Of a stretch of 64,000 nt of DNA, positions 1 to 64,000 are shown piece by piece. The DNA is taken from NCBI GenBank assembly GCA_934330725.1, contig CAKRGM010000001.1:119398-183397 (forward strand). Direction: 5' to 3'. Position 1 is the first letter of the stretch. Each line of letters starts with the position of its first letter. The notes beneath the pieces were generated by a model. That model was not told the origin of the DNA. It saw only the letters and a list, made by a program, of their open reading frames with translations, and searched no databases. The translations under genes and the position numbers were made by a program. This DNA comes from an uncultured Lachnospiraceae bacterium (GTDB taxonomy: Bacteria > Bacillota > Clostridia > Lachnospirales > Lachnospiraceae).

Positions 1-140
1 TATTTGATGCTACTCAGACAATGGTTTCACAGATTGCTGATGACTTATATGAAGTTCAGGTTGTTTCATGGTATGATAACGAAAATTCATACACAAGCCA
101 GATGGTTAGAACAATTAAGTATTTCTCAGAATTAGCTTAA
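1..140 (+). CDS. gap: Glyceraldehyde-3-phosphate dehydrogenase, C-terminal fragment (5' part outside window)
   Basis: Frame 3 reads FDATQTMVSQIADDLYEVQVVSWYDNENSYTSQMVRTIKYFSELA-stop (TAA 138-140). The SWYDNE tail is the conserved GAPDH C-terminus, and pgk follows as in glycolytic operons. Confidence 0.85.
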   Translation, partial: FDATQTMVSQIADDLYEVQVVSWYDNENSYTSQMVRTIKYFSELA

Positions 141-185
141 TTATATAGTTGATTTATCAGATATGCATTTGTGTATTTGATTATA

Positions 186-229
186 CCGGAGAATTTGAGC
201 TTACTTTGCTTTAGGTTCTCCGGTTTTTT
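186..229 (+). terminator. Rho-independent terminator/attenuator between gap and pgk
   Basis: CCGGAGAA (186-193) pairs with TTCTCCGG (216-223) and is followed by T6 (224-229). Confidence 0.65.
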
Positions 230-262
230 AAACAATAAACTTTAAACGTGGAGGGATTTAAA

Positions 263-1462
263 ATGCTTAATAAAAAGACAGTCGATGATATCGATGTAAA
301 AGGTAAAAGAGTATTAACAAGATGCGATTTTAACGTACCTTTGGATGGTGGAAAGATTACAGATGAAACTCGTCTTGTAGCTGCACTTCCTACAATTAAG
401 AAGCTTATCGCTGGTGGTGGAAAGGTAATCCTTTGCTCACATCTTGGTAAGCCAAAGGGAGAACCAAAGCCAGAATTATCTTTAGCTCCAGTTGCAAAGA
501 GATTATCAGAGCTTTTAGGACAGGAAGTTAAGTTTGCTGCTGACAACAATGTTGTTGGTGAAAATGCAAAGGCTGCTGTAGCTGCAATGAATGATGGAGA
601 TGTAATCTTACTTGAGAATACACGTTACAGAGCAGAAGAAACAAAGAATGGTGATGAATTCGCAAAGGAACTTGCTTCACTTGCTGACGTATTTGTAAAC
701 GATGCATTTGGTACAGCTCACAGAGCACACTGCTCAAATGTTGGTGTTACAAAGTATATTAATGGTCCAGCTGTTGTAGGATACTTAATGGAGAAGGAAA
801 TCAACTTCCTTGGCAATGCTGTTAATAATCCAAAGAGACCTTTCGTTGCTATCCTTGGTGGATCAAAGGTTTCATCAAAGATTTCTGTTATCAACAACCT
901 TCTTGACAAGGTAGATACATTAATCATCGGTGGTGGTATGGCTTATACATTCTGGAAAGCAGAAGGATATAATATTGGTAAGTCATTACTTGAAGAAGAT
1001 TTCCTTGATTATGCTAAGGAAATGATTGAAAAGGCAAAGAATAAGGGCGTTAAGTTATTAATCCCTGTAGATACAGTTGTTGCTAAAGAATTTAAGAACG
1101 AAGCTCCTTCAAGAGTAGTAGATGCTGATGGAATGGAAGCAGATGATATCGGACTTGATATCGGACCTAAGACAGCAGAACTTTATAAGGATGCTTTAAA
1201 GGATGCTAAGACAGTAGTATGGAATGGACCTATGGGTGTATTCGAATTTGCAAACTTTGCAAAGGGAACAATCGCTATTGCTGAAGAACTTGCTAAGTTA
1301 ACAGATGCTACAACAATCATCGGTGGTGGTGATTCAGCTGCAGCTGTTAATAATTTAGGATTTGGAGATAAGATGACACACATCTCAACAGGTGGCGGTG
1401 CATCTCTTGAATTCCTTGAAGGAAAGGATCTTCCAGGCGTAGTTGCTGCTAATGATAAATAA
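263..1462 (+). CDS. pgk: Phosphoglycerate kinase
   Basis: ORF 248..1462. The ATG at 263 follows GGAGGG. Full-length PGK motifs are present ([46 protein letters not shown]). Confidence 0.97.
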
Positions 1463-1518
1463 TTAGTTCCAATTATTGACATGAAGTATTAAATATTAAT
1501 TAGAGATTGTTATATTTA

Positions 1519-1603
1519 CAAGAACTCCATTACCGGTGGTTATATGCTTTATATAGCTGTTTTAAACAGCTGATGCATTATAATACCAGTGATGGAGTTC
1601 TTG
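1519..1603. repeat. 85-nt long imperfect palindrome (hairpin) downstream of pgk
   Basis: CAAGAACTCCAT at 1519-1530 is the exact reverse complement of ATGGAGTTCTTG at 1592-1603. The arms continue with a few mismatches to a central perfect palindrome AGCTGTTT-T-AAACAGCT (1555-1571). No T-tract follows. Confidence 0.6.
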
Positions 1604-1650
1604 GCGTATAGATACAAATATGCACGATAAGATATAGGCAAGATAAAAGT

Positions 1651-1732
1651 AGCCATGATTGCAGAGCTAAATCTGAAATTCAGCTCGCGATTCCTTCGAC
1701 GTAAAGCGTCTGTGGAATGGAGGTTAACATGG
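1651..1732 (+). repeat. Copy A of an ~82-nt dispersed element (SD + ATG-containing leader fragment); partner at 38747..38827
   Basis: AGCCATGATTGCAGAGCTAAATCTGAAATTCAGCTCGCGATTCCTTCGACGTAAAGCGTCTGTGGAATGGAGGTTAACATGG differs from the 38747 copy at about 8 of 82 positions and is in the same orientation. Here the ATG opens only a 2-codon ORF (MEK-stop). Confidence 0.8.
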
Positions 1733-1743
1733 AGAAGTGACCA

Positions 1744-1778
1744 GACAAAAAGACCTGACACGGTTAAGTGCCAGGTCT
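1744..1778 (-). terminator. Rho-independent terminator of the minus-strand glycosyltransferase gene
   Basis: On the minus strand, AGACCTG / CAGGTCT form the stem (1778-1772 and 1757-1751), followed by TTTTTGT (1750-1744). It lies 34 nt past the stop at 1812. Confidence 0.7.
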
Positions 1779-1811
1779 TAATTCTGCGGTATTTAATTCT
1801 GCTTTTATTTA

Positions 1812-3134
1812 TTAATTATTCTTAATCTGCTGTTGCAGTTCAATATCTTCAACAGACTTTGAAATACAATGCGTAATAGGCTTCCATTCAACCTTTTTAA
1901 CTAAAGCAACTAATGATATTGGAATATATGTTGCCATAAACAGAGGAAATGTAAATAAATATAATACTTTCTTTTTGTTGTTGGCAAGAATCTTATTCCA
2001 TTCAGTTATCAAAGTTATTAAGCCCATCATAAACATTAATATGTAGAAGCTTAACATTGCATAACCAATGGCAGATAGCGCTGCCGGAAGTACTTTTAAC
2101 AATACACTCATATTAGAAGCACCACATATAATAAAACCAATATTGACTAATATGCATCCTACAGAAAGAAGAGTAGCAGGAGCTAATGTCATAAACATAT
2201 CATAGCAGGAGACAAACATTTCCCGTTTTTTGAACATCATTGAAATAAGTTCTCTGCCATATCTGAACATTACCTGATAAAAGCCTTTTGACCAACGCAT
2301 ACGCTGATTCCACGATTGCCTGAATGTTGTAGGCTGCTCATCATAAAACATTGCATTTTCACAATAACCAATCTTTTCACCTTCAAGAATGTTAACAACA
2401 GAAAATTGAATATCCTCAGTAAGAAGATTGAATTTCCAGCCGTCGTTCTTTTTTATTATAGAACTGTCAACAAGGAAACCTGTTCCTGATACGGCACAGC
2501 TTGTTTTCAACATCATACGCGGATTATTAAGGTATTTGGCTTCACGTATAAACCATAAAGAATACCCTGCCGTAATCCAGTTCGTATCATAATTCTTTGA
2601 ATTTCTATAACTTGTAATAACCTTATATCCACTGTTGAATACTTTATTCATCTCAGCAACATAATTACGATCTACAATATTATCTGCGTCAAAAATGAAA
2701 TATCCGTCATATGCAGTGTAATCGCCATGTTCTTTAGCAATCTTACTGAATGCATAATCAAGAGCATATCCTTTTCCGACTAAAATTTTATTAAAACGTT
2801 CATATACAATCGCACCGTTTTCTCTAGAAACAGCAGCGGTATTATCTGTACAATTGTCAGCAACAACAATAACGTCAATTAATTCAGAAGGATAATGCTG
2901 CTGTTTTATGCTTTGTATCAGATTACCGATAACAGCACTTTCATTACGTGCTGCAATAATAAATGCATACTTGTGAAGTGCACCATTTTCTTCTGTATTA
3001 ATATTCTTTTTCTTTTTTTCACCAACTAAGGCGATAACGATATATATGAACTGATAAAAGTACAATACAGTCAATACTGTATATATCACAGTATTGATTT
3101 TTGTAACTACTTCCATTATGTTTATCCCTTCCAT
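1812..3134 (-). CDS. Membrane-embedded family-2 glycosyltransferase (processive beta-glycan synthase type)
   Basis: 440-aa ORF with GT2 signature series VVADNCTDNT, FDADN, TEDIQF and QRMRWSKG (QxxRW), plus one N-terminal and several C-terminal hydrophobic helices. An alternative start at 3116 (MEVV) sits behind GGAAGGG. Confidence 0.85.
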   Translation of the reverse strand: MEGINIMEVVTKINTVIYTVLTVLYFYQFIYIVIALVGEKKKKNINTEENGALHKYAFIIAARNESAVIGNLIQSIKQQHYPSELIDVIVVADNCTDNTAAVSRENGAIVYERFNKILVGKGYALDYAFSKIAKEHGDYTAYDGYFIFDADNIVDRNYVAEMNKVFNSGYKVITSYRNSKNYDTNWITAGYSLWFIREAKYLNNPRMMLKTSCAVSGTGFLVDSSIIKKNDGWKFNLLTEDIQFSVVNILEGEKIGYCENAMFYDEQPTTFRQSWNQRMRWSKGFYQVMFRYGRELISMMFKKREMFVSCYDMFMTLAPATLLSVGCILVNIGFIICGASNMSVLLKVLPAALSAIGYAMLSFYILMFMMGLITLITEWNKILANNKKKVLYLFTFPLFMATYIPISLVALVKKVEWKPITHCISKSVEDIELQQQIKNN

Positions 3135-3329
3135 TTTATCAAAAATGAAAATATTTGTTTGAAATATCTCTAATGATTAAAGTCCTTTTAGAATTATATC
3201 ATTAGTTTTTTGGGTGTCAATACTAAATTGTGCTTTTTCTTGTTTTTTAATTCGTAAAACACAGAAATTTCATATTTAGTATTTGACAAATCTTCTTATT
3301 ATTATATTATATAAGATAAATGTTTATCA

Positions 3330-4688
3330 ATGCTAAATAATAATTTTATTTCAATAGACAGAAAGGATATCAGAATTAAAATGTATAAAGAAGTTTCGAA
3401 GTTAATAATGTATGGAAGTATGGATGAAGAATGCATTCTGGTAAAGATGGCAGATATTTTTGAAAGATTTGAAAATAAAAAATCATCAAAGGCACAGCTT
3501 ATTCAGGATATATATACCCAGATTAAGAGAATTCTGGTTGTGGCAACAGATTATGGCTTTGATAAAAATCTGTGGCACAATTATCTTACATTTATATTAA
3601 TAACAAATGAAAACCCATTTAGTATTACGTGTGAAAAAATTGGTGCAAATGACGGAAGTGTTAATGAATTTGCAAAAAATGATTTTAATGTATTTATAAA
3701 TCTGTTCAACTATGATTTTTCAGAAATAGAAAAAGAACTTGGTATTAACTGTTTTTCACTTATATCAAATTACAAATCAATAGTAAAGAAAGAACTCATG
3801 TATAATAAAAATGTCAGTGAAAAGGTTCAGGCACTTAGCGAAAAGCTTGAATCGGCTGAAACTGCAGATGAATTTTTTACATATGTTACAGACTTTTATA
3901 AGGATTACGGAGTTGGAATGTTTGGACTTAACAAAGCATTTCGTATCAGCAGTAATGATTCAGCCGGTGTTGTATTTCATCCGATTAATAATATGGATAA
4001 AGTCACACTCAATGATCTTATTGGATATGAGATACAAAAGAAGAAGCTTGTTGAGAATACAGAAAGTTTTGTGCAGGGAAGAAAAGCAAATAATGCTCTT
4101 TTATATGGTGACAGTGGTACAGGTAAATCAACAAGCATCAAGGCAATTGTAAATGAGTATTACGACCAGGGACTTAGAATGATTGAGATATACAAGCATC
4201 AGTTTAAGGATCTTTCGACTGTGATTTCGATGATAAAGAACAGAAATTACAAATTCATTATATATATGGATGATCTCTCATTTGAAGAATTTGAAATTGA
4301 ATATAAATTTTTAAAAGCGGTAATTGAAGGCGGAGTTGAAACAAAACCTGATAATATACTTATTTATGCTACATCTAACAGACGTCATCTTATCAAGGAA
4401 ACATGGAATGACAGATCTGATATGGAAAGTGGAAATGGACTTCACAGATCAGATACAATGGAAGAAAAGCTTTCATTAGTAAATAGATTTGGATGCCAGA
4501 TAAATTATTCAAAGCCATCACAGAAGGAATATTTTGATATTGTAGTGAATCTGGCAAAAAAGAATAATATTAAAATGTCAGATGATGAATTGTGTGCAGA
4601 AGCAAATAAATGGGAGTTAAGCCATGGCGGTATATCAGGACGTACGGCACAGCAGTTTATTAATCATCTTATGGGACTTAAAAAATAA
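3330..4688 (+). CDS. AAA-type ATPase of the DUF815 family
   Basis: Walker [38 protein letters not shown]. This is the typical DUF815 arrangement upstream of ruvA in Clostridia. The start is uncertain (3330 or ATG 3381). Confidence 0.75.
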
Positions 4689-4703
4689 AAATGGTGAGGA
4701 ATT

Positions 4704-5312
4704 ATGGTTTCATATATTAAAGGAAAATTAGCAGAAGTATTTGAGGACACAATTGTAATTGAAAATAATGGAATGGGATTTAATGTAAGGGTTCCGGCAT
4801 CATTACTTGACAGCATACCGTCCGTTGGCGAGATGGTAAAGGTGTATACATATCTTTATGTCAGGGAGGATGCCATAAACTTATTTGGTTTTCTGACAAG
4901 GCAGGATCTTGATGTGTTTAAGCTTCTGCTTAATGTAAATGGTATAGGGCCGAAAGGAGCACTTGGTATACTTTCTACAATAACACCTGATGATTTGAGA
5001 TTTGCCGTGTTATCAGATGATGTAAAAGCAATATCAAAAGCACCGGGGATTGGGACGAAGACAGCACAGAAACTTATTATTGAATTAAAAGATAAGTTAA
5101 AGCTTGAATATTTTACAGATCAGGGAAAAATTGCGGACGGACAGGCTGTTTCAGCATCATCATCAGCTAAGAATGAGGCGGTAGAGGCGCTGGTTGCTTT
5201 GGGATATGCCAATAGTGAGGCAATAAAAACCGTTAATATGGTTGAAAATGTTAACGAAAAAGATACCGAGACTATTCTTAAGGAAGCGCTAAAGAAAATG
5301 GCGTTTTTGTAA
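4704..5312 (+). CDS. ruvA: Holliday junction DNA helicase subunit RuvA
   Basis: 202 aa. N-terminal OB fold (MVSYIKGKL...), HhH motifs (GIGPKGAL, APGIGTKTAQKLI), followed by ruvB. Confidence 0.95.
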   Translation: MVSYIKGKLAEVFEDTIVIENNGMGFNVRVPASLLDSIPSVGEMVKVYTYLYVREDAINLFGFLTRQDLDVFKLLLNVNGIGPKGALGILSTITPDDLRFAVLSDDVKAISKAPGIGTKTAQKLIIELKDKLKLEYFTDQGKIADGQAVSASSSAKNEAVEALVALGYANSEAIKTVNMVENVNEKDTETILKEALKKMAFL

Positions 5313-5335
5313 TTTGGTAATAAAGTGCCGGCAGC

Positions 5336-6343
5336 ATGGAGGTAAATGTGGAAAGAAGAATAATATCAACCCAGCTAGAGGAAGAAGACATAAAAATTGA
5401 AAATAATTTAAGACCTCTTAAGCTTGATGATTATATTGGGCAGGAAAAAGTAAAAAATAATTTAAAGGTATATATACAGGCGGCAAAGCAAAGAGGTGAT
5501 TCTCTTGACCATGTGTTGTTTTATGGCCCTCCGGGACTGGGAAAAACTACACTTGCAGGTATTATTGCCAATGAGATGGATGTGCATATGAAGGTTACAT
5601 CAGGACCTGCAATAGAACGTCCGGGGGATATGGCGGCAATACTTAACAATCTTTCAGAGGGGGATGTGCTTTTTGTTGATGAAATACACAGACTGAACAG
5701 ACAGGTTGAAGAAGTACTGTATCCGGCAATGGAAGATTTTGAAATTGATGTAATGATTGGAAAAGGTGCTACAGCGCGATCTATAAGGCTTGATTTGCCT
5801 AAATTTACGCTTGTTGGAGCAACAACGAGAGCAGGACTGCTTTCAGCACCGTTAAGAGACAGATTTGGGGTTGTAAACCATCTTGAATTTTATAACGTAT
5901 CTGAACTGCAGACGATAATTAAACGTTCAGCAGATGTGCTTGGCGTAAGTATAGATGATAAAGGAGCACATGAGCTGGCAAGAAGGTCAAGAGGAACACC
6001 GAGACTTGCAAACAGACTGCTTAAAAGAGTAAGAGATTTTGCACAGGTAAAGTATGATGGAAAGATAACCCTGGAGGTGGCCGATTTTGCGCTTGATCTG
6101 CTGGATGTTGACAGAGATGGCCTTGACAGGAATGACAGGATTATTCTTAATACGATAATAGGAAAATTTAACGGCGGTCCGGTCGGGATAGAAACTCTTG
6201 CAGCTTCAATTGGTGAGGATGCCGGAACACTTGAAGATGTTTATGAACCATATCTGATTCAGAACGGGTTTATTAACAGGACTCCAAGGGGAAGAGTAGC
6301 AACCACGCTTGCATATAAAAATCTTGGTATTGAACAAATATAG
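5336..6343 (+). CDS. ruvB: Holliday junction ATP-dependent DNA helicase RuvB
   Basis: [12 protein letters not shown], Walker [10 protein letters not shown], Walker [23 protein letters not shown] 5348 behind GGAGG is an equally good start. Confidence 0.97.
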
Positions 6344-6408
6344 TATTTATTGTATACTTATAAAAATGATTAGTCAGTAAATTGTTTACGTGTGATGAGG
6401 AGGATATA

Positions 6409-6816
6409 ATGTCATCAAAGAATGATGCTGAAGTTATAATTGCAGGCAAGGTTTTTACTATATCCGGATATGAGAGTAAAGAGTATCTGCAGAAAGTAGC
6501 TGCGTATATTAACGGTAAACTGGAGGGATTTAACAATAATGATTCTTTTAGGAGAACATCAGCAGAGGTTAGAACGAATCTTATGTATCTTAATATTGCG
6601 GATGATTATTTTAAGGCCAGGAAGATAGGAGATGACCTTCAGGAAGAGCTTGATATAAAGGTCAAAGAAATATATGATTTAAAGCATGATCTTATTAAAG
6701 CAAGAATGGAAAATGAGGCTGCATTAAAAGAAATAAAGACACTTGAAGATGAAAAAGAAAAGTTTAAAAAGAATATTGTTAAACTTGAAACAGAGCTTCA
6801 GGATATGAAAAAATAG
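6409..6816 (+). CDS. zapA: Cell division protein ZapA
   Basis: The ATG at 6409 follows GAGGAGG. N-terminal IIAGKVFTISGYESKEYLQKVAAYIN is ZapA-like, and the tail is a C-terminal coiled coil. Confidence 0.75.
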   Translation: MSSKNDAEVIIAGKVFTISGYESKEYLQKVAAYINGKLEGFNNNDSFRRTSAEVRTNLMYLNIADDYFKARKIGDDLQEELDIKVKEIYDLKHDLIKARMENEAALKEIKTLEDEKEKFKKNIVKLETELQDMKK

Positions 6817-6906
6817 AATTTATTGGACCTGTAATCTGAATAAATATAGTAATATATTTTATGGATTGCAGGTTCGATATATTTTTATAATAGTGGAGAA
6901 TGTAGG

Positions 6907-9474
6907 TTGAATAAAAATATTATTAATAAAGATGTGGAAGTGCTTGCACCGGCAGGCTCGTATGATATTATGAAAGCAGTTATCAATGCCGGAGCTGATG
7001 CGGTGTATCTTGGCGGAGATATGTTCGGAGCAAGGGCATATGCGGGTAATTTTAATGAAGATGAGCTTTTAAGGACAATCGATTATGCCCATGTGCATGA
7101 CAAAAAAATATATCTTACAGTTAATACTCTGCTTAAGGAACGTGAATTAGAGGAGCAGCTTGTAAAGTATCTTTTGCCATATTACAAAGAAGGTCTGGAT
7201 GCAGTAATAGTGCAGGATATGGGTGTACTTCGTGTTATCCATGAGAATTTTCCGGATATGCATATACATGCAAGCACCCAGATGACTATAACGGGAAGTT
7301 ATGGTGCTTCTATTCTTGAAAAATGTGGCACTTCAAGAATTGTAACTGCAAGGGAACTTAATCTTGGCGAAATCAAAAAAATACGTGAAAAGTGTGATAT
7401 TGAAATTGAAAGCTTTGTTCATGGAGCCTTATGTTACTGTTACTCAGGACAGTGTCTTTTTAGCAGTATGAATGGCGGAAGGAGTGGAAACAGAGGCAGA
7501 TGTGCACAGCCATGCAGAATGCCATATGATGTTTTCAGTAATGACGGAGGAACACATAATATAAATAATAAAAATGAAAAATATAGTTTGAGTCCAAAAG
7601 ATATGTGTACACTCAAGATTTTACCGGACATAATAGAGGCAGGCGTTTATTCACTTAAGATTGAAGGGCGCATGAAAAACATTATATATGCAGCCGGTGT
7701 GACACAGATGTATCGTAAATATGTTGACAGATATCTGCAATACGGAAAAGAAGCATATAGTGTTGATGAAAATGATGTGAACCGCCTTATGGATATATAT
7801 AACAGGGGAATGTTTACGACTGGTTATTATAATAATAGTAAGGGCAGGGACATGCTTTCGATTTCACGACCGAATCATATGGGAACAAAAGCACTCAGGG
7901 TTATTAGTAACAACAATGGTTTTGTTACATTTGAAGCTTTTGAAAACATTGATCCGCATGATGTGTTTGAAATAGATGCTGATAATTCATTTGCAAGCGG
8001 AGAAGCTGTTAAAAAAGGCGGCTTCCTTAAGGTAAATCTGCCTAAAAAATATAAACTTAATAAAGGCAGAATTTTATACAGAACAAAAAGTGAAACAATT
8101 TCACAGGATATTACTGATAAATGTGTAAAAAATAATATAAAGCGCAAAATAAATGTTATAGCAGATATTACAGAAGGAAAAAATGCTGTAATAAGGATAG
8201 AGGATGCAAAAGATCCGTCATTATTTATTGAACAGATTTCAGATGATATTGTATCGACTGCATTGAAACAGCCACTGTCAGAGGAAAAAGTGCTTGGACA
8301 GATAAACAGGTTTGGTGATACTGAATTTGAGCCGGATACCATAAAAGCTGTAATAAATGGCAGCACATTTGTTCCTGTAAAGCAGCTCAATGAGCTGAGA
8401 AGAAATGCAGTGAATTCATTTGAACAAAAGCTTATTGGCAGATTCAGACGCAAATATGAAGATGCGGTCACAGACATCAATATAAGTTTCAAAAGAAATA
8501 ACAACACCTTTAAATCTGATGTTACCGGAAAATGTGTATATGTAAAGAATTCAAAACAGGTAAAGCTGCTGTATAATGATGACAGCGTCGAATATATATA
8601 TTTTGATTTCGATATATTTGGAAATATCAGGGCAACTGATAGAAATTCACTGAATTCGCTGGAACATGAGGAAAATTCAGTACAAAAGCTTTTAAAGGAA
8701 TGTCATGCAGCGGGTAAAAAAGCAGTAATTGCACTTCCATATATTTTAAGAGAAAAAAATCATTCAAGATGTGAGAAGCTTCTTAGAGCATGTGGGTCAG
8801 ACAAAGACGCAGCTTATAATGCTGATGCTTTTTTGGTGAGAAATGTTGAGGAAATTGGTCTTATTAGTGAAATGTATTCAAAAGAAATTATTTCTGTTTC
8901 TGATGTAATAACAGATGCTAACCTGTATACATGGAATGAAATGGCGGTAAAAGAACTGCATACGCTTATAACATCATGCGGGTTGAGGCTTTTAAGATGT
9001 ACGCTTCCATTTGAACTTACATCGAAAGAAATCAGCAGTATAGGTACAAAGGTATGCGATGTGCAAAGAGAACTTATTGTATATGCCAGAATTCCGCTTA
9101 TGGTATCTGAACAGTGTCTGTACAGAACATTTAACAGATGCAGGATGAAGACTGATGGAAATGGTGGCATCAGTGAAAACTCCGGAGAATATAAAATAAA
9201 TACTAAAACAGATAATAAGTTAAATACTAAAATAACCATGAAAGCCCGCAATAATACTCTGTACAATATTGAAAACTGCTGTGATTACTGTTATAGTCTA
9301 ATAACAGATGAAAGAGTTTTTGATATTACGGATATGACGAAAGAAATACAAAAAATAAAACCTGATTATATCAGGTATGAGTTTATAGAGACAGATGATG
9401 TATATGGTGTGGTTAACAATACATTAAAAAAGGATGACAGCTACAGGGGTCATTTTGTACTGGGGGTTGAATAA
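6907..9474 (+). CDS. Peptidase U32 family protein (collagenase-like), long form
   Basis: TTG start behind GTGGAGAA. U32 signature ESFVHGALCYCYSGQCLFSS. 855 aa. Confidence 0.85.
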   Translation: MNKNIINKDVEVLAPAGSYDIMKAVINAGADAVYLGGDMFGARAYAGNFNEDELLRTIDYAHVHDKKIYLTVNTLLKERELEEQLVKYLLPYYKEGLDAVIVQDMGVLRVIHENFPDMHIHASTQMTITGSYGASILEKCGTSRIVTARELNLGEIKKIREKCDIEIESFVHGALCYCYSGQCLFSSMNGGRSGNRGRCAQPCRMPYDVFSNDGGTHNINNKNEKYSLSPKDMCTLKILPDIIEAGVYSLKIEGRMKNIIYAAGVTQMYRKYVDRYLQYGKEAYSVDENDVNRLMDIYNRGMFTTGYYNNSKGRDMLSISRPNHMGTKALRVISNNNGFVTFEAFENIDPHDVFEIDADNSFASGEAVKKGGFLKVNLPKKYKLNKGRILYRTKSETISQDITDKCVKNNIKRKINVIADITEGKNAVIRIEDAKDPSLFIEQISDDIVSTALKQPLSEEKVLGQINRFGDTEFEPDTIKAVINGSTFVPVKQLNELRRNAVNSFEQKLIGRFRRKYEDAVTDINISFKRNNNTFKSDVTGKCVYVKNSKQVKLLYNDDSVEYIYFDFDIFGNIRATDRNSLNSLEHEENSVQKLLKECHAAGKKAVIALPYILREKNHSRCEKLLRACGSDKDAAYNADAFLVRNVEEIGLISEMYSKEIISVSDVITDANLYTWNEMAVKELHTLITSCGLRLLRCTLPFELTSKEISSIGTKVCDVQRELIVYARIPLMVSEQCLYRTFNRCRMKTDGNGGISENSGEYKINTKTDNKLNTKITMKARNNTLYNIENCCDYCYSLITDERVFDITDMTKEIQKIKPDYIRYEFIETDDVYGVVNNTLKKDDSYRGHFVLGVE

Positions 9475-10850
9475 TGCAGTCTATTTTCATAGAAATGTCA
9501 AAATATATTTTTGCATTCCTTATAGCGTTTTACACGCTGGCGTCGTATAGAGGCGCTGTAGTGCATAATGAGACAAAAAGAAAGAAAATATATATAACAC
9601 AGAATATTTTTATGTTTACAATTCATCTTATGGGTTATCTGATATTATATATTCTCAATGATGATATTAAATTTGTGATATTATATTTTGCCCAGTTCGT
9701 ATTTTTGTTTGTTATTATTGTTGTATATGATGTAATCTATCCAAAGGCCTCCAGGCTGCTTGTAAACAATATGTGCATGCTTATGGCAATTGGATTTATA
9801 ATGATTGCAAGACTTGATTATGATAAGTGCGTAAAACAGTTTGTAATTGCAATATGTGGAGCTGTTGTGACATTTTTTGTTCCATGGCTTTTAAAAACAG
9901 TAAAGAGCTTTAGAAATTTTGGATGGATATATTGTGCGGCAGGATTTATTTTGCTTGTTGCAGTTTTGTTTGGCAAAAAAGTTTTTGGCGCAAATCTGGT
10001 GCTATCGATAGGTCCGTTCTCAATTCAGCCGGGCGAATTTGTTAAAATATTATATATAATGTTTGTTGCATCGATGTTTAATAAATCAACAGATTTTAAA
10101 CAGACGGCACTTGTTACGGCGGCAGCAGCAGCGCATGTCATAGTGCTTGTGCTTTCAAATGATCTTGGAGCAGCGTTGATATTTTTTGTCGTATATCTTA
10201 TGTTATTATTTATTGCAACAAAAAAAGCATGGTATATGGTTGCCGGGCTGGGAGTTGGAAGTGTGGCATCGGTTGTGGCATATAAATTATTTTCCCATGT
10301 AAGAGACAGGGTCGTTATCTGGAGAGATCCGTGGAGCACAATTGATACGACAGGCTATCAGATATGTCAGTCTCTTTTTGCCATTGGAATGGGTTCGTGG
10401 TTTGGATATGGATTAGGACAGGGGATGCCGGATAAGATACCTGTAGCAGAAAAAGATTTTATGTTTTCGGCAATAGCAGAAGAATTCGGATCTATTTTTG
10501 CAATCGGAATACTTCTTATCTGTCTGAATAACCTTATTCTGATGATGAATATAGCATCAAGGTGCAAAACACTGTTTTACAGACTGGTTGCAGTTGGTAT
10601 CGGTGTTACATATGGTTTTCAGGTTTTCCTTACAGTTGGTGGTGCTATAAAGCTGATACCGATGACAGGAGTAACTTTACCATTTGTAAGTTATGGTGGC
10701 AGTTCAATCATAAGTTCGTTAATTATGTTCGCATTAATAAATGGTATGTATAACATGAGACAGGATGAGAGTGAGGCACAGCATGAAAGAACAGGAAGCA
10801 TTAAGAAAGGTAAAAAGAAGCAGAAGGCTAAAAAGGCAAAAGAAGACTAA
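9474..10850 (+). CDS. FtsW/RodA/SpoVE family peptidoglycan glycosyltransferase
   Basis: Polytopic 458-aa protein with SEDS motifs (QPGEFVKILYIMF, DLGAALIFF, PVAEKDFMFSAIAEEFG, TGVTLPFVSYGGSS). The start overlaps the U32 stop (TAATG). Confidence 0.9.
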   Translation: MQSIFIEMSKYIFAFLIAFYTLASYRGAVVHNETKRKKIYITQNIFMFTIHLMGYLILYILNDDIKFVILYFAQFVFLFVIIVVYDVIYPKASRLLVNNMCMLMAIGFIMIARLDYDKCVKQFVIAICGAVVTFFVPWLLKTVKSFRNFGWIYCAAGFILLVAVLFGKKVFGANLVLSIGPFSIQPGEFVKILYIMFVASMFNKSTDFKQTALVTAAAAAHVIVLVLSNDLGAALIFFVVYLMLLFIATKKAWYMVAGLGVGSVASVVAYKLFSHVRDRVVIWRDPWSTIDTTGYQICQSLFAIGMGSWFGYGLGQGMPDKIPVAEKDFMFSAIAEEFGSIFAIGILLICLNNLILMMNIASRCKTLFYRLVAVGIGVTYGFQVFLTVGGAIKLIPMTGVTLPFVSYGGSSIISSLIMFALINGMYNMRQDESEAQHERTGSIKKGKKKQKAKKAKED

Positions 10851-10893
10851 GAACAGTGATATCCTTGAAAATAAGGATAAGGGGTTAAGAAAC

Positions 10894-12297
10894 ATGGAAA
10901 CAAATATTATTTCTTTTGTTTTTGTTGGTCTGTTTGCACTTATGATGGGATATCTGACATATTTTAATATTGCCGAAGCCGGTGATGTTGTTAAGAACCC
11001 ATATAATAAGATGATAGACAGTCAGGCTGATAAGGTGATACGTGGAAATATTCTGGCGAGTGATGGCAGCGTTTTGGCTACAACAAAAGTAGATGCAGAT
11101 GGAAATGAAACAAGAGAATATCCATATGGAAGCACATTTTCACATGTTGTAGGACTTGCATCAGCAAAGACGGGACTTGAGGGATCACAGAATTTTTATC
11201 TGCTTTCAAAACCTGAAAATATTTTTGAACAGATATCAAAGGACGCAACGGGAACAAAATTTGTGGGAGATACAGTTGTTACTACACTTGTACCGGAACT
11301 TCAGAAAGCAGCAGATAAAGCACTGGGGAATAATAAAGGCGCGGTTATAGTGATGGAACCATCAACGGGAAAGATACTTGCAATGGTATCAAAGCCGGAT
11401 TATGATCCGAATGCGGCTGTTACTGAATACAGTAAGTGGCTTGAGTATGACAGCTCTGATTCGGTACTGCTAAACAGAGCCACCCAGGGACTGTATCCGC
11501 CAGGCTCAACATTTAAGATACTTACGGCACTTGAGTACGTAAGGGAGAACTCTGATTATGATTCATATACATATAACTGCAATGGCAGTGCATATGTGGA
11601 CGGCGGAACAACAATACCATGTAATAATAATAAAGCACATGGCCATGAAACCTTGAAAACGGCATTTGCCAATTCGTGTAATTCGGCATTTTCAACATTG
11701 GGGCTTAAACTTAATAAATCAGAATTTAAGAATACATGTGAATCATTTTTGTTTAATAATGACCTTCCGGTTGAAATAGAGCATAACTCAAGCAGTATGA
11801 CCATTAATGCTGATTCGGGAATAAGTGAGGTACAGGAGACTTCTATCGGACAGGGGAAAACGATGATGTCACCGCTGCATAATCTTATGATTACATCAAC
11901 AATCGCCAATAATGGTAAAATGATGACGCCGTATCTTGTGGATGCTGTAAAAGATTCTAATGATAATGTGGTTGAACAGAAATCACCAACAGTATATAAA
12001 GATAATCTTGTATCAGCAAGTGAAGCAGCAACCATAAAAAAATACATGAGAGCTGTTGTAACAAACGGTACAGGAACAGCATTTAGAAATGCTTCATATG
12101 AGGTAGCCGGCAAGACAGGTTCGGCACAATATGATAATTCAAGCAACTATCATTCGTGGTTTGTAGGATTTGCGCCTTATGATAATCCGAAGGTGGCAAT
12201 TTGTGTTGTACTTGAAGGCGGATTTAAGAATGTATCAAGTGCACAGTACATAGCGAAACCGGTGCTTGATGAGTATTTTAAGCTGAACGGAAAATAA
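10894..12297 (+). CDS. Class B penicillin-binding protein (PBP2-type transpeptidase)
   Basis: The ATG at 10894 follows AAGGGG. One TM helix, then STFK (PPGSTFK), SCN (ANSCNSAF) and KTG (AGKTGSAQ) boxes. The ORF track start 10765 overlaps the upstream gene and is probably spurious. Confidence 0.9.
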   Translation: METNIISFVFVGLFALMMGYLTYFNIAEAGDVVKNPYNKMIDSQADKVIRGNILASDGSVLATTKVDADGNETREYPYGSTFSHVVGLASAKTGLEGSQNFYLLSKPENIFEQISKDATGTKFVGDTVVTTLVPELQKAADKALGNNKGAVIVMEPSTGKILAMVSKPDYDPNAAVTEYSKWLEYDSSDSVLLNRATQGLYPPGSTFKILTALEYVRENSDYDSYTYNCNGSAYVDGGTTIPCNNNKAHGHETLKTAFANSCNSAFSTLGLKLNKSEFKNTCESFLFNNDLPVEIEHNSSSMTINADSGISEVQETSIGQGKTMMSPLHNLMITSTIANNGKMMTPYLVDAVKDSNDNVVEQKSPTVYKDNLVSASEAATIKKYMRAVVTNGTGTAFRNASYEVAGKTGSAQYDNSSNYHSWFVGFAPYDNPKVAICVVLEGGFKNVSSAQYIAKPVLDEYFKLNGK

Positions 12298-12384
12298 ATT
12301 ATATGTAAATACATGGTAAGGGCGGTTTACTAAACATCCGGTTAATGTTATACTAATTACGGTACAATTAACTGAGGGGTAGAA

Positions 12385-13386
12385 ATGGAGAATGATATGG
12401 ATTTTATAAATGCAGTCAGCACACTTGACGGAAATCAGTATCTGGTAAATAATACAGTATCTGCTGTGAATGACGGACAGCAGTTTGATAAAGTTTATGA
12501 AAAAGAGACACAAAAGACAAGTCTGGACGATATATTTAATGAAGCAGCCAGTGAATATGGAGTGAATGCAGAATTGATTAAAGCAGTAGCACGTGCGGAG
12601 TCTGGATTTGATGCACAGGCTGTTTCAAGGTGCGGTGCAAAAGGAATAATGCAGCTTATGCCATCAACAGCAAAGTCGCTTGGCGTTACAGACCCGTTTG
12701 ATGCCAGACAGAGCATAATGGGTGGTACAAAAATGCTTGCATATCTTCTTAATGATTATAATGGAAATGCTTCACTTGCACTTGCAGCGTATAATGCAGG
12801 TTCAGGTTCTGTAAAAAAATATGGTGGCGTTCCGCCATATAAAGAAACTCTTAATTATATCAATAAGATTAACGGGTATCTTAATGGCGCTTTAAGTAAT
12901 GATTCAACCAGAACTGCTGATGCGAAGGCTACAGACTTTACAGTGGCATCAGCCACACAGGCACCTGATATAAGCAAAAGTATAATGTCTGACAGCAGTG
13001 TACAGGCATATGATTACGGTAATACAGCAGTGCCACATTATAATGAAGTGAGTGATACAGGCAGCACTGATGCTGATGACACAGAAGATATGGCAGGAAT
13101 ATCATCTGACAGCTCACTGTTTACATACAGCGATTATTTGAAATTCCTTAACACCTATGAAAGTATAATAAAAAAACTTATGTCAGAATTATCTGATTAT
13201 AATGATGATGAAAAAAACATGTACAGTGGAAGTGCTTTAAAACAGTTATATGATATTACAGATTCCAAAGACACCTCTTTATTTGGAAATACAGATAAAA
13301 CATCAGATGTTTCAAATTCGACGGGATCACAGTCATCTGTCAATAATGAAAAAATTGCCAGATATCGTACATTTATGAATATATGA
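12385..13386 (+). CDS. Lytic transglycosylase (SLT domain) with low-complexity C-terminal half
   Basis: AESGFDAQAVSRCGAKGIMQLMPSTA ... AAYNAGSGSV is the goose-lysozyme-like SLT signature. The C-terminus is S/D/T-rich. Confidence 0.8.
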   Translation: MENDMDFINAVSTLDGNQYLVNNTVSAVNDGQQFDKVYEKETQKTSLDDIFNEAASEYGVNAELIKAVARAESGFDAQAVSRCGAKGIMQLMPSTAKSLGVTDPFDARQSIMGGTKMLAYLLNDYNGNASLALAAYNAGSGSVKKYGGVPPYKETLNYINKINGYLNGALSNDSTRTADAKATDFTVASATQAPDISKSIMSDSSVQAYDYGNTAVPHYNEVSDTGSTDADDTEDMAGISSDSSLFTYSDYLKFLNTYESIIKKLMSELSDYNDDEKNMYSGSALKQLYDITDSKDTSLFGNTDKTSDVSNSTGSQSSVNNEKIARYRTFMNI

Positions 13387-13589
13387 TTGGTTATTTACGG
13401 CTGCGGTAGCAATTATCGCAGCTGTTAATTTATGCAGTCAGCTGCATATCAGATATAAATGCTTTATATTGTAAAGAAAATTGAAAAATAAAACGACTTG
13501 ACAAAAATGAGTATGTAATATACGATTTTTAAAGACGATTTTAGATATTAAAATTTTAAATATTGATGCTTAGGAAGGAGCTTGCTGTA

Positions 13590-14870
13590 ATGAATCAGAA
13601 GAAAACATTTGTCAGTTTAGAACAGTTAAAGGAGATTAATAAGAAATATCCGACACCATTTTATTTGTATGATGAGAAGGGTATCAGGGAAAATGCAAAA
13701 AAATTAAAGGAAGCTTTTTCCTGGAATAAAGGATTTAGGGAATTCTTTGCTGTTAAGGCGACACCAAATCCATTTATACTTGACATATTAAAGGATTATG
13801 ACTGTGGCGTTGACTGTGCATCATATACAGAACTTATGATGGCACATGCCATGGATTTTGGCGCCGGAAAGATTATGTTTTCATCAAATGATACACCGGC
13901 AGAAGAATTTGCATATGCAAAAGAAGTTAATGCAATTATAAATCTTGATGATTTCACTCATATTGATTTTGTTGATAAAATATTTGATGGAAAATTCCCT
14001 GAAACAATGTGCTGCAGATATAATCCGGGCGGATATTTCAAACTTGGAACATCAATTATGGATAATCCGGGAGATGCAAAATATGGAATGACACATGACC
14101 AGATAATTGAAGCATATAAGATATTAATGTCAAAGGGTGTTAAGCATTTTGGTATACATGCATTTCTTGCAAGCAATACTGTAACAAATGAATATTATCC
14201 GGCACTTGCAAAGATTCTTTTTGAACTTGCAGTAGAGATAAAAGAAAAGACTGGTGCAGATATTAAGTTTATTAACCTTTCAGGTGGTATAGGTGTTCCT
14301 TATGAACCAGGCAAGGAGCCTAATGATATCAGTGTTATAGGTGCTAATGTCCATAAAGTTTATGATGAAGTACTTACTGCAAATGGTATGGGTGATGTTG
14401 CAATTTATACTGAACTTGGAAGATTCATGCTTGCTCCTTATGGAAGCCTTATAACAAAAGCAATTCATGAAAAACATACATACAAGGAATATATTGGAAC
14501 AGATGCATGCGCAGTAAATCTTATGAGACCTGCCATGTATGGTGCATATCATCATATTACTGTTGCAGGCAAGGAAGACGCACCATGTGATCATGTATAT
14601 GACGTAACAGGTTCATTATGTGAGAACAATGATAAGTTTGCGATAGACAGAAAGCTTCCAAAGATAGATATGGGCGATTATCTTATTATTCATGATGCAG
14701 GTGCACATGGATTCTCAATGGGATATAACTATAACGGTAAGCTTAAGTGTGCAGAGCTTCTTTTAAAGGAAGATGGTAATGTTGAGATGATAAGAAGAGC
14801 GGAAACACCAAAGGATTACTTTGCAACATTTGATTTCTGTGATAAGCTTGATAAGCTTAACCTGCGTTAA
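13590..14870 (+). CDS. lysA: PLP-dependent Orn/DAP/Arg-family decarboxylase, most likely diaminopimelate decarboxylase
   Basis: The ATG at 13590 follows GGAAGGAG. FAVKATPNP (PLP lysine), SGGIGVPY, TELGRF, GSLCENNDKF. Confidence 0.7.
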   Translation: MNQKKTFVSLEQLKEINKKYPTPFYLYDEKGIRENAKKLKEAFSWNKGFREFFAVKATPNPFILDILKDYDCGVDCASYTELMMAHAMDFGAGKIMFSSNDTPAEEFAYAKEVNAIINLDDFTHIDFVDKIFDGKFPETMCCRYNPGGYFKLGTSIMDNPGDAKYGMTHDQIIEAYKILMSKGVKHFGIHAFLASNTVTNEYYPALAKILFELAVEIKEKTGADIKFINLSGGIGVPYEPGKEPNDISVIGANVHKVYDEVLTANGMGDVAIYTELGRFMLAPYGSLITKAIHEKHTYKEYIGTDACAVNLMRPAMYGAYHHITVAGKEDAPCDHVYDVTGSLCENNDKFAIDRKLPKIDMGDYLIIHDAGAHGFSMGYNYNGKLKCAELLLKEDGNVEMIRRAETPKDYFATFDFCDKLDKLNLR

Positions 14871-14962
14871 ATCAGATTTTGCAGGGCATCAGCTGAAAAA
14901 CGGCGGGTTTCGCAATTAACGATGATATAATAATAAGTGTAAGGAGCGGCGGTATCTGTCTT

Positions 14963-16351
14963 ATGAAAGATTTAAATTATATTTCACAACAAATAAGGAA
15001 TGGTAAAGAGCTTGATGATAATCTCGAAAAATATGCAAAGGGAATGTCATCAATGTATAATTCATATGCATATATAAAGTTGTCAATGAATTACTATACT
15101 TTATTTGATATGATTAGTGAAAAGGGAAGAAAGTCAGAAGGCTTTGATGGATTATGGGACAGATTCAATAAGCTTATAAAAGAATATGTTCTCGGCACTG
15201 GCAGGGATGGATTGGATGAGGTCAGGTCTTTAAGACAGCAGATTGTGCAGGTAATGGAAGTTGTAACTGCATATATTGACCGGCTCCGAATTTATGAGTA
15301 CGTTCTTAACCGTGTCGAGTACCGCTTCAAACCTGCCGGAATTGATGAGGAATATTATGGCACATATTTTACTAATGATATAATGCATTATATTCTGGCT
15401 GATAAAGAAAATATTGTTGTAAACAGTAAAATCTCAGAGATTGTTGGGCAGCTCCCAATAAGAATGTCAAAAAATAAGTTTTTTGAATATATAAATGAGG
15501 CATTTTCTTTATATCATGGAGCACAGAAGCAGACAATTGATGATTTTTTATACACATTAAAAACAGTATCGATGCTTCAGGATATCAAGGGAATACAGAC
15601 AACATTTCCGGATATTTATGAAATGTATAAAAGTCTTGCAGATGCCGGGTATTCTGATATTGATGAAGCTGAATATAACAGACTTAAGAAGATTCTTGAT
15701 ATAGCGATAGATAAAATAAATGACTATGCAGATCTTTTTGTACTTTTAGCACAGGTTGTTAATGATGTATATACAATACTTCTTACAGATAACTATACGG
15801 TAGATGCAGTTAAGGAAGTTCAGATTGCAAGAGATATTTTGCAGCAGATAAATCATAATTACACTAACAATGAAATTGCATTTGATGATTCAGTAATAGC
15901 AGGCTTTACTTTTTTTGAGGGACGTCAGGAACGTATTGCAGAGGTATTGTCAGCAAATGAGTATATTGTCAATTATGTTAAATTAAATTATAAAAATAAA
16001 GCAGAAAAGGCTGGATTGCTGGAGATTTATGAAGCGCTTTCATTAGCTGAAAAACTACAGTCAGGAAGTGATTTCGTAAGTCTTAAAGAGGATCCACAGG
16101 CACTTGAGGTGCCGGAAGATTCATATGCAGATGAGGTATGTGCAGGGCTTATTGAAGAGATAAGAAATGATTTTGAAAATAAACCGGCAATCGTAAGAAG
16201 AGCTGTAATGGCATCAGTATTATCACAGCTGCCGGTATTTTTTAATAATGTTAATGAAATTGTTGCTTATATTAATACTTCACTTTCAGGCTGTACTGAC
16301 CCGGCAGAAAAGGCTGCGGTACTTGAGATAGTAAAAGATATTATAAAATAG
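14963..16351 (+). CDS. Hypothetical protein (462 aa, helical, no recognisable motif)
   Basis: Long uninterrupted ORF with normal codon usage. No TM segment or signal peptide seen. Confidence 0.7.
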   Translation: MKDLNYISQQIRNGKELDDNLEKYAKGMSSMYNSYAYIKLSMNYYTLFDMISEKGRKSEGFDGLWDRFNKLIKEYVLGTGRDGLDEVRSLRQQIVQVMEVVTAYIDRLRIYEYVLNRVEYRFKPAGIDEEYYGTYFTNDIMHYILADKENIVVNSKISEIVGQLPIRMSKNKFFEYINEAFSLYHGAQKQTIDDFLYTLKTVSMLQDIKGIQTTFPDIYEMYKSLADAGYSDIDEAEYNRLKKILDIAIDKINDYADLFVLLAQVVNDVYTILLTDNYTVDAVKEVQIARDILQQINHNYTNNEIAFDDSVIAGFTFFEGRQERIAEVLSANEYIVNYVKLNYKNKAEKAGLLEIYEALSLAEKLQSGSDFVSLKEDPQALEVPEDSYADEVCAGLIEEIRNDFENKPAIVRRAVMASVLSQLPVFFNNVNEIVAYINTSLSGCTDPAEKAAVLEIVKDIIK

Positions 16352-16366
16352 TAAGTGGGAGTATAT

Positions 16367-16699
16367 ATGAAGTGGTATAAAAAGCTTTATTTAGGAGATA
16401 ATGCAAAAAAGGCAAAATATAAAGTTTTTGGTAAGATATGCAGAAACCGCTTTAGTTATAATACGTTTTTGATAACATTGTCAGATACACCGGGTAATCT
16501 GCTGGAGATATATTCTGTTAATCTTTTGAAACAGCCATACTATCGTGAAAAAGAAGTGAAAAAAAATATTTATGTAGTTGGTCTTGCAGCCGGCTATAAT
16601 GAAGCTGTAAATGTAATGCAGCAGATAATAGAAGAAGTTTATGCGGCAACAGGCGCTTTTGATATAAGATCATATTTAAAGTTTGGACTAAAAAAATAA
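16367..16699 (+). CDS. Hypothetical protein (110 aa)
   Basis: The ATG at 16367 follows GGGAG, 16 nt after the stop of the previous gene (likely co-transcribed). Confidence 0.6.
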   Translation: MKWYKKLYLGDNAKKAKYKVFGKICRNRFSYNTFLITLSDTPGNLLEIYSVNLLKQPYYREKEVKKNIYVVGLAAGYNEAVNVMQQIIEEVYAATGAFDIRSYLKFGLKK

Positions 16700-16720
16700 A
16701 AGTGAAAGAATGGGATTAAT

Positions 16721-17719
16721 ATGCTGGGAATAATATTATTAATATTAAAAATAATAGCAATTATTATTGGCGTGTTAATGGGACTTATACTTTTGACCGT
16801 TATGCTGGTACTTTTTGTACCAGTAAGGTATAAGATAGATGCGAGCTTTTATAATAAACCGGTTGTACATGTTAAAGTATCATGGCTGTTAAATTTTCTG
16901 CGTTTTCATTTTTCGTATGATGATAATGAAATGAAAACCGATGCCAGGATACTTGTTTTTAAATTAAAAATGTTTAATGGCGGTAAAAAAGATGATGTAA
17001 TCGAGGATGCTTCAGATGATAAACAGCCAAATACGGAACATGAAAAATCCCTTTTACAGGATACGGCTGAGAGTAAACAGGAAGAAGAACAAGATGCACC
17101 TGTGAACAAACAGAAAGAAGAACAGGATACATTTGTGAGCAGACAGGAAGAAGACGGGGAATTATTAAATCAGCCGGAAAAAGAATATGATAAATCTGAT
17201 ATTTATGATAAAAAAGAAGTTCATAAGCGAATAGGTTTATTAAAAAAAATTAAAAATATATACTGTTCGGTTAAAGAAAAAATAAAATCCGTTTTTGATA
17301 AAATTTGTGATATAATTAAAAAAATGCGCGATAAAACCGTATCCATTAAGGATTTGGTCACGGAAAAAGTTAATTCGGTTAAAGCTGTGATTAATAATCA
17401 GGAATACAGGGAACTTGCCGGATTCTTATTTGAACAGCTGAAAGCATTACTTGCGAAAATAAAGCCAAAAAAGTATGACATAAATATACGATATGGTTTT
17501 GATGATCCTTATACGACAGGTAAGGTATCCATGTATGCGGCAGTATTATGGGGGATGCTTGGAATTGATGCCAATATAATGCCTGAGTTTGAACAAAAAA
17601 TACTTGAAGGCAGTGTGTTTTTAAAAGGCAGAGTAACAGTATTCAGTTTGATTGTCATAGCTGTTAAAGTATATTTTAATAAACTTTTCAAAAAGATAGT
17701 TATTGATAGAAATATATAA
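16721..17719 (+). CDS. YtfI-like (DUF2953-type) sporulation membrane protein
   Basis: N-terminal TM helix (ILLILKIIAIIIGVLMGLILLTVMLVLFV), acidic repeat linker, and it lies immediately upstream of and overlaps the ytfJ/gerW-like gene. The family call rests on position and architecture. Confidence 0.55.
   Translation: MLGIILLILKIIAIIIGVLMGLILLTVMLVLFVPVRYKIDASFYNKPVVHVKVSWLLNFLRFHFSYDDNEMKTDARILVFKLKMFNGGKKDDVIEDASDDKQPNTEHEKSLLQDTAESKQEEEQDAPVNKQKEEQDTFVSRQEEDGELLNQPEKEYDKSDIYDKKEVHKRIGLLKKIKNIYCSVKEKIKSVFDKICDIIKKMRDKTVSIKDLVTEKVNSVKAVINNQEYRELAGFLFEQLKALLAKIKPKKYDINIRYGFDDPYTTGKVSMYAAVLWGMLGIDANIMPEFEQKILEGSVFLKGRVTVFSLIVIAVKVYFNKLFKKIVIDRNI
17075..17173 (+). repeat. Three imperfect 33-nt tandem repeats inside the ytfI-like gene
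   Basis: AAACAGGAAGAAGAACAAGATGCACCTGTGAAC / AAACAGAAAGAAGAACAGGATACATTTGTGAGC / AGACAGGAAGAAGACGGGGAATTATTAAATCAG encode KQEEEQDAPVN / KQKEEQDTFVS / RQEEDGELLNQ. Confidence 0.6.
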
Positions 17720-17738
17720 TATTATGGAGGATACAAAT

Positions 17739-18137
17739 ATGGCAGATAAGAATAATTTTGATGCAACTGTAGCGTCACTTTTTAAGGGAATGGACGCATT
17801 CATTTCTGCAAAAACGGTGGTAGGAGATGCTGTGACAGTAAATGATACAATTATACTTCCACTTGTTGATGTTTCTTTCGGAGTTGGAGCAGGAGCATTT
17901 GCAGGCGAGAAAAAGAATAATGCAGGCGGAGCTATGACGGGGAAAGTTTCACCAAGTGCAGTTCTTGTTATAAAAAATGGAACGACGAAGCTTGTAAATA
18001 TAAAAAATCAGGATACTGTCACAAAGATTCTCGATATGATTCCTGATGTTATCGATAGATTTACAGGAAAGTCAGATGAAAAAGATGCTTCTGTAGACAA
18101 TGCAATTGAATCTGTAAGTGAGGAATATAATAAATAA
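17739..18137 (+). CDS. ytfJ: GerW/YtfJ family sporulation protein
   Basis: The ATG at 17739 follows GGAGGA. KTVVGDAVTVNDTIILPLVDVSFGVGAGAF ... SPSAVLVIKNG is the YtfJ/GerW signature. Confidence 0.85.
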   Translation: MADKNNFDATVASLFKGMDAFISAKTVVGDAVTVNDTIILPLVDVSFGVGAGAFAGEKKNNAGGAMTGKVSPSAVLVIKNGTTKLVNIKNQDTVTKILDMIPDVIDRFTGKSDEKDASVDNAIESVSEEYNK

Positions 18138-18190
18138 TATGGACATATACTTAACAGACGCTTTATATTATGTGGGGCGATAATGTTAAT

Positions 18191-18331
18191 ATGTCAAGAA
18201 TGATAGGCTTTATTATGTTCTGGATTGCTATTGGAATGGTAATTGGAATATGGCTCGCAGGAAATATTTTTTTATGTATATGTATAATTATTACACTTTT
18301 AATATTAGGATATAATCTGTTTTGCCATTAA
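18191..18331 (+). CDS. Possible 46-aa hydrophobic peptide (two TM segments)
   Basis: This ORF is not in the track (too short): MSRMIGFIMFWIAIGMVIGIWLAGNIFLCICIIITLLILGYNLFCH. It fills an otherwise empty gap but has only a weak RBS. Confidence 0.3.
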   Translation: MSRMIGFIMFWIAIGMVIGIWLAGNIFLCICIIITLLILGYNLFCH

Positions 18332-18427
18332 AATGATAAAAAAATGTTGCAAAAGATAAATCTATCTGATATAATCTTTTCTGTTGCGGGTAAAAAATGC
18401 CCAATACCATTAAGGAGGTGTATTCGT

Positions 18428-18613
18428 ATGGCAAAATGTGCAATTTGTGAAAAAGCTGCTCACTTTGGTAATGCTGTGAGCCATTCTCATAGAAGATCAA
18501 ATAAAAAGTGGAATGCTAACGTAAAGTCAGTAAAAGCAAAGGTTAATGGACAGAGCAAGAAGATTTACGTATGTACTTCATGCTTACGTTCAGGTAAAGT
18601 AGAACGTGCTTAA
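18428..18613 (+). CDS. rpmB: 50S ribosomal protein L28
   Basis: The ATG at 18428 follows AAGGAGG. MAKCAICEKAAHFGNAVSHSHRRSNKKWNANV... Confidence 0.95.
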   Translation: MAKCAICEKAAHFGNAVSHSHRRSNKKWNANVKSVKAKVNGQSKKIYVCTSCLRSGKVERA

Positions 18614-18802
18614 TAATTGCTGTTAATTTTCGAAAATTTATAACAATGCATAAGGTGGATTGTCAGACAGGCAGTTCGCCTTTTGTGCTTTTTAGGTAAA
18701 TTAGAATAAAATTCATTAAAATGGTTTATTTTTTCTGCATGAAAGGGTATAATGTCTTTATTAAATTGGATATTTATTGTATATCCGTGAATGGAGGTTT
18801 AT

Positions 18803-19162
18803 ATGAAAGGACATTTGGAAGGACAGTTAGGAACTATCTCAATTGATTCTGAAGTAATTGCAAAATATGCCGGTTCAACAGCGGTAGAATGCTTTGGAAT
18901 AGTTGGTATGGCTGCTGTAAGTATGAAAGATGGTCTTGTAAAACTCTTAAAAGGAGACAGCCTTACGAGGGGAATTCATGTAGAAATAGATGAAGATAAT
19001 AAAATTGTAATAGATTTTCATGTTATTGTTTCCTATGGAGTGAGCATATCAACAGTGGCAGATAATCTTATTGAAAATGTAAAATATAAAGTTGGACAGT
19101 TTACAGGAATGGAAATAAAGAAAATAAATATATTTGTAGAAGGTGTGCGTGTTATCGATTAG
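18803..19162 (+). CDS. Asp23/Gls24 family envelope stress protein
   Basis: The ATG at 18803 follows GGAGG. The sequence is Asp23-like (ISIDSEVIAKYAGSTAVECFGIVGM), and it has the conserved position upstream of yloV-recG. Confidence 0.85.
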   Translation: MKGHLEGQLGTISIDSEVIAKYAGSTAVECFGIVGMAAVSMKDGLVKLLKGDSLTRGIHVEIDEDNKIVIDFHVIVSYGVSISTVADNLIENVKYKVGQFTGMEIKKINIFVEGVRVID

Positions 19163-19258
19163 CAATAGCACATAATAAGAATAGTGATTATATATTGATT
19201 ATTAAATTTAAATATCGTCTGAGTTTTAATATACAGCTGTTGAAGCTTTAATGGCGGA

Positions 19259-20971
19259 ATGGAGGAAATTGTGGCAACAATTAAAATTGATGCGGCACTT
19301 ATTCAGAAAATGTTTATAGCAGGTGCCAATAATCTGGAATCAAAAAAGGAATGGATAAATGATTTAAATGTATTTCCTGTTCCCGATGGTGATACAGGTA
19401 CTAATATGACACTTACAATTATGTCAGCAGCTAACGAAGTAAGCAAAATTGCTGAGCCTACAATGGAGAATCTTTCAAAGGCAATCGCAACAGGTTCACT
19501 TCGAGGCGCAAGAGGTAATTCAGGTGTTATTCTTTCACAGTTGTTTAGAGGATTTACAAAAGAAATGTCAGGTGTAGAAGAACTCACCGTTGAGAATCTT
19601 GCAATAGCAACTAAAAAGGCTACAGAAACAGCTTATAAAGCAGTTATAAAGCCAAAAGAAGGAACGATTCTTACAGTTGCAAAGGGCATTTCTGATAAAG
19701 CGGCTGAGATAGCACTTGACAGTGATGACGTTGTAGAAGCAGTTCATGATATTATTGAATATGGAAAGGATGTACTTGCAAAGACTCCTGAAATGCTTCC
19801 GGTGCTTAAAGAAGCTGGTGTTGTTGATTCGGGCGGACAGGGCCTGATTGTTGTACTTGAAGGCATGTATGATGCATTGACCGGCAGGGTTACTGATTTT
19901 ACAGTAAAAACCGGCTCATCAAAGGAGACTGTTTCATCATCTGCTAAAGAAAGTGCTGTTCCGGCAGGAAAAGGTGCATCAATTGAAAATGTCGATATAA
20001 AATATGGATACTGTACAGAATTCATTATCATGCTTGATAAGGAATTTAACGAAGAAACAGAGAAAAAGTTTAAAGAATTTCTATCATCAATAGGTGATTC
20101 AATTGTATGTGTAGTATTAGATGATATTGTAAAGGTACATGTTCATACTAATCATCCGGGTCAGGCATTTGAGAAAGCTCTGACATATGGTCAGCTTACA
20201 AGAATGAAGATTGATAATATGAGAGAAGAACATAATCAGAAGGTTATAGAACAGTCTGAAATGCAGGCCGCCGCAGAAGCAGAAGCAGCAAAGAAAAAGG
20301 CAGAACCGGCAAAGGACTTCGGATTTATTACAATTTCAGCGGGCTCAGGATTAAGTGAAATATTCAAAGGACTTGGAGTTGATGAGGTTATAGAAGGCGG
20401 ACAGACAATGAACCCAAGTACAGAGGATATTCTTAATGCAGTTGATAATATTAATGCAAAGACAGTATTTGTATTGCCTAATAATAAAAATATAATACTT
20501 GCAGCACAGCAGGCAGCTTCACTTTCAGAGGATAAAAAGGTAATAGTTATACCTTCAAAGACAATTCCGCAGGGAATTACTGCAATGATTAATTTTGAGG
20601 CAATAAGAACAGCGGAAGAGAATACGGATGTAATGACAGAGGCAATGAGTACTGTTGCTACCGGACAGCTTACATATGCTGTCAGAGATACAAGTATAGA
20701 TGGTAAATCCATAAGTAAGAATGATATAATAGGACTTGGTGATAATGGGCTTTCAGCAGTTGGAAAGAGTATTAATGATACGCTTGTTTCATTAGTAGAT
20801 GACCTTATGACAGATGAAGGTGAACTTATAAGCCTTTATTATGGCGAAGGAATATCAGAAGATGATGCACAGGCAGCTGCAAAACTGATTGAAGATAAAT
20901 ATCCGGATCTTGATGTTGAGCTTCAGTATGGCGGACAGCCGGTTTACTATTATATTGTATCGGTTGAATAA
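19259..20971 (+). CDS. yloV: DAK2 domain fusion protein YloV
   Basis: DAK2 phosphate-binding motif PDGDTGTNM plus a C-terminal DegV-like half. The asp23-yloV-recG synteny is classic. GTG 19271 is an alternative start. Confidence 0.88.
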   Translation: MEEIVATIKIDAALIQKMFIAGANNLESKKEWINDLNVFPVPDGDTGTNMTLTIMSAANEVSKIAEPTMENLSKAIATGSLRGARGNSGVILSQLFRGFTKEMSGVEELTVENLAIATKKATETAYKAVIKPKEGTILTVAKGISDKAAEIALDSDDVVEAVHDIIEYGKDVLAKTPEMLPVLKEAGVVDSGGQGLIVVLEGMYDALTGRVTDFTVKTGSSKETVSSSAKESAVPAGKGASIENVDIKYGYCTEFIIMLDKEFNEETEKKFKEFLSSIGDSIVCVVLDDIVKVHVHTNHPGQAFEKALTYGQLTRMKIDNMREEHNQKVIEQSEMQAAAEAEAAKKKAEPAKDFGFITISAGSGLSEIFKGLGVDEVIEGGQTMNPSTEDILNAVDNINAKTVFVLPNNKNIILAAQQAASLSEDKKVIVIPSKTIPQGITAMINFEAIRTAEENTDVMTEAMSTVATGQLTYAVRDTSIDGKSISKNDIIGLGDNGLSAVGKSINDTLVSLVDDLMTDEGELISLYYGEGISEDDAQAAAKLIEDKYPDLDVELQYGGQPVYYYIVSVE

Positions 20972-21049
20972 TGTAAATTACAGTGTAAACCCAGAATGGA
21001 AAATATAAATCAGGGTGCACCATGAATGGTGCAGGAATGGAGATTAAAA

Positions 21050-21496
21050 ATGAGTATGATAGATCAGATAAGATCAGAAATGGTAAAGGCTATGAAAGCA
21101 AAGGATAAGGAAAGAAAGGAAGTTCTTTCAATGCTTCTTGCTGAATTAAAGAATGTAGAAATTAATAACAGAACACCATTGACTGATGATGAAGGCAATC
21201 AGGTTATCTTAAAGCAGATAAAGCAGTTAAGAGAGACACTTTCTTTAACACCTGCAGACAGAACTGATATTATCGATGAATGTAACTACTCTATAGGTGT
21301 TCTTGAAGAATATGCACCAAAGATGCTTAATGAAGATGAAATAAAATCAGTGATTAATGAAACACTTGCCGAACTTTCAATTGAAGCTCCAACACCTGCA
21401 GATAAAGGTAAAATTATGAAGGTACTTATGCCGAAGGTAAAGGGTAAGGCAGATGGCAAGCTTGTTAATCAGGTGTTGGCATCAATGATGAAATAA
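21050..21496 (+). CDS. GatB/YqeY domain protein
   Basis: The ATG at 21050 follows GGAG. IRSEMVKAMKAKDKERKEVLSMLLAELKN is the YqeY N-terminal signature. Confidence 0.8.
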   Translation: MSMIDQIRSEMVKAMKAKDKERKEVLSMLLAELKNVEINNRTPLTDDEGNQVILKQIKQLRETLSLTPADRTDIIDECNYSIGVLEEYAPKMLNEDEIKSVINETLAELSIEAPTPADKGKIMKVLMPKVKGKADGKLVNQVLASMMK

Positions 21497-21501
21497 TAGC
21501 C

Positions 21502-23565
21502 ATGAATATAAAAGAATTAAAAGGCATTGGCAAAAAGACAGAAGAACTATTTAACAGGTTTTGCGTATACACAGTCGAAGATCTCGTGGAATTTTATCCA
21601 CGGGATTATGACGTATATGAAGAACCTGTTTTTGTTAATACGCTTGCTGATGCAGAAGATAAGAAAATAGTGTCAATAGACGGTATGGTCGTAAAAAGAG
21701 CTGAAATGTACAGAACAGGAAAGCTGCAGATTGTTTCGGGAGTGATAAGCGATCCGAAAGGAGACAGAATAAAGTGTACATGGTTTAATATGCCATTTCT
21801 TGTAAGTACATTAAAACAGGGAATGCATTATGTATTCAGAGGCTATGTTACAAAAAAGAATGGACAGCTGGTAATGGAACAGCCTAAGATGTATACAATG
21901 GCGGAGTATCAGAAGCTGTGCATGAGCATGCAGCCAATTTATCCACTTACAAAAGGTCTTTCAAATAATGTTGTTATAAAAGCTGTAAAGCAGGCACTTG
22001 AAAAGTACAAAACAGGTCTTGATATGGAGTACATACCGGATGATGTAAGAAACAGATATACACTGGCAGAACATAATTTTGCAGTTGTTAATATACATTT
22101 CCCGGCATCAGTAAATGATTATCTTGCAGCAAGGAAAAGACTTGCATTTGAAGAATTTTTTCTTTTCATACTTGCAGTCAGAAATTTAAAAGAAAATAAT
22201 GTAAGGCGTCCTAATGGATATGTTATAGAAAATGATAAAAAGACGGATGAATTTATTGACAGACTGGAATTCAATCTTACCAATGCCCAGTCTGCTGCAT
22301 GGGATGAAATAAAAAAGAATATGTCGGGAACAGGTTTAATGAATAGACTGATACAGGGTGATGTTGGTTCAGGTAAGACAATAGTAGCAGTTCTTACACT
22401 GATGAATACGGCATTTGCAGGATTTCAGGGAGCAATAATGGTGCCTACAGAAGTGCTGGCAAGACAGCAGTATCAATCAATTATGTCATTGTTTGAAAAG
22501 CATGGAATAGATTTGAATGTAGAGCTGCTTACCGGTTCTATGACAGCTGCACAGAAACGCAATGCATACGAGAATATAAAAACAGGTAAGACAGATATAA
22601 TAGTTGGAACTCATGCACTTATTCAGGAGAAAGTTGAGTATAAGAATCTGGCTCTTGTAATAACAGATGAGCAGCACCGTTTTGGTGTTAATCAGCGAAA
22701 AGACTTTTCTTTAAAGGGAAGCGATCCACACGTTCTTGTAATGAGTGCTACGCCGATACCAAGAACGTTAGCTATAATAATATACGGTGATATGGATATA
22801 TCCGTTATTGATGAGCTTCCATCGAACAGGGTTCCCATCAAAAACTGTGTTGTTGATACAGGATACAGACCCAATGCATATCATTTTATAGAAAAACAAG
22901 TATCGCAGGGCAGACAGGCATATGTGATATGTCCGATGGTTGAAGAAAATGAAAATGTTGAAGCTGAAAATGTTATAGATTATACAGAAAGACTGCGACA
23001 TGAATTTAAAAATGCAGTCAGAGTAGAGTATCTGCATGGAAAAATGAAACCGGGCGAAAAAAACAGAATTATGGAGCAGTTTTCTTCAGGAGAAATAGAC
23101 GTTCTTGTTTCAACAACAGTTGTAGAAGTTGGCGTAAATGTACCTAATGCAACTGTAATGATGGTTGAGAATGCTAACCGTTTTGGGCTTGCACAGCTGC
23201 ATCAGCTAAGAGGACGTGTAGGACGTGGAAGTTTCCAGTCATACTGCATATTTGTGTCTGACTCCAAAAGCAAAGAAACAAAAAAACGTCTTGAAATATT
23301 AAACTCAAGCAATGATGGATTTAAGATTGCCGAAGAGGATTTAAAATTAAGAGGACCGGGAGACTTTCTCGGTGTAAGACAGAGCGGTGACTTTGAGTTT
23401 AAAGTTGGAAATGTGTTTTCTGATGCAAAAGTATTAAAACAGGCATCTGAAGCTGCAGATGTGATACTTGCAGAAGATCCGCTTTTAGAAAAAAAGGAAA
23501 ATGTAAAGCTTAGAAAGAAAGTGTCAGAATACACACAGATGTGTCTGAATCAGCTTAATATTTAG
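21502..23565 (+). CDS. recG: ATP-dependent DNA helicase RecG
   Basis: 687 aa. Wedge domain, LIQGDVGSGKT (motif I), ITDEQHRFGV (DEQH), SATPIPRTL, QLHQLRGRVGRG. Confidence 0.97.
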   Translation: MNIKELKGIGKKTEELFNRFCVYTVEDLVEFYPRDYDVYEEPVFVNTLADAEDKKIVSIDGMVVKRAEMYRTGKLQIVSGVISDPKGDRIKCTWFNMPFLVSTLKQGMHYVFRGYVTKKNGQLVMEQPKMYTMAEYQKLCMSMQPIYPLTKGLSNNVVIKAVKQALEKYKTGLDMEYIPDDVRNRYTLAEHNFAVVNIHFPASVNDYLAARKRLAFEEFFLFILAVRNLKENNVRRPNGYVIENDKKTDEFIDRLEFNLTNAQSAAWDEIKKNMSGTGLMNRLIQGDVGSGKTIVAVLTLMNTAFAGFQGAIMVPTEVLARQQYQSIMSLFEKHGIDLNVELLTGSMTAAQKRNAYENIKTGKTDIIVGTHALIQEKVEYKNLALVITDEQHRFGVNQRKDFSLKGSDPHVLVMSATPIPRTLAIIIYGDMDISVIDELPSNRVPIKNCVVDTGYRPNAYHFIEKQVSQGRQAYVICPMVEENENVEAENVIDYTERLRHEFKNAVRVEYLHGKMKPGEKNRIMEQFSSGEIDVLVSTTVVEVGVNVPNATVMMVENANRFGLAQLHQLRGRVGRGSFQSYCIFVSDSKSKETKKRLEILNSSNDGFKIAEEDLKLRGPGDFLGVRQSGDFEFKVGNVFSDAKVLKQASEAADVILAEDPLLEKKENVKLRKKVSEYTQMCLNQLNI

Positions 23566-23612
23566 TGCGGTTATTTGATAAACAGCTATAATTGGAAAGA
23601 AGGCGGAAAAAG

Positions 23613-23843
23613 ATGAGACAGATGGAATTTACAATGAGCAGACCCGGACTTGTCAAGGTCGGTCAGGAAGTTGAGATAACAGAAGGAAAGCTTCCAAGCA
23701 GCTACTATTATACAATAGAGCCGGCTGTTGCAATGTCCGGTAACTATACAACACCTGAAAGATTAAAGTCAAGAAAAGGCATTGTTAAAGACGTTGGAGA
23801 AACAAGCAGAGGTTATTATGTAGTTGCTGAATTTGATGAATAA
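23613..23843 (+). CDS. Small hypothetical protein (76 aa)
   Basis: The ATG at 23613 follows AAGAAGGCGG. No motif recognised. Confidence 0.5.
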
Positions 23844-23915
23844 ATGTAACTTGTTCATAAGCCGGGAAACAGTGTGTTTTGCGTAAATATAAAAATAATC
23901 TTTTAAGTTTAATTT

Positions 23916-23944
23916 TCATATTTAAGAATACTCCTGCATATACA
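23916..23944 (+). promoter_or_regulatory. Sigma-E-type sporulation promoter candidate for spoIVA
   Basis: TCATATT (23916-23922), a 14-nt spacer, then CATATACA (23937-23944). Compare the B. subtilis sigma-E consensus kmATATT-N14-CATACAnT. spoIVA is a sigma-E regulon gene in model sporeformers. Confidence 0.5.
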
Positions 23945-23971
23945 TTTAGCAGTATATGCAGGAGGTTTTTT
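23931..23971 (+). terminator. Rho-independent terminator abutting the spoIVA start
   Basis: Perfect 13-bp stem CTCCTGCATATAC (23931-23943) / GTATATGCAGGAG (23952-23964), 8-nt loop, G then T6 (23966-23971). Confidence 0.75.
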
Positions 23972-23973
23972 GT

Positions 23974-25515
23974 ATGGAAAGCGGTAATAATATGCAACAG
24001 ATTGCTGATGCGATGCCAAAAGAGCAGGCGGCAATGGTAAGTGACGGCAGTTATAACATTTACAAGGACATAAATAAAAGAACCGGAGGGGAAATTTATC
24101 TTGGTGTTGTTGGACCTGTAAGAACTGGTAAATCGACATTTATTAAAAGATTTATGGACATAATGGTAATACCGGGGATGAGCAACGAACATGTAAAGCA
24201 GCGTGCAAAGGATGAACTGCCACAAAGTGCTGCAGGAACAACAATAATGACAACAGAGCCTAAATTTGTACCAAGTGAGGCGGCACTTATCTGTCCTATG
24301 GAAGGCATAAATGTGAAAGTAAGGCTGATAGACTGTGTTGGTTTTATGGTAGATGGCGCTTCGGGACATACGGAAAATAATAAAGAACGCATGGTAAAAA
24401 CACCATGGTCTGCTGCTGAAATACCATTTACAAAGGCAGCAGAGATAGGTACAAAAAAGGTAATTGAAGAACATTCCACGATTGGTATAGTTGTATCGAC
24501 GGACGGTTCATTCTCAGACATTCCGAGGGAAAGCTATGTTGCAGCAGAGGAACGAACGATAAAAGAATTAAGTCAGCTGAAGAAACCGTACATAGTGCTG
24601 CTTAACAGCTCACACCCATTTTCACCGGAAACACAGAAACTTGCACAGGAACTTACGGATAAATACAGTGTTACAGTTATGCCGGTAAACTGTGACCAGT
24701 TAAAGAAAGAAGACATAAGCAATATTCTGGCAAATGTGTTAAAAGAATTTCCCGTAACTGAAATAGATTTTTTTGCTCCACAGTGGATGGAGATGCTGCC
24801 GCAGGAACACTGGCTGAAAAAAGAACTGGTAAATGCAGCTTCTGATATAATCAGCCAGCTTACTTATATTAAAGATATAAGGAATAATTATAACGATATC
24901 TCAAATGATTATATTGATAAAATTAATGTGGCAGATATCGGTATGTCAAATGGCTGTGTAAAGCTGGATGTTTTGATGAAGCCTGATATTTACTATCAGG
25001 TGCTTAGTGAGCTTACCAGGACGACAATCAGTAATGAATATGAATTAATAAGCATAATACGTGAGCTGTCAGAAAAGAAAGATGAGTTTGATAAGGTAAA
25101 GGATGCATTTGCTGAGGTAAAGTTAAACGGCTTTGGCGTTGTGACGCCATCCAGGGATGAAATAAAGCTCGATCAGCCTGAGGTTATAAAAAATGGTAAT
25201 AAATATGGTGTTAAAATAAAAGCGCAGGTTCCATCGATAAATCTCTTAAAAACTAATATAAGTGTAGAAATTGCACCAATAGTAGGAATGCAGAATCAGG
25301 CGGAAGATCTGATGGAATATATAAATGAAAACACAAAAGAAAATCCTGACGGAATATGGGCTGCCAATATATTTGGAAAGACAGTAGAGCAGATAGTAAA
25401 TGATGGGATATATGAAAAGACGCATAATATGACTCCCGAAAGCATGGAGAAAATAAGTGGAACACTTGAGAAAGTCATGAATGAAAATACAGGCCTTGTG
25501 TGTCTTATTGTATAA
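23974..25515 (+). CDS. spoIVA: Stage IV sporulation protein A (spore coat morphogenetic ATPase)
   Basis: YNIYKDINKRTGGEIYLGVVGPVRTGKSTFIKRFMD is the SpoIVA Walker A region, and similarity runs the full length. The ATG at 23974 follows GGAGG. ATG 24034 is an alternative giving a B. subtilis-like N-terminus. Confidence 0.95.
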   Translation: MESGNNMQQIADAMPKEQAAMVSDGSYNIYKDINKRTGGEIYLGVVGPVRTGKSTFIKRFMDIMVIPGMSNEHVKQRAKDELPQSAAGTTIMTTEPKFVPSEAALICPMEGINVKVRLIDCVGFMVDGASGHTENNKERMVKTPWSAAEIPFTKAAEIGTKKVIEEHSTIGIVVSTDGSFSDIPRESYVAAEERTIKELSQLKKPYIVLLNSSHPFSPETQKLAQELTDKYSVTVMPVNCDQLKKEDISNILANVLKEFPVTEIDFFAPQWMEMLPQEHWLKKELVNAASDIISQLTYIKDIRNNYNDISNDYIDKINVADIGMSNGCVKLDVLMKPDIYYQVLSELTRTTISNEYELISIIRELSEKKDEFDKVKDAFAEVKLNGFGVVTPSRDEIKLDQPEVIKNGNKYGVKIKAQVPSINLLKTNISVEIAPIVGMQNQAEDLMEYINENTKENPDGIWAANIFGKTVEQIVNDGIYEKTHNMTPESMEKISGTLEKVMNENTGLVCLIV

Positions 25516-25719
25516 GCGGTTACAGCACTGGAAGTGTGTATTACCAATGGTGTATGTGAACAGCAGTTAAGCCTGGTAAGGGCAGATTTAATTACTTTTT
25601 ATGCTTTATTTAAGATGAAATGTATGATAAAATGGCTATGTTTATTAATATATCAACTTATGAATGCGTGTATCGCAGTCTATGGTTTCCTATAAGATAA
25701 GAAAGGACGAATAATTAAA

Positions 25720-26244
25720 ATGAAAAAAGTTGAAGATTATATTAGAAGCATACCAGATTTTCCGGAAGAGGGAATAATATTCAGAGATATCACAAGCGTA
25801 TTGCAGCATCCGGATGGATTAAAGCTTGCAATCGATGAAATGGATGAATGTTTAAAGGACGTTGATTTTGATGTTGTCGTTGGACCTGAATCAAGAGGAT
25901 TTATATTCGGGGTGCCGGTTGCATATAACAATAATAAGGGATTTGTTCCGATAAGAAAAAAAGGAAAGCTTCCTTGTGAAACTATTTCAGAGGAATATGC
26001 TCTGGAATATGGCACAGCAACATTAGAAGTCCATAAGGATGCAATTAAACCGGGACAAAAGGTTGTGATAATTGATGACCTTATTGCAACAGGAGGAACT
26101 ACAGAAGCAATAATAAAGCTTGTTGAAAGACTTGGTGGGAAAGTTGCAAAAATAGTATTTCTTATTGAGCTTGAGGGCTTAAAAGGAAGAGATAAATTAA
26201 AAGGTTATAATGTTGCTTCAGTTGTTAAATATCCTGGTAAATAA
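25720..26244 (+). CDS. apt: Adenine phosphoribosyltransferase
   Basis: 174 aa. IPDFPEEGIIFRDIT and the PRPP loop VVIIDDLIATGGT. Confidence 0.95.
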   Translation: MKKVEDYIRSIPDFPEEGIIFRDITSVLQHPDGLKLAIDEMDECLKDVDFDVVVGPESRGFIFGVPVAYNNNKGFVPIRKKGKLPCETISEEYALEYGTATLEVHKDAIKPGQKVVIIDDLIATGGTTEAIIKLVERLGGKVAKIVFLIELEGLKGRDKLKGYNVASVVKYPGK

Positions 26245-26325
26245 ATTAAATGCGGATGATGCGAAACTCACAGCTGTATGGCTGTGAGTTTGTGGCATAA
26301 ATATATAAATGAAAGGTGGGAGATT

Positions 26326-27027
26326 ATGTTAACACCACATAATAAAGCGCAAAAAGGCGAAATATGCAAAACTGTTCTTATGCCGGGAGATCCGTTAAGA
26401 GCAAAATATATTGCGGAGAAATACCTTGATAATTCAAAATGTTTTAATACAGTACGTAATATGTATGGTTACACAGGAACATATAATGGAAAAGAGATTT
26501 CTGTAATGGGAAGCGGTATGGGAATGCCATCAATAGGTATATACAGTTATGAATTATATAACATATATGACGTAGATAATATAATAAGAATTGGTTCTGC
26601 AGGCGCACTTGCAGATGATGTCAGGGTAAGGGATATAGTTATAGCAATGGGAGCATGTACAGACTCTAATTATGCGGCACAGTATAATATTCCGGGAACA
26701 TTTGCACCAATAGCTGATTATGGGCTTTTGAAAAAATGTACAGATAATGCAGAAAAAAACAACATGAGTGTTCATGTGGGAAATGTATTGTCGTCAGATA
26801 TTTTTTACAATGATGATCCGACAGTTAATGACAGGTGGAAAAGGATGGGCGTTTTAGCTGTTGATATGGAAGCAGCTGCCCTGTATATGAATGCAGCACG
26901 GGCGGGGAAAAATGCACTCTGTATTCTCACGGTAAGCGATCATCTTTATACAGGTGAAAAACTCACATCAGGTGAACGTGAAAAAACATTTGATGATATG
27001 ATAGAACTTTCACTTGGATTGATATAA
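26326..27027 (+). CDS. deoD: Purine nucleoside phosphorylase DeoD-type
   Basis: The ATG at 26326 follows GGTGGGAG. TPHNKAQKGEICKTVLMPGDPLRAKYIAE, GSGMGMPSIGIYSYEL, AVDMEAAALY. Confidence 0.93.
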   Translation: MLTPHNKAQKGEICKTVLMPGDPLRAKYIAEKYLDNSKCFNTVRNMYGYTGTYNGKEISVMGSGMGMPSIGIYSYELYNIYDVDNIIRIGSAGALADDVRVRDIVIAMGACTDSNYAAQYNIPGTFAPIADYGLLKKCTDNAEKNNMSVHVGNVLSSDIFYNDDPTVNDRWKRMGVLAVDMEAAALYMNAARAGKNALCILTVSDHLYTGEKLTSGEREKTFDDMIELSLGLI

Positions 27028-27067
27028 AGCCATACAGTATAAAAACACGGGGAAGGAAATATAATAT

Positions 27068-28753
27068 ATGACAGATATGGACTTAAAGGTTATTGCCCTT
27101 ATAGCCGGCTTTTTTATAATTGTAATTTACGTTGCAATAGATAATAAAAGAAAATATAATGCAAAACTTATAAACAGACTTAAAAATGAATGGGGAAAGC
27201 CGGGAAAAAGGGAACATTCAAGAGAAGAGTATGATAACATTTCGCATTATTTCCGGGATACATTTGAAGAAAAAAATGACATTGATGATATAACATGGAA
27301 TGATCTTAACATGGATGCCGTGTTTAATACAATAAATACAACAAATTCGTCAATCGGGCAGGAATACCTGTATAAGACGTTAAGAACTCCTGTACAGGAT
27401 GAAGAAAAATTAAAGAAAATGGACAGGCTTGCAGACTATTTTACATCTCATGAAAAGGAGCGGATACAGGTTCAGAAAAGATTTGCATCGTTTGGTTTTG
27501 TAAAGAAAATTTCCCTGAGTGATTATATTGGACTTGTGACAGATCTTAAAAGTGGAAATAATACCATTCATTATATACTGCTTTTGGCAGAAATACTTTC
27601 ATTTGTTATTTGTTTTACAGTAAATCCGGTTGTGGGCGTAGCAATGATAGTTATCTGTGTGGCAGTTATGATTGGAACCTATTACAAAATGAAGGCACAG
27701 GTGGAACGTTATTTTGTATGTGTTACGCAGTTTATTAATCTGGTCGGTGTATCTGAAAAAATATCTTCAGATGGAATTGGCGGACTTAAGGAATATGACG
27801 AACAGCTAAAGACGATAGCAGGCAGATTTTCTAAAGTTACAGGTAAAAGCTGGATACTTGAAAAGGGTAATGTAACAGGTTCACTTGCAGAGATGATAAT
27901 GATATATGTAAGAATGCTTACTCATATTGATCTGATTCATTTCAACAGTATGATAAGAGTACTTAATAAAAAAGAAGAGGATGCAAGGCAGCTTATGGAT
28001 ATACTTGGATTTATTGAAACTTCAATAGCTGTCGGTTCGTTCAGACAGATGCTTGCATATTATTCAGTTCCTGAATTTAGTGATGATGGCAGTATGAGGC
28101 TTGATGTTCAGGAAGTGTTTCATCCACTGATAAAAGATCCTGTAGCCAATTCGCTTGATACAGACAGAAACATATTGCTTACAGGTTCAAATGCATCAGG
28201 AAAATCAACATTTTTAAGAACTATTGCAATAAATGCACTGCTTTCACAGACAATTTACACCAGTGTATCTAAAAAGTATACTGCACCGAGATTTAGAATT
28301 TTTTCTTCAATGTCATTAAAGGATGATCTTAGCAGTAGCAGTAGTTATTATATCGTTGAGATTAGGTCATTAAAGAGAATTCTTGATATAATTGAGCCCG
28401 GGGGCTGTCCGGTTTTATGCTTTGTTGATGAGGTGCTGCGGGGTACAAATACGGTAGAAAGAATTGCAGCATCGTCAGAAATATTAAAATATATTTATGG
28501 TAAAAATGCATTGTGTTTTGCTGCAACCCATGATATTGAGCTTACATCTATACTTGAAAAATACTATACAAATTATCATTTTCAGGAAGAGGTCACTGAT
28601 GATGATGTTAAGTTTAATTTCACATTATTTAAGGGACCGGCAACTACAAGAAATGCAATAAAATTATTAAAGATAATGGGGTATGATAAGAGTATTGTAG
28701 AGCGTGCAGAAACTAATGCGGCGCATTTTATTGATACAGGCTTATGGAAATGA
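27068..28753 (+). CDS. Membrane-anchored MutS-related ATPase (MutS domain V only)
   Basis: N-terminal and central TM helices, then LLTGSNASGKSTFLRTI (Walker A), FVDEVLRGTN (Walker B) and AATHDIELT. I see no mismatch-binding or Smr domain. Confidence 0.8.
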   Translation: MTDMDLKVIALIAGFFIIVIYVAIDNKRKYNAKLINRLKNEWGKPGKREHSREEYDNISHYFRDTFEEKNDIDDITWNDLNMDAVFNTINTTNSSIGQEYLYKTLRTPVQDEEKLKKMDRLADYFTSHEKERIQVQKRFASFGFVKKISLSDYIGLVTDLKSGNNTIHYILLLAEILSFVICFTVNPVVGVAMIVICVAVMIGTYYKMKAQVERYFVCVTQFINLVGVSEKISSDGIGGLKEYDEQLKTIAGRFSKVTGKSWILEKGNVTGSLAEMIMIYVRMLTHIDLIHFNSMIRVLNKKEEDARQLMDILGFIETSIAVGSFRQMLAYYSVPEFSDDGSMRLDVQEVFHPLIKDPVANSLDTDRNILLTGSNASGKSTFLRTIAINALLSQTIYTSVSKKYTAPRFRIFSSMSLKDDLSSSSSYYIVEIRSLKRILDIIEPGGCPVLCFVDEVLRGTNTVERIAASSEILKYIYGKNALCFAATHDIELTSILEKYYTNYHFQEEVTDDDVKFNFTLFKGPATTRNAIKLLKIMGYDKSIVERAETNAAHFIDTGLWK

Positions 28754-28863
28754 AAATAAAGAGTAATAACGATGTTGCAGAAAGGTTAAATTAAGTTGCG
28801 ATATAATGACAATTGTGTTAGAATAATTTGATGTCAATTATTGACTTATAGGAGGATAAGAAA

Positions 28864-31506
28864 GTGCAGTACAGAGGCGTTAATGAGTTAAGAAGAATGT
28901 TTCTCGACTTTTTTGAGAGCAAAGGTCATTTAAAAATGAAGAGTTTTTCATTGGTTCCACACAATGATAACAGTTTATTATTAATAAATTCAGGAATGGC
29001 ACCTTTAAAGCCATATTTTACAGGACAGGAGATTCCACCAAGAAGAAGGGTTACAACATGTCAGAAGTGTATCAGAACAGGTGATATTGAAAATGTTGGT
29101 AAGACAGCAAGACATGGTACATTTTTTGAAATGTTAGGTAACTTCTCATTTGGTGATTACTTTAAAACAGAAGCAATACACTGGTCATGGGAATTTCTTA
29201 CTGAGGTAGTAGGATTAGACCCTGACAGACTTTACCCGTCAATATATTTAGATGATGATGAAGCATTTGATATCTGGAATAAAGAAATTGGTATCGCTCC
29301 TGAAAGAATTTTCCGTTTTGGAAAAGAAGACAACTTCTGGGAACATGGCGCAGGTCCATGTGGTCCATGTTCAGAAATCTACTATGACCGTGGCGAAAAG
29401 TACGGATGTGGTAAGCCGGGATGTACAGTAGGATGCGAATGTGACAGATATATGGAAATCTGGAACAACGTATTTTCACAGTTTAATAATGATGGTAAAG
29501 GTAACTATTCTGACCTTATCCAGAAGAATATTGATACAGGTATGGGTCTTGAAAGACTTGCAGTTGTAGTACAGGATGTCGATTCAATCTTTGACGTAGA
29601 TACATTACAGTCATTAAGAAATGAAGTCTGCAGAATGGCAGGAGTTAAATACCTGGAAGATGAAAAAACAGATGTTTCTATCCGTGTAATCACAGACCAT
29701 ATCCGTTCAGTTACATTTATGGTAAGTGATGGAATCATGCCATCTAACGAAGGAAGAGGATATGTTTTAAGAAGACTTTTAAGAAGAGCTGCAAGACATG
29801 GAAGACTTCTTGGAATTGAAGGAAAGTTTTTAACAGAACTTTGTAATACAGTAATCGAAGGCTCAAAGGATGGTTATCCTGAACTTGAGGAAAAGAAAGA
29901 ATTTATATTCAATGTAATATCACAGGAAGAAGATAAGTTTGATAAGACAATAGATCAGGGACTTTCAATCTTAAACCAGATGACGGATGATGTTGAAAAA
30001 TCAGGAAAGAACGTTTTATCAGGAGAAGATGCATTTAAACTCTATGATACATACGGATTCCCGCTTGACCTTACAAAGGAGATTCTTGAGGAAAAGAACA
30101 TTACTGTTGATGAAGATGGCTTTAATGCTGCGATGAAGGAGCAGAAAGAAAAGGCAAGAGGCGCACGTAAGACAACAAACTATATGGGTGCTGATGCAAC
30201 TGTTTACGATGAACTTGATCCGGCTATTAAGAGCACATTTACAGGATATACATCTCTTACGGATGAATCTGTTATTTCAGCTCTTACAACAGAAACAGAA
30301 GTAGTACAGGCTGTAACAGAAGGCGAGAAGGCTACAATTATTACTGATAAGACTCCATTTTATGCAACAATGGGTGGTCAGGAAGGTGATAAGGGTATTA
30401 TCACTTCAGCTGAAGGTGAATTTAAGGTAGAGACAGCTATCCATCTTAAAGGTGAAAAAATCGGACATGTTGGTGTTGTTACAAAAGGAATGTTCAAGGC
30501 TGGCGATAAGGTAGAACTTAAAGTTGATGCGGCAAACAGAACAGATACAGGAAAGAACCACAGTGCAACACACCTTTTACAGAAAGCGTTAAAGACTGTA
30601 CTTGGCAACCATGTTGAACAGCAGGGTTCATATGTAGATGCTGACAGATTAAGATTTGACTTTACTCATTTTAAGGCTATGACAGATGAAGAAATTGCAA
30701 AGGTAGAAGCTTTGGTAAATGAAAAGATTGCAGAAAATCTTGAAGTAAAGACAGATATAATGAGCCTTGAACATGCGAAGAAGACAGGAGCCATGGCTTT
30801 ATTTGGTGAAAAGTATGGTGACAGTGTGCGAGTTGTATCAATGGGAGACTTCTCTAAAGAATTATGTGGTGGTACACACGTTCCAAATACAGGCGTTATA
30901 TCATTATTCAAGATTGTTTCTGAATCAGGTGTTGCAGCCGGAGTAAGAAGAATCGAAGCTCTTACAGGCAAGGGCGTAATAAACTACTTTAATAAAATTG
31001 AAGATGAATTAAAACAGGCTGCAATAGCTGCAAAGACAGAACCGGCTAAGCTTGTTGCAAGAATTAATTCATTGAATGATGAAGTTAAATCACTTACGGG
31101 TGAACTTGATAAATTAAAGGCTAAACTTGCAAATGATGCATTAGGCGATGTTACAAAGGATATCAAAGAAGTTAGCGGCGTAAAGACACTTGTAACAAAG
31201 GTTGACAATGTCGATATGAACGAACTTCGTAACCTTGGAGATAAGATGAAAGACAACTATGGTGCCGGAGTAGTTCTTATCGTAAGTGCACAGGGTGCAG
31301 ACAAGGTAAATATCATTGCAATGGCAACTGATGATGCAGTAAAGAAAGGTGCTCATGCAGGTAATCTGATTAAACAGGTTGCATCAATTGTCGGCGGTGG
31401 CGGCGGCGGAAGACCAACAATGGCACAGGCCGGTGGTAAGAAACCAGAAGGAATAGATGAACTTATGAGCAAAGCGCAGGAAGTAATTGCAGAGCAGCTT
31501 GCGTAG
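28864..31506 (+). CDS. alaS: Alanine--tRNA ligase
   Basis: GTG start behind AGGAGG. 880 aa. FFESKGH, RHGTFFEMLGNFSFGDYFK, editing-domain HSATHLL and CGGTHV, C-terminal GGGGGGRP (DHHA1). Confidence 0.98.
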   Translation: MQYRGVNELRRMFLDFFESKGHLKMKSFSLVPHNDNSLLLINSGMAPLKPYFTGQEIPPRRRVTTCQKCIRTGDIENVGKTARHGTFFEMLGNFSFGDYFKTEAIHWSWEFLTEVVGLDPDRLYPSIYLDDDEAFDIWNKEIGIAPERIFRFGKEDNFWEHGAGPCGPCSEIYYDRGEKYGCGKPGCTVGCECDRYMEIWNNVFSQFNNDGKGNYSDLIQKNIDTGMGLERLAVVVQDVDSIFDVDTLQSLRNEVCRMAGVKYLEDEKTDVSIRVITDHIRSVTFMVSDGIMPSNEGRGYVLRRLLRRAARHGRLLGIEGKFLTELCNTVIEGSKDGYPELEEKKEFIFNVISQEEDKFDKTIDQGLSILNQMTDDVEKSGKNVLSGEDAFKLYDTYGFPLDLTKEILEEKNITVDEDGFNAAMKEQKEKARGARKTTNYMGADATVYDELDPAIKSTFTGYTSLTDESVISALTTETEVVQAVTEGEKATIITDKTPFYATMGGQEGDKGIITSAEGEFKVETAIHLKGEKIGHVGVVTKGMFKAGDKVELKVDAANRTDTGKNHSATHLLQKALKTVLGNHVEQQGSYVDADRLRFDFTHFKAMTDEEIAKVEALVNEKIAENLEVKTDIMSLEHAKKTGAMALFGEKYGDSVRVVSMGDFSKELCGGTHVPNTGVISLFKIVSESGVAAGVRRIEALTGKGVINYFNKIEDELKQAAIAAKTEPAKLVARINSLNDEVKSLTGELDKLKAKLANDALGDVTKDIKEVSGVKTLVTKVDNVDMNELRNLGDKMKDNYGAGVVLIVSAQGADKVNIIAMATDDAVKKGAHAGNLIKQVASIVGGGGGGRPTMAQAGGKKPEGIDELMSKAQEVIAEQLA

Positions 31507-31534
31507 AGTTATATAAAGATATATAAAAATATAT

Positions 31535-31591
31535 AAAAAAACAAACCAGTAACACTCTGTATTATTAGTCGTGTTCCTGGTTTGTTTTTTT
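31535..31591 (+). terminator. alaS terminator hairpin = left inverted-repeat arm (IR-L) of the insert
   Basis: AAAAAAACAAACCAG (31535-31549) pairs with CTGGTTTGTTTTTTT (31577-31591) around a 27-nt loop. Homologous in inverted orientation to 33202-33254 (see findings). Confidence 0.8.
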
Positions 31592-31715
31592 ATCGAGCGG
31601 TTGTTGGAGGCGGAAGGGGGAGTGGGATTTTTTTTGGGGGGAAAATATTATGAAGGGATGCCTATACTTTGTACATAGTAGAAGATTTTAAGGTAATTTA
31701 AGAATTGGCTCGTAA

Positions 31716-32395
31716 ATGAATAAAATTTTTGATATAATAAATCTATATAGCTATGAGGAGGTGACATTCATTAACGAGCCTAAAATCAGTCAATTATGTT
31801 ACAATATGAATCTTGGTTCTACAGAGCCTAAATTTGCAATCTTAGAAGATGGAACACAGGTTGTTACAAAATTATATAATGGACCAGAAGGTAATCTTGT
31901 GCTCTTTAATGAGTATATATGTTATCGCATGGCTATTTTGTTGGATATTCCTATGCCGAGATCAGGTATTTGCATTTTAGATGCTTCATCGGAAATCCAG
32001 GAAATCTTTTGGTTAGATTCTGCAAAGATGATGTTTCGCTTAAAGTCATAGACCATACACATGTTTTTATTAATCAGACTTTTTGGGATGCTAATTGCTT
32101 GAAAAGGGCAATGGAAGAAAATGATTTATTAGATACAAAGGTACTTCAGTATAATGCATACCTTTACGAAATGTTCTTTCATAATTTTTCTATTACAAAG
32201 GAAATGTTGGAAAAAGAAAGTTTGGTCTTCAAAAGCAAGATTAGTCGTGATATAATATTGGAATTTATTAGCATCATTCCAGAGGAATGGAAACCTAATC
32301 AAAAAGATTTGGATGAACTTGTAAAATATATTCTATATAGGGTTGATAACTTGGATGTGATAATATCAACAATTTTAACATACAATAGTAGATAA
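31716..32395 (+). pseudogene. HipA-like (HipA_2-type) serine/threonine kinase gene, disrupted by a frame change
   Basis: Two overlapping ORFs (31716..32051 and 31919..32395). The first frame gives an N-lobe-like segment (NEYICYRMAILLDIPMPRSGICILD). The second gives GNPGNLLV...KVIDHTHVF, resembling the catalytic and Mg-binding loops of HipA-like kinases. The frames must be joined near 31985-32000. Confidence 0.5.
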
Positions 32396-32411
32396 GGAAG
32401 GAGGAAATATT

Positions 32412-33155
32412 ATGTACCACATTGAATATGCAGCATTGAATTATTACCATTCGCCTATTTCTGATGAGTGTTTATGTATAGGTGTGTTATTTCATAATAT
32501 AACAACGGGACAATGTGATTTCAAATATATCTCCAATTTCCAGCGTTTTCACGCATTTGATGATGAGGCTGATTTAGATTTTGTTAAACTCTATTTAAGA
32601 GGTATTAAAGAAGAAATAGAGCCATCTGTTTTTAATTATAATAAGGAATTTGATATTGCTTCATATATTAGGGTATATGCAAATGAGTTTAGGTTTTCAT
32701 CTGTAAGAACGCTTTCGGTTAATGAAAATGAAAATTATGTTGATGATCTATCGAAAATATATTTGAAATATGATTTAGCAAAATCACAAAGATTGAATGG
32801 AAATGAAGAAAAGAAATTAATTCGCAGGGTACTCGAATCAAATAATCTTGAATATTCTACTCAAAAGGTAGACGGACCATATAGCGATGAAATTTCGTTT
32901 GATTATCAAGTTGGAGATGTGTGTGTTAAGTTGTTTTCATTTAAAGGAAAGAATCTGAAACGAGTTATTGGAAATGCGAGACAGTGGTCTTTTGTAGCTG
33001 ATGAGATAGGAGCACAGAAGAAAGTACTATTCATATATGATTCTGATTATGAAGATATGAGTAATCTTAATATAATCATTAAAATACTATCAAAAAATGC
33101 AGAAGTTTTGAAGTTGGATGCTGGAATGGATTATATTTTGAAGCAGTGTTCATAG
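32412..33155 (+). CDS. DUF3037-type protein (247 aa)
   Basis: Strong RBS (AAGGAGGA). The N-terminus YHIEYAALNYYHSPISDECLCIGVLFHN matches my memory of the DUF3037 signature (Y..lry.P....gE..NiGv.l). It starts 17 nt after the kinase-like gene. Confidence 0.6.
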   Translation: MYHIEYAALNYYHSPISDECLCIGVLFHNITTGQCDFKYISNFQRFHAFDDEADLDFVKLYLRGIKEEIEPSVFNYNKEFDIASYIRVYANEFRFSSVRTLSVNENENYVDDLSKIYLKYDLAKSQRLNGNEEKKLIRRVLESNNLEYSTQKVDGPYSDEISFDYQVGDVCVKLFSFKGKNLKRVIGNARQWSFVADEIGAQKKVLFIYDSDYEDMSNLNIIIKILSKNAEVLKLDAGMDYILKQCS

Positions 33156-33201
33156 ATATTAAAACCACATAAAATGTGGAGAGTGAGCCATCTGCCGATA
33201 C

Positions 33202-33254
33202 AAAAACAAACCAGGAGAGCGACTGACAAAACGGAGCACGACTGGTTTGTTTTT
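33202..33254 (+). terminator. Terminator hairpin = right inverted-repeat arm (IR-R) of the insert
   Basis: AAAAACAAACCAG (33202-33214) pairs with CTGGTTTGTTTTT (33242-33254) around a 27-nt loop. The stem is identical to the alaS terminator. Confidence 0.75.
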
Positions 33255-33290
33255 GTATAAAATATATCGTAAAATATATGCAAAAAATGG

Positions 33291-33318
33291 TTGACGAATC
33301 ATAATATTATGATATAAT
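33291..33318 (+). promoter_or_regulatory. Sigma-A promoter of rpsU
   Basis: TTGACG (33291-33296), a 16-nt spacer, then TGaTATAAT with TATAAT at 33313-33318 (extended -10). Confidence 0.7.
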
Positions 33319-33396
33319 ATCATTTGTGCAATTAATTAATACCCTATTATGTATTGTTGTGCACAATTTGCAACAGAAGGGTGGTCAGGAAATAGT

Positions 33397-33573
33397 ATGT
33401 CAAACGTTATCGTAAAAGAGAACGAGTCTTTAGATAGTGCATTACGTAGATTTAAAAGAAATTGTGCTAAGGCTGGTATTCAGCAGGAAATACGTAAAAG
33501 AGAACATTACGAAAAGCCAAGCGTAAGACGCAAGAAGAAATCTGAAGCTGCTAGAAAACGTAAATTCAACTAA
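33397..33573 (+). CDS. rpsU: 30S ribosomal protein S21
   Basis: The ATG at 33397 follows [37 protein letters not shown]... Confidence 0.95.
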
Positions 33574-33585
33574 TAATAATTATCG

Positions 33586-33619
33586 AAGCTGTCATTTTTT
33601 AATGACAGCTTTTTGTTTT
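33586..33619 (+). terminator. Rho-independent terminator of rpsU
   Basis: AAGCTGTCATT (33586-33596) / AATGACAGCTT (33601-33611), followed by TTTGTTTT. Confidence 0.8.
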
Positions 33620-33704
33620 ATAAATCAGCATGTAAAAAGATAGTTTTCTATGCATTTGCATATTTTTCTGTGATACGTAATATGAATATAGTAAACACTT
33701 TAAA

Positions 33705-34064
33705 ATGGGTGTGGTTGTTGTGAAAAATAAAGGTGCAGGAAATGGAGAGCCTGAAAAATATAAAAAGTTTGAAAAATCAGGGAAGATTGAAAAGGCAGCA
33801 CTGGCTGATGGATTTAAAAGCAGCTTTGCAAGGAATTTTGATGTTACAAGGGATACAATGCTTGGAATGCCAATCATTACTGCAATTGGGAACTGCCAGA
33901 TATATATAGAAAATTTTAAATCAATTATGGAGTATCGGTGCGATTTAATAAAACTTTTAACAAAACGGGGAATGGTTCTGGTGTATGGCGACTGCCTTGA
34001 AATATTATATTATGATGATGAGGAAATTTCCATAAAAGGGCGAATAAAAAAAATTGAATTCTGA
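33705..34064 (+). CDS. yqfC: Sporulation protein YqfC (YabP family)
   Basis: The C-terminal ~85 aa (LGMPIITAIGNCQIYIENFKSIMEYRCDLIKL...ISIKGRIKKIEF) are YabP/YqfC-like, and yqfD follows. The start is uncertain. Confidence 0.8.
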   Translation: MGVVVVKNKGAGNGEPEKYKKFEKSGKIEKAALADGFKSSFARNFDVTRDTMLGMPIITAIGNCQIYIENFKSIMEYRCDLIKLLTKRGMVLVYGDCLEILYYDDEEISIKGRIKKIEF

Positions 34065-34081
34065 GCAGGGGGATTTCTAAA

Positions 34082-35347
34082 ATGTGGATGCAGAGCAATT
34101 TGGCAAATACATATATGCTTGTTAAAGTGGACACGATGAATACAGGACGTTTCTTAAATTTGTGCCGTAATAATGAAATATATTTCTGGAATATATGTAA
34201 AACAGAATACGGATTTGACGCAAAAATAACCAGAACGGATTTTTTGAAAATAAAAGATATATGCAGAAGAACAAAAACCAGGGTGCGCATAATAAAGAGA
34301 AAGGGGATAAGATTTGCGTTATTTAGATATCGTAAGCATTATTCATTTCTTGCCGGCATAATGATAGCATTTATTCTTATATATGTATGCAGCCTTTTTG
34401 TGTGGGACATATCTTTTACGGGAAATGTACAGTATACTGACAGTACTCTTATAAAATATCTTAAGACCATGGGAATATATCCCGGAATAAAAGTAAGAGA
34501 TATAAACTGCGATGATATAGAAAGTTCAATCAGAAATACATATGATAATGTGACATGGGTATCTGCACAGATAAGCGGAACGCGGCTTATTATTCACTTA
34601 AAGGAGAGCGATGGTATGAAAGTGGCAGTGACAGATGCCACACAGCCCTCTGATATTATAGCGTCTGAAAGCGGAGTGGTGGAAAAAATCATAACAAGAA
34701 GTGGAATGCCAGTGGTTTCAAAGGGTGATACTGTAGAAAAAGGGCAGGTGCTGGTAACCGGAGTTGTTGAAAAAAAAGATGATTCGGGAAATGTTACCGG
34801 ACATATCTATACAAATTCCGATGCAGATATAGTTATAAATACTTCGGTAGATTATAATGATGAATTAGTAATTGAACATGATTTTAAAAGTTATACGGGG
34901 CGTGAAATTGAAAAAAATATAATTGGAATTGGAGATACAGGCTGTGAATTCGGAATATCATTTAAAGATTTTAAAGAGTATGATGTTATGACCAGTGTAA
35001 ATAATGTCTATCTTACTAAAAATTTCTGTCTTCCTGTGAGTTATGGAAAAAAGGTATATGCAGAATATGAGGTAAAGACTGCTTCGTATACACAGGAAGA
35101 GGCTTCGCAGATATTAAATGACAGGCTTAATTTATACATGAAAAAATTAATGGAAAATGGAGTGCAAATACTTGAAAATAGTGTTAAAATGGATTCAGAT
35201 GGAATAAAATATTTTTTCAGGGGTAATCTGGATGTGAATATGCCGGCATACGAATATTCCCAGATATCAACTGAAAAAATCCAGGAAATTGAGAATAGCA
35301 ATAAGACTGATAAAAATAACATGAAAGAGAGTACAGGGAGTAATTAA
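34082..35347 (+). CDS. yqfD: Stage IV sporulation protein YqfD
   Basis: 421 aa, with a central TM helix after a ~90-aa N-domain. The yqfC-yqfD-phoH-ybeY synteny is as in Bacillus and Clostridium. Confidence 0.8.
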   Translation: MWMQSNLANTYMLVKVDTMNTGRFLNLCRNNEIYFWNICKTEYGFDAKITRTDFLKIKDICRRTKTRVRIIKRKGIRFALFRYRKHYSFLAGIMIAFILIYVCSLFVWDISFTGNVQYTDSTLIKYLKTMGIYPGIKVRDINCDDIESSIRNTYDNVTWVSAQISGTRLIIHLKESDGMKVAVTDATQPSDIIASESGVVEKIITRSGMPVVSKGDTVEKGQVLVTGVVEKKDDSGNVTGHIYTNSDADIVINTSVDYNDELVIEHDFKSYTGREIEKNIIGIGDTGCEFGISFKDFKEYDVMTSVNNVYLTKNFCLPVSYGKKVYAEYEVKTASYTQEEASQILNDRLNLYMKKLMENGVQILENSVKMDSDGIKYFFRGNLDVNMPAYEYSQISTEKIQEIENSNKTDKNNMKESTGSN

Positions 35348-36381
35348 TGAGCATTATTGAGACCATAGTTGATTTGCCAGCAGAATACTGCGCTGAAGTA
35401 TTTGGACAGTTTGATGAATTTGCAAAAAAGATTGAAAGAACACTTAAGGTTACTATAATTGACAGAAATTCACAGGTGAAAGTTATTGGACCTGAGCACA
35501 ATGTTAAAAATGCAACAGGTGTACTTAACAGTTTATGTGAACTTGCCAAAAGAAACGGGCATATAACAGTCCAGAATGTTGATTATGCACTTTCACTCGC
35601 CATGGAGAATAAAGAGGATGCAATCCTTGAAGTGGATTCTGATACGATTTGCAGAACTATAACAGGAAAGCCAATTAAGCCTAAGACAATCGGACAGAAA
35701 GAGTATATTGACAGTATAAGAAATAAGATGATTGTATTTGGAATCGGTCCGGCTGGTACAGGCAAAACATATCTTGCAATGGCAATGGCTATTAATGCAT
35801 TTAAAAGTAATGAGGTTGGAAGGATAATTCTTACAAGACCGGCTATTGAGGCAGGGGAAAAACTGGGATTTCTTCCGGGAGACCTGCAAAGTAAAGTTGA
35901 CCCGTATTTAAGACCGTTATATGATGCACTTTATCAGATAATGGGAGCGGAAAGCTTTAATGCAAATATGGAAAAAGGACTTATAGAAGTTGCACCATTG
36001 GCATATATGCGAGGAAGAACTCTTGATAATGCATTCATAATACTGGATGAGGCACAGAATACTACACCCGCACAGATGAAGATGTTTCTTACAAGAATCG
36101 GATTCGGGTCAAAGGTAATCGTTACAGGTGATCTGACACAGAAAGATCTTCCAAAAGATACTACAAGTGGCCTTGATATAGCCATGAGAGTGCTTTCAAA
36201 GGTAGATGAAATATCATTTGTAAAACTTACGAACAAGGATGTTGTAAGACATCCGCTTGTCCAGAAGATAGTAAAAGCATATGAAGAATATGAAAAAAAG
36301 ACCGAAAAGCGAACTGAAAAAAGAGGGGAAAGGTCAAATGCTGCAAGAAATACAAAGAAAAGTTCACCTAAAAAACAATGA
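35347..36381 (+). CDS. phoH: PhoH-like ATPase
   Basis: GPAGTGKTYLAMA, FIILDEAQN, VVRHPLVQKIV. The start overlaps the yqfD stop. Confidence 0.92.
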   Translation: MSIIETIVDLPAEYCAEVFGQFDEFAKKIERTLKVTIIDRNSQVKVIGPEHNVKNATGVLNSLCELAKRNGHITVQNVDYALSLAMENKEDAILEVDSDTICRTITGKPIKPKTIGQKEYIDSIRNKMIVFGIGPAGTGKTYLAMAMAINAFKSNEVGRIILTRPAIEAGEKLGFLPGDLQSKVDPYLRPLYDALYQIMGAESFNANMEKGLIEVAPLAYMRGRTLDNAFIILDEAQNTTPAQMKMFLTRIGFGSKVIVTGDLTQKDLPKDTTSGLDIAMRVLSKVDEISFVKLTNKDVVRHPLVQKIVKAYEEYEKKTEKRTEKRGERSNAARNTKKSSPKKQ

Positions 36382-36476
36382 TAAACTGGTAAATAGAACA
36401 TTTGAAGTAAATATGCATAAAAATACGCAGAAAGTATGTAAATATAAAAGGACGATATAAAGGACGGTAGATATAA

Positions 36477-36986
36477 ATGACAATAAACATAGATTATGAT
36501 ACAGATATAAAGCTTGATCTTGATTATGAGGATATTATAAAGAGCGTTGTTAAGGAAGCTGTGGAATATGAAAAATGTCCTTATGAGGTAGAGGTTAGTG
36601 TAATACTTACGGATAACGACAATATCCATAACGCAAATCTGGAGTACAGAGATGTAGACAGGCCGACAGATGTTTTATCATTTCCAATGATAAATTATTA
36701 TGAACCGGCAGATTTTGAAAGCCTTAAAGAAGAACTTGAAGCAAACAGTGAAGATTATTTTAATCCTGACAGTGGAGAACTGATACTGGGGGATATTGTA
36801 ATATCAGTTGAAAAAGTCATGGAGCAGGCTGAAAGTTATGGACATACACCAAAAAGGGAACTTGCATTTCTTGTTGCACACAGCATGATGCATTTATTTG
36901 GATATGATCATATGGAAGAGAATGAGGCAAAAATAATGGAGGCAAAGCAGGAGGACGTATTAAAACTTTTAAATATTTCAAGATAG
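36477..36986 (+). CDS. ybeY: rRNA maturation endoribonuclease YbeY
   Basis: Zinc motif HSMMHLFGYDH and TDVLSFP. Confidence 0.93.
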   Translation: MTINIDYDTDIKLDLDYEDIIKSVVKEAVEYEKCPYEVEVSVILTDNDNIHNANLEYRDVDRPTDVLSFPMINYYEPADFESLKEELEANSEDYFNPDSGELILGDIVISVEKVMEQAESYGHTPKRELAFLVAHSMMHLFGYDHMEENEAKIMEAKQEDVLKLLNISR

Positions 36987-36999
36987 GGGAATGGTAATT

Positions 37000-38154
37000 A
37001 TGGCAAAACGAAAAGAAGGCCACAGAGGGGCAAAAAATAATCAGAAGACAGACGGGAAGAGGGTAAAACTAATAACAGCAGCCATAGCAGCAGTTGCAGT
37101 GGTGGCTGCTGTTATATGTTTTGTATTTGTAAAAAAAGATAATAGCAATAATAATGACAGTATACAAAATGATACGTCATTAAGTGCAGATGAGCAGGAA
37201 ACTTCTGAGGAAGAAACAGTCGTAAAAGATGAACATCCAAATGAACAAAGGAGCCGTATAACTGGTAAGTGGATTGATAAAAGTACGGCTGATAATGTTC
37301 CGGTTGCAGTAATGTTCAGCAATGTAAAAGCTGCAATGCCACAGTCATCAATATCTGAGGCGGATATTGTTTTTGAATCACTTGTAGAGGGTGGAATAAC
37401 AAGGCTGTGCTGCGTATTTGAAAATAAACCGCAGCTTGATAAGATTGGACCTGTAAGAAGCTGCCGTACATATTATTTGCTGTTTGCAAAAGAGTTTGAA
37501 GCAGGATATGTTCATTTTGGATATTCGGAATATGCAGAGCAGTATTTAAAACAGGATAAGTTCCATTCACTGGATGGTATGGTATATTGTGATTTCTACA
37601 GAACATCAGATAGAAAGGCACCGCATAATGCATATACATCGTGGTCAGGGATAATGCAAAGCTATAATGCGAAGGGCTATCCGGCGCAATATTCACAGGA
37701 TTATAATGCACCTTTTACATTTAATACTGATGACAGTAATGATATTACAATACAAAATGGTCAGGCATGTAATAAGTTTTATCCTGGATATCCATATAAT
37801 AAACCATATTTTGAATATAATGCGGCTACAAAGGAATATTTAAGATTCCAGTTTGATGGACCACAGGTTGACCAGCTTAATGGCCAGCAGCTTTCATATA
37901 AGAATATCCTTGTAAAATATGTGGAGCCTGCATATTATCCAAATGGCACACCAAATTATAAAATAAGCGGAACCGGAAAAGGGATATTCATAACAGATGG
38001 TAAGGCAGTTAATGTGACATGGAAAAAAGATTCAGAAACTGAAAGCCCTACGAAATATTACTATGAAGATGGAACAGAAGTGGTTTTAAATCAGGGAAAG
38101 ACATTTATCTGCCAGGTAGAAACATCACAGGGGGTATCAATACTTGAACAGTGA
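37000..38154 (+). CDS. DUF3048-type (YerB-like) membrane-anchored protein
   Basis: N-terminal TM helix, then PVAVMFSNVKAAMPQSSISEADIVFESLVEGGITRL, typical of DUF3048. ATG 36991 is too close to the SD, so 37000 is preferred. Confidence 0.7.
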   Translation: MAKRKEGHRGAKNNQKTDGKRVKLITAAIAAVAVVAAVICFVFVKKDNSNNNDSIQNDTSLSADEQETSEEETVVKDEHPNEQRSRITGKWIDKSTADNVPVAVMFSNVKAAMPQSSISEADIVFESLVEGGITRLCCVFENKPQLDKIGPVRSCRTYYLLFAKEFEAGYVHFGYSEYAEQYLKQDKFHSLDGMVYCDFYRTSDRKAPHNAYTSWSGIMQSYNAKGYPAQYSQDYNAPFTFNTDDSNDITIQNGQACNKFYPGYPYNKPYFEYNAATKEYLRFQFDGPQVDQLNGQQLSYKNILVKYVEPAYYPNGTPNYKISGTGKGIFITDGKAVNVTWKKDSETESPTKYYYEDGTEVVLNQGKTFICQVETSQGVSILEQ

Positions 38155-38539
38155 AAATGAAAAGCTGATAGCATTAGCAAAAGAAGCACTTAAATATTCA
38201 TATTCACCATATTCGGATTTTGCCGTCGGGGCAGCACTTATAACAGACTCCGGAAAGATGTATACAGGATGTAATATTGAAAATTCTTCATATGGTGCAA
38301 CCAATTGTGCTGAACGGACAGCTGTTTTTAAGGCAGTGTCTGAAGGTGAGAAAAAGATAAAAAAAATCGCAATAGTATCATCATCGGGGCAGAAGACGCC
38401 GCCATGTGGTATATGCAGACAGGTGTTAAGCGAATTTATGAGTATCAGTGAAGGCAAGATTATTCTTGAAGATGATGGAAAGCCGGTGGAATATAAACTG
38501 GCTGATTTTCTGCCAATGCACTTTAGTTTAAAAAAATAG
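38144..38539 (+). CDS. cdd: Cytidine deaminase
   Basis: CAERTA and PCGICRQ zinc motifs. TTG start, 11-nt overlap with the upstream gene. Confidence 0.9.
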   Translation: MNSENEKLIALAKEALKYSYSPYSDFAVGAALITDSGKMYTGCNIENSSYGATNCAERTAVFKAVSEGEKKIKKIAIVSSSGQKTPPCGICRQVLSEFMSISEGKIILEDDGKPVEYKLADFLPMHFSLKK

Positions 38540-38579
38540 TATATTTATGCCTTTTTATGTTAATAATACCTATATCCAA

Positions 38580-38824
38580 ATCAGCATGGGAAAATATGCT
38601 GATGTGATTAGTGTTCACCCGGGATTTGTACTTTGAACAGACCCTGGGTGAATCTTGAAATTGGTGCGGGGATGGAGATTAGTGTGAAAAATCATGCTGA
38701 TACTATGATTTTTCACACAGCTATTTGTGCCGCAGGCATCACAAATAGCCATGATTGCAGAGCTGAATTTGAAATTCAGCCCGCGATTCCTTCGACGCAA
38801 AGAGTCTGCGGAATGGAGATTAAC
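38580..38824 (+). promoter_or_regulatory. Highly structured ~245-nt leader / candidate cis-regulatory or small RNA
   Basis: Consecutive perfect or near-perfect hairpins: ATCAGCAT/ATGCTGAT (38580-38603), TTCACCC..GGGTGAA (38614-38652), a 14-bp GTGTGAAAAATCAT/ATGATTTTTCACAC (38682-38718), a 10-bp GCTATTTGTG/CACAAATAGC (38720-38749), GCTGAATT/AATTCAGC (38762-38780) and ATTCC/GGAAT (38787-38814). Confidence 0.4.
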
Positions 38825-38827
38825 ATG
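38747..38827 (+). repeat. Copy B of the ~82-nt dispersed element (partner at 1651..1732)
   Basis: About 90% identical to 1651-1732 in the same orientation. It ends in GGAATGGAGATTAACATG, which supplies the SD and start of the downstream gene. Confidence 0.8.
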
Positions 38828-39307
38828 AACAAGGCTAAATATATATATGCATCGGCAGTTGGAGTGATAGTTATAGGATGTGTCATTCTTATAATAAGTA
38901 TCGCAACAGGAAATAATAATATAAAAAATAAGAATAATTCTGACAGTCAGATCAAAAGTGAGGAAGCATATGATGCTGATATGAAGCTTAATGCAGAGGC
39001 GGGGAAGGCTTCAGTTGATGATGAGAATAATGGTAATTCTTTAGATGCTGATAAATCAGATAAAAACCATTCGGATCCGGATGAAGGAGATATAAGCGGA
39101 AGGCAGGCTGGCGATGTTCAGACAGAAGTGTACAGGCTGGTTCTTGAAAATGACAGGATAAGCATATATGAAGATGATGCATTTTTTGATTATGCAGATA
39201 TCAATATCTATAGCATTCCGGCTGATGTACAGAAAAAGCTTATTAATGGAATAGAACTTCAGGGCGAACAGCAGCTGTATGAATTTCTTCAGACTTATAG
39301 CAGTTGA
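38825..39307 (+). CDS. Membrane-anchored hypothetical protein (160 aa)
   Basis: The ATG at 38825 lies 6 nt after GGAATGGAG. One TM helix (ASAVGVIVIGCVILIISIA), an acidic low-complexity linker and a ~60-aa C-terminal domain (YRLVLENDRISIYEDD...GIELQGEQQLYEFLQTYSS). The part of the ORF upstream of 38825 is structured RNA, not coding. Confidence 0.65.
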   Translation: MNKAKYIYASAVGVIVIGCVILIISIATGNNNIKNKNNSDSQIKSEEAYDADMKLNAEAGKASVDDENNGNSLDADKSDKNHSDPDEGDISGRQAGDVQTEVYRLVLENDRISIYEDDAFFDYADINIYSIPADVQKKLINGIELQGEQQLYEFLQTYSS

Positions 39308-39368
39308 CAAAACTAACATGTCTGATTTGTAACAAAGATATTATAAATATTGTAAATGGAGAAAAAAC

Positions 39369-40721
39369 ATGAATATACTACAGTGTGACTGCCTTGTTAT
39401 AGGGGCAGGAGCAGCAGGGATGATGGCAGCAATCACTGCTGCCCGCAAGTCGGCTGGAACCGGTAAGAAAGTGATTATAGTTGAACATACAGAAAAAATT
39501 GGAAATAAAATACTTCAGACAGGTAATGGAAAATGTAATTTTACAAATCTTGATATGGATGAAGGCAAATATCAGAATGAAGATAAAAGCTTTGTAAAGG
39601 AAGCACTGTCACAGTTTGGAGTTTATAATACAATAAATTTCTTTAAAGGGATAGGTGTATATCATAAAGAAAAAAACGGGTATGTATATCCGAATTCAGA
39701 AACGGCTGCGTCACTGCAAAATGCACTAAGACTTGAGGTTGAACATCAAAAAATAAAAGTAATTCTTAAATTTAATATAAGAAACTGCAGGATTTCCAGG
39801 GATAAAAAATTTTACGAAGTAATTTCGGATAAAAGTCTGGATACAATGATAAAAGCGAAAAGCCTGATAATTGCAACAGGTTCAATGGCAGCACCTAAGA
39901 CTGGTTCAGATGGTTCGGGTTATGAACTTGCAAAACAGCTTGGACATACAGCAGTAAAGCCTCTTCCGGCATTGGTACAGCTTATATCGGATGATAAGGT
40001 GTGCAAAATGATGGCCGGTGTCAGAAGCACAGGAAAAGTGGTATTGTATGTTGACAATAAGGAGTGTGCCTGGGATTACGGTGAGATACAGTATACAGAT
40101 TACGGAATATCAGGTATACCGGTATTCCAGATAAGCCGTTTTGCGGTAAAGGCAGCAGATTCAAAGAAAAAGGTATATGCGGCTATAGACATGCTTACGC
40201 AGTACTCGCTTGAAGAATTAGAAAAAGATACAAAAATACGACTTGGAAATGAGAATTATAAGACGATAGAAGAGTTCTTTTGTGGACTTTTAAATAAAAA
40301 GCTTGTATCTGCAATAGCAAGGAAAGCCAATGTGGGTATTAATGACAAAGTTAAAGCTGTAAATTATAAAAAAATTATGGATATGTTAAAGCTGATGAAA
40401 GATTTCCGGGTGAACATAACAGGTTTCAAACCATTTGAGAATGCGCAGATATGTCAGGGCGGTATATCGCTGAAAGAAATAAATTGTGAAACGATGGAAT
40501 CAAAACTTCATAAGGGACTTTATTTTGCCGGAGAAGTGATGGATGTTGATGGAAAGTGTGGGGGATACAACCTGCAGTGGGCGTGGAGCAGCGGCTATAT
40601 TGCAGGAAAAAATGCAGTAAGCGCAGGAAATGAGGTAGTAAATAATAAACATGTTAAGAATCAATCAGATAAAGTTAAGCCCAAAACATTCAAAAAAAGA
40701 AATGGACAGGGCTGTATATAA
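39369..40721 (+). CDS. HI0933/BaiN-like FAD flavoprotein
   Basis: DCLVIGAGAAGMMAA (FAD fold), GNGKCNFTN and GGYNLQWAWSSG are hallmarks of the HI0933-like family. Confidence 0.85.
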   Translation: MNILQCDCLVIGAGAAGMMAAITAARKSAGTGKKVIIVEHTEKIGNKILQTGNGKCNFTNLDMDEGKYQNEDKSFVKEALSQFGVYNTINFFKGIGVYHKEKNGYVYPNSETAASLQNALRLEVEHQKIKVILKFNIRNCRISRDKKFYEVISDKSLDTMIKAKSLIIATGSMAAPKTGSDGSGYELAKQLGHTAVKPLPALVQLISDDKVCKMMAGVRSTGKVVLYVDNKECAWDYGEIQYTDYGISGIPVFQISRFAVKAADSKKKVYAAIDMLTQYSLEELEKDTKIRLGNENYKTIEEFFCGLLNKKLVSAIARKANVGINDKVKAVNYKKIMDMLKLMKDFRVNITGFKPFENAQICQGGISLKEINCETMESKLHKGLYFAGEVMDVDGKCGGYNLQWAWSSGYIAGKNAVSAGNEVVNNKHVKNQSDKVKPKTFKKRNGQGCI

Positions 40722-42315
40722 GGCATTAAGACTTAATAAAAATGATATATGTGAATACATAATTGCAAAGAGGTCTGTAGATGCAAGACACAAGCCGGAT
40801 ATAGAATATGTTTATAGTGTAAATATTATTTCAGTTATTCATAACGGGAAAAAACTTGATAACAAATCAATAATTTCAAATGCACGCAATAAAAACCTGG
40901 CAGAGGTAAAGGAAGTATCATATAATTTTCCGGCAGTGCTTTCACCACAGCAGACGGCATATTTTAAAGAAAATGAGGATGAAAGACCGGTTATTGTCGG
41001 ATTTGGACCTGCTGGAATGTTTGCTGCATTGAATCTTGCAAGGGCAGGGGCATGCCCTGTTGTATATGAGCGTGGTGAGCCAGTCGATAAAAGACAGCAG
41101 ACTGTGGAAAATTTCTGGAATACAGGTGTGTTAAATCGGGAATCAAATGTTCAGTTTGGAGAAGGCGGCGCAGGTACATTTTCTGATGGAAAACTCAACA
41201 CAGGAATAAAAGACCCTACAGGAAGAATAAGAGAAACACTTAAGACATTTGTAGAGTTTGGGGCAGACAGCAATATTCTTTATGTTAATAAGCCACATAT
41301 TGGAACAGATGTGCTTGCGGAAGTCGTAAAAAATATCAGAAATGAAATAATAAACCTTGGCGGTGAGATTAATTTTAATACAAAATTAAACGATGCCATA
41401 ATAGAAAATAATAAAATCAGCAGTATTGAACTTGTTAATACAGTGTCAGGGGAAAAAGTGCTGCGCAGATGCAGCTGTTTGTGTCTGGCACTGGGGCACA
41501 GTGCAAGAGATACATTTGAAATGCTTGATAAAAAGCCGCTTATTATGGAACCAAAACCGTTTGCAGTTGGACTGAGAATTGAACATCCACAGGAATTTAT
41601 TAATTACAATGCATATGCACAGGCAGCTTATAACATGAAAGAAACAGGGCTTCCGGTTGCAGATTACAAGGTGACATATCAGACATCAAAAAAGCGCGGT
41701 GTATATTCATTTTGCATGTGTCCCGGCGGATATGTTGTTAATGCATCAAGCGAAAGTGAAATGACAGCTGTTAATGGCATGAGTTATTCCAAAAGAGACA
41801 GTTTAAATGCCAATAGTGCAATAATTGTGAATGTTACGCCAAATGATTTTGGTAATAATACACTTGATGGCATGAAATTCCAAAGAAAGCTTGAGAAGCT
41901 TGCTTATAAAAATGCAGATGGGGATATTCCCGTACAGTTACTGGCGGATTTTAGACACAACCGTGTGTCAACAGGCCTGGGCAGAGTGACACCATGTATA
42001 AAAGGAAAATATAAATTTGCCGATTTAAATAATGTACTGCCACAATTCATATCTGAAGCTATAAAAGAAGCTGTCACGCCGGAAGGTTTTGGACGCCTGA
42101 TAAAAGGATTTGATATGGAAGATGCTGTGTTTTCCGGAGTGGAAAGCCGTACATCAAGTCCACTGAGGATATTGCGTGATGAGAAACTCGAAGCAGCAGT
42201 TAAAGGTATATTTCCATGTGGAGAGGGAGCAGGATATGCAGGGGGTATAACATCGGCGGCGGTTGACGGAATAAAAGTCGCGGAACAGATTGTTTTGTCG
42301 AAAATGCACAAATAA
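40651..42315 (+). CDS. FAD-dependent protein of the COG2509 type
   Basis: KRSVDAR, VIVGFGPAGMFAAL, YSFCMCPGG, PCGEGAGYAGGITSAA. Overlaps the upstream gene by 71 nt. Confidence 0.8.
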   Translation: MLRINQIKLSPKHSKKEMDRAVYKALRLNKNDICEYIIAKRSVDARHKPDIEYVYSVNIISVIHNGKKLDNKSIISNARNKNLAEVKEVSYNFPAVLSPQQTAYFKENEDERPVIVGFGPAGMFAALNLARAGACPVVYERGEPVDKRQQTVENFWNTGVLNRESNVQFGEGGAGTFSDGKLNTGIKDPTGRIRETLKTFVEFGADSNILYVNKPHIGTDVLAEVVKNIRNEIINLGGEINFNTKLNDAIIENNKISSIELVNTVSGEKVLRRCSCLCLALGHSARDTFEMLDKKPLIMEPKPFAVGLRIEHPQEFINYNAYAQAAYNMKETGLPVADYKVTYQTSKKRGVYSFCMCPGGYVVNASSESEMTAVNGMSYSKRDSLNANSAIIVNVTPNDFGNNTLDGMKFQRKLEKLAYKNADGDIPVQLLADFRHNRVSTGLGRVTPCIKGKYKFADLNNVLPQFISEAIKEAVTPEGFGRLIKGFDMEDAVFSGVESRTSSPLRILRDEKLEAAVKGIFPCGEGAGYAGGITSAAVDGIKVAEQIVLSKMHK

Positions 42316-42332
42316 ATGAAAGTATTTTTTAT

Positions 42333-42360
42333 TTGCGTAAAATTTTTTAAGTGATAAAAT
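42333..42360 (+). promoter_or_regulatory. Candidate sigma-A promoter of pilB-pilT
   Basis: TTGCGT (42333-42338), a 16-nt spacer, then TGaTAAAAT with TAAAAT at 42355-42360. Confidence 0.5.
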
Positions 42361-42391
42361 AGCTTTATATGAAAAAACGGAGGAAATCATC

Positions 42392-44095
42392 TTGATTTAC
42401 AGGAAGAAAGTCAGATTAGGCGATGTTTTGATAAGAAAAGGCCTTATCGATGAAGAACAGTTGAAGAATGCACTTGAACAGCAGAAAGAAAAGAAAATGC
42501 TGCTTGGTGAGACATTAATAGAGCTGGGATGCATCTCAAGAGACAAGCTGAATGACGTTTTATGCGAATATCTTAATATAAGTTTTGTAGATGTCAGAGC
42601 ATATGAGCCGAAAGAAGATGTGTTCAGTCTCCTTGATGAGAGCATTATGCGTAAATATACGCTTATTCCACTTGATTATGAAGACGGTAATGCCGGCGTT
42701 ATAAAGGTTGCCATGGCGGACCCGATGAATTTTAATGCTCTTGATGATATTAATATTATTACAGGTAAACAGGCCTCTCCATATCTTGCAAATGCAATGG
42801 ATATTAATGCATTTCTTGATAAAAAATTCGGAAAACAGCAGGCTAAAAATATAGCTGAATTATATAAAAAAGAACAGGGAATAACAGACGAGCAGGAATC
42901 AGAGGCTGATAAGGCGAGAAAAGAAGAAATAGAGAATGCGCCTATTGTACAGCTGGTTAATAACGCAATTGAACAGGCTGTGCGAGAAAGAGCCAGTGAT
43001 ATACATATTGAACCATTTGAAAATAACATAAGGATACGTTTCCGTGTGGATGGAAGTTTAAGAGAAGCACTTGTTTATGAAAAAACACTGCTTAATGCAA
43101 TAACTGCAAGAATAAAAATCATGGCTGGGATGGACATTGCTGAAAAGAGAAAGCCACAGGACGGACGTATCACAATAATGGTAGACAGGCATGAATATGA
43201 TATCCGTGTATCTAATCTGCCTACAGTTTATGGCGAAAAGACTGTTATGAGACTTGCATCAAAGGAAGGATTTAAAAAAGAGAAGAGTGAACTTGGTATG
43301 ACGCCAAAAGATCTTGAACGCTTTGATACAATATTAAAAAATCCACATGGAATCATCCTTGTAACAGGACCTACAGGAAGTGGTAAGTCCACAACACTGT
43401 ATACAGCACTTAGTGCTCTTAACAGTGAAGATTTAAATATTATTACGGTTGAAGACCCTGTTGAGGCAAATATAGACGGAATTAATCAGGTCCAGGTAAA
43501 TAACAAGGCTGACCTTACATTTTCAAGTGCTTTAAGGTCAATACTTCGTCAGGATCCGGATATAATCATGATTGGTGAAATCCGAGATTCAGAGACAGCA
43601 GAAATAGCGGTAAGAGCATCTATAACAGGTCATCTTGTTGTAAGTACACTGCATACTAACAGTACTGCAAGCTCTGTATCACGTCTTGTTGATATGGGAA
43701 TAGAACCATATCTTCTTTCTGATTCACTTGCGGGCGTTATTGCACAGCGTCTTGTAAGAAGGCTTTGCAGCTGCAAGACAGAAAGACCTGCTACCGAAAG
43801 CGAAAAGAAAGAACTTGGAGTTTCACCGGATGAACAAATTACCATATGTGAACCATGCGGATGCAAAATCTGCAATAATACAGGATATCTTGGAAGAATT
43901 GGTATCTATGAGATAATGATAGTAACACCTTCGATAAAGAGAATGATAGCAAAGGGAGCAGAACCTGATGAAATACGTAATCAGGCTGTTTCTGAAGGAA
44001 TGCATACACTTAAGATGTCGGCAGCTGATTATGTAAAAAAAGGAATCACATCAATGGCAGAAATGATTAAGGCTACGTACGAGATTGATGATTAA
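42392..44095 (+). CDS. pilB: Type IV pilus assembly (extension) ATPase PilB with N-terminal MshEN domain
   Basis: TTG start 8 nt after GGAGG. GspE/PilB core: GPTGSGKSTTLY, ITVEDPVE, IMIGEIRD, tetracysteine CSC...CEPCGCKIC. The N-terminus is RLGDVLIRKGLIDEEQLKNALEQQ. Confidence 0.93.
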   Translation: MIYRKKVRLGDVLIRKGLIDEEQLKNALEQQKEKKMLLGETLIELGCISRDKLNDVLCEYLNISFVDVRAYEPKEDVFSLLDESIMRKYTLIPLDYEDGNAGVIKVAMADPMNFNALDDINIITGKQASPYLANAMDINAFLDKKFGKQQAKNIAELYKKEQGITDEQESEADKARKEEIENAPIVQLVNNAIEQAVRERASDIHIEPFENNIRIRFRVDGSLREALVYEKTLLNAITARIKIMAGMDIAEKRKPQDGRITIMVDRHEYDIRVSNLPTVYGEKTVMRLASKEGFKKEKSELGMTPKDLERFDTILKNPHGIILVTGPTGSGKSTTLYTALSALNSEDLNIITVEDPVEANIDGINQVQVNNKADLTFSSALRSILRQDPDIIMIGEIRDSETAEIAVRASITGHLVVSTLHTNSTASSVSRLVDMGIEPYLLSDSLAGVIAQRLVRRLCSCKTERPATESEKKELGVSPDEQITICEPCGCKICNNTGYLGRIGIYEIMIVTPSIKRMIAKGAEPDEIRNQAVSEGMHTLKMSAADYVKKGITSMAEMIKATYEIDD

Positions 44096-44136
44096 ATATT
44101 AAATTAGTGAGAAAATCACAGAAATGAGGAATTGAA

Positions 44137-45201
44137 ATGATAACGGTAGATGAATTGATCAAGCAGGCTAAAGATATGAAGGCGTCCGACCTTCATCTTA
44201 CAGTAGCACTTCCGCCACGTGTAAGAATTGATGGTGAACTTAAGAATCTTGACGAATATGAAAAGTTTACGCCGGATACTGTAAAACAGATGGTTCTTGG
44301 AATGATGACAGACAGGCAGAAGGCAATATTTGAAAAACGTGGAGAAGTCGATTTCTCATATTCAATCATGAACGTAGGACGAGTCAGAGTCAATGCATTT
44401 AAGCAGAGAGGCTCAGCTGCCTGCGCATTAAGAATTGTGGATACAAATATTCCAAGCCCGGAAGATCTTGGGGTTCCAAAGTCGGTAATAGATCTTTATT
44501 CAAAAAAGAGAGGGCTTGTGCTTGTAACAGGACCTACAGGAAGTGGTAAGTCTACAACTCTTGCATCACTTATCAACAGAATAAATGAAAAGCGTAAGGC
44601 TCATGTAATAACACTTGAAGATCCTATCGAGTATTTACATTCACATAAGAACTCAATGATAAATCAGAGAGAAATTGGTATTGATACAATATCCTATGCT
44701 GATGCCTTAAGAGCAGCGTTGCGTGAAGACCCTGATGTTATTCTTGTGGGCGAGATGCGTGATCTTGAAACTATTGCCACAGCAATAACAGCTGCGGAAA
44801 CAGGACATCTTGTGTTTTCAACATTACATACAATTGGTGCGGCATCTACAATTGACCGTATAATTGATGTTTTCCCTGCTCACCAGCAGGAACAGATAAG
44901 AATACAGCTTGCGATGGTACTTGAAGCCGTTATATCACAACAGCTTATTCCTAGAACAGATAAAGGAAGAGTTGCTGCATTTGAAGTTATGCATGCTACT
45001 ATACCTATTAAGAACCTTATAAGAGAATCAAAGACATTCCAGATACAGACAATAATACAGACAAGCAGAAAAGCAGGAATGATAACAATGGATGATTCAC
45101 TTATTGATCTGTGCCACAGGGAAATAATAAGTGAGAGCAACGCTATTGAATTTGCACAAAATGAGGATTATGTTGAGAAACGTGTCAGCTATGTGATATA
45201 A
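44137..45201 (+). CDS. pilT: Type IV pilus retraction ATPase PilT
   Basis: 354 aa. ASDLHL, GPTGSGKSTT, ITLEDPIEY, ILVGEMRD, PIKNLIRES (AIRNLIRE-like). Confidence 0.93.
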   Translation: MITVDELIKQAKDMKASDLHLTVALPPRVRIDGELKNLDEYEKFTPDTVKQMVLGMMTDRQKAIFEKRGEVDFSYSIMNVGRVRVNAFKQRGSAACALRIVDTNIPSPEDLGVPKSVIDLYSKKRGLVLVTGPTGSGKSTTLASLINRINEKRKAHVITLEDPIEYLHSHKNSMINQREIGIDTISYADALRAALREDPDVILVGEMRDLETIATAITAAETGHLVFSTLHTIGAASTIDRIIDVFPAHQQEQIRIQLAMVLEAVISQQLIPRTDKGRVAAFEVMHATIPIKNLIRESKTFQIQTIIQTSRKAGMITMDDSLIDLCHREIISESNAIEFAQNEDYVEKRVSYVI

Positions 45202-45296
45202 TTTGACAGTTTACGCAAAAATACGCACTATTTAACAAAATAAATGTCAAAAAATTAGTTAATATGCCTATTTTTATAAAAAATTAATAGTTAGAA

Positions 45297-45325
45297 TTGA
45301 AAAAATCAGACACAATTGATATAAT
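45297..45325 (+). promoter_or_regulatory. Sigma-A promoter upstream of pilC
   Basis: TTGAAA (45297-45302), a 17-nt spacer, then TGaTATAAT with TATAAT at 45320-45325. Confidence 0.65.
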
Positions 45326-45395
45326 TAATACGATAAAAAGGTTAATTATTTTAAGAAAAAACATATAACCTTGTAAAATAGAAGGGATATTGGTT

Positions 45396-46613
45396 ATGGA
45401 AGTATATTCTTACACTGCCGTTGGAACTGACGGCAAAGATAAGAAGGGAACGGTTGAGGCTGAATCTGAACGTGATGCAGCAAAGAAGATTAAGGCTGAC
45501 GGACTTATTCCGATGTCTGTGCAGAAACAGAGTGCCTTAAACAAAGATATTAATCTTCCGTTCCTTAATAAAAAGAAGAAGATTAAGCCGAGGGATCTGA
45601 GCGTATTCTGTCGTCAGTTTTCAAGCATATTAAAGGCGGGCGTCAGCGTTATCAATGCACTTGAGATGCTTGCAGACCAGACAGAGAATAAGACTCTTAG
45701 AGAAGCGGTCGTGGAAGTACAAAGTAATGTAGAAAAGGGTGAGACACTTTCTAAGTCAATGAAAGCATATCCTGATGCATTTCCTTCACTTCTTATAAGT
45801 ATGATTGAGGCCGGTGAGTCATCAGGTAATCTTGAATCAGCATTTGAAAGAATGGCGGTCCAGTTTGAAAAGGATGCGAAGCTTCAGTCAATGATAAAGA
45901 AAGCTATGACATATCCTGTCATTCTTATAATAGTTGCGATTGGAGTAGTAATTGCAATGATGGTATATGTAATACCTTCATTCGTCAGCATGTTTGATGA
46001 TATGGGATCAGATCTTCCTGTATATACACAGATGCTTGTTAATCTTAGTGATTTTATAATTCACTACTGGTATATTGTTGTACTTATAATTATTGCAATT
46101 GTTGCAGCGTATAAGGCTTATTATAAGACTGACAGTGGAAGACATAACATTGACAGATTGAAGTTAAAGGTTCCGGTATTCGGTAAGTTAAAACAAAAGA
46201 CGGCATGTGCCAGATTTACAAGAACATTAAGCACGCTTGTAAAATCAGGTATGCCGATGATGGACGCAATAGATATAGCAGCAGGAACAATAGACAACGT
46301 TTTGTATAAAGATGCATTACTTAAAGCAAAGAATGGTGTAGGTCTTGGCTTTGAATTATCAGGCCAGCTTCAGGTATCAGGACTTTTTCCACCACTGGTT
46401 ATTCATATGACTAATATTGGTGAAGAAACAGGTAATCTTGAAGAGATGCTTACTAATATTGCAAACTACTACGATGAGGAAATCGAGGCAACGACACAAC
46501 AGATATCAGCGCTCATGGAACCTATGATTATTCTTGTTATGGCTGTAGTAGTCGGGGGACTCATTATGGCAATCTATAGTCCTCTTATCCAGCTTTATGA
46601 TCAGCTTGGATAG
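45396..46613 (+). CDS. pilC: Type IV pilus platform protein PilC (GspF family)
   Basis: The ATG at 45396 follows GAAGGGA. Two GspF repeats (FCRQFSSILKAGVSV... and FTRTLSTLVKSGMPM...) and three TM segments. Confidence 0.92.
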   Translation: MEVYSYTAVGTDGKDKKGTVEAESERDAAKKIKADGLIPMSVQKQSALNKDINLPFLNKKKKIKPRDLSVFCRQFSSILKAGVSVINALEMLADQTENKTLREAVVEVQSNVEKGETLSKSMKAYPDAFPSLLISMIEAGESSGNLESAFERMAVQFEKDAKLQSMIKKAMTYPVILIIVAIGVVIAMMVYVIPSFVSMFDDMGSDLPVYTQMLVNLSDFIIHYWYIVVLIIIAIVAAYKAYYKTDSGRHNIDRLKLKVPVFGKLKQKTACARFTRTLSTLVKSGMPMMDAIDIAAGTIDNVLYKDALLKAKNGVGLGFELSGQLQVSGLFPPLVIHMTNIGEETGNLEEMLTNIANYYDEEIEATTQQISALMEPMIILVMAVVVGGLIMAIYSPLIQLYDQLG

Positions 46614-46692
46614 TTACTGATGTATATAAACTTACATAATGTATTGTGTGGGGTTTGTATAAATAAAAATAATTAAAAGGAGTGGTCAGGAA

Positions 46693-47184
46693 ATGATAAA
46701 GAAAAGAGACCAGAAAAAATTAGGTAACAAGGGTTTTTCACTTGTTGAGTTGATTGTTGTTATTGCCATCATGGCAATCCTTGTAGGTGTACTTGCACCG
46801 GTACTTATCAGAAACATTGAGAAGTCAAGAGAGTCAAAGGATCTTCAGGCTCTTGACAGTGTAAAGAGTGCAGTTACTACAGCACTTGCTAGAGAAGACT
46901 GCTATAAAGAACTGGTTGGTACATCTGAAACTACTTATACATTTACTCTTAGCTCAGGAGATTTAAGCGCACCAGGTAAAACTTTAACTAATACTAATCC
47001 TGAGCTTGCAAGTATTTTAGGATCAAATGGTGTTAAGTTATCATCTACTAATTTAAAGGATCTTACATCTATTACTGTTAAAGTTGCAAGCGATGGTTCT
47101 GTAATAGTTGGAGCATATCAGGCTGACGGTACTACGGCTTATACTGGCACTGTTGACACTAGCATCGTATTTGAAGTTAAATAA
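46693..47184 (+). CDS. pilA: Type IV major pilin candidate
   Basis: Prepilin leader MIKKRDQKKLGNKG / FSLVELIVVIAIMAIL (G-1, F+1, E+5). 163 aa, strong RBS AAAGGAG. Confidence 0.88.
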   Translation: MIKKRDQKKLGNKGFSLVELIVVIAIMAILVGVLAPVLIRNIEKSRESKDLQALDSVKSAVTTALAREDCYKELVGTSETTYTFTLSSGDLSAPGKTLTNTNPELASILGSNGVKLSSTNLKDLTSITVKVASDGSVIVGAYQADGTTAYTGTVDTSIVFEVK

Positions 47185-47228
47185 TACATACTTATATTTA
47201 TTAAAATCAATTCACAAGGTGAAAAAAT

Positions 47229-47993
47229 ATGCAACTGGAGATTTTTCTGTACGTCATAGCATTTCTTTACGGAATTGTGATAGGAAGCTTTTTGAATGTA
47301 CTTATTTACAGATTACCAATTAAAGAAACTATTGTTACCGACAGGTCTCATTGCATGACATGTGGTAGGCAGATAAAGTGGTATGATCTCATACCACTTG
47401 CCAGCTACATTTTTTTAAGAGGTAAATGCAGATACTGCAAGGCAAAGATTTCAATCCAGTATCCATTGATTGAAGCTCTCAATGGAATTGGATATTTAAT
47501 TATTTTTTGGATAAAAGGCTTCAGTATTGAAAGTGTATTGTTTTGTCTTACATTTTCAATTCTTATTGTTGTGGCAGTCATAGATTTCAGAACATATGAG
47601 ATACCACAATGTCTTAATATTACTGTCGGAGTATTGGGAATATTAAGAGTAATACTTGATTTTAGCGACCTATTAGACTATCTGATAGGTTTTTGTATTA
47701 TCAGTGGCTTTATGTTTATTATTCTTATAATAGGCAGAAAATTAAAAGGTATTGATGCATTTGGCGGCGGAGATATAAAATTAATGGCGGCGGCAGGGCT
47801 GCTGCTTGGCTGGGAGAATATTATTCTGGCATTTCTTATTGGCTGCATACTTGGTGCAGTAATTCATTTGATTCGTATGAGACTTACAAATGAGGATCAC
47901 GTACTTGCATTTGGCCCGTATCTGTGCGGAGGCATTTTTATTGCAATCCTGTTTGGAAACACACTGATAAACTGGTACGTGGGATTATTATAA
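47229..47993 (+). CDS. pilD: Prepilin peptidase (A24 family) PilD
   Basis: CMTCGRQ...CRYCKAKIS zinc motif, polytopic, catalytic GGGDIKLMAAAG. Confidence 0.92.
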   Translation: MQLEIFLYVIAFLYGIVIGSFLNVLIYRLPIKETIVTDRSHCMTCGRQIKWYDLIPLASYIFLRGKCRYCKAKISIQYPLIEALNGIGYLIIFWIKGFSIESVLFCLTFSILIVVAVIDFRTYEIPQCLNITVGVLGILRVILDFSDLLDYLIGFCIISGFMFIILIIGRKLKGIDAFGGGDIKLMAAAGLLLGWENIILAFLIGCILGAVIHLIRMRLTNEDHVLAFGPYLCGGIFIAILFGNTLINWYVGLL

Positions 47994-48018
47994 TCGGGAT
48001 AGGATGGAGGACTTATTA

Positions 48019-49578
48019 ATGGCTTCTAAGATTAAAGACAGAGTCTTGACAATTTCAATCAATAGTGAATTTGTTAAAATATGTGATGTGACCAGAAATG
48101 GTAAAAGCATCACAGTACATAAAATGGCTACAGTGCCTACACCTGAAAATTCATTTTCAGATGGTGCTATAAAGGAAAGGGATGCTTTTGCCAAAGCTAT
48201 AAAGACAGCACTTGATAATAACAGAATAACAACGGACAATGTTATTTTCACAGTGGCGTCTTCAAGAATCGTTTCAAAAGAGGTTGTTATACCAAAGGTA
48301 AAACCTAATAAGATAAGCGATATTGTGAATACGAATGCAGCGGAATATTTTCCGGTAAATATAGATGAACATATTATCCAGCATATAGTTTTAGAGGAGA
48401 TAAAAGAACAAGAGGAAGAAAAGTTAAAGCTTCTTGTAATGGCAGCTCCTTCTAAAATAATTGCTTCTTACTATGGACTTGCATCTGCCATAGGACTTAA
48501 AATTGAGGCAATTGATTATATCGGTAACAGCGTAAGTCAGGTTATCAAACATGAAATCGGTAATTCTTCAAGTATTATTATATATGTAGAAAATGATAGT
48601 ACGATTGTAAATATTTTCCAGAATAATGTACTTAAAATGCAAAGAACAATTCCGTATGGGGAATCGGTAATTGTTGAAGCGTGCATGGAAGAATATGATC
48701 TTGATTATGATGATGCTGTTAAAAAGCTTGAAGATGAACCTGTTATAGGTGAACATATTACAGATAATGCAATAACTGAACAACTTAGGTATTTGATAAG
48801 TAACATTAAGCGTATCATTGATTTCTATGTTTCAAGAAATCTCGTTGGAAACCTTGAAAGTGCATATGTTCTTGGAACTATTGCTTTTATGAAGGGCTTT
48901 GATAATCTTCTTACAAATGAGCTTAATATTTCTTTTACAGGTGTTACCCAGTTAAAGGATGTTATAACTGATAAAAAGACATTTGTAGATGATTCACTTA
49001 TAACAAGCTATATTCCTAACATGGGTGCAGCTTATGCAAGCATTAACTTCAAACCAAAGGGCGTTGATGAAACAAAGAGCTCCAGGAGCACATCAAAGAC
49101 ATTCAAGGTGGCGTTTATTGCAGCTGTTGGCGTAGCAATCATTCTTACAGTTGTACCGGCAGTCCGGATGTTTGTTGCAAAGTCAAAGCTTAAGGTTGTT
49201 AATGAACAGATTGATAAGATAAAGAGTATAGATCAGATTGTAGATGATTTTTATACTGCAAAGGATATTTACACAGATGCTGATAATTTCAGTAAAATGA
49301 CATCTAATAATGATGATAAGCTTGCAGAGTTCCTTAATGAGTTAGAGACTGTTGTGCCATCAGATGTTGCATTTACAAGTATTGCCGTTGACAATGGAAC
49401 ATTTACTGTATCAGGAACAGCTAAGAGCAAGCTGTCTGTGGCTGCACTTATTCAGCAGTTCAGAGGCCTTAAGAATGTGTCCCAGACCAATCTGGCAAGT
49501 GAATCTGAAAGCCTTGATAATTCAGGTGCTCTGACGGTAACATTTTCAATGACATTTAATATAACAGCAGATGAATAG
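48019..49578 (+). CDS. pilM: PilM-PilN fusion protein (pilus alignment complex)
   Basis: N-terminal ~350-aa actin-like PilM fold (VLTISINSEFVKICDV...), one TM helix (FKVAFIAAVGVAIILTVVPAV), then a ~150-aa PilN-like periplasmic-type domain. The ATG at 48019 follows GGAGGA. Confidence 0.8.
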   Translation: MASKIKDRVLTISINSEFVKICDVTRNGKSITVHKMATVPTPENSFSDGAIKERDAFAKAIKTALDNNRITTDNVIFTVASSRIVSKEVVIPKVKPNKISDIVNTNAAEYFPVNIDEHIIQHIVLEEIKEQEEEKLKLLVMAAPSKIIASYYGLASAIGLKIEAIDYIGNSVSQVIKHEIGNSSSIIIYVENDSTIVNIFQNNVLKMQRTIPYGESVIVEACMEEYDLDYDDAVKKLEDEPVIGEHITDNAITEQLRYLISNIKRIIDFYVSRNLVGNLESAYVLGTIAFMKGFDNLLTNELNISFTGVTQLKDVITDKKTFVDDSLITSYIPNMGAAYASINFKPKGVDETKSSRSTSKTFKVAFIAAVGVAIILTVVPAVRMFVAKSKLKVVNEQIDKIKSIDQIVDDFYTAKDIYTDADNFSKMTSNNDDKLAEFLNELETVVPSDVAFTSIAVDNGTFTVSGTAKSKLSVAALIQQFRGLKNVSQTNLASESESLDNSGALTVTFSMTFNITADE

Positions 49579-49590
49579 GAGGTGGGTACG

Positions 49591-50754
49591 ATGAAGAAAA
49601 AGTTGGGTTTAAATATGGAAATCAGTGAAAGAGATAAAAAACTTCTTTGGATATTAGCATCTGTACTCATTGTATTTATTGGCTATTATTTTGGATTTAA
49701 TAAGCTTTCTGCATCTGCAGATAATTATGAGACACAGCTTACACAGGCGCATAAAAAATATGATGATTTGTCAGCAAAATATGCAAAGAAGGATACTTAT
49801 TTAAATGATACAGAGGATTTTAAGAATAAGTATAACACAGTAATTGCTAATTATCAGAATGGAACATCACAGGATACATCTTTAGTATTTTTAAATGATG
49901 TTGAAAAAATCACAGGTGGATGGATAAAGAGTACAGCATTTACAGATGTATCAAGCATATATAAGTTTGGTGCCGTAACATCAACTAATCCGGCTAAATC
50001 AGGAGAGAGCGTTTATTCAACAGATTTTGAAGGATATAAGACTACTTTGACTTTATCCTATGAAGCAAAGTATGATGACTTCAAACAGCTTATATCATTT
50101 TTGAATAACTATTATAGCAAAGTGACAATAGATTCAATTAATATGGCTTACAATCAGGAAGATAATACAGTAAGTGGTTCAATGGTTGTTTCTTCATATT
50201 GTATAACCGGAAGCAGTCGTCCGTTTGCATTTCCTGAGATTGATACACAAAAGGGTACAAATAATCTGTTCTATTCAGCTGTATTCCTTCCAAATATTGT
50301 TGGAAATAAGGAAGATTCAAATGGTAATTATATTCTTGGCGATTATGATTACTATATGCTTCTTAATTCTGCATCATCTGATATTGATGCATGCATTATT
50401 GGCAAGAAGAATGATACAGGCAATACAGTTCTTACATCAAATGAAAACAAGATGGTTGATGCAACTGTAAGATTTGCAGGTTCAGATGGAATTTATACAG
50501 TACAGTATACTATTGATGGAAAGCAGTTCCCATCAGAAAATTACAGTGCAGGATCATCATTTATTCCTGGAAAGACGCTTGATTTCCTTGTAATGAGTTC
50601 CAAGAGGGCATCATCTGATGATAAAAGCGGTGTAAATATTACATTTGTTAATGATACTGATATGGATCTTAATGTTAAGGTTTGCAATGATGATACAACA
50701 AGATCAAGAGTAAATATTACAAAGACTACAGGCGCGGTTAATGTTTACAGGTAA
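49591..50754 (+). CDS. PilO-like bitopic pilus assembly protein with ~250-aa C-terminal extension
   Basis: The ATG at 49591 follows AGGAGG. Short cytoplasmic N-terminus, a TM helix (LLWILASVLIVFIGYYFGF) and a coiled-coil segment. The call rests on position after pilMN and on topology only. Confidence 0.5.
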   Translation: MKKKLGLNMEISERDKKLLWILASVLIVFIGYYFGFNKLSASADNYETQLTQAHKKYDDLSAKYAKKDTYLNDTEDFKNKYNTVIANYQNGTSQDTSLVFLNDVEKITGGWIKSTAFTDVSSIYKFGAVTSTNPAKSGESVYSTDFEGYKTTLTLSYEAKYDDFKQLISFLNNYYSKVTIDSINMAYNQEDNTVSGSMVVSSYCITGSSRPFAFPEIDTQKGTNNLFYSAVFLPNIVGNKEDSNGNYILGDYDYYMLLNSASSDIDACIIGKKNDTGNTVLTSNENKMVDATVRFAGSDGIYTVQYTIDGKQFPSENYSAGSSFIPGKTLDFLVMSSKRASSDDKSGVNITFVNDTDMDLNVKVCNDDTTRSRVNITKTTGAVNVYR

Positions 50755-50836
50755 TTAATTTAAAGCGGATATATTTGTATCCGCTTTTAAATTAATTTAT
50801 GTGTATTTTATTCTGGTGAATTTGGAGAATACTAAT

Positions 50837-52027
50837 ATGTATATGAGATTCAAAAAAGCTAATCAAAAGACCAAAAAGAATAATGGCGGTTTCTCGCTGA
50901 TTGAAGTGCTTGTGGCCATAGTCATACTTGCGATTATTGCAGCGACAATACTCAGTGTTTTTGCATCATCGGCCAAGATAAATAATAAGGCGAGACAACA
51001 GGAAAATGCTAACACTGTTGCCCAGCTTATGACAGAAAGACTTAAAGGTCTTAATATCGATGCGATTGTATCGGCCCTTGATGGACCTGAAAGTTCAAGT
51101 CACCCCTACGGACTTGACAGTTACACGAAAACCGTATCAGATAAAACAGGTGAGACGGTCTATGTGTTTAATACAACAGCACTTGATCTGAATGGTAATC
51201 CGTATGTTGATGGAACATCAGTGGGGGATAAGTTCTATGCCAGCATTGAACTTAATCCTGATGATTATTCAGACAAAGAAAACCCGTCAGATGCTGTCGG
51301 TGATAAAGAAAAAAATAATATCAATTCTGATATGCCTTCATTTAATGATGTACTGTCTGATGATAATTGTGTTGTTTTAAGACAGATTTCACAGCATGAT
51401 ATTGATGCTGAGAATGCATTTAAATCAAAGGGTGAGACATTAAGGTCAAGAAATGTATCAATTGAAGAGCAGATTAAAGAAGATTTAGGAAATGTATTCC
51501 AGAATATAAAGATGATAATTACTTATAATGGCTCAGGTTCATCAACTAAGGTTTATGAATACGACCTTGAGAATTTTGATGTAACGGCTGATACAACCAA
51601 TCCAAAGAATTTTTATTTGTTTTACAAGCCGTATTCTAATGAAGATAAAGTTTCTTTTAAAGTGGATTCTGCAATTAGTGCCGCATCATTTGACAAAAAT
51701 ATTAATCTTTATCTTATAAAGCAGGACAATAGCAGTGTTACAGATTTTAAATGGAATAATGTTTCATTTACACCTGATTCACAGGCAAATATTATAAAGC
51801 AAAATCCGGACAGGACAACAGGGCTTGGAATTAAAAGAAATATTAATTTCTATTCTAATGTAGATGGTATCCAGACTGGAGGCAGTAATTCCATAACACA
51901 TAATTCAGCCGAAAACAGTGAAGTCAGGTATTTATATAATATGCAGATTAAGATATGGGTCAATCAGACAGTACCATCTGATAAGAGCAATCCGTATCTT
52001 ACTATAACGTCAACCAAAGACAATTAG
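50837..52027 (+). CDS. Minor pilin-like protein (397 aa)
   Basis: Prepilin motif KKNNG / GFSLIEVLVAIVILAIIA. The ATG at 50837 follows GGAG. Confidence 0.8.
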   Translation: MYMRFKKANQKTKKNNGGFSLIEVLVAIVILAIIAATILSVFASSAKINNKARQQENANTVAQLMTERLKGLNIDAIVSALDGPESSSHPYGLDSYTKTVSDKTGETVYVFNTTALDLNGNPYVDGTSVGDKFYASIELNPDDYSDKENPSDAVGDKEKNNINSDMPSFNDVLSDDNCVVLRQISQHDIDAENAFKSKGETLRSRNVSIEEQIKEDLGNVFQNIKMIITYNGSGSSTKVYEYDLENFDVTADTTNPKNFYLFYKPYSNEDKVSFKVDSAISAASFDKNINLYLIKQDNSSVTDFKWNNVSFTPDSQANIIKQNPDRTTGLGIKRNINFYSNVDGIQTGGSNSITHNSAENSEVRYLYNMQIKIWVNQTVPSDKSNPYLTITSTKDN

Positions 52028-52035
52028 GGAAAGGG

Positions 52036-54438
52036 ATGGACTTTATGAAAATTTTAAATGGACTTGGAAGAAAAAAGAATAATAAGGGTTCTACATTTGA
52101 AATTGTACTTGTATCGATTTCTCTTATTGCCATTTTGGCTATTCTTGCAATAACAGCTGCATTAATGAACCTCAATATGAAGGTTATGGATAAGAATGCA
52201 AAAAAGAGCTTTTATACAGCAGAAGAAGCAGTTGATGAACTTTATGCAGGGCTTGGTAAATTAAGTATGGAAAGCCTTGAAAAATCTTATATGAAGCAGC
52301 TTGATACTATTACTGACGGTTCTGACAATAAAAAGTGTAACGAACAGTTACGAAAGGATTTTACCGAAAGCGTTTTAAAGGAACTGTTTCCTAAATTCAC
52401 ATGGGATGGTAAGGCTGTCGGAAGTGAAATATTTAATCAGGGCAACAAAGATTATGATGATTCAGATGGTGGTACATTTGCAAATCGTCTGACAAAGAAT
52501 TATATAGAAGATAACAGATATATCAAGGTTAAGTCTGTAGGTGATACACGCATTAATAAGAGTGCAAGTACATTTGCATCTGCATCATCAGATATATCCA
52601 ATTATTCAGTTGAATTTAAAGACTGTGTACTTGAATATCGCAATGAAAGTGGTTATCTTACAACTGTAAAGATTGACTGCAAGCTTGCAATTCCTGATGT
52701 TATGGTTGCATTTTCAGACGGAGTTGGCAACAGGCTTACAACATTTGATTCGTATTCCATTATTGGCTGCAGTGGTGTGGAAGTACAGAATAACCTTAAT
52801 GTGAATGGAACAAAGGTATTTGCCGGTAAGAATAATGATGTCAATGCTGATGTAAGCGGACTTAAGATGGATGCAAATGCATCACTTAATGTTAAGCAGG
52901 CTTCAGGCGTCGAATATGGTTCCACGATTGTTGCACAGGATGATCTTCATCTTGTTGATGCCGGTAATGTGACAGTTGACAGACTTTCAAAGCTTTGGGC
53001 AGAAAATATCAAAGCAGATGGACAAAAAAACAATCTGGTACTTGGAGGCTCTTCCTATGTAGAGGATGATCTTACATTAAATGGTGATGACAGCAGGGTT
53101 ACAATTGACGGAGACTACGCAGGATGGAGTTATAAGGGCGTTGTTAATGACAATCATACGGAAAGCAGTGCCATGATTGTTAATGGAAAGAATTCAACAC
53201 TGGATATGCAGGGTATAAACAGCCTTCTTCTTGGAGGAAGATCTTATATCAATTTCAGTTCTGCTTCAGGAAAAATGTATATGACAGGTGAATCAGTTTC
53301 GTTAAAAGGTAATCAGGAAATATATCTTATACCGGACGAATTTATTCAGGTTGCTTCAGGCTCATATCATTCAAATCCTGCACCGACCGGACAGGCTGTA
53401 ACAGTAAATATACCGGATAACTTTTATCCGAAACAGCAGGGGTGGCTTGAAGGCAATGGTTATACAACGGTTAACAATGGTGCATTTACATATTATTATC
53501 TTAATATAAAGAATGATAAAAAGGCTGAATATGTTCAGGCAGTTCTTGATGGTAAGGATTCTTATCTTTCAACACTGAAAGCAAGACTTACAGCTGATGT
53601 CACAGCTTTAAAGCAGGAATCAGTTATACGTTTTGCTAATGATACATCTAAGCTTTATGTAAATGGAGGGCTTCTTACTGTATCAAAGAGTGCAGATGGC
53701 GAATCAAGCTCAGTAGGAAGTAATACAGCAGGAAACAGTATGTCATACGATGTATTTACAAAGAAATGCCTTGATATTGATACACGTTTCGATTTGTTGT
53801 GTCATATCCTTTACGAACCTGATGCAAATGATGCAACAACATTTACATCATATCCGGACACAATAACACTTAACGGACAGAATATCAGTGTATTTGGAAC
53901 GGATAAGAAGGGTGTATTTGAAAATATCATCAATCAGTCATATTTAAATCATATGGTTGAGAGGGATGAAGGTGGAGTTAAGAAAACAGAACCATATATG
54001 ACAACCGGTAAAAAGGCTGATATATCTTCAGACAGTTTTAAGGTTTATGTAACTAAAGAAGATAATATTACTGTAAGCCAGCTTAATTTTCACGGAAGTA
54101 TGGGAATGAGCGACGGTATTATAATATCAACCGGGAATGTTACAGTTGACCGCGATTTTAACGGTATTATAATAGCTGCGGGGGTTGTTACTGTAAAAGG
54201 TAATGTTACGGTTACTAATACATATGCGGTAAAGGCGCTTAATTCAGACTGTGCAATTGAGCAGATGTTAAATCTGCTGTCATCTGATGACAGAGAGAAA
54301 GTAAAGAAATTCTTTATGGCATATAACGATAAAGATGACATTGATGATTCGAACGAAGATCCACTAGGCAAGAGTATTGAAGGTGTTACATATAAGGATA
54401 TTGTAAACTTCAGTAACTGGTCGAAAAATAGTGATTGA
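52036..54438 (+). CDS. Giant PilX-like minor pilin / pilus-associated protein (800 aa)
   Basis: N-terminus KNNKGSTFEIVLVSISLIAILAILAITAAL followed by KKSFYTAEEAVDELYAGL, like PilX N-terminal domains. The C-terminal region has beta-helix-like repeats (GIIISTGNVTVDRDFNGIIIAAGVVTVKGNVTVTNT). Confidence 0.6.
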   Translation: MDFMKILNGLGRKKNNKGSTFEIVLVSISLIAILAILAITAALMNLNMKVMDKNAKKSFYTAEEAVDELYAGLGKLSMESLEKSYMKQLDTITDGSDNKKCNEQLRKDFTESVLKELFPKFTWDGKAVGSEIFNQGNKDYDDSDGGTFANRLTKNYIEDNRYIKVKSVGDTRINKSASTFASASSDISNYSVEFKDCVLEYRNESGYLTTVKIDCKLAIPDVMVAFSDGVGNRLTTFDSYSIIGCSGVEVQNNLNVNGTKVFAGKNNDVNADVSGLKMDANASLNVKQASGVEYGSTIVAQDDLHLVDAGNVTVDRLSKLWAENIKADGQKNNLVLGGSSYVEDDLTLNGDDSRVTIDGDYAGWSYKGVVNDNHTESSAMIVNGKNSTLDMQGINSLLLGGRSYINFSSASGKMYMTGESVSLKGNQEIYLIPDEFIQVASGSYHSNPAPTGQAVTVNIPDNFYPKQQGWLEGNGYTTVNNGAFTYYYLNIKNDKKAEYVQAVLDGKDSYLSTLKARLTADVTALKQESVIRFANDTSKLYVNGGLLTVSKSADGESSSVGSNTAGNSMSYDVFTKKCLDIDTRFDLLCHILYEPDANDATTFTSYPDTITLNGQNISVFGTDKKGVFENIINQSYLNHMVERDEGGVKKTEPYMTTGKKADISSDSFKVYVTKEDNITVSQLNFHGSMGMSDGIIISTGNVTVDRDFNGIIIAAGVVTVKGNVTVTNTYAVKALNSDCAIEQMLNLLSSDDREKVKKFFMAYNDKDDIDDSNEDPLGKSIEGVTYKDIVNFSNWSKNSD

Positions 54439-54441
54439 TGA

Positions 54442-55047
54442 ATGGCGGTGGCAATCATGCAGAAAAAACTGAGAATACATAACAGAATATTTATTGATAA
54501 GAGCAACGGTCAGGATAATTCTAATAAAGGATTTTCGCTTATCGAGCTTATAGTTGTAATTGCGGTTATGGTAGTTGTTACCGGATTCATCGTATATGGT
54601 GTAAGTGTTTTAAGCTCAGGTGATGCTAATAAAGCATCGAAGACTATATATAACCAGCTTACATCTACACAGAGAAGTACATTATCCATGTCAGGCAAGT
54701 GGTCACTTGAAATAATAAATAATTCGGGAACTAATACTTTAAATATTTATAGAGATGATGGAACTGGAAATCAGCTGCAGACATCAGAAAAGTTAGGCTC
54801 AAGGATTGAACTTTCATATAATACAAAGAATGATGAAGCATCAGCGCAGCAGCTTGGAAATGGTGACAGACTCATAGTTACATTTGAAAGAAGTACAGGC
54901 AAGATTCTTGACGTAACAAAAAATGGAAGCAGTATTTATGATTCAGGTAAAACGGATCTTTACATCATGGCAAATGGAAGAGGTTCATCATCAAATTACA
55001 CTGTAAAGGTGATATATGCAACCGGTAAAATTATTTCAGAAAATTAA
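54442..55047 (+). CDS. Minor pilin-like protein (about 200 aa)
   Basis: Prepilin motif NSNKG / FSLIELIVVIAVMVVV. The start is 54442 or ATG 54457. Confidence 0.8.
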   Translation: MAVAIMQKKLRIHNRIFIDKSNGQDNSNKGFSLIELIVVIAVMVVVTGFIVYGVSVLSSGDANKASKTIYNQLTSTQRSTLSMSGKWSLEIINNSGTNTLNIYRDDGTGNQLQTSEKLGSRIELSYNTKNDEASAQQLGNGDRLIVTFERSTGKILDVTKNGSSIYDSGKTDLYIMANGRGSSSNYTVKVIYATGKIISEN

Positions 55048-55110
55048 TTATTTTTAATTATAATTAATAAGATACGAGGTTTATATAGGTATGGAAGGAG
55101 ATTTCTGCTA

Positions 55111-55770
55111 ATGAAATTGAATAATAAAGGTTTATCACTTGTTGAACTGCTGGTTGCATTAGCAGTGAGTCTCATAGTAATATCTGCGGTGGTCGCCTTA
55201 ATAGGTAATGGCGTTAATTCAAGCAGAAAGCAGGTTAATCAGGCACAGGTTCAGGAAGAAGCAAATATTACAATGAATAATATATCTGATTCTGTTATGG
55301 AGGCATCAGATCTTAAGATAAGCACATCCGGTACAGGGGATAAGAATACTATTCTTTTAAGAGTGGATTCGAGTACAGGTGAATACAAAGAATACGTGTT
55401 TAACGAAAGTAAACATGAGCTTTATATTAATACGCAGGCGACAGAAGCTGATCCTAATGACAGTGCAGTTCAAAACAATCTGTTATGTTCAAATGTGACA
55501 TCATTTAAAGTACAGATAATGAGTACAAGTCTTGAGACTGAAGGTGATAATCTTAATACAGTTATTAAAAAGATTAAAAATCCAATACAGTTAAAGGTTT
55601 CAATAACATTGGAAAAATCAGGATTTAAGCGTGATATTTCCAGAGTTACAGGCTTACGAAACAGTCTGGATGAAATTGGTTTAAAGAAGCAAGGTGATAT
55701 AAGCTACACTGGTATCAATAAACAGGATGAAGCTGATTATCTTAATAATCTCGATGTTATAGCAAAGTGA
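55111..55770 (+). CDS. Minor pilin-like protein (219 aa, PilW-like)
   Basis: Prepilin motif MKLNNKG / LSLVELLVALAVSLIVI. Confidence 0.8.
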   Translation: MKLNNKGLSLVELLVALAVSLIVISAVVALIGNGVNSSRKQVNQAQVQEEANITMNNISDSVMEASDLKISTSGTGDKNTILLRVDSSTGEYKEYVFNESKHELYINTQATEADPNDSAVQNNLLCSNVTSFKVQIMSTSLETEGDNLNTVIKKIKNPIQLKVSITLEKSGFKRDISRVTGLRNSLDEIGLKKQGDISYTGINKQDEADYLNNLDVIAK

Positions 55771-55780
55771 GGTCTACCAA

Positions 55781-58700
55781 ATGTCTATATTTAAGAAAAA
55801 AGAAGATAAAAAAAGCAATACAAAAAAAACATATATGGGATATGCACCTAAAATGCGCAAAGTAAGGTTTGGACGCAAAGGAATTATTGGAGTTTGTGCA
55901 GCGGCAATTCTTATATGTGCGGTATCGGTTACAGCATTTGTTATAAACAGAAAATCAAAGGTGTATGCGGTTGACAGGGAGATTTCCGCTGATGGATATA
56001 TACATATACTGGAAATAGTTCCAGACTATTCATATGATGAAATGTCTCTTTCAGTAAATGACCCGGATGGACTTATTTCATGGGAAAAGTTTATTGCAAC
56101 ATGTCCTACAGGACAAAATAACAGGGACAAAATAATTGAATTTATTAATAATGACCTTAAAAGATATATTGAAGCACAAAGATCTACTCTCGATTATAAA
56201 GCACCTTATATATGGTGCTATAATCCTGACAGTGGTAAATTCTACAGCAGGGAAAATGGACTTATATATGATAATCTTGTGGGAGATCTTGATAATCTTG
56301 GATATGATCTTAAAAAGATTAAGATTGGACTTTTTAATGAAGACGGAACCCCTGTAGAAGCAGGTAAAAGTGTTAAGAATCATTTCGGATACCAGGTATT
56401 TGGAACCAATGATGAACAGGTGCAGTACGATGAAGACGGTAATGTTAAAATGAAGCTTGTTGTAAAGCTTGCAGGAGATGTGACTGAAAATGATATAGAT
56501 GATGCCGATATGGTATATCTTACAGGTAGTTCACATGCAGGTATTTCAGTGGATACTTACAGCAGCATTTATAACAGAATCTATCCGGACAAAAAAATGG
56601 ATTCGGGTTCTGCTGCCAACTGGAATTCGGGACAGAAAAGTGACCTTAAAGCAGAAACAGCATTTTATCTGTATAAGGAATATACTGTAGGAAAGATTGT
56701 ATTATATAATTCTGCTGATATTAATGGTGGAGAAAATAATGTACAGCGTGTGTGTTCGCTTTTTACATCAATAGATCCGGAAACATTCATCAGGGAATGG
56801 GCAGATAAAAAGAATGATGATGGAAGCTATAGTGGAACTAGAGGAAAAGTTACATTTGAAATGAATGATAACAAAAAATATGAACTGATAAATATTGTCT
56901 ATACAGACAACTATGGACAGGAACAAAGGATGCAGTTTGGTTCTTTAATGTTTGCATATGATAATACACTTGATCAGGATCAAAAGAACAAGTATCCATA
57001 TTATAGCTGGCCGGATAGCGGACAGTTTGTATCCCCGAACTGTTATGTATTTAACTCGGATACTTCAACTACCAGAAATTTTTCAAATGAGGTTGTAAAG
57101 GGCGAAGATTATAAGGATGGATTATATAAAGGTACATCATTTACAGAGGCACGTAAGTATAATGGCCTTTCTGAAGACCAGGCCATGAGTCCTAAACAGG
57201 TAGTACGTTACCTGTTTGGCGGTATTTTGAAAAATTCAACTGACGTAAAAGTACTCGAAATAGAGCCATGCCGTGATTTTAAGTATTATTATGATCCAAA
57301 TGGCAGTCAGGAAGATAAGGAAAAGGCTTTATACAATATAAGGACATTTGCTAACTATTATAAGTTCTCGATATATACAAAGCTTACTACTACACAGTCT
57401 TATGAGAATTATATAAATAACAGCAGTAATAAGAGGATTACTTTTGACTGTGTTACATCAGCACAGTTCAATGGCATGAATGATGATTTGATTGCAAAGT
57501 ATGATCTTATTGTTGTGGGTTCTTCTGATGGCCTTTTAAATAAAGATGATAATGGCAGGACGATTTATAATGATACAAACCTCGATGGATATGTATATCT
57601 TGCATATGGTGATCTTATAAAGACATCAACGGCACTTACGGGCTATTTTGCAGATGATTATGTCTGTGCGGATAATCTTCAGCTTGGTACAGGAATAAGC
57701 AAAAATCAAAATGATGGATTTGCATCGACAACAAATCTTGGCATTGATAATACTAAAATATTCAGTAAGAATAACACCAACAATGTCGGACAGTCAGTAT
57801 GGAATCCGGGAGCATTTTCTGTATTGTCGGGGCTTAATGGCGATTATTTTGTACTCAGGGATGTAAGCAGTAAAGTAAACTCAATAAGAAATGCTTCGGA
57901 TTACTATAACGAACCACTTGGAAATGCACGTTTTTCAGATAATGATATTACTGCAAAGCAACAGGCTAAGCTTCAGGAATTTATAGATGCACGAAAACCT
58001 GTTTTATTTGATGAAGGCGTTTCACCGTGTAAACCGGATGGTGAGTGTCTGGTTTATCCTACGGCACATCTTAAATCATATGTATTAGGTAACACTGCGA
58101 ATGAATATGCAGTAAATGAAACAAAGGCAAAGGCTGGCGCTCTTAAGTCAATGGAACTGAACCGGATTGTTATCAATTCATGCAGTGCTACTTATAATGA
58201 CGGACAGGGAGTAAAACAGGTACCTGAATGCAGATACGTAGATACTTCAGATTCACAGAAGGGTAATCTTATTGACAGCAGCTGTATAATAAAAAATGTC
58301 AATGCGCTTAATTATAATATTAATTTCACATCATTGCCAGGACATACATATACGGTAAAAATGCTGGTTGATAAGAATGCTGATGGACTTTATTCAGAAG
58401 ATGACAGGTCTGATGATACAAATGAGGTATATTATAATCAGACAATAGCAGGTTCAAATGATGCTAATACAGTATATAGTTTTGAAACACCGCTGCCAGA
58501 AGGGTATAATGGTCTTCTTTCATGGCGTATAGTTATCACTGATAATGAGACAAAGGCAAGACAGATAACTGACGGCTGTTTTGCAATAACAGGTGAGACT
58601 AAAGAGGTAAATGTACTCCAGATATTGCCGGATGACAAGGCCAACAGCACACTTGATATGGAAAACAACCAAAAGTTCCGTACACTTCTTAAACAGGCTA

Positions 58701-64000: not shown

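Follow-up and report, generated by a model that had tools for sequence, protein, structure and literature searches.

The association between HipA-like kinases and DUF3037 proteins is strong, and a gene pair encoding the two was identified as the PADLOC candidate PDC-M66 (PMC12548924). At the Retron-Sda1 locus the pair is a stand-alone system: defence against phage Bas51 was abolished by deletion of the kinase gene and did not require the retron components, and deleting the DUF3037 gene proved toxic (PMC12548924). A pair of the same type from E. coli, DS-6, was validated by the DefensePredictor study and renamed HipAD, with independent discovery credited to Brenes & Laub 2025, pmid 40409266 (PMC13092281). 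The catalytic mutant D139A of DS-6A loses defence; a complex of the A and B proteins is predicted, together with weaker DNA binding by the B protein, whose C-terminal part has a weakly supported assignment to DUF1829 with an HHpred probability of 0.78 (PMC13092281). For these tested relatives, the published experiments have shown that the kinase is both the toxin and the defence effector and that the DUF3037 protein neutralises it.

The locus described here lies in a 64,000-nucleotide stretch of a contig from an uncultured Lachnospiraceae bacterium, to which we refer in its entirety as the window. An earlier note on this DNA had presented its kinase–DUF3037 gene pair as a candidate for a functionally undescribed toxin–antitoxin, abortive-infection or other conflict system. 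The toxin–antitoxin or defence nature of the pair agrees with the literature (PMC12548924, PMC13092281); the claim that the pair had no experimental description has to be withdrawn, as it is already PDC-M66 and was tested at the Retron-Sda1 locus and as DS-6/HipAD. The region is a relic of an already described anti-phage toxin–antitoxin module and not a new system. More specifically, it is very probably the degraded remainder of a HipA_2 kinase/DUF3037 module of the PDC-M66/DS-6/HipAD type that was carried by a mobile element.

The stop codon of alaS (position 31506) and the start codon of rpsU (33397) are separated in the window by 1890 nt. This gap accommodates three co-directional open reading frames on the forward strand: 31716–32051 (111 aa), 31919–32395 (158 aa, in a different frame) and 32412–33155 (247 aa, N-terminus MYHIEYAALNYYHSPISDECLCIGVLFHN). 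The GNPGNLLV and KVIDHTHVF peptides, which had been singled out as resembling loops of HipA-family kinases, are both encoded within the second of these, and the quoted peptide strings and frames are present in the sequence where they had been placed. From the stop codon of the kinase to the start codon of the DUF3037 gene on the same strand, the spacer measures 16 nt rather than the 17 nt given previously. The DUF3037-family gene (32412–33155, forward strand) is intact, encodes 247 aa and carries its own AAGGAGG ribosome-binding site.

The cassette has a conserved 5′ boundary (31707–31738, forward strand) that consists of GGCTCGTAAATG followed by the extended −10-like element TGATATAAT. The latter (31730–31738) is conserved between cassettes, and the homology between cassettes located in unrelated contexts begins at 31707/8. 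The 31707–31738 stretch is probably the promoter region of the module itself, and the annotated ATG at 31716 therefore may not be the true start codon. At the other end, homology to other cassettes stops at about 33166. A small hairpin, CCACATAAAATGTGG (33165–33179, not assigned to either strand), is found right behind the DUF3037 stop codon and occupies the site of a conserved terminator found in other cassettes.

The DUF3037 protein of the window exceeds the curated Pfam cut-off for its family (PF11236, 25.2 bits against 22.6, residues 6–88), and distant relatives belonging to the same two-domain family score 56–79 bits over profile positions 1–118. Further matches of this protein are to phrog_7610 (E 2.5e-22) and, in PADLOC, to PDC-M66B (E 1.7e-5, residues 1–200). 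The kinase fragments fall below the Pfam cut-offs, with 15.1 bits for HipA_2 (PF20613, cut-off 27) and 16.5 bits for HipA_C (cut-off 30.5); the HipA_2 score belongs to the N-terminal fragment only, and the C-terminal fragment has no HipA_2 match. Both fragments match phrog_3162, the N-terminal one at positions 3–68 and the C-terminal one at positions 132–238, which leaves about 63 profile positions between them unaccounted for. Intact kinase orthologues that are 85–87% identical to the fragments reach 56.8–59 bits with HipA_2 (cut-off 27) and match PDC-M66A with E-values of 4e-9 and 9e-8; PADLOC found no match of PDC-M66A to the window fragments. Judging by the sub-threshold scores of the fragments and the scores of their orthologues, the window kinase gene is thus a descendant of the HipA_2 family that no longer passes the family threshold. 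Within the Firmicutes clade, likeness to the tested systems is distant, with PADLOC E-values of 1e-5 to 1e-9. An NCBIfam search returned nothing relevant, an Rfam search of positions 31300–33800 returned nothing, and a PDB sequence search with the kinase or the DUF3037 protein produced nothing significant.

The assignment of the two genes to the HipA-like and DUF3037 families, for which the earlier note had proposed profile searches, consequently stands: the DUF3037 protein passes by its own PF11236 score, and the kinase is placed through phrog_3162 and through the HipA_2 scores of its intact orthologues (56.8–59 bits). The adjacency of the two families, put forward in that note, proved to be tight. 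In all but one of 18 species-representative loci, the DUF3037 gene has a kinase gene or its remnant directly upstream, in keeping with the published association (PMC12548924).

The window DUF3037 protein has 154 close homologues (58–90% identity) in gut Clostridia, and directly upstream of the DUF3037 gene on the contigs of these homologues is a gene for a HipA_2 kinase of 280–282 aa. When the intact kinase is compared to the window by tblastn, residues 2–94 align at 31725–32003 and residues 148–280 align, in another frame, at 31994–32392. In blastn, window positions 31708–32002 correspond to 5129–5423 of the intact locus L004 and positions 31992–33166 to 5582–6754 of the same locus, a loss of 169 bp with an 11-nt overlap. 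The kinase pseudogene of the window consists of an N-terminal part (the N-lobe, 31716–32002, forward strand), equivalent to residues 2–94 of the intact 280-aa HipA_2 kinase, and a C-terminal part in the other frame (32003–32395, forward strand), equivalent to residues 148–280. The two meet at a deletion junction (31992–32002, forward strand) whose 11 nt, GAAATCCAGGA, are common to both sides in the overlapping blastn segments, and past this point the N-terminal frame is out of register and ends with a stop codon at 32051. Intact genes hold imperfect copies of GAAATCCAGGA at both sites (SEIQD and DRNPGN), suggesting that the lesion is a deletion between 11-nt short direct repeats.

The deletion removes residues 95–147 (53 residues) and shifts the reading frame. 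Among the lost residues is the stretch FDHVIFNTDR, which contains the catalytic Asp of the NTDR motif, and the window kinase accordingly lacks a complete catalytic loop (FDxxIxNxDR...GN) followed by IDH. When DS-6A is aligned to a kinase-family profile (27.7 bits), its D139 falls on the Asp of NTDR, and the D139 equivalent sits inside the deleted 169-bp segment. The C-terminal remnant retains NPGNLLV and VIDHTH (the IDH metal-binding motif) and is devoid of the catalytic Asp. The GNPGNLLV peptide, previously read as the catalytic loop, does represent the C-terminal half of this loop, but the catalytic Asp that should precede it (NTDR) has been deleted. The earlier suspicion that the kinase half is inactivated is thereby substantiated: having lost the Asp of its catalytic loop and its reading frame, the window kinase can, as judged from the sequence, serve neither as a toxin nor as a defence effector any longer.

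Could the two fragments nevertheless make up a functional kinase, either as a two-piece enzyme or by programmed frameshifting across the 31919–32051 overlap? Both are still open reading frames with a conserved sequence (dN/dS 0.06–0.15); the nucleotide-binding lobe is preserved in the N-terminal fragment, and the NPGN and IDH motifs are preserved in the C-terminal one. The 53 deleted residues, however, are absent in every frame, and FDHVIFNTDR with its catalytic Asp is among them. Furthermore, mutation of the equivalent residue in DS-6A (D139A) abolishes defence, and the fragments have neither a PADLOC match nor a Pfam match above threshold. A working kinase of either kind is contradicted by the sequence already, and we consider it highly improbable. 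The dN/dS values of the remnants compare with 0.04–0.11 between intact kinases and hold no signal of relaxed selection; the lesion is apparent in the structure of the gene only. With the nearest intact cassette at a dS of at least 0.43 and the conspecific copies identical, dN/dS is uninformative on selection, for the kinase remnants as for the DUF3037 gene.

That the kinase was split by an assembly or sequencing artefact is scarcely credible. Metagenome contigs of the same species do often end near the left of the two hairpins that flank the insert (described below), but the identical deleted allele is present in at least seven contigs from independent samples and different assemblers, all of them with the exact DUF3037 protein of the window and at the alaS–rpsU site, and is therefore not an assembly error. 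One of these contigs (L011) is 100% identical to the window over 3745 bp, spanning alaS, the deletion and rpsU.

The DUF3037 protein of the window, which is presumed to be the antitoxin and regulator of the module, retains all 54 invariant positions of its family. An exhaustive profile search yielded 303 clusters at E ≤ 0.001, and nearly all full-length matches cover both halves of the protein. Its N-terminal half is the DUF3037 domain, and its C-terminal half an α/β domain that lies outside any Pfam model. No Pfam domain was found in the C-terminal half of distant family members, and DUF1829 gave no match at E up to 10 in the C-terminal half of the window protein and of 10 distant relatives. 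AlphaFold2 produced a two-domain model (mean pLDDT 82.5, pTM 0.52). A fold search of the PDB with this model returned no match at E ≤ 0.001, and its weak matches were recurrently to XPF/Mus81/Hef nuclease-like domains. In a viral structure library, the model matched a two-domain protein annotated as DUF1828 (E 3.5e-6), and further matches were to KilA-N proteins and to small proteins with a PD-(D/E)XK nuclease domain (target-normalised TM-score 0.56–0.59). On the basis of the modelled fold, it is possible that the window protein contains a divergent equivalent of the DUF1829 domain of DS-6B. Three invariant residues, D159, D164 and K173, are reminiscent of a nuclease motif; as the second acidic position of this motif is occupied by Cys or Tyr, we would not predict nuclease activity for the DUF3037 protein.

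The window is one of five lineages that have lost the kinase independently among the loci examined, the others being L002/L003, L041, L042 and L043, and three of the five have kept an intact DUF3037 gene. The lesions are of different kinds. In the window, the kinase was lost by the 169-bp deletion. In Anaerostipes, the kinase gene of L002/L003 carries a frameshift; it is intact in L001 and L004, which encode the identical DUF3037 protein. Coprococcus L041 displays an in-frame loss of kinase residues ~121 to 268. In Schaedlerella L043, an internal kinase deletion is accompanied by truncation of the DUF3037 gene after 40 codons, and in L042 the kinase gene is missing and the DUF3037 gene contains a nonsense codon. 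In none of the loci examined is the DUF3037 gene damaged while the kinase is intact. Toxin–antitoxin modules are known to decay in two steps, toxin first and antitoxin later (PMC13617665), and the kinase-first losses inferred from these sequences match what is expected of such a pair. With five lineages kinase-first and zero antidote-first, the pattern lends natural-history support to the published roles of the two proteins as toxin and antidote.

The persistence of an intact DUF3037 gene next to a dead kinase could alternatively mean that the gene is kept by selection, either as a stand-alone antidote against incoming HipA_2 kinases or as a co-opted DNA-binding regulator. The gene is full length with all 54 invariant positions kept and has a strong ribosome-binding site of its own; its combination with a dead kinase is fixed in every conspecific contig found and recurs in Anaerostipes (L002/L003) and Coprococcus (L041). 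Besides, the family moves readily among gut Clostridia (84–93% identity), which makes meetings with related kinases plausible. Against selection, (i) conspecific copies carry no substitutions at all, so that selection after the deletion is not measurable, (ii) the DUF3037 gene is also decaying in L042 and L043, as would be the case for a transient stage, (iii) the 64-kb window contains no intact kinase gene elsewhere, and (iv) loss of the toxin followed by loss of the antitoxin is the default path of neutral decay (PMC13617665). We thus find retention by selection unlikely. Its narrower form, in which the orphan gene is a working stand-alone antidote retained against HipA_2 toxins of gut-Clostridia phages and integrative elements, appears more doubtful again; if true, the orphan DUF3037 gene would be an anti-addiction or anti-defence gene that arose from a decayed defence system. 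On the reading we prefer, neutral two-step decay, the DUF3037 gene would have been left as an orphan antidote and would most likely be heading for loss.

By comparison with related loci, the gene pair is a real insertion between alaS and rpsU. In 9 of 10 related loci, defined as loci that encode an identical S21 protein, rpsU comes next after alaS at a distance of 114–291 nt, and the homology of the window to these loci picks up again at 33256–33290, in the rpsU promoter. The GC content of the cassette is 29–32% compared to 37–41% in alaS. Both observations uphold the proposal of the earlier note that the pair was acquired horizontally. Cassettes that are 84–85% identical in DNA are found in unrelated contexts: after lysS in Anaerostipes, after rnc in Peptostreptococcus, and between spoVA genes in a Blautia-type MAG.

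Several loci link the pair to integrative elements. The 3′ end of a tyrosine-integrase gene is located upstream of the pair in L026, L028–L030 and L036, and in a degenerate form in L004; the upstream open reading frame of L036 is a Phage_integrase (PF00589, E 1.5e-10). In the same loci, the pair is followed by the conserved terminator and by TAGTAGTA/TACTACTA repeats. In the window, about 24 nt (31678–31701, forward strand; GTAGAAGATTTTAAGGTAATTTAA) align with the stretch encoding the terminal ...QKMFKAI* of the integrase found ahead of the pair in other genomes, and we interpret them as the remnant of the 3′ end of a tyrosine-type integrase gene. This remnant was recovered by DNA alignment and not with the L001 integrase as a probe, which is a different, distant integrase and gave weak C-terminal matches only. 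The L054–L058 loci contain an integrase fragment, RelB/ParE and Fic upstream of the pair and various mobile elements downstream of it (an AlwI-type restriction-modification system, IS66 or conjugation genes), and RelB/ParE also adjoins the pair in L001. The module would thus be a typical end-of-element cargo with the integrase as its neighbour, and the window would represent what was left after the element had decayed; for the window, this integrative-element history is inferred from the 24-nt remnant and from the likeness to the other loci.

The insert is bracketed by two copies of a hairpin. The left copy (31533–31593, forward strand; 23-nt arms, 15-nt loop) is located just 3′ of the alaS stop codon and is bordered by an A tract and a T tract, and the right copy (33198–33258, forward strand; 17-nt arms, 27-nt loop) precedes the conserved rpsU promoter and leader. 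Together, they form a 64-nt inverted repeat of 80% identity. This inverted duplication around the insert is not accounted for by the mobile-element history. As candidate ends of a repeated mobile element the hairpins were rejected, since the 64 kb contain the stem motif nowhere but at the two flanks; among metagenome contigs, the motif was found in 8 unrelated terminators without homology to the window. A 9-bp candidate target-site duplication, AAAATATAT (31526–34 and 33259–67), is unreliable, as AT-rich tandem-unit indels of conspecific contigs fall exactly there.

The surroundings of the pair raise the question of whether the intact module serves these Firmicutes mainly as an addiction cassette, stabilising the element or prophage that carries it, and not as a phage defence. 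Its constant placement beside the integrase at the element end, its neighbourhood of other toxin–antitoxin pairs (RelB/ParE and Fic in L054–L058; RelB/ParE in L001) and the toxicity of DUF3037-gene deletion in the tested system (PMC12548924) are consistent with such a function. Kinase-dependent defence, however, was shown directly for two homologous systems, the roles of addiction and defence are mutually compatible, and the chromosome-borne relic in the window stabilises nothing. A predominantly addictive function is in our estimation a minority view that deserves some, but not much, weight, and we retain phage defence as the main role of the intact module in the following model.

In intact relatives, the ~280-aa kinase is a growth-arresting toxin and an anti-phage effector that is bound and neutralised by the product of the DUF3037 gene just behind it, roles demonstrated by experiment in other bacteria. 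Phage infection would free the kinase, which would then abort the infection by phosphorylating an essential target; both the trigger and the target in this scheme are putative. The module presumably came to the window at the end of an integrative element, beside the integrase gene of that element, which inserted into the alaS–rpsU spacer. Of the element, only the two cargo genes and ~24 nt from the 3′ end of its integrase gene would then have survived. The 169-bp deletion between the 11-nt direct repeats, which the sequence shows, next disabled the kinase. The importance of the window copy is limited: it cannot function and the pair has already been characterised, and the locus is therefore not a route to a new system.

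Of the named systems, DS-6/HipAD shares with the window a co-directional arrangement in which a small HipA-like kinase is immediately followed by a DUF3037 protein. The catalytic-loop pattern FD....N.DR...GN of the kinase family is found in DS-6A, with D139 at the position of the NTDR Asp. Both partner proteins contain two domains, of which DUF3037 is the N-terminal one (247 aa in the window, 275 aa in DS-6B), and both modules are found on mobile elements or prophages. The similarity between the two is remote, as the score of the kinase indicates. An hhalign comparison of the family alignment to DS-6B was collinear over 206 columns with a probability of 4.5%, which is not significant; DS-6B is linked to the family via intermediate sequences, matching family members at up to 50 bits. 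The DUF1829 C-terminus of DS-6B was not detected in the window protein, and the equivalence of the two C-terminal domains is a parallel only. The hosts differ as well, being a member of the gut Clostridia for the window, spore-forming as inferred from spoIVA, yabP and yqfD, and E. coli for DS-6. Above all, unlike DS-6A, the window kinase is without residues 95–147 and frameshifted, and the system cannot work.

The PDC-M66 pair of the Retron-Sda1 locus resembles the window in that PDC-M66B fits the window protein and PDC-M66A fits intact orthologues of the window kinase. The requirement of the kinase for defence and the toxicity of DUF3037 loss at that locus fit the decay pattern of the window. 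The Retron-Sda1 homologue derives from a retron-bearing environmental isolate, and retron-linked homologues exist in Bacteroidota and Pseudomonadota (PMC12548924); the window, in contrast, has no retron reverse transcriptase or ncRNA nearby. Canonical HipBA of E. coli K-12 is akin to the window-type module in pairing a Ser/Thr kinase toxin of the HipA superfamily with a protein antidote from the same operon. The antidote gene, however, is downstream in the window-type module and upstream in HipBA, and the window-type antidote has no HipB-type helix-turn-helix domain; no helix-turn-helix gene was found upstream of the window kinase either. The kinases also differ, the window type being a HipA_2 protein of ~280 aa and that of HipBA a protein of ~440 aa with HipA_C and N-terminal domains.

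ORF013 (annotated as a ‘phosphatidylinositol kinase’) and ORF019 of the Staphylococcus phages 52A, 80, SAP-26 and PhiSepi-HH1 are arranged as the same kind of gene pair, with a spacer of 6 nt. ORF013 is a HipA_2 protein (E 6.4e-10), and ORF019 is 26–31% identical to the window protein over 86–87% of its length. The phage pair is located between the lysis genes and the integrase gene, in phage 52A between the endolysin and integrase genes, and in phages 52A and 80 it adjoins an integrase at the element's end. No study of the ORF013/ORF019 pair was found in the literature searched, and its annotation gives no function. Unlike the window pair, that of the Staphylococcus phages is phage-borne and intact. 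The family thus includes a well-conserved branch in Firmicutes and Staphylococcus phages, and intact orthologues of the window pair have been identified, for example on contigs of Anaerostipes caccae and Peptostreptococcus stomatis.

The decayed HipA_2 kinase gene and the intact DUF3037 gene are bracketed by two hairpins, at 31532-31595 and 33196-33259, whose outer stems are identical (AAAACAAACCAG...CTGGTTTGTTTT). The loops, aligned by hand, match at 17 of 27 positions in inverted orientation versus 6 of 27 in direct orientation, and taken together the two hairpins constitute a 64-nt inverted repeat that is 80% complementary. No further copy of this motif was found in the 64 kb window. The hairpins could be what remains of attL/attR sites, a second copy of the alaS terminator, or the termini of a small element. 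Comparison of the window with conspecific metagenome contigs carrying the same split-kinase allele at the alaS-rpsU site revealed a 10-bp and a 12-bp indel, at 31510-31519 and 33258-33269. Each corresponds to a single repeat unit in an AT-rich tandem array at one boundary of the insert. The spacers at the edges of the insert are unstable, which undercuts any interpretation in terms of a target-site duplication.

At the 5′ end of the kinase gene, a conserved extended −10-like element (TGATATAAT, 31730-38) lies inside the annotated first 18 codons (31716-31772), a strong GAGGAGG (31755-61) is located within the same codons, 8 nt upstream of an in-frame ATT, and the position, and even the presence, of an ATG near this end varies between homologues. 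Considered jointly, these sequence features suggest that the true start codon may be located downstream of the annotated one or may be non-canonical, and that the promoter of the module may reside inside the called kinase ORF.

On the other side of the insert, the non-coding promoter and leader of rpsU (33290-33396) comprise TTGACG, a 16-nt spacer and TATAAT, followed by GTGCAATTAATTAATACCCTATT...CACAATTTGCAACAGAAGGGTGGTCAGG. Together with rpsU itself, this region is 86-88% identical between genera, whereas the alaS coding sequence there reaches only 76-78%. The region had zero matches in Rfam and possibly represents a conserved S21 regulatory leader. The spacer on the far side of rpsU, rpsU-yabP, is occupied in related genomes by insertions of 3-4.5 kb (5177-8401 of locus L015 and 5177-9796 of locus L016), the genes of which had zero Pfam matches. 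Small insertions therefore seem to land repeatedly in the alaS-rpsU-yabP stretch.

The records of two contigs carrying the cassette bear the names ‘Treponema sp.’ (L036) and ‘Bacteroides fragilis’ (L039). Another source assigns the L039 protein to Blautia sp., and in the sister contig L008 the same cassette as in L039 is surrounded by sporulation genes of clostridial type. The likely explanation is mis-binning or mislabelling rather than inter-phylum transfer.

The pair is also found in other mobile-element contexts. Contigs L054-L058 are identical to one another on the left (ECF sigma factor, Fic, RelB/ParE, integrase fragment, HipA_2, DUF3037) and part ways directly 3′ of the pair, downstream of 9732, where they continue into chromosomal genes, IS66, ICE conjugation genes, or an AlwI-type restriction-modification system with two methylases, accompanied by satellite-like capsid and primase genes. 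This site is a tandem-integration hotspot. Compared to L004, the Anaerostipes-type contig L001 contains an additional integrative element (1-4572; primase, RelB/ParE, integrase). This element is inserted immediately upstream of the pair, at the 3′ end of lysS, and provides a substitute 176-aa lysS tail.

A HipA_2/DUF3037-like pair, ORF013 and ORF019, is present in the S. aureus phages 52A, 80 and SAP-26. It occupies the accessory slot in the endolysin-integrase interval of these phages (26059-27597 in the phage 52A record). ORF013 is annotated as a ‘phosphatidylinositol kinase’, and the phage pair appears to have no assigned function.
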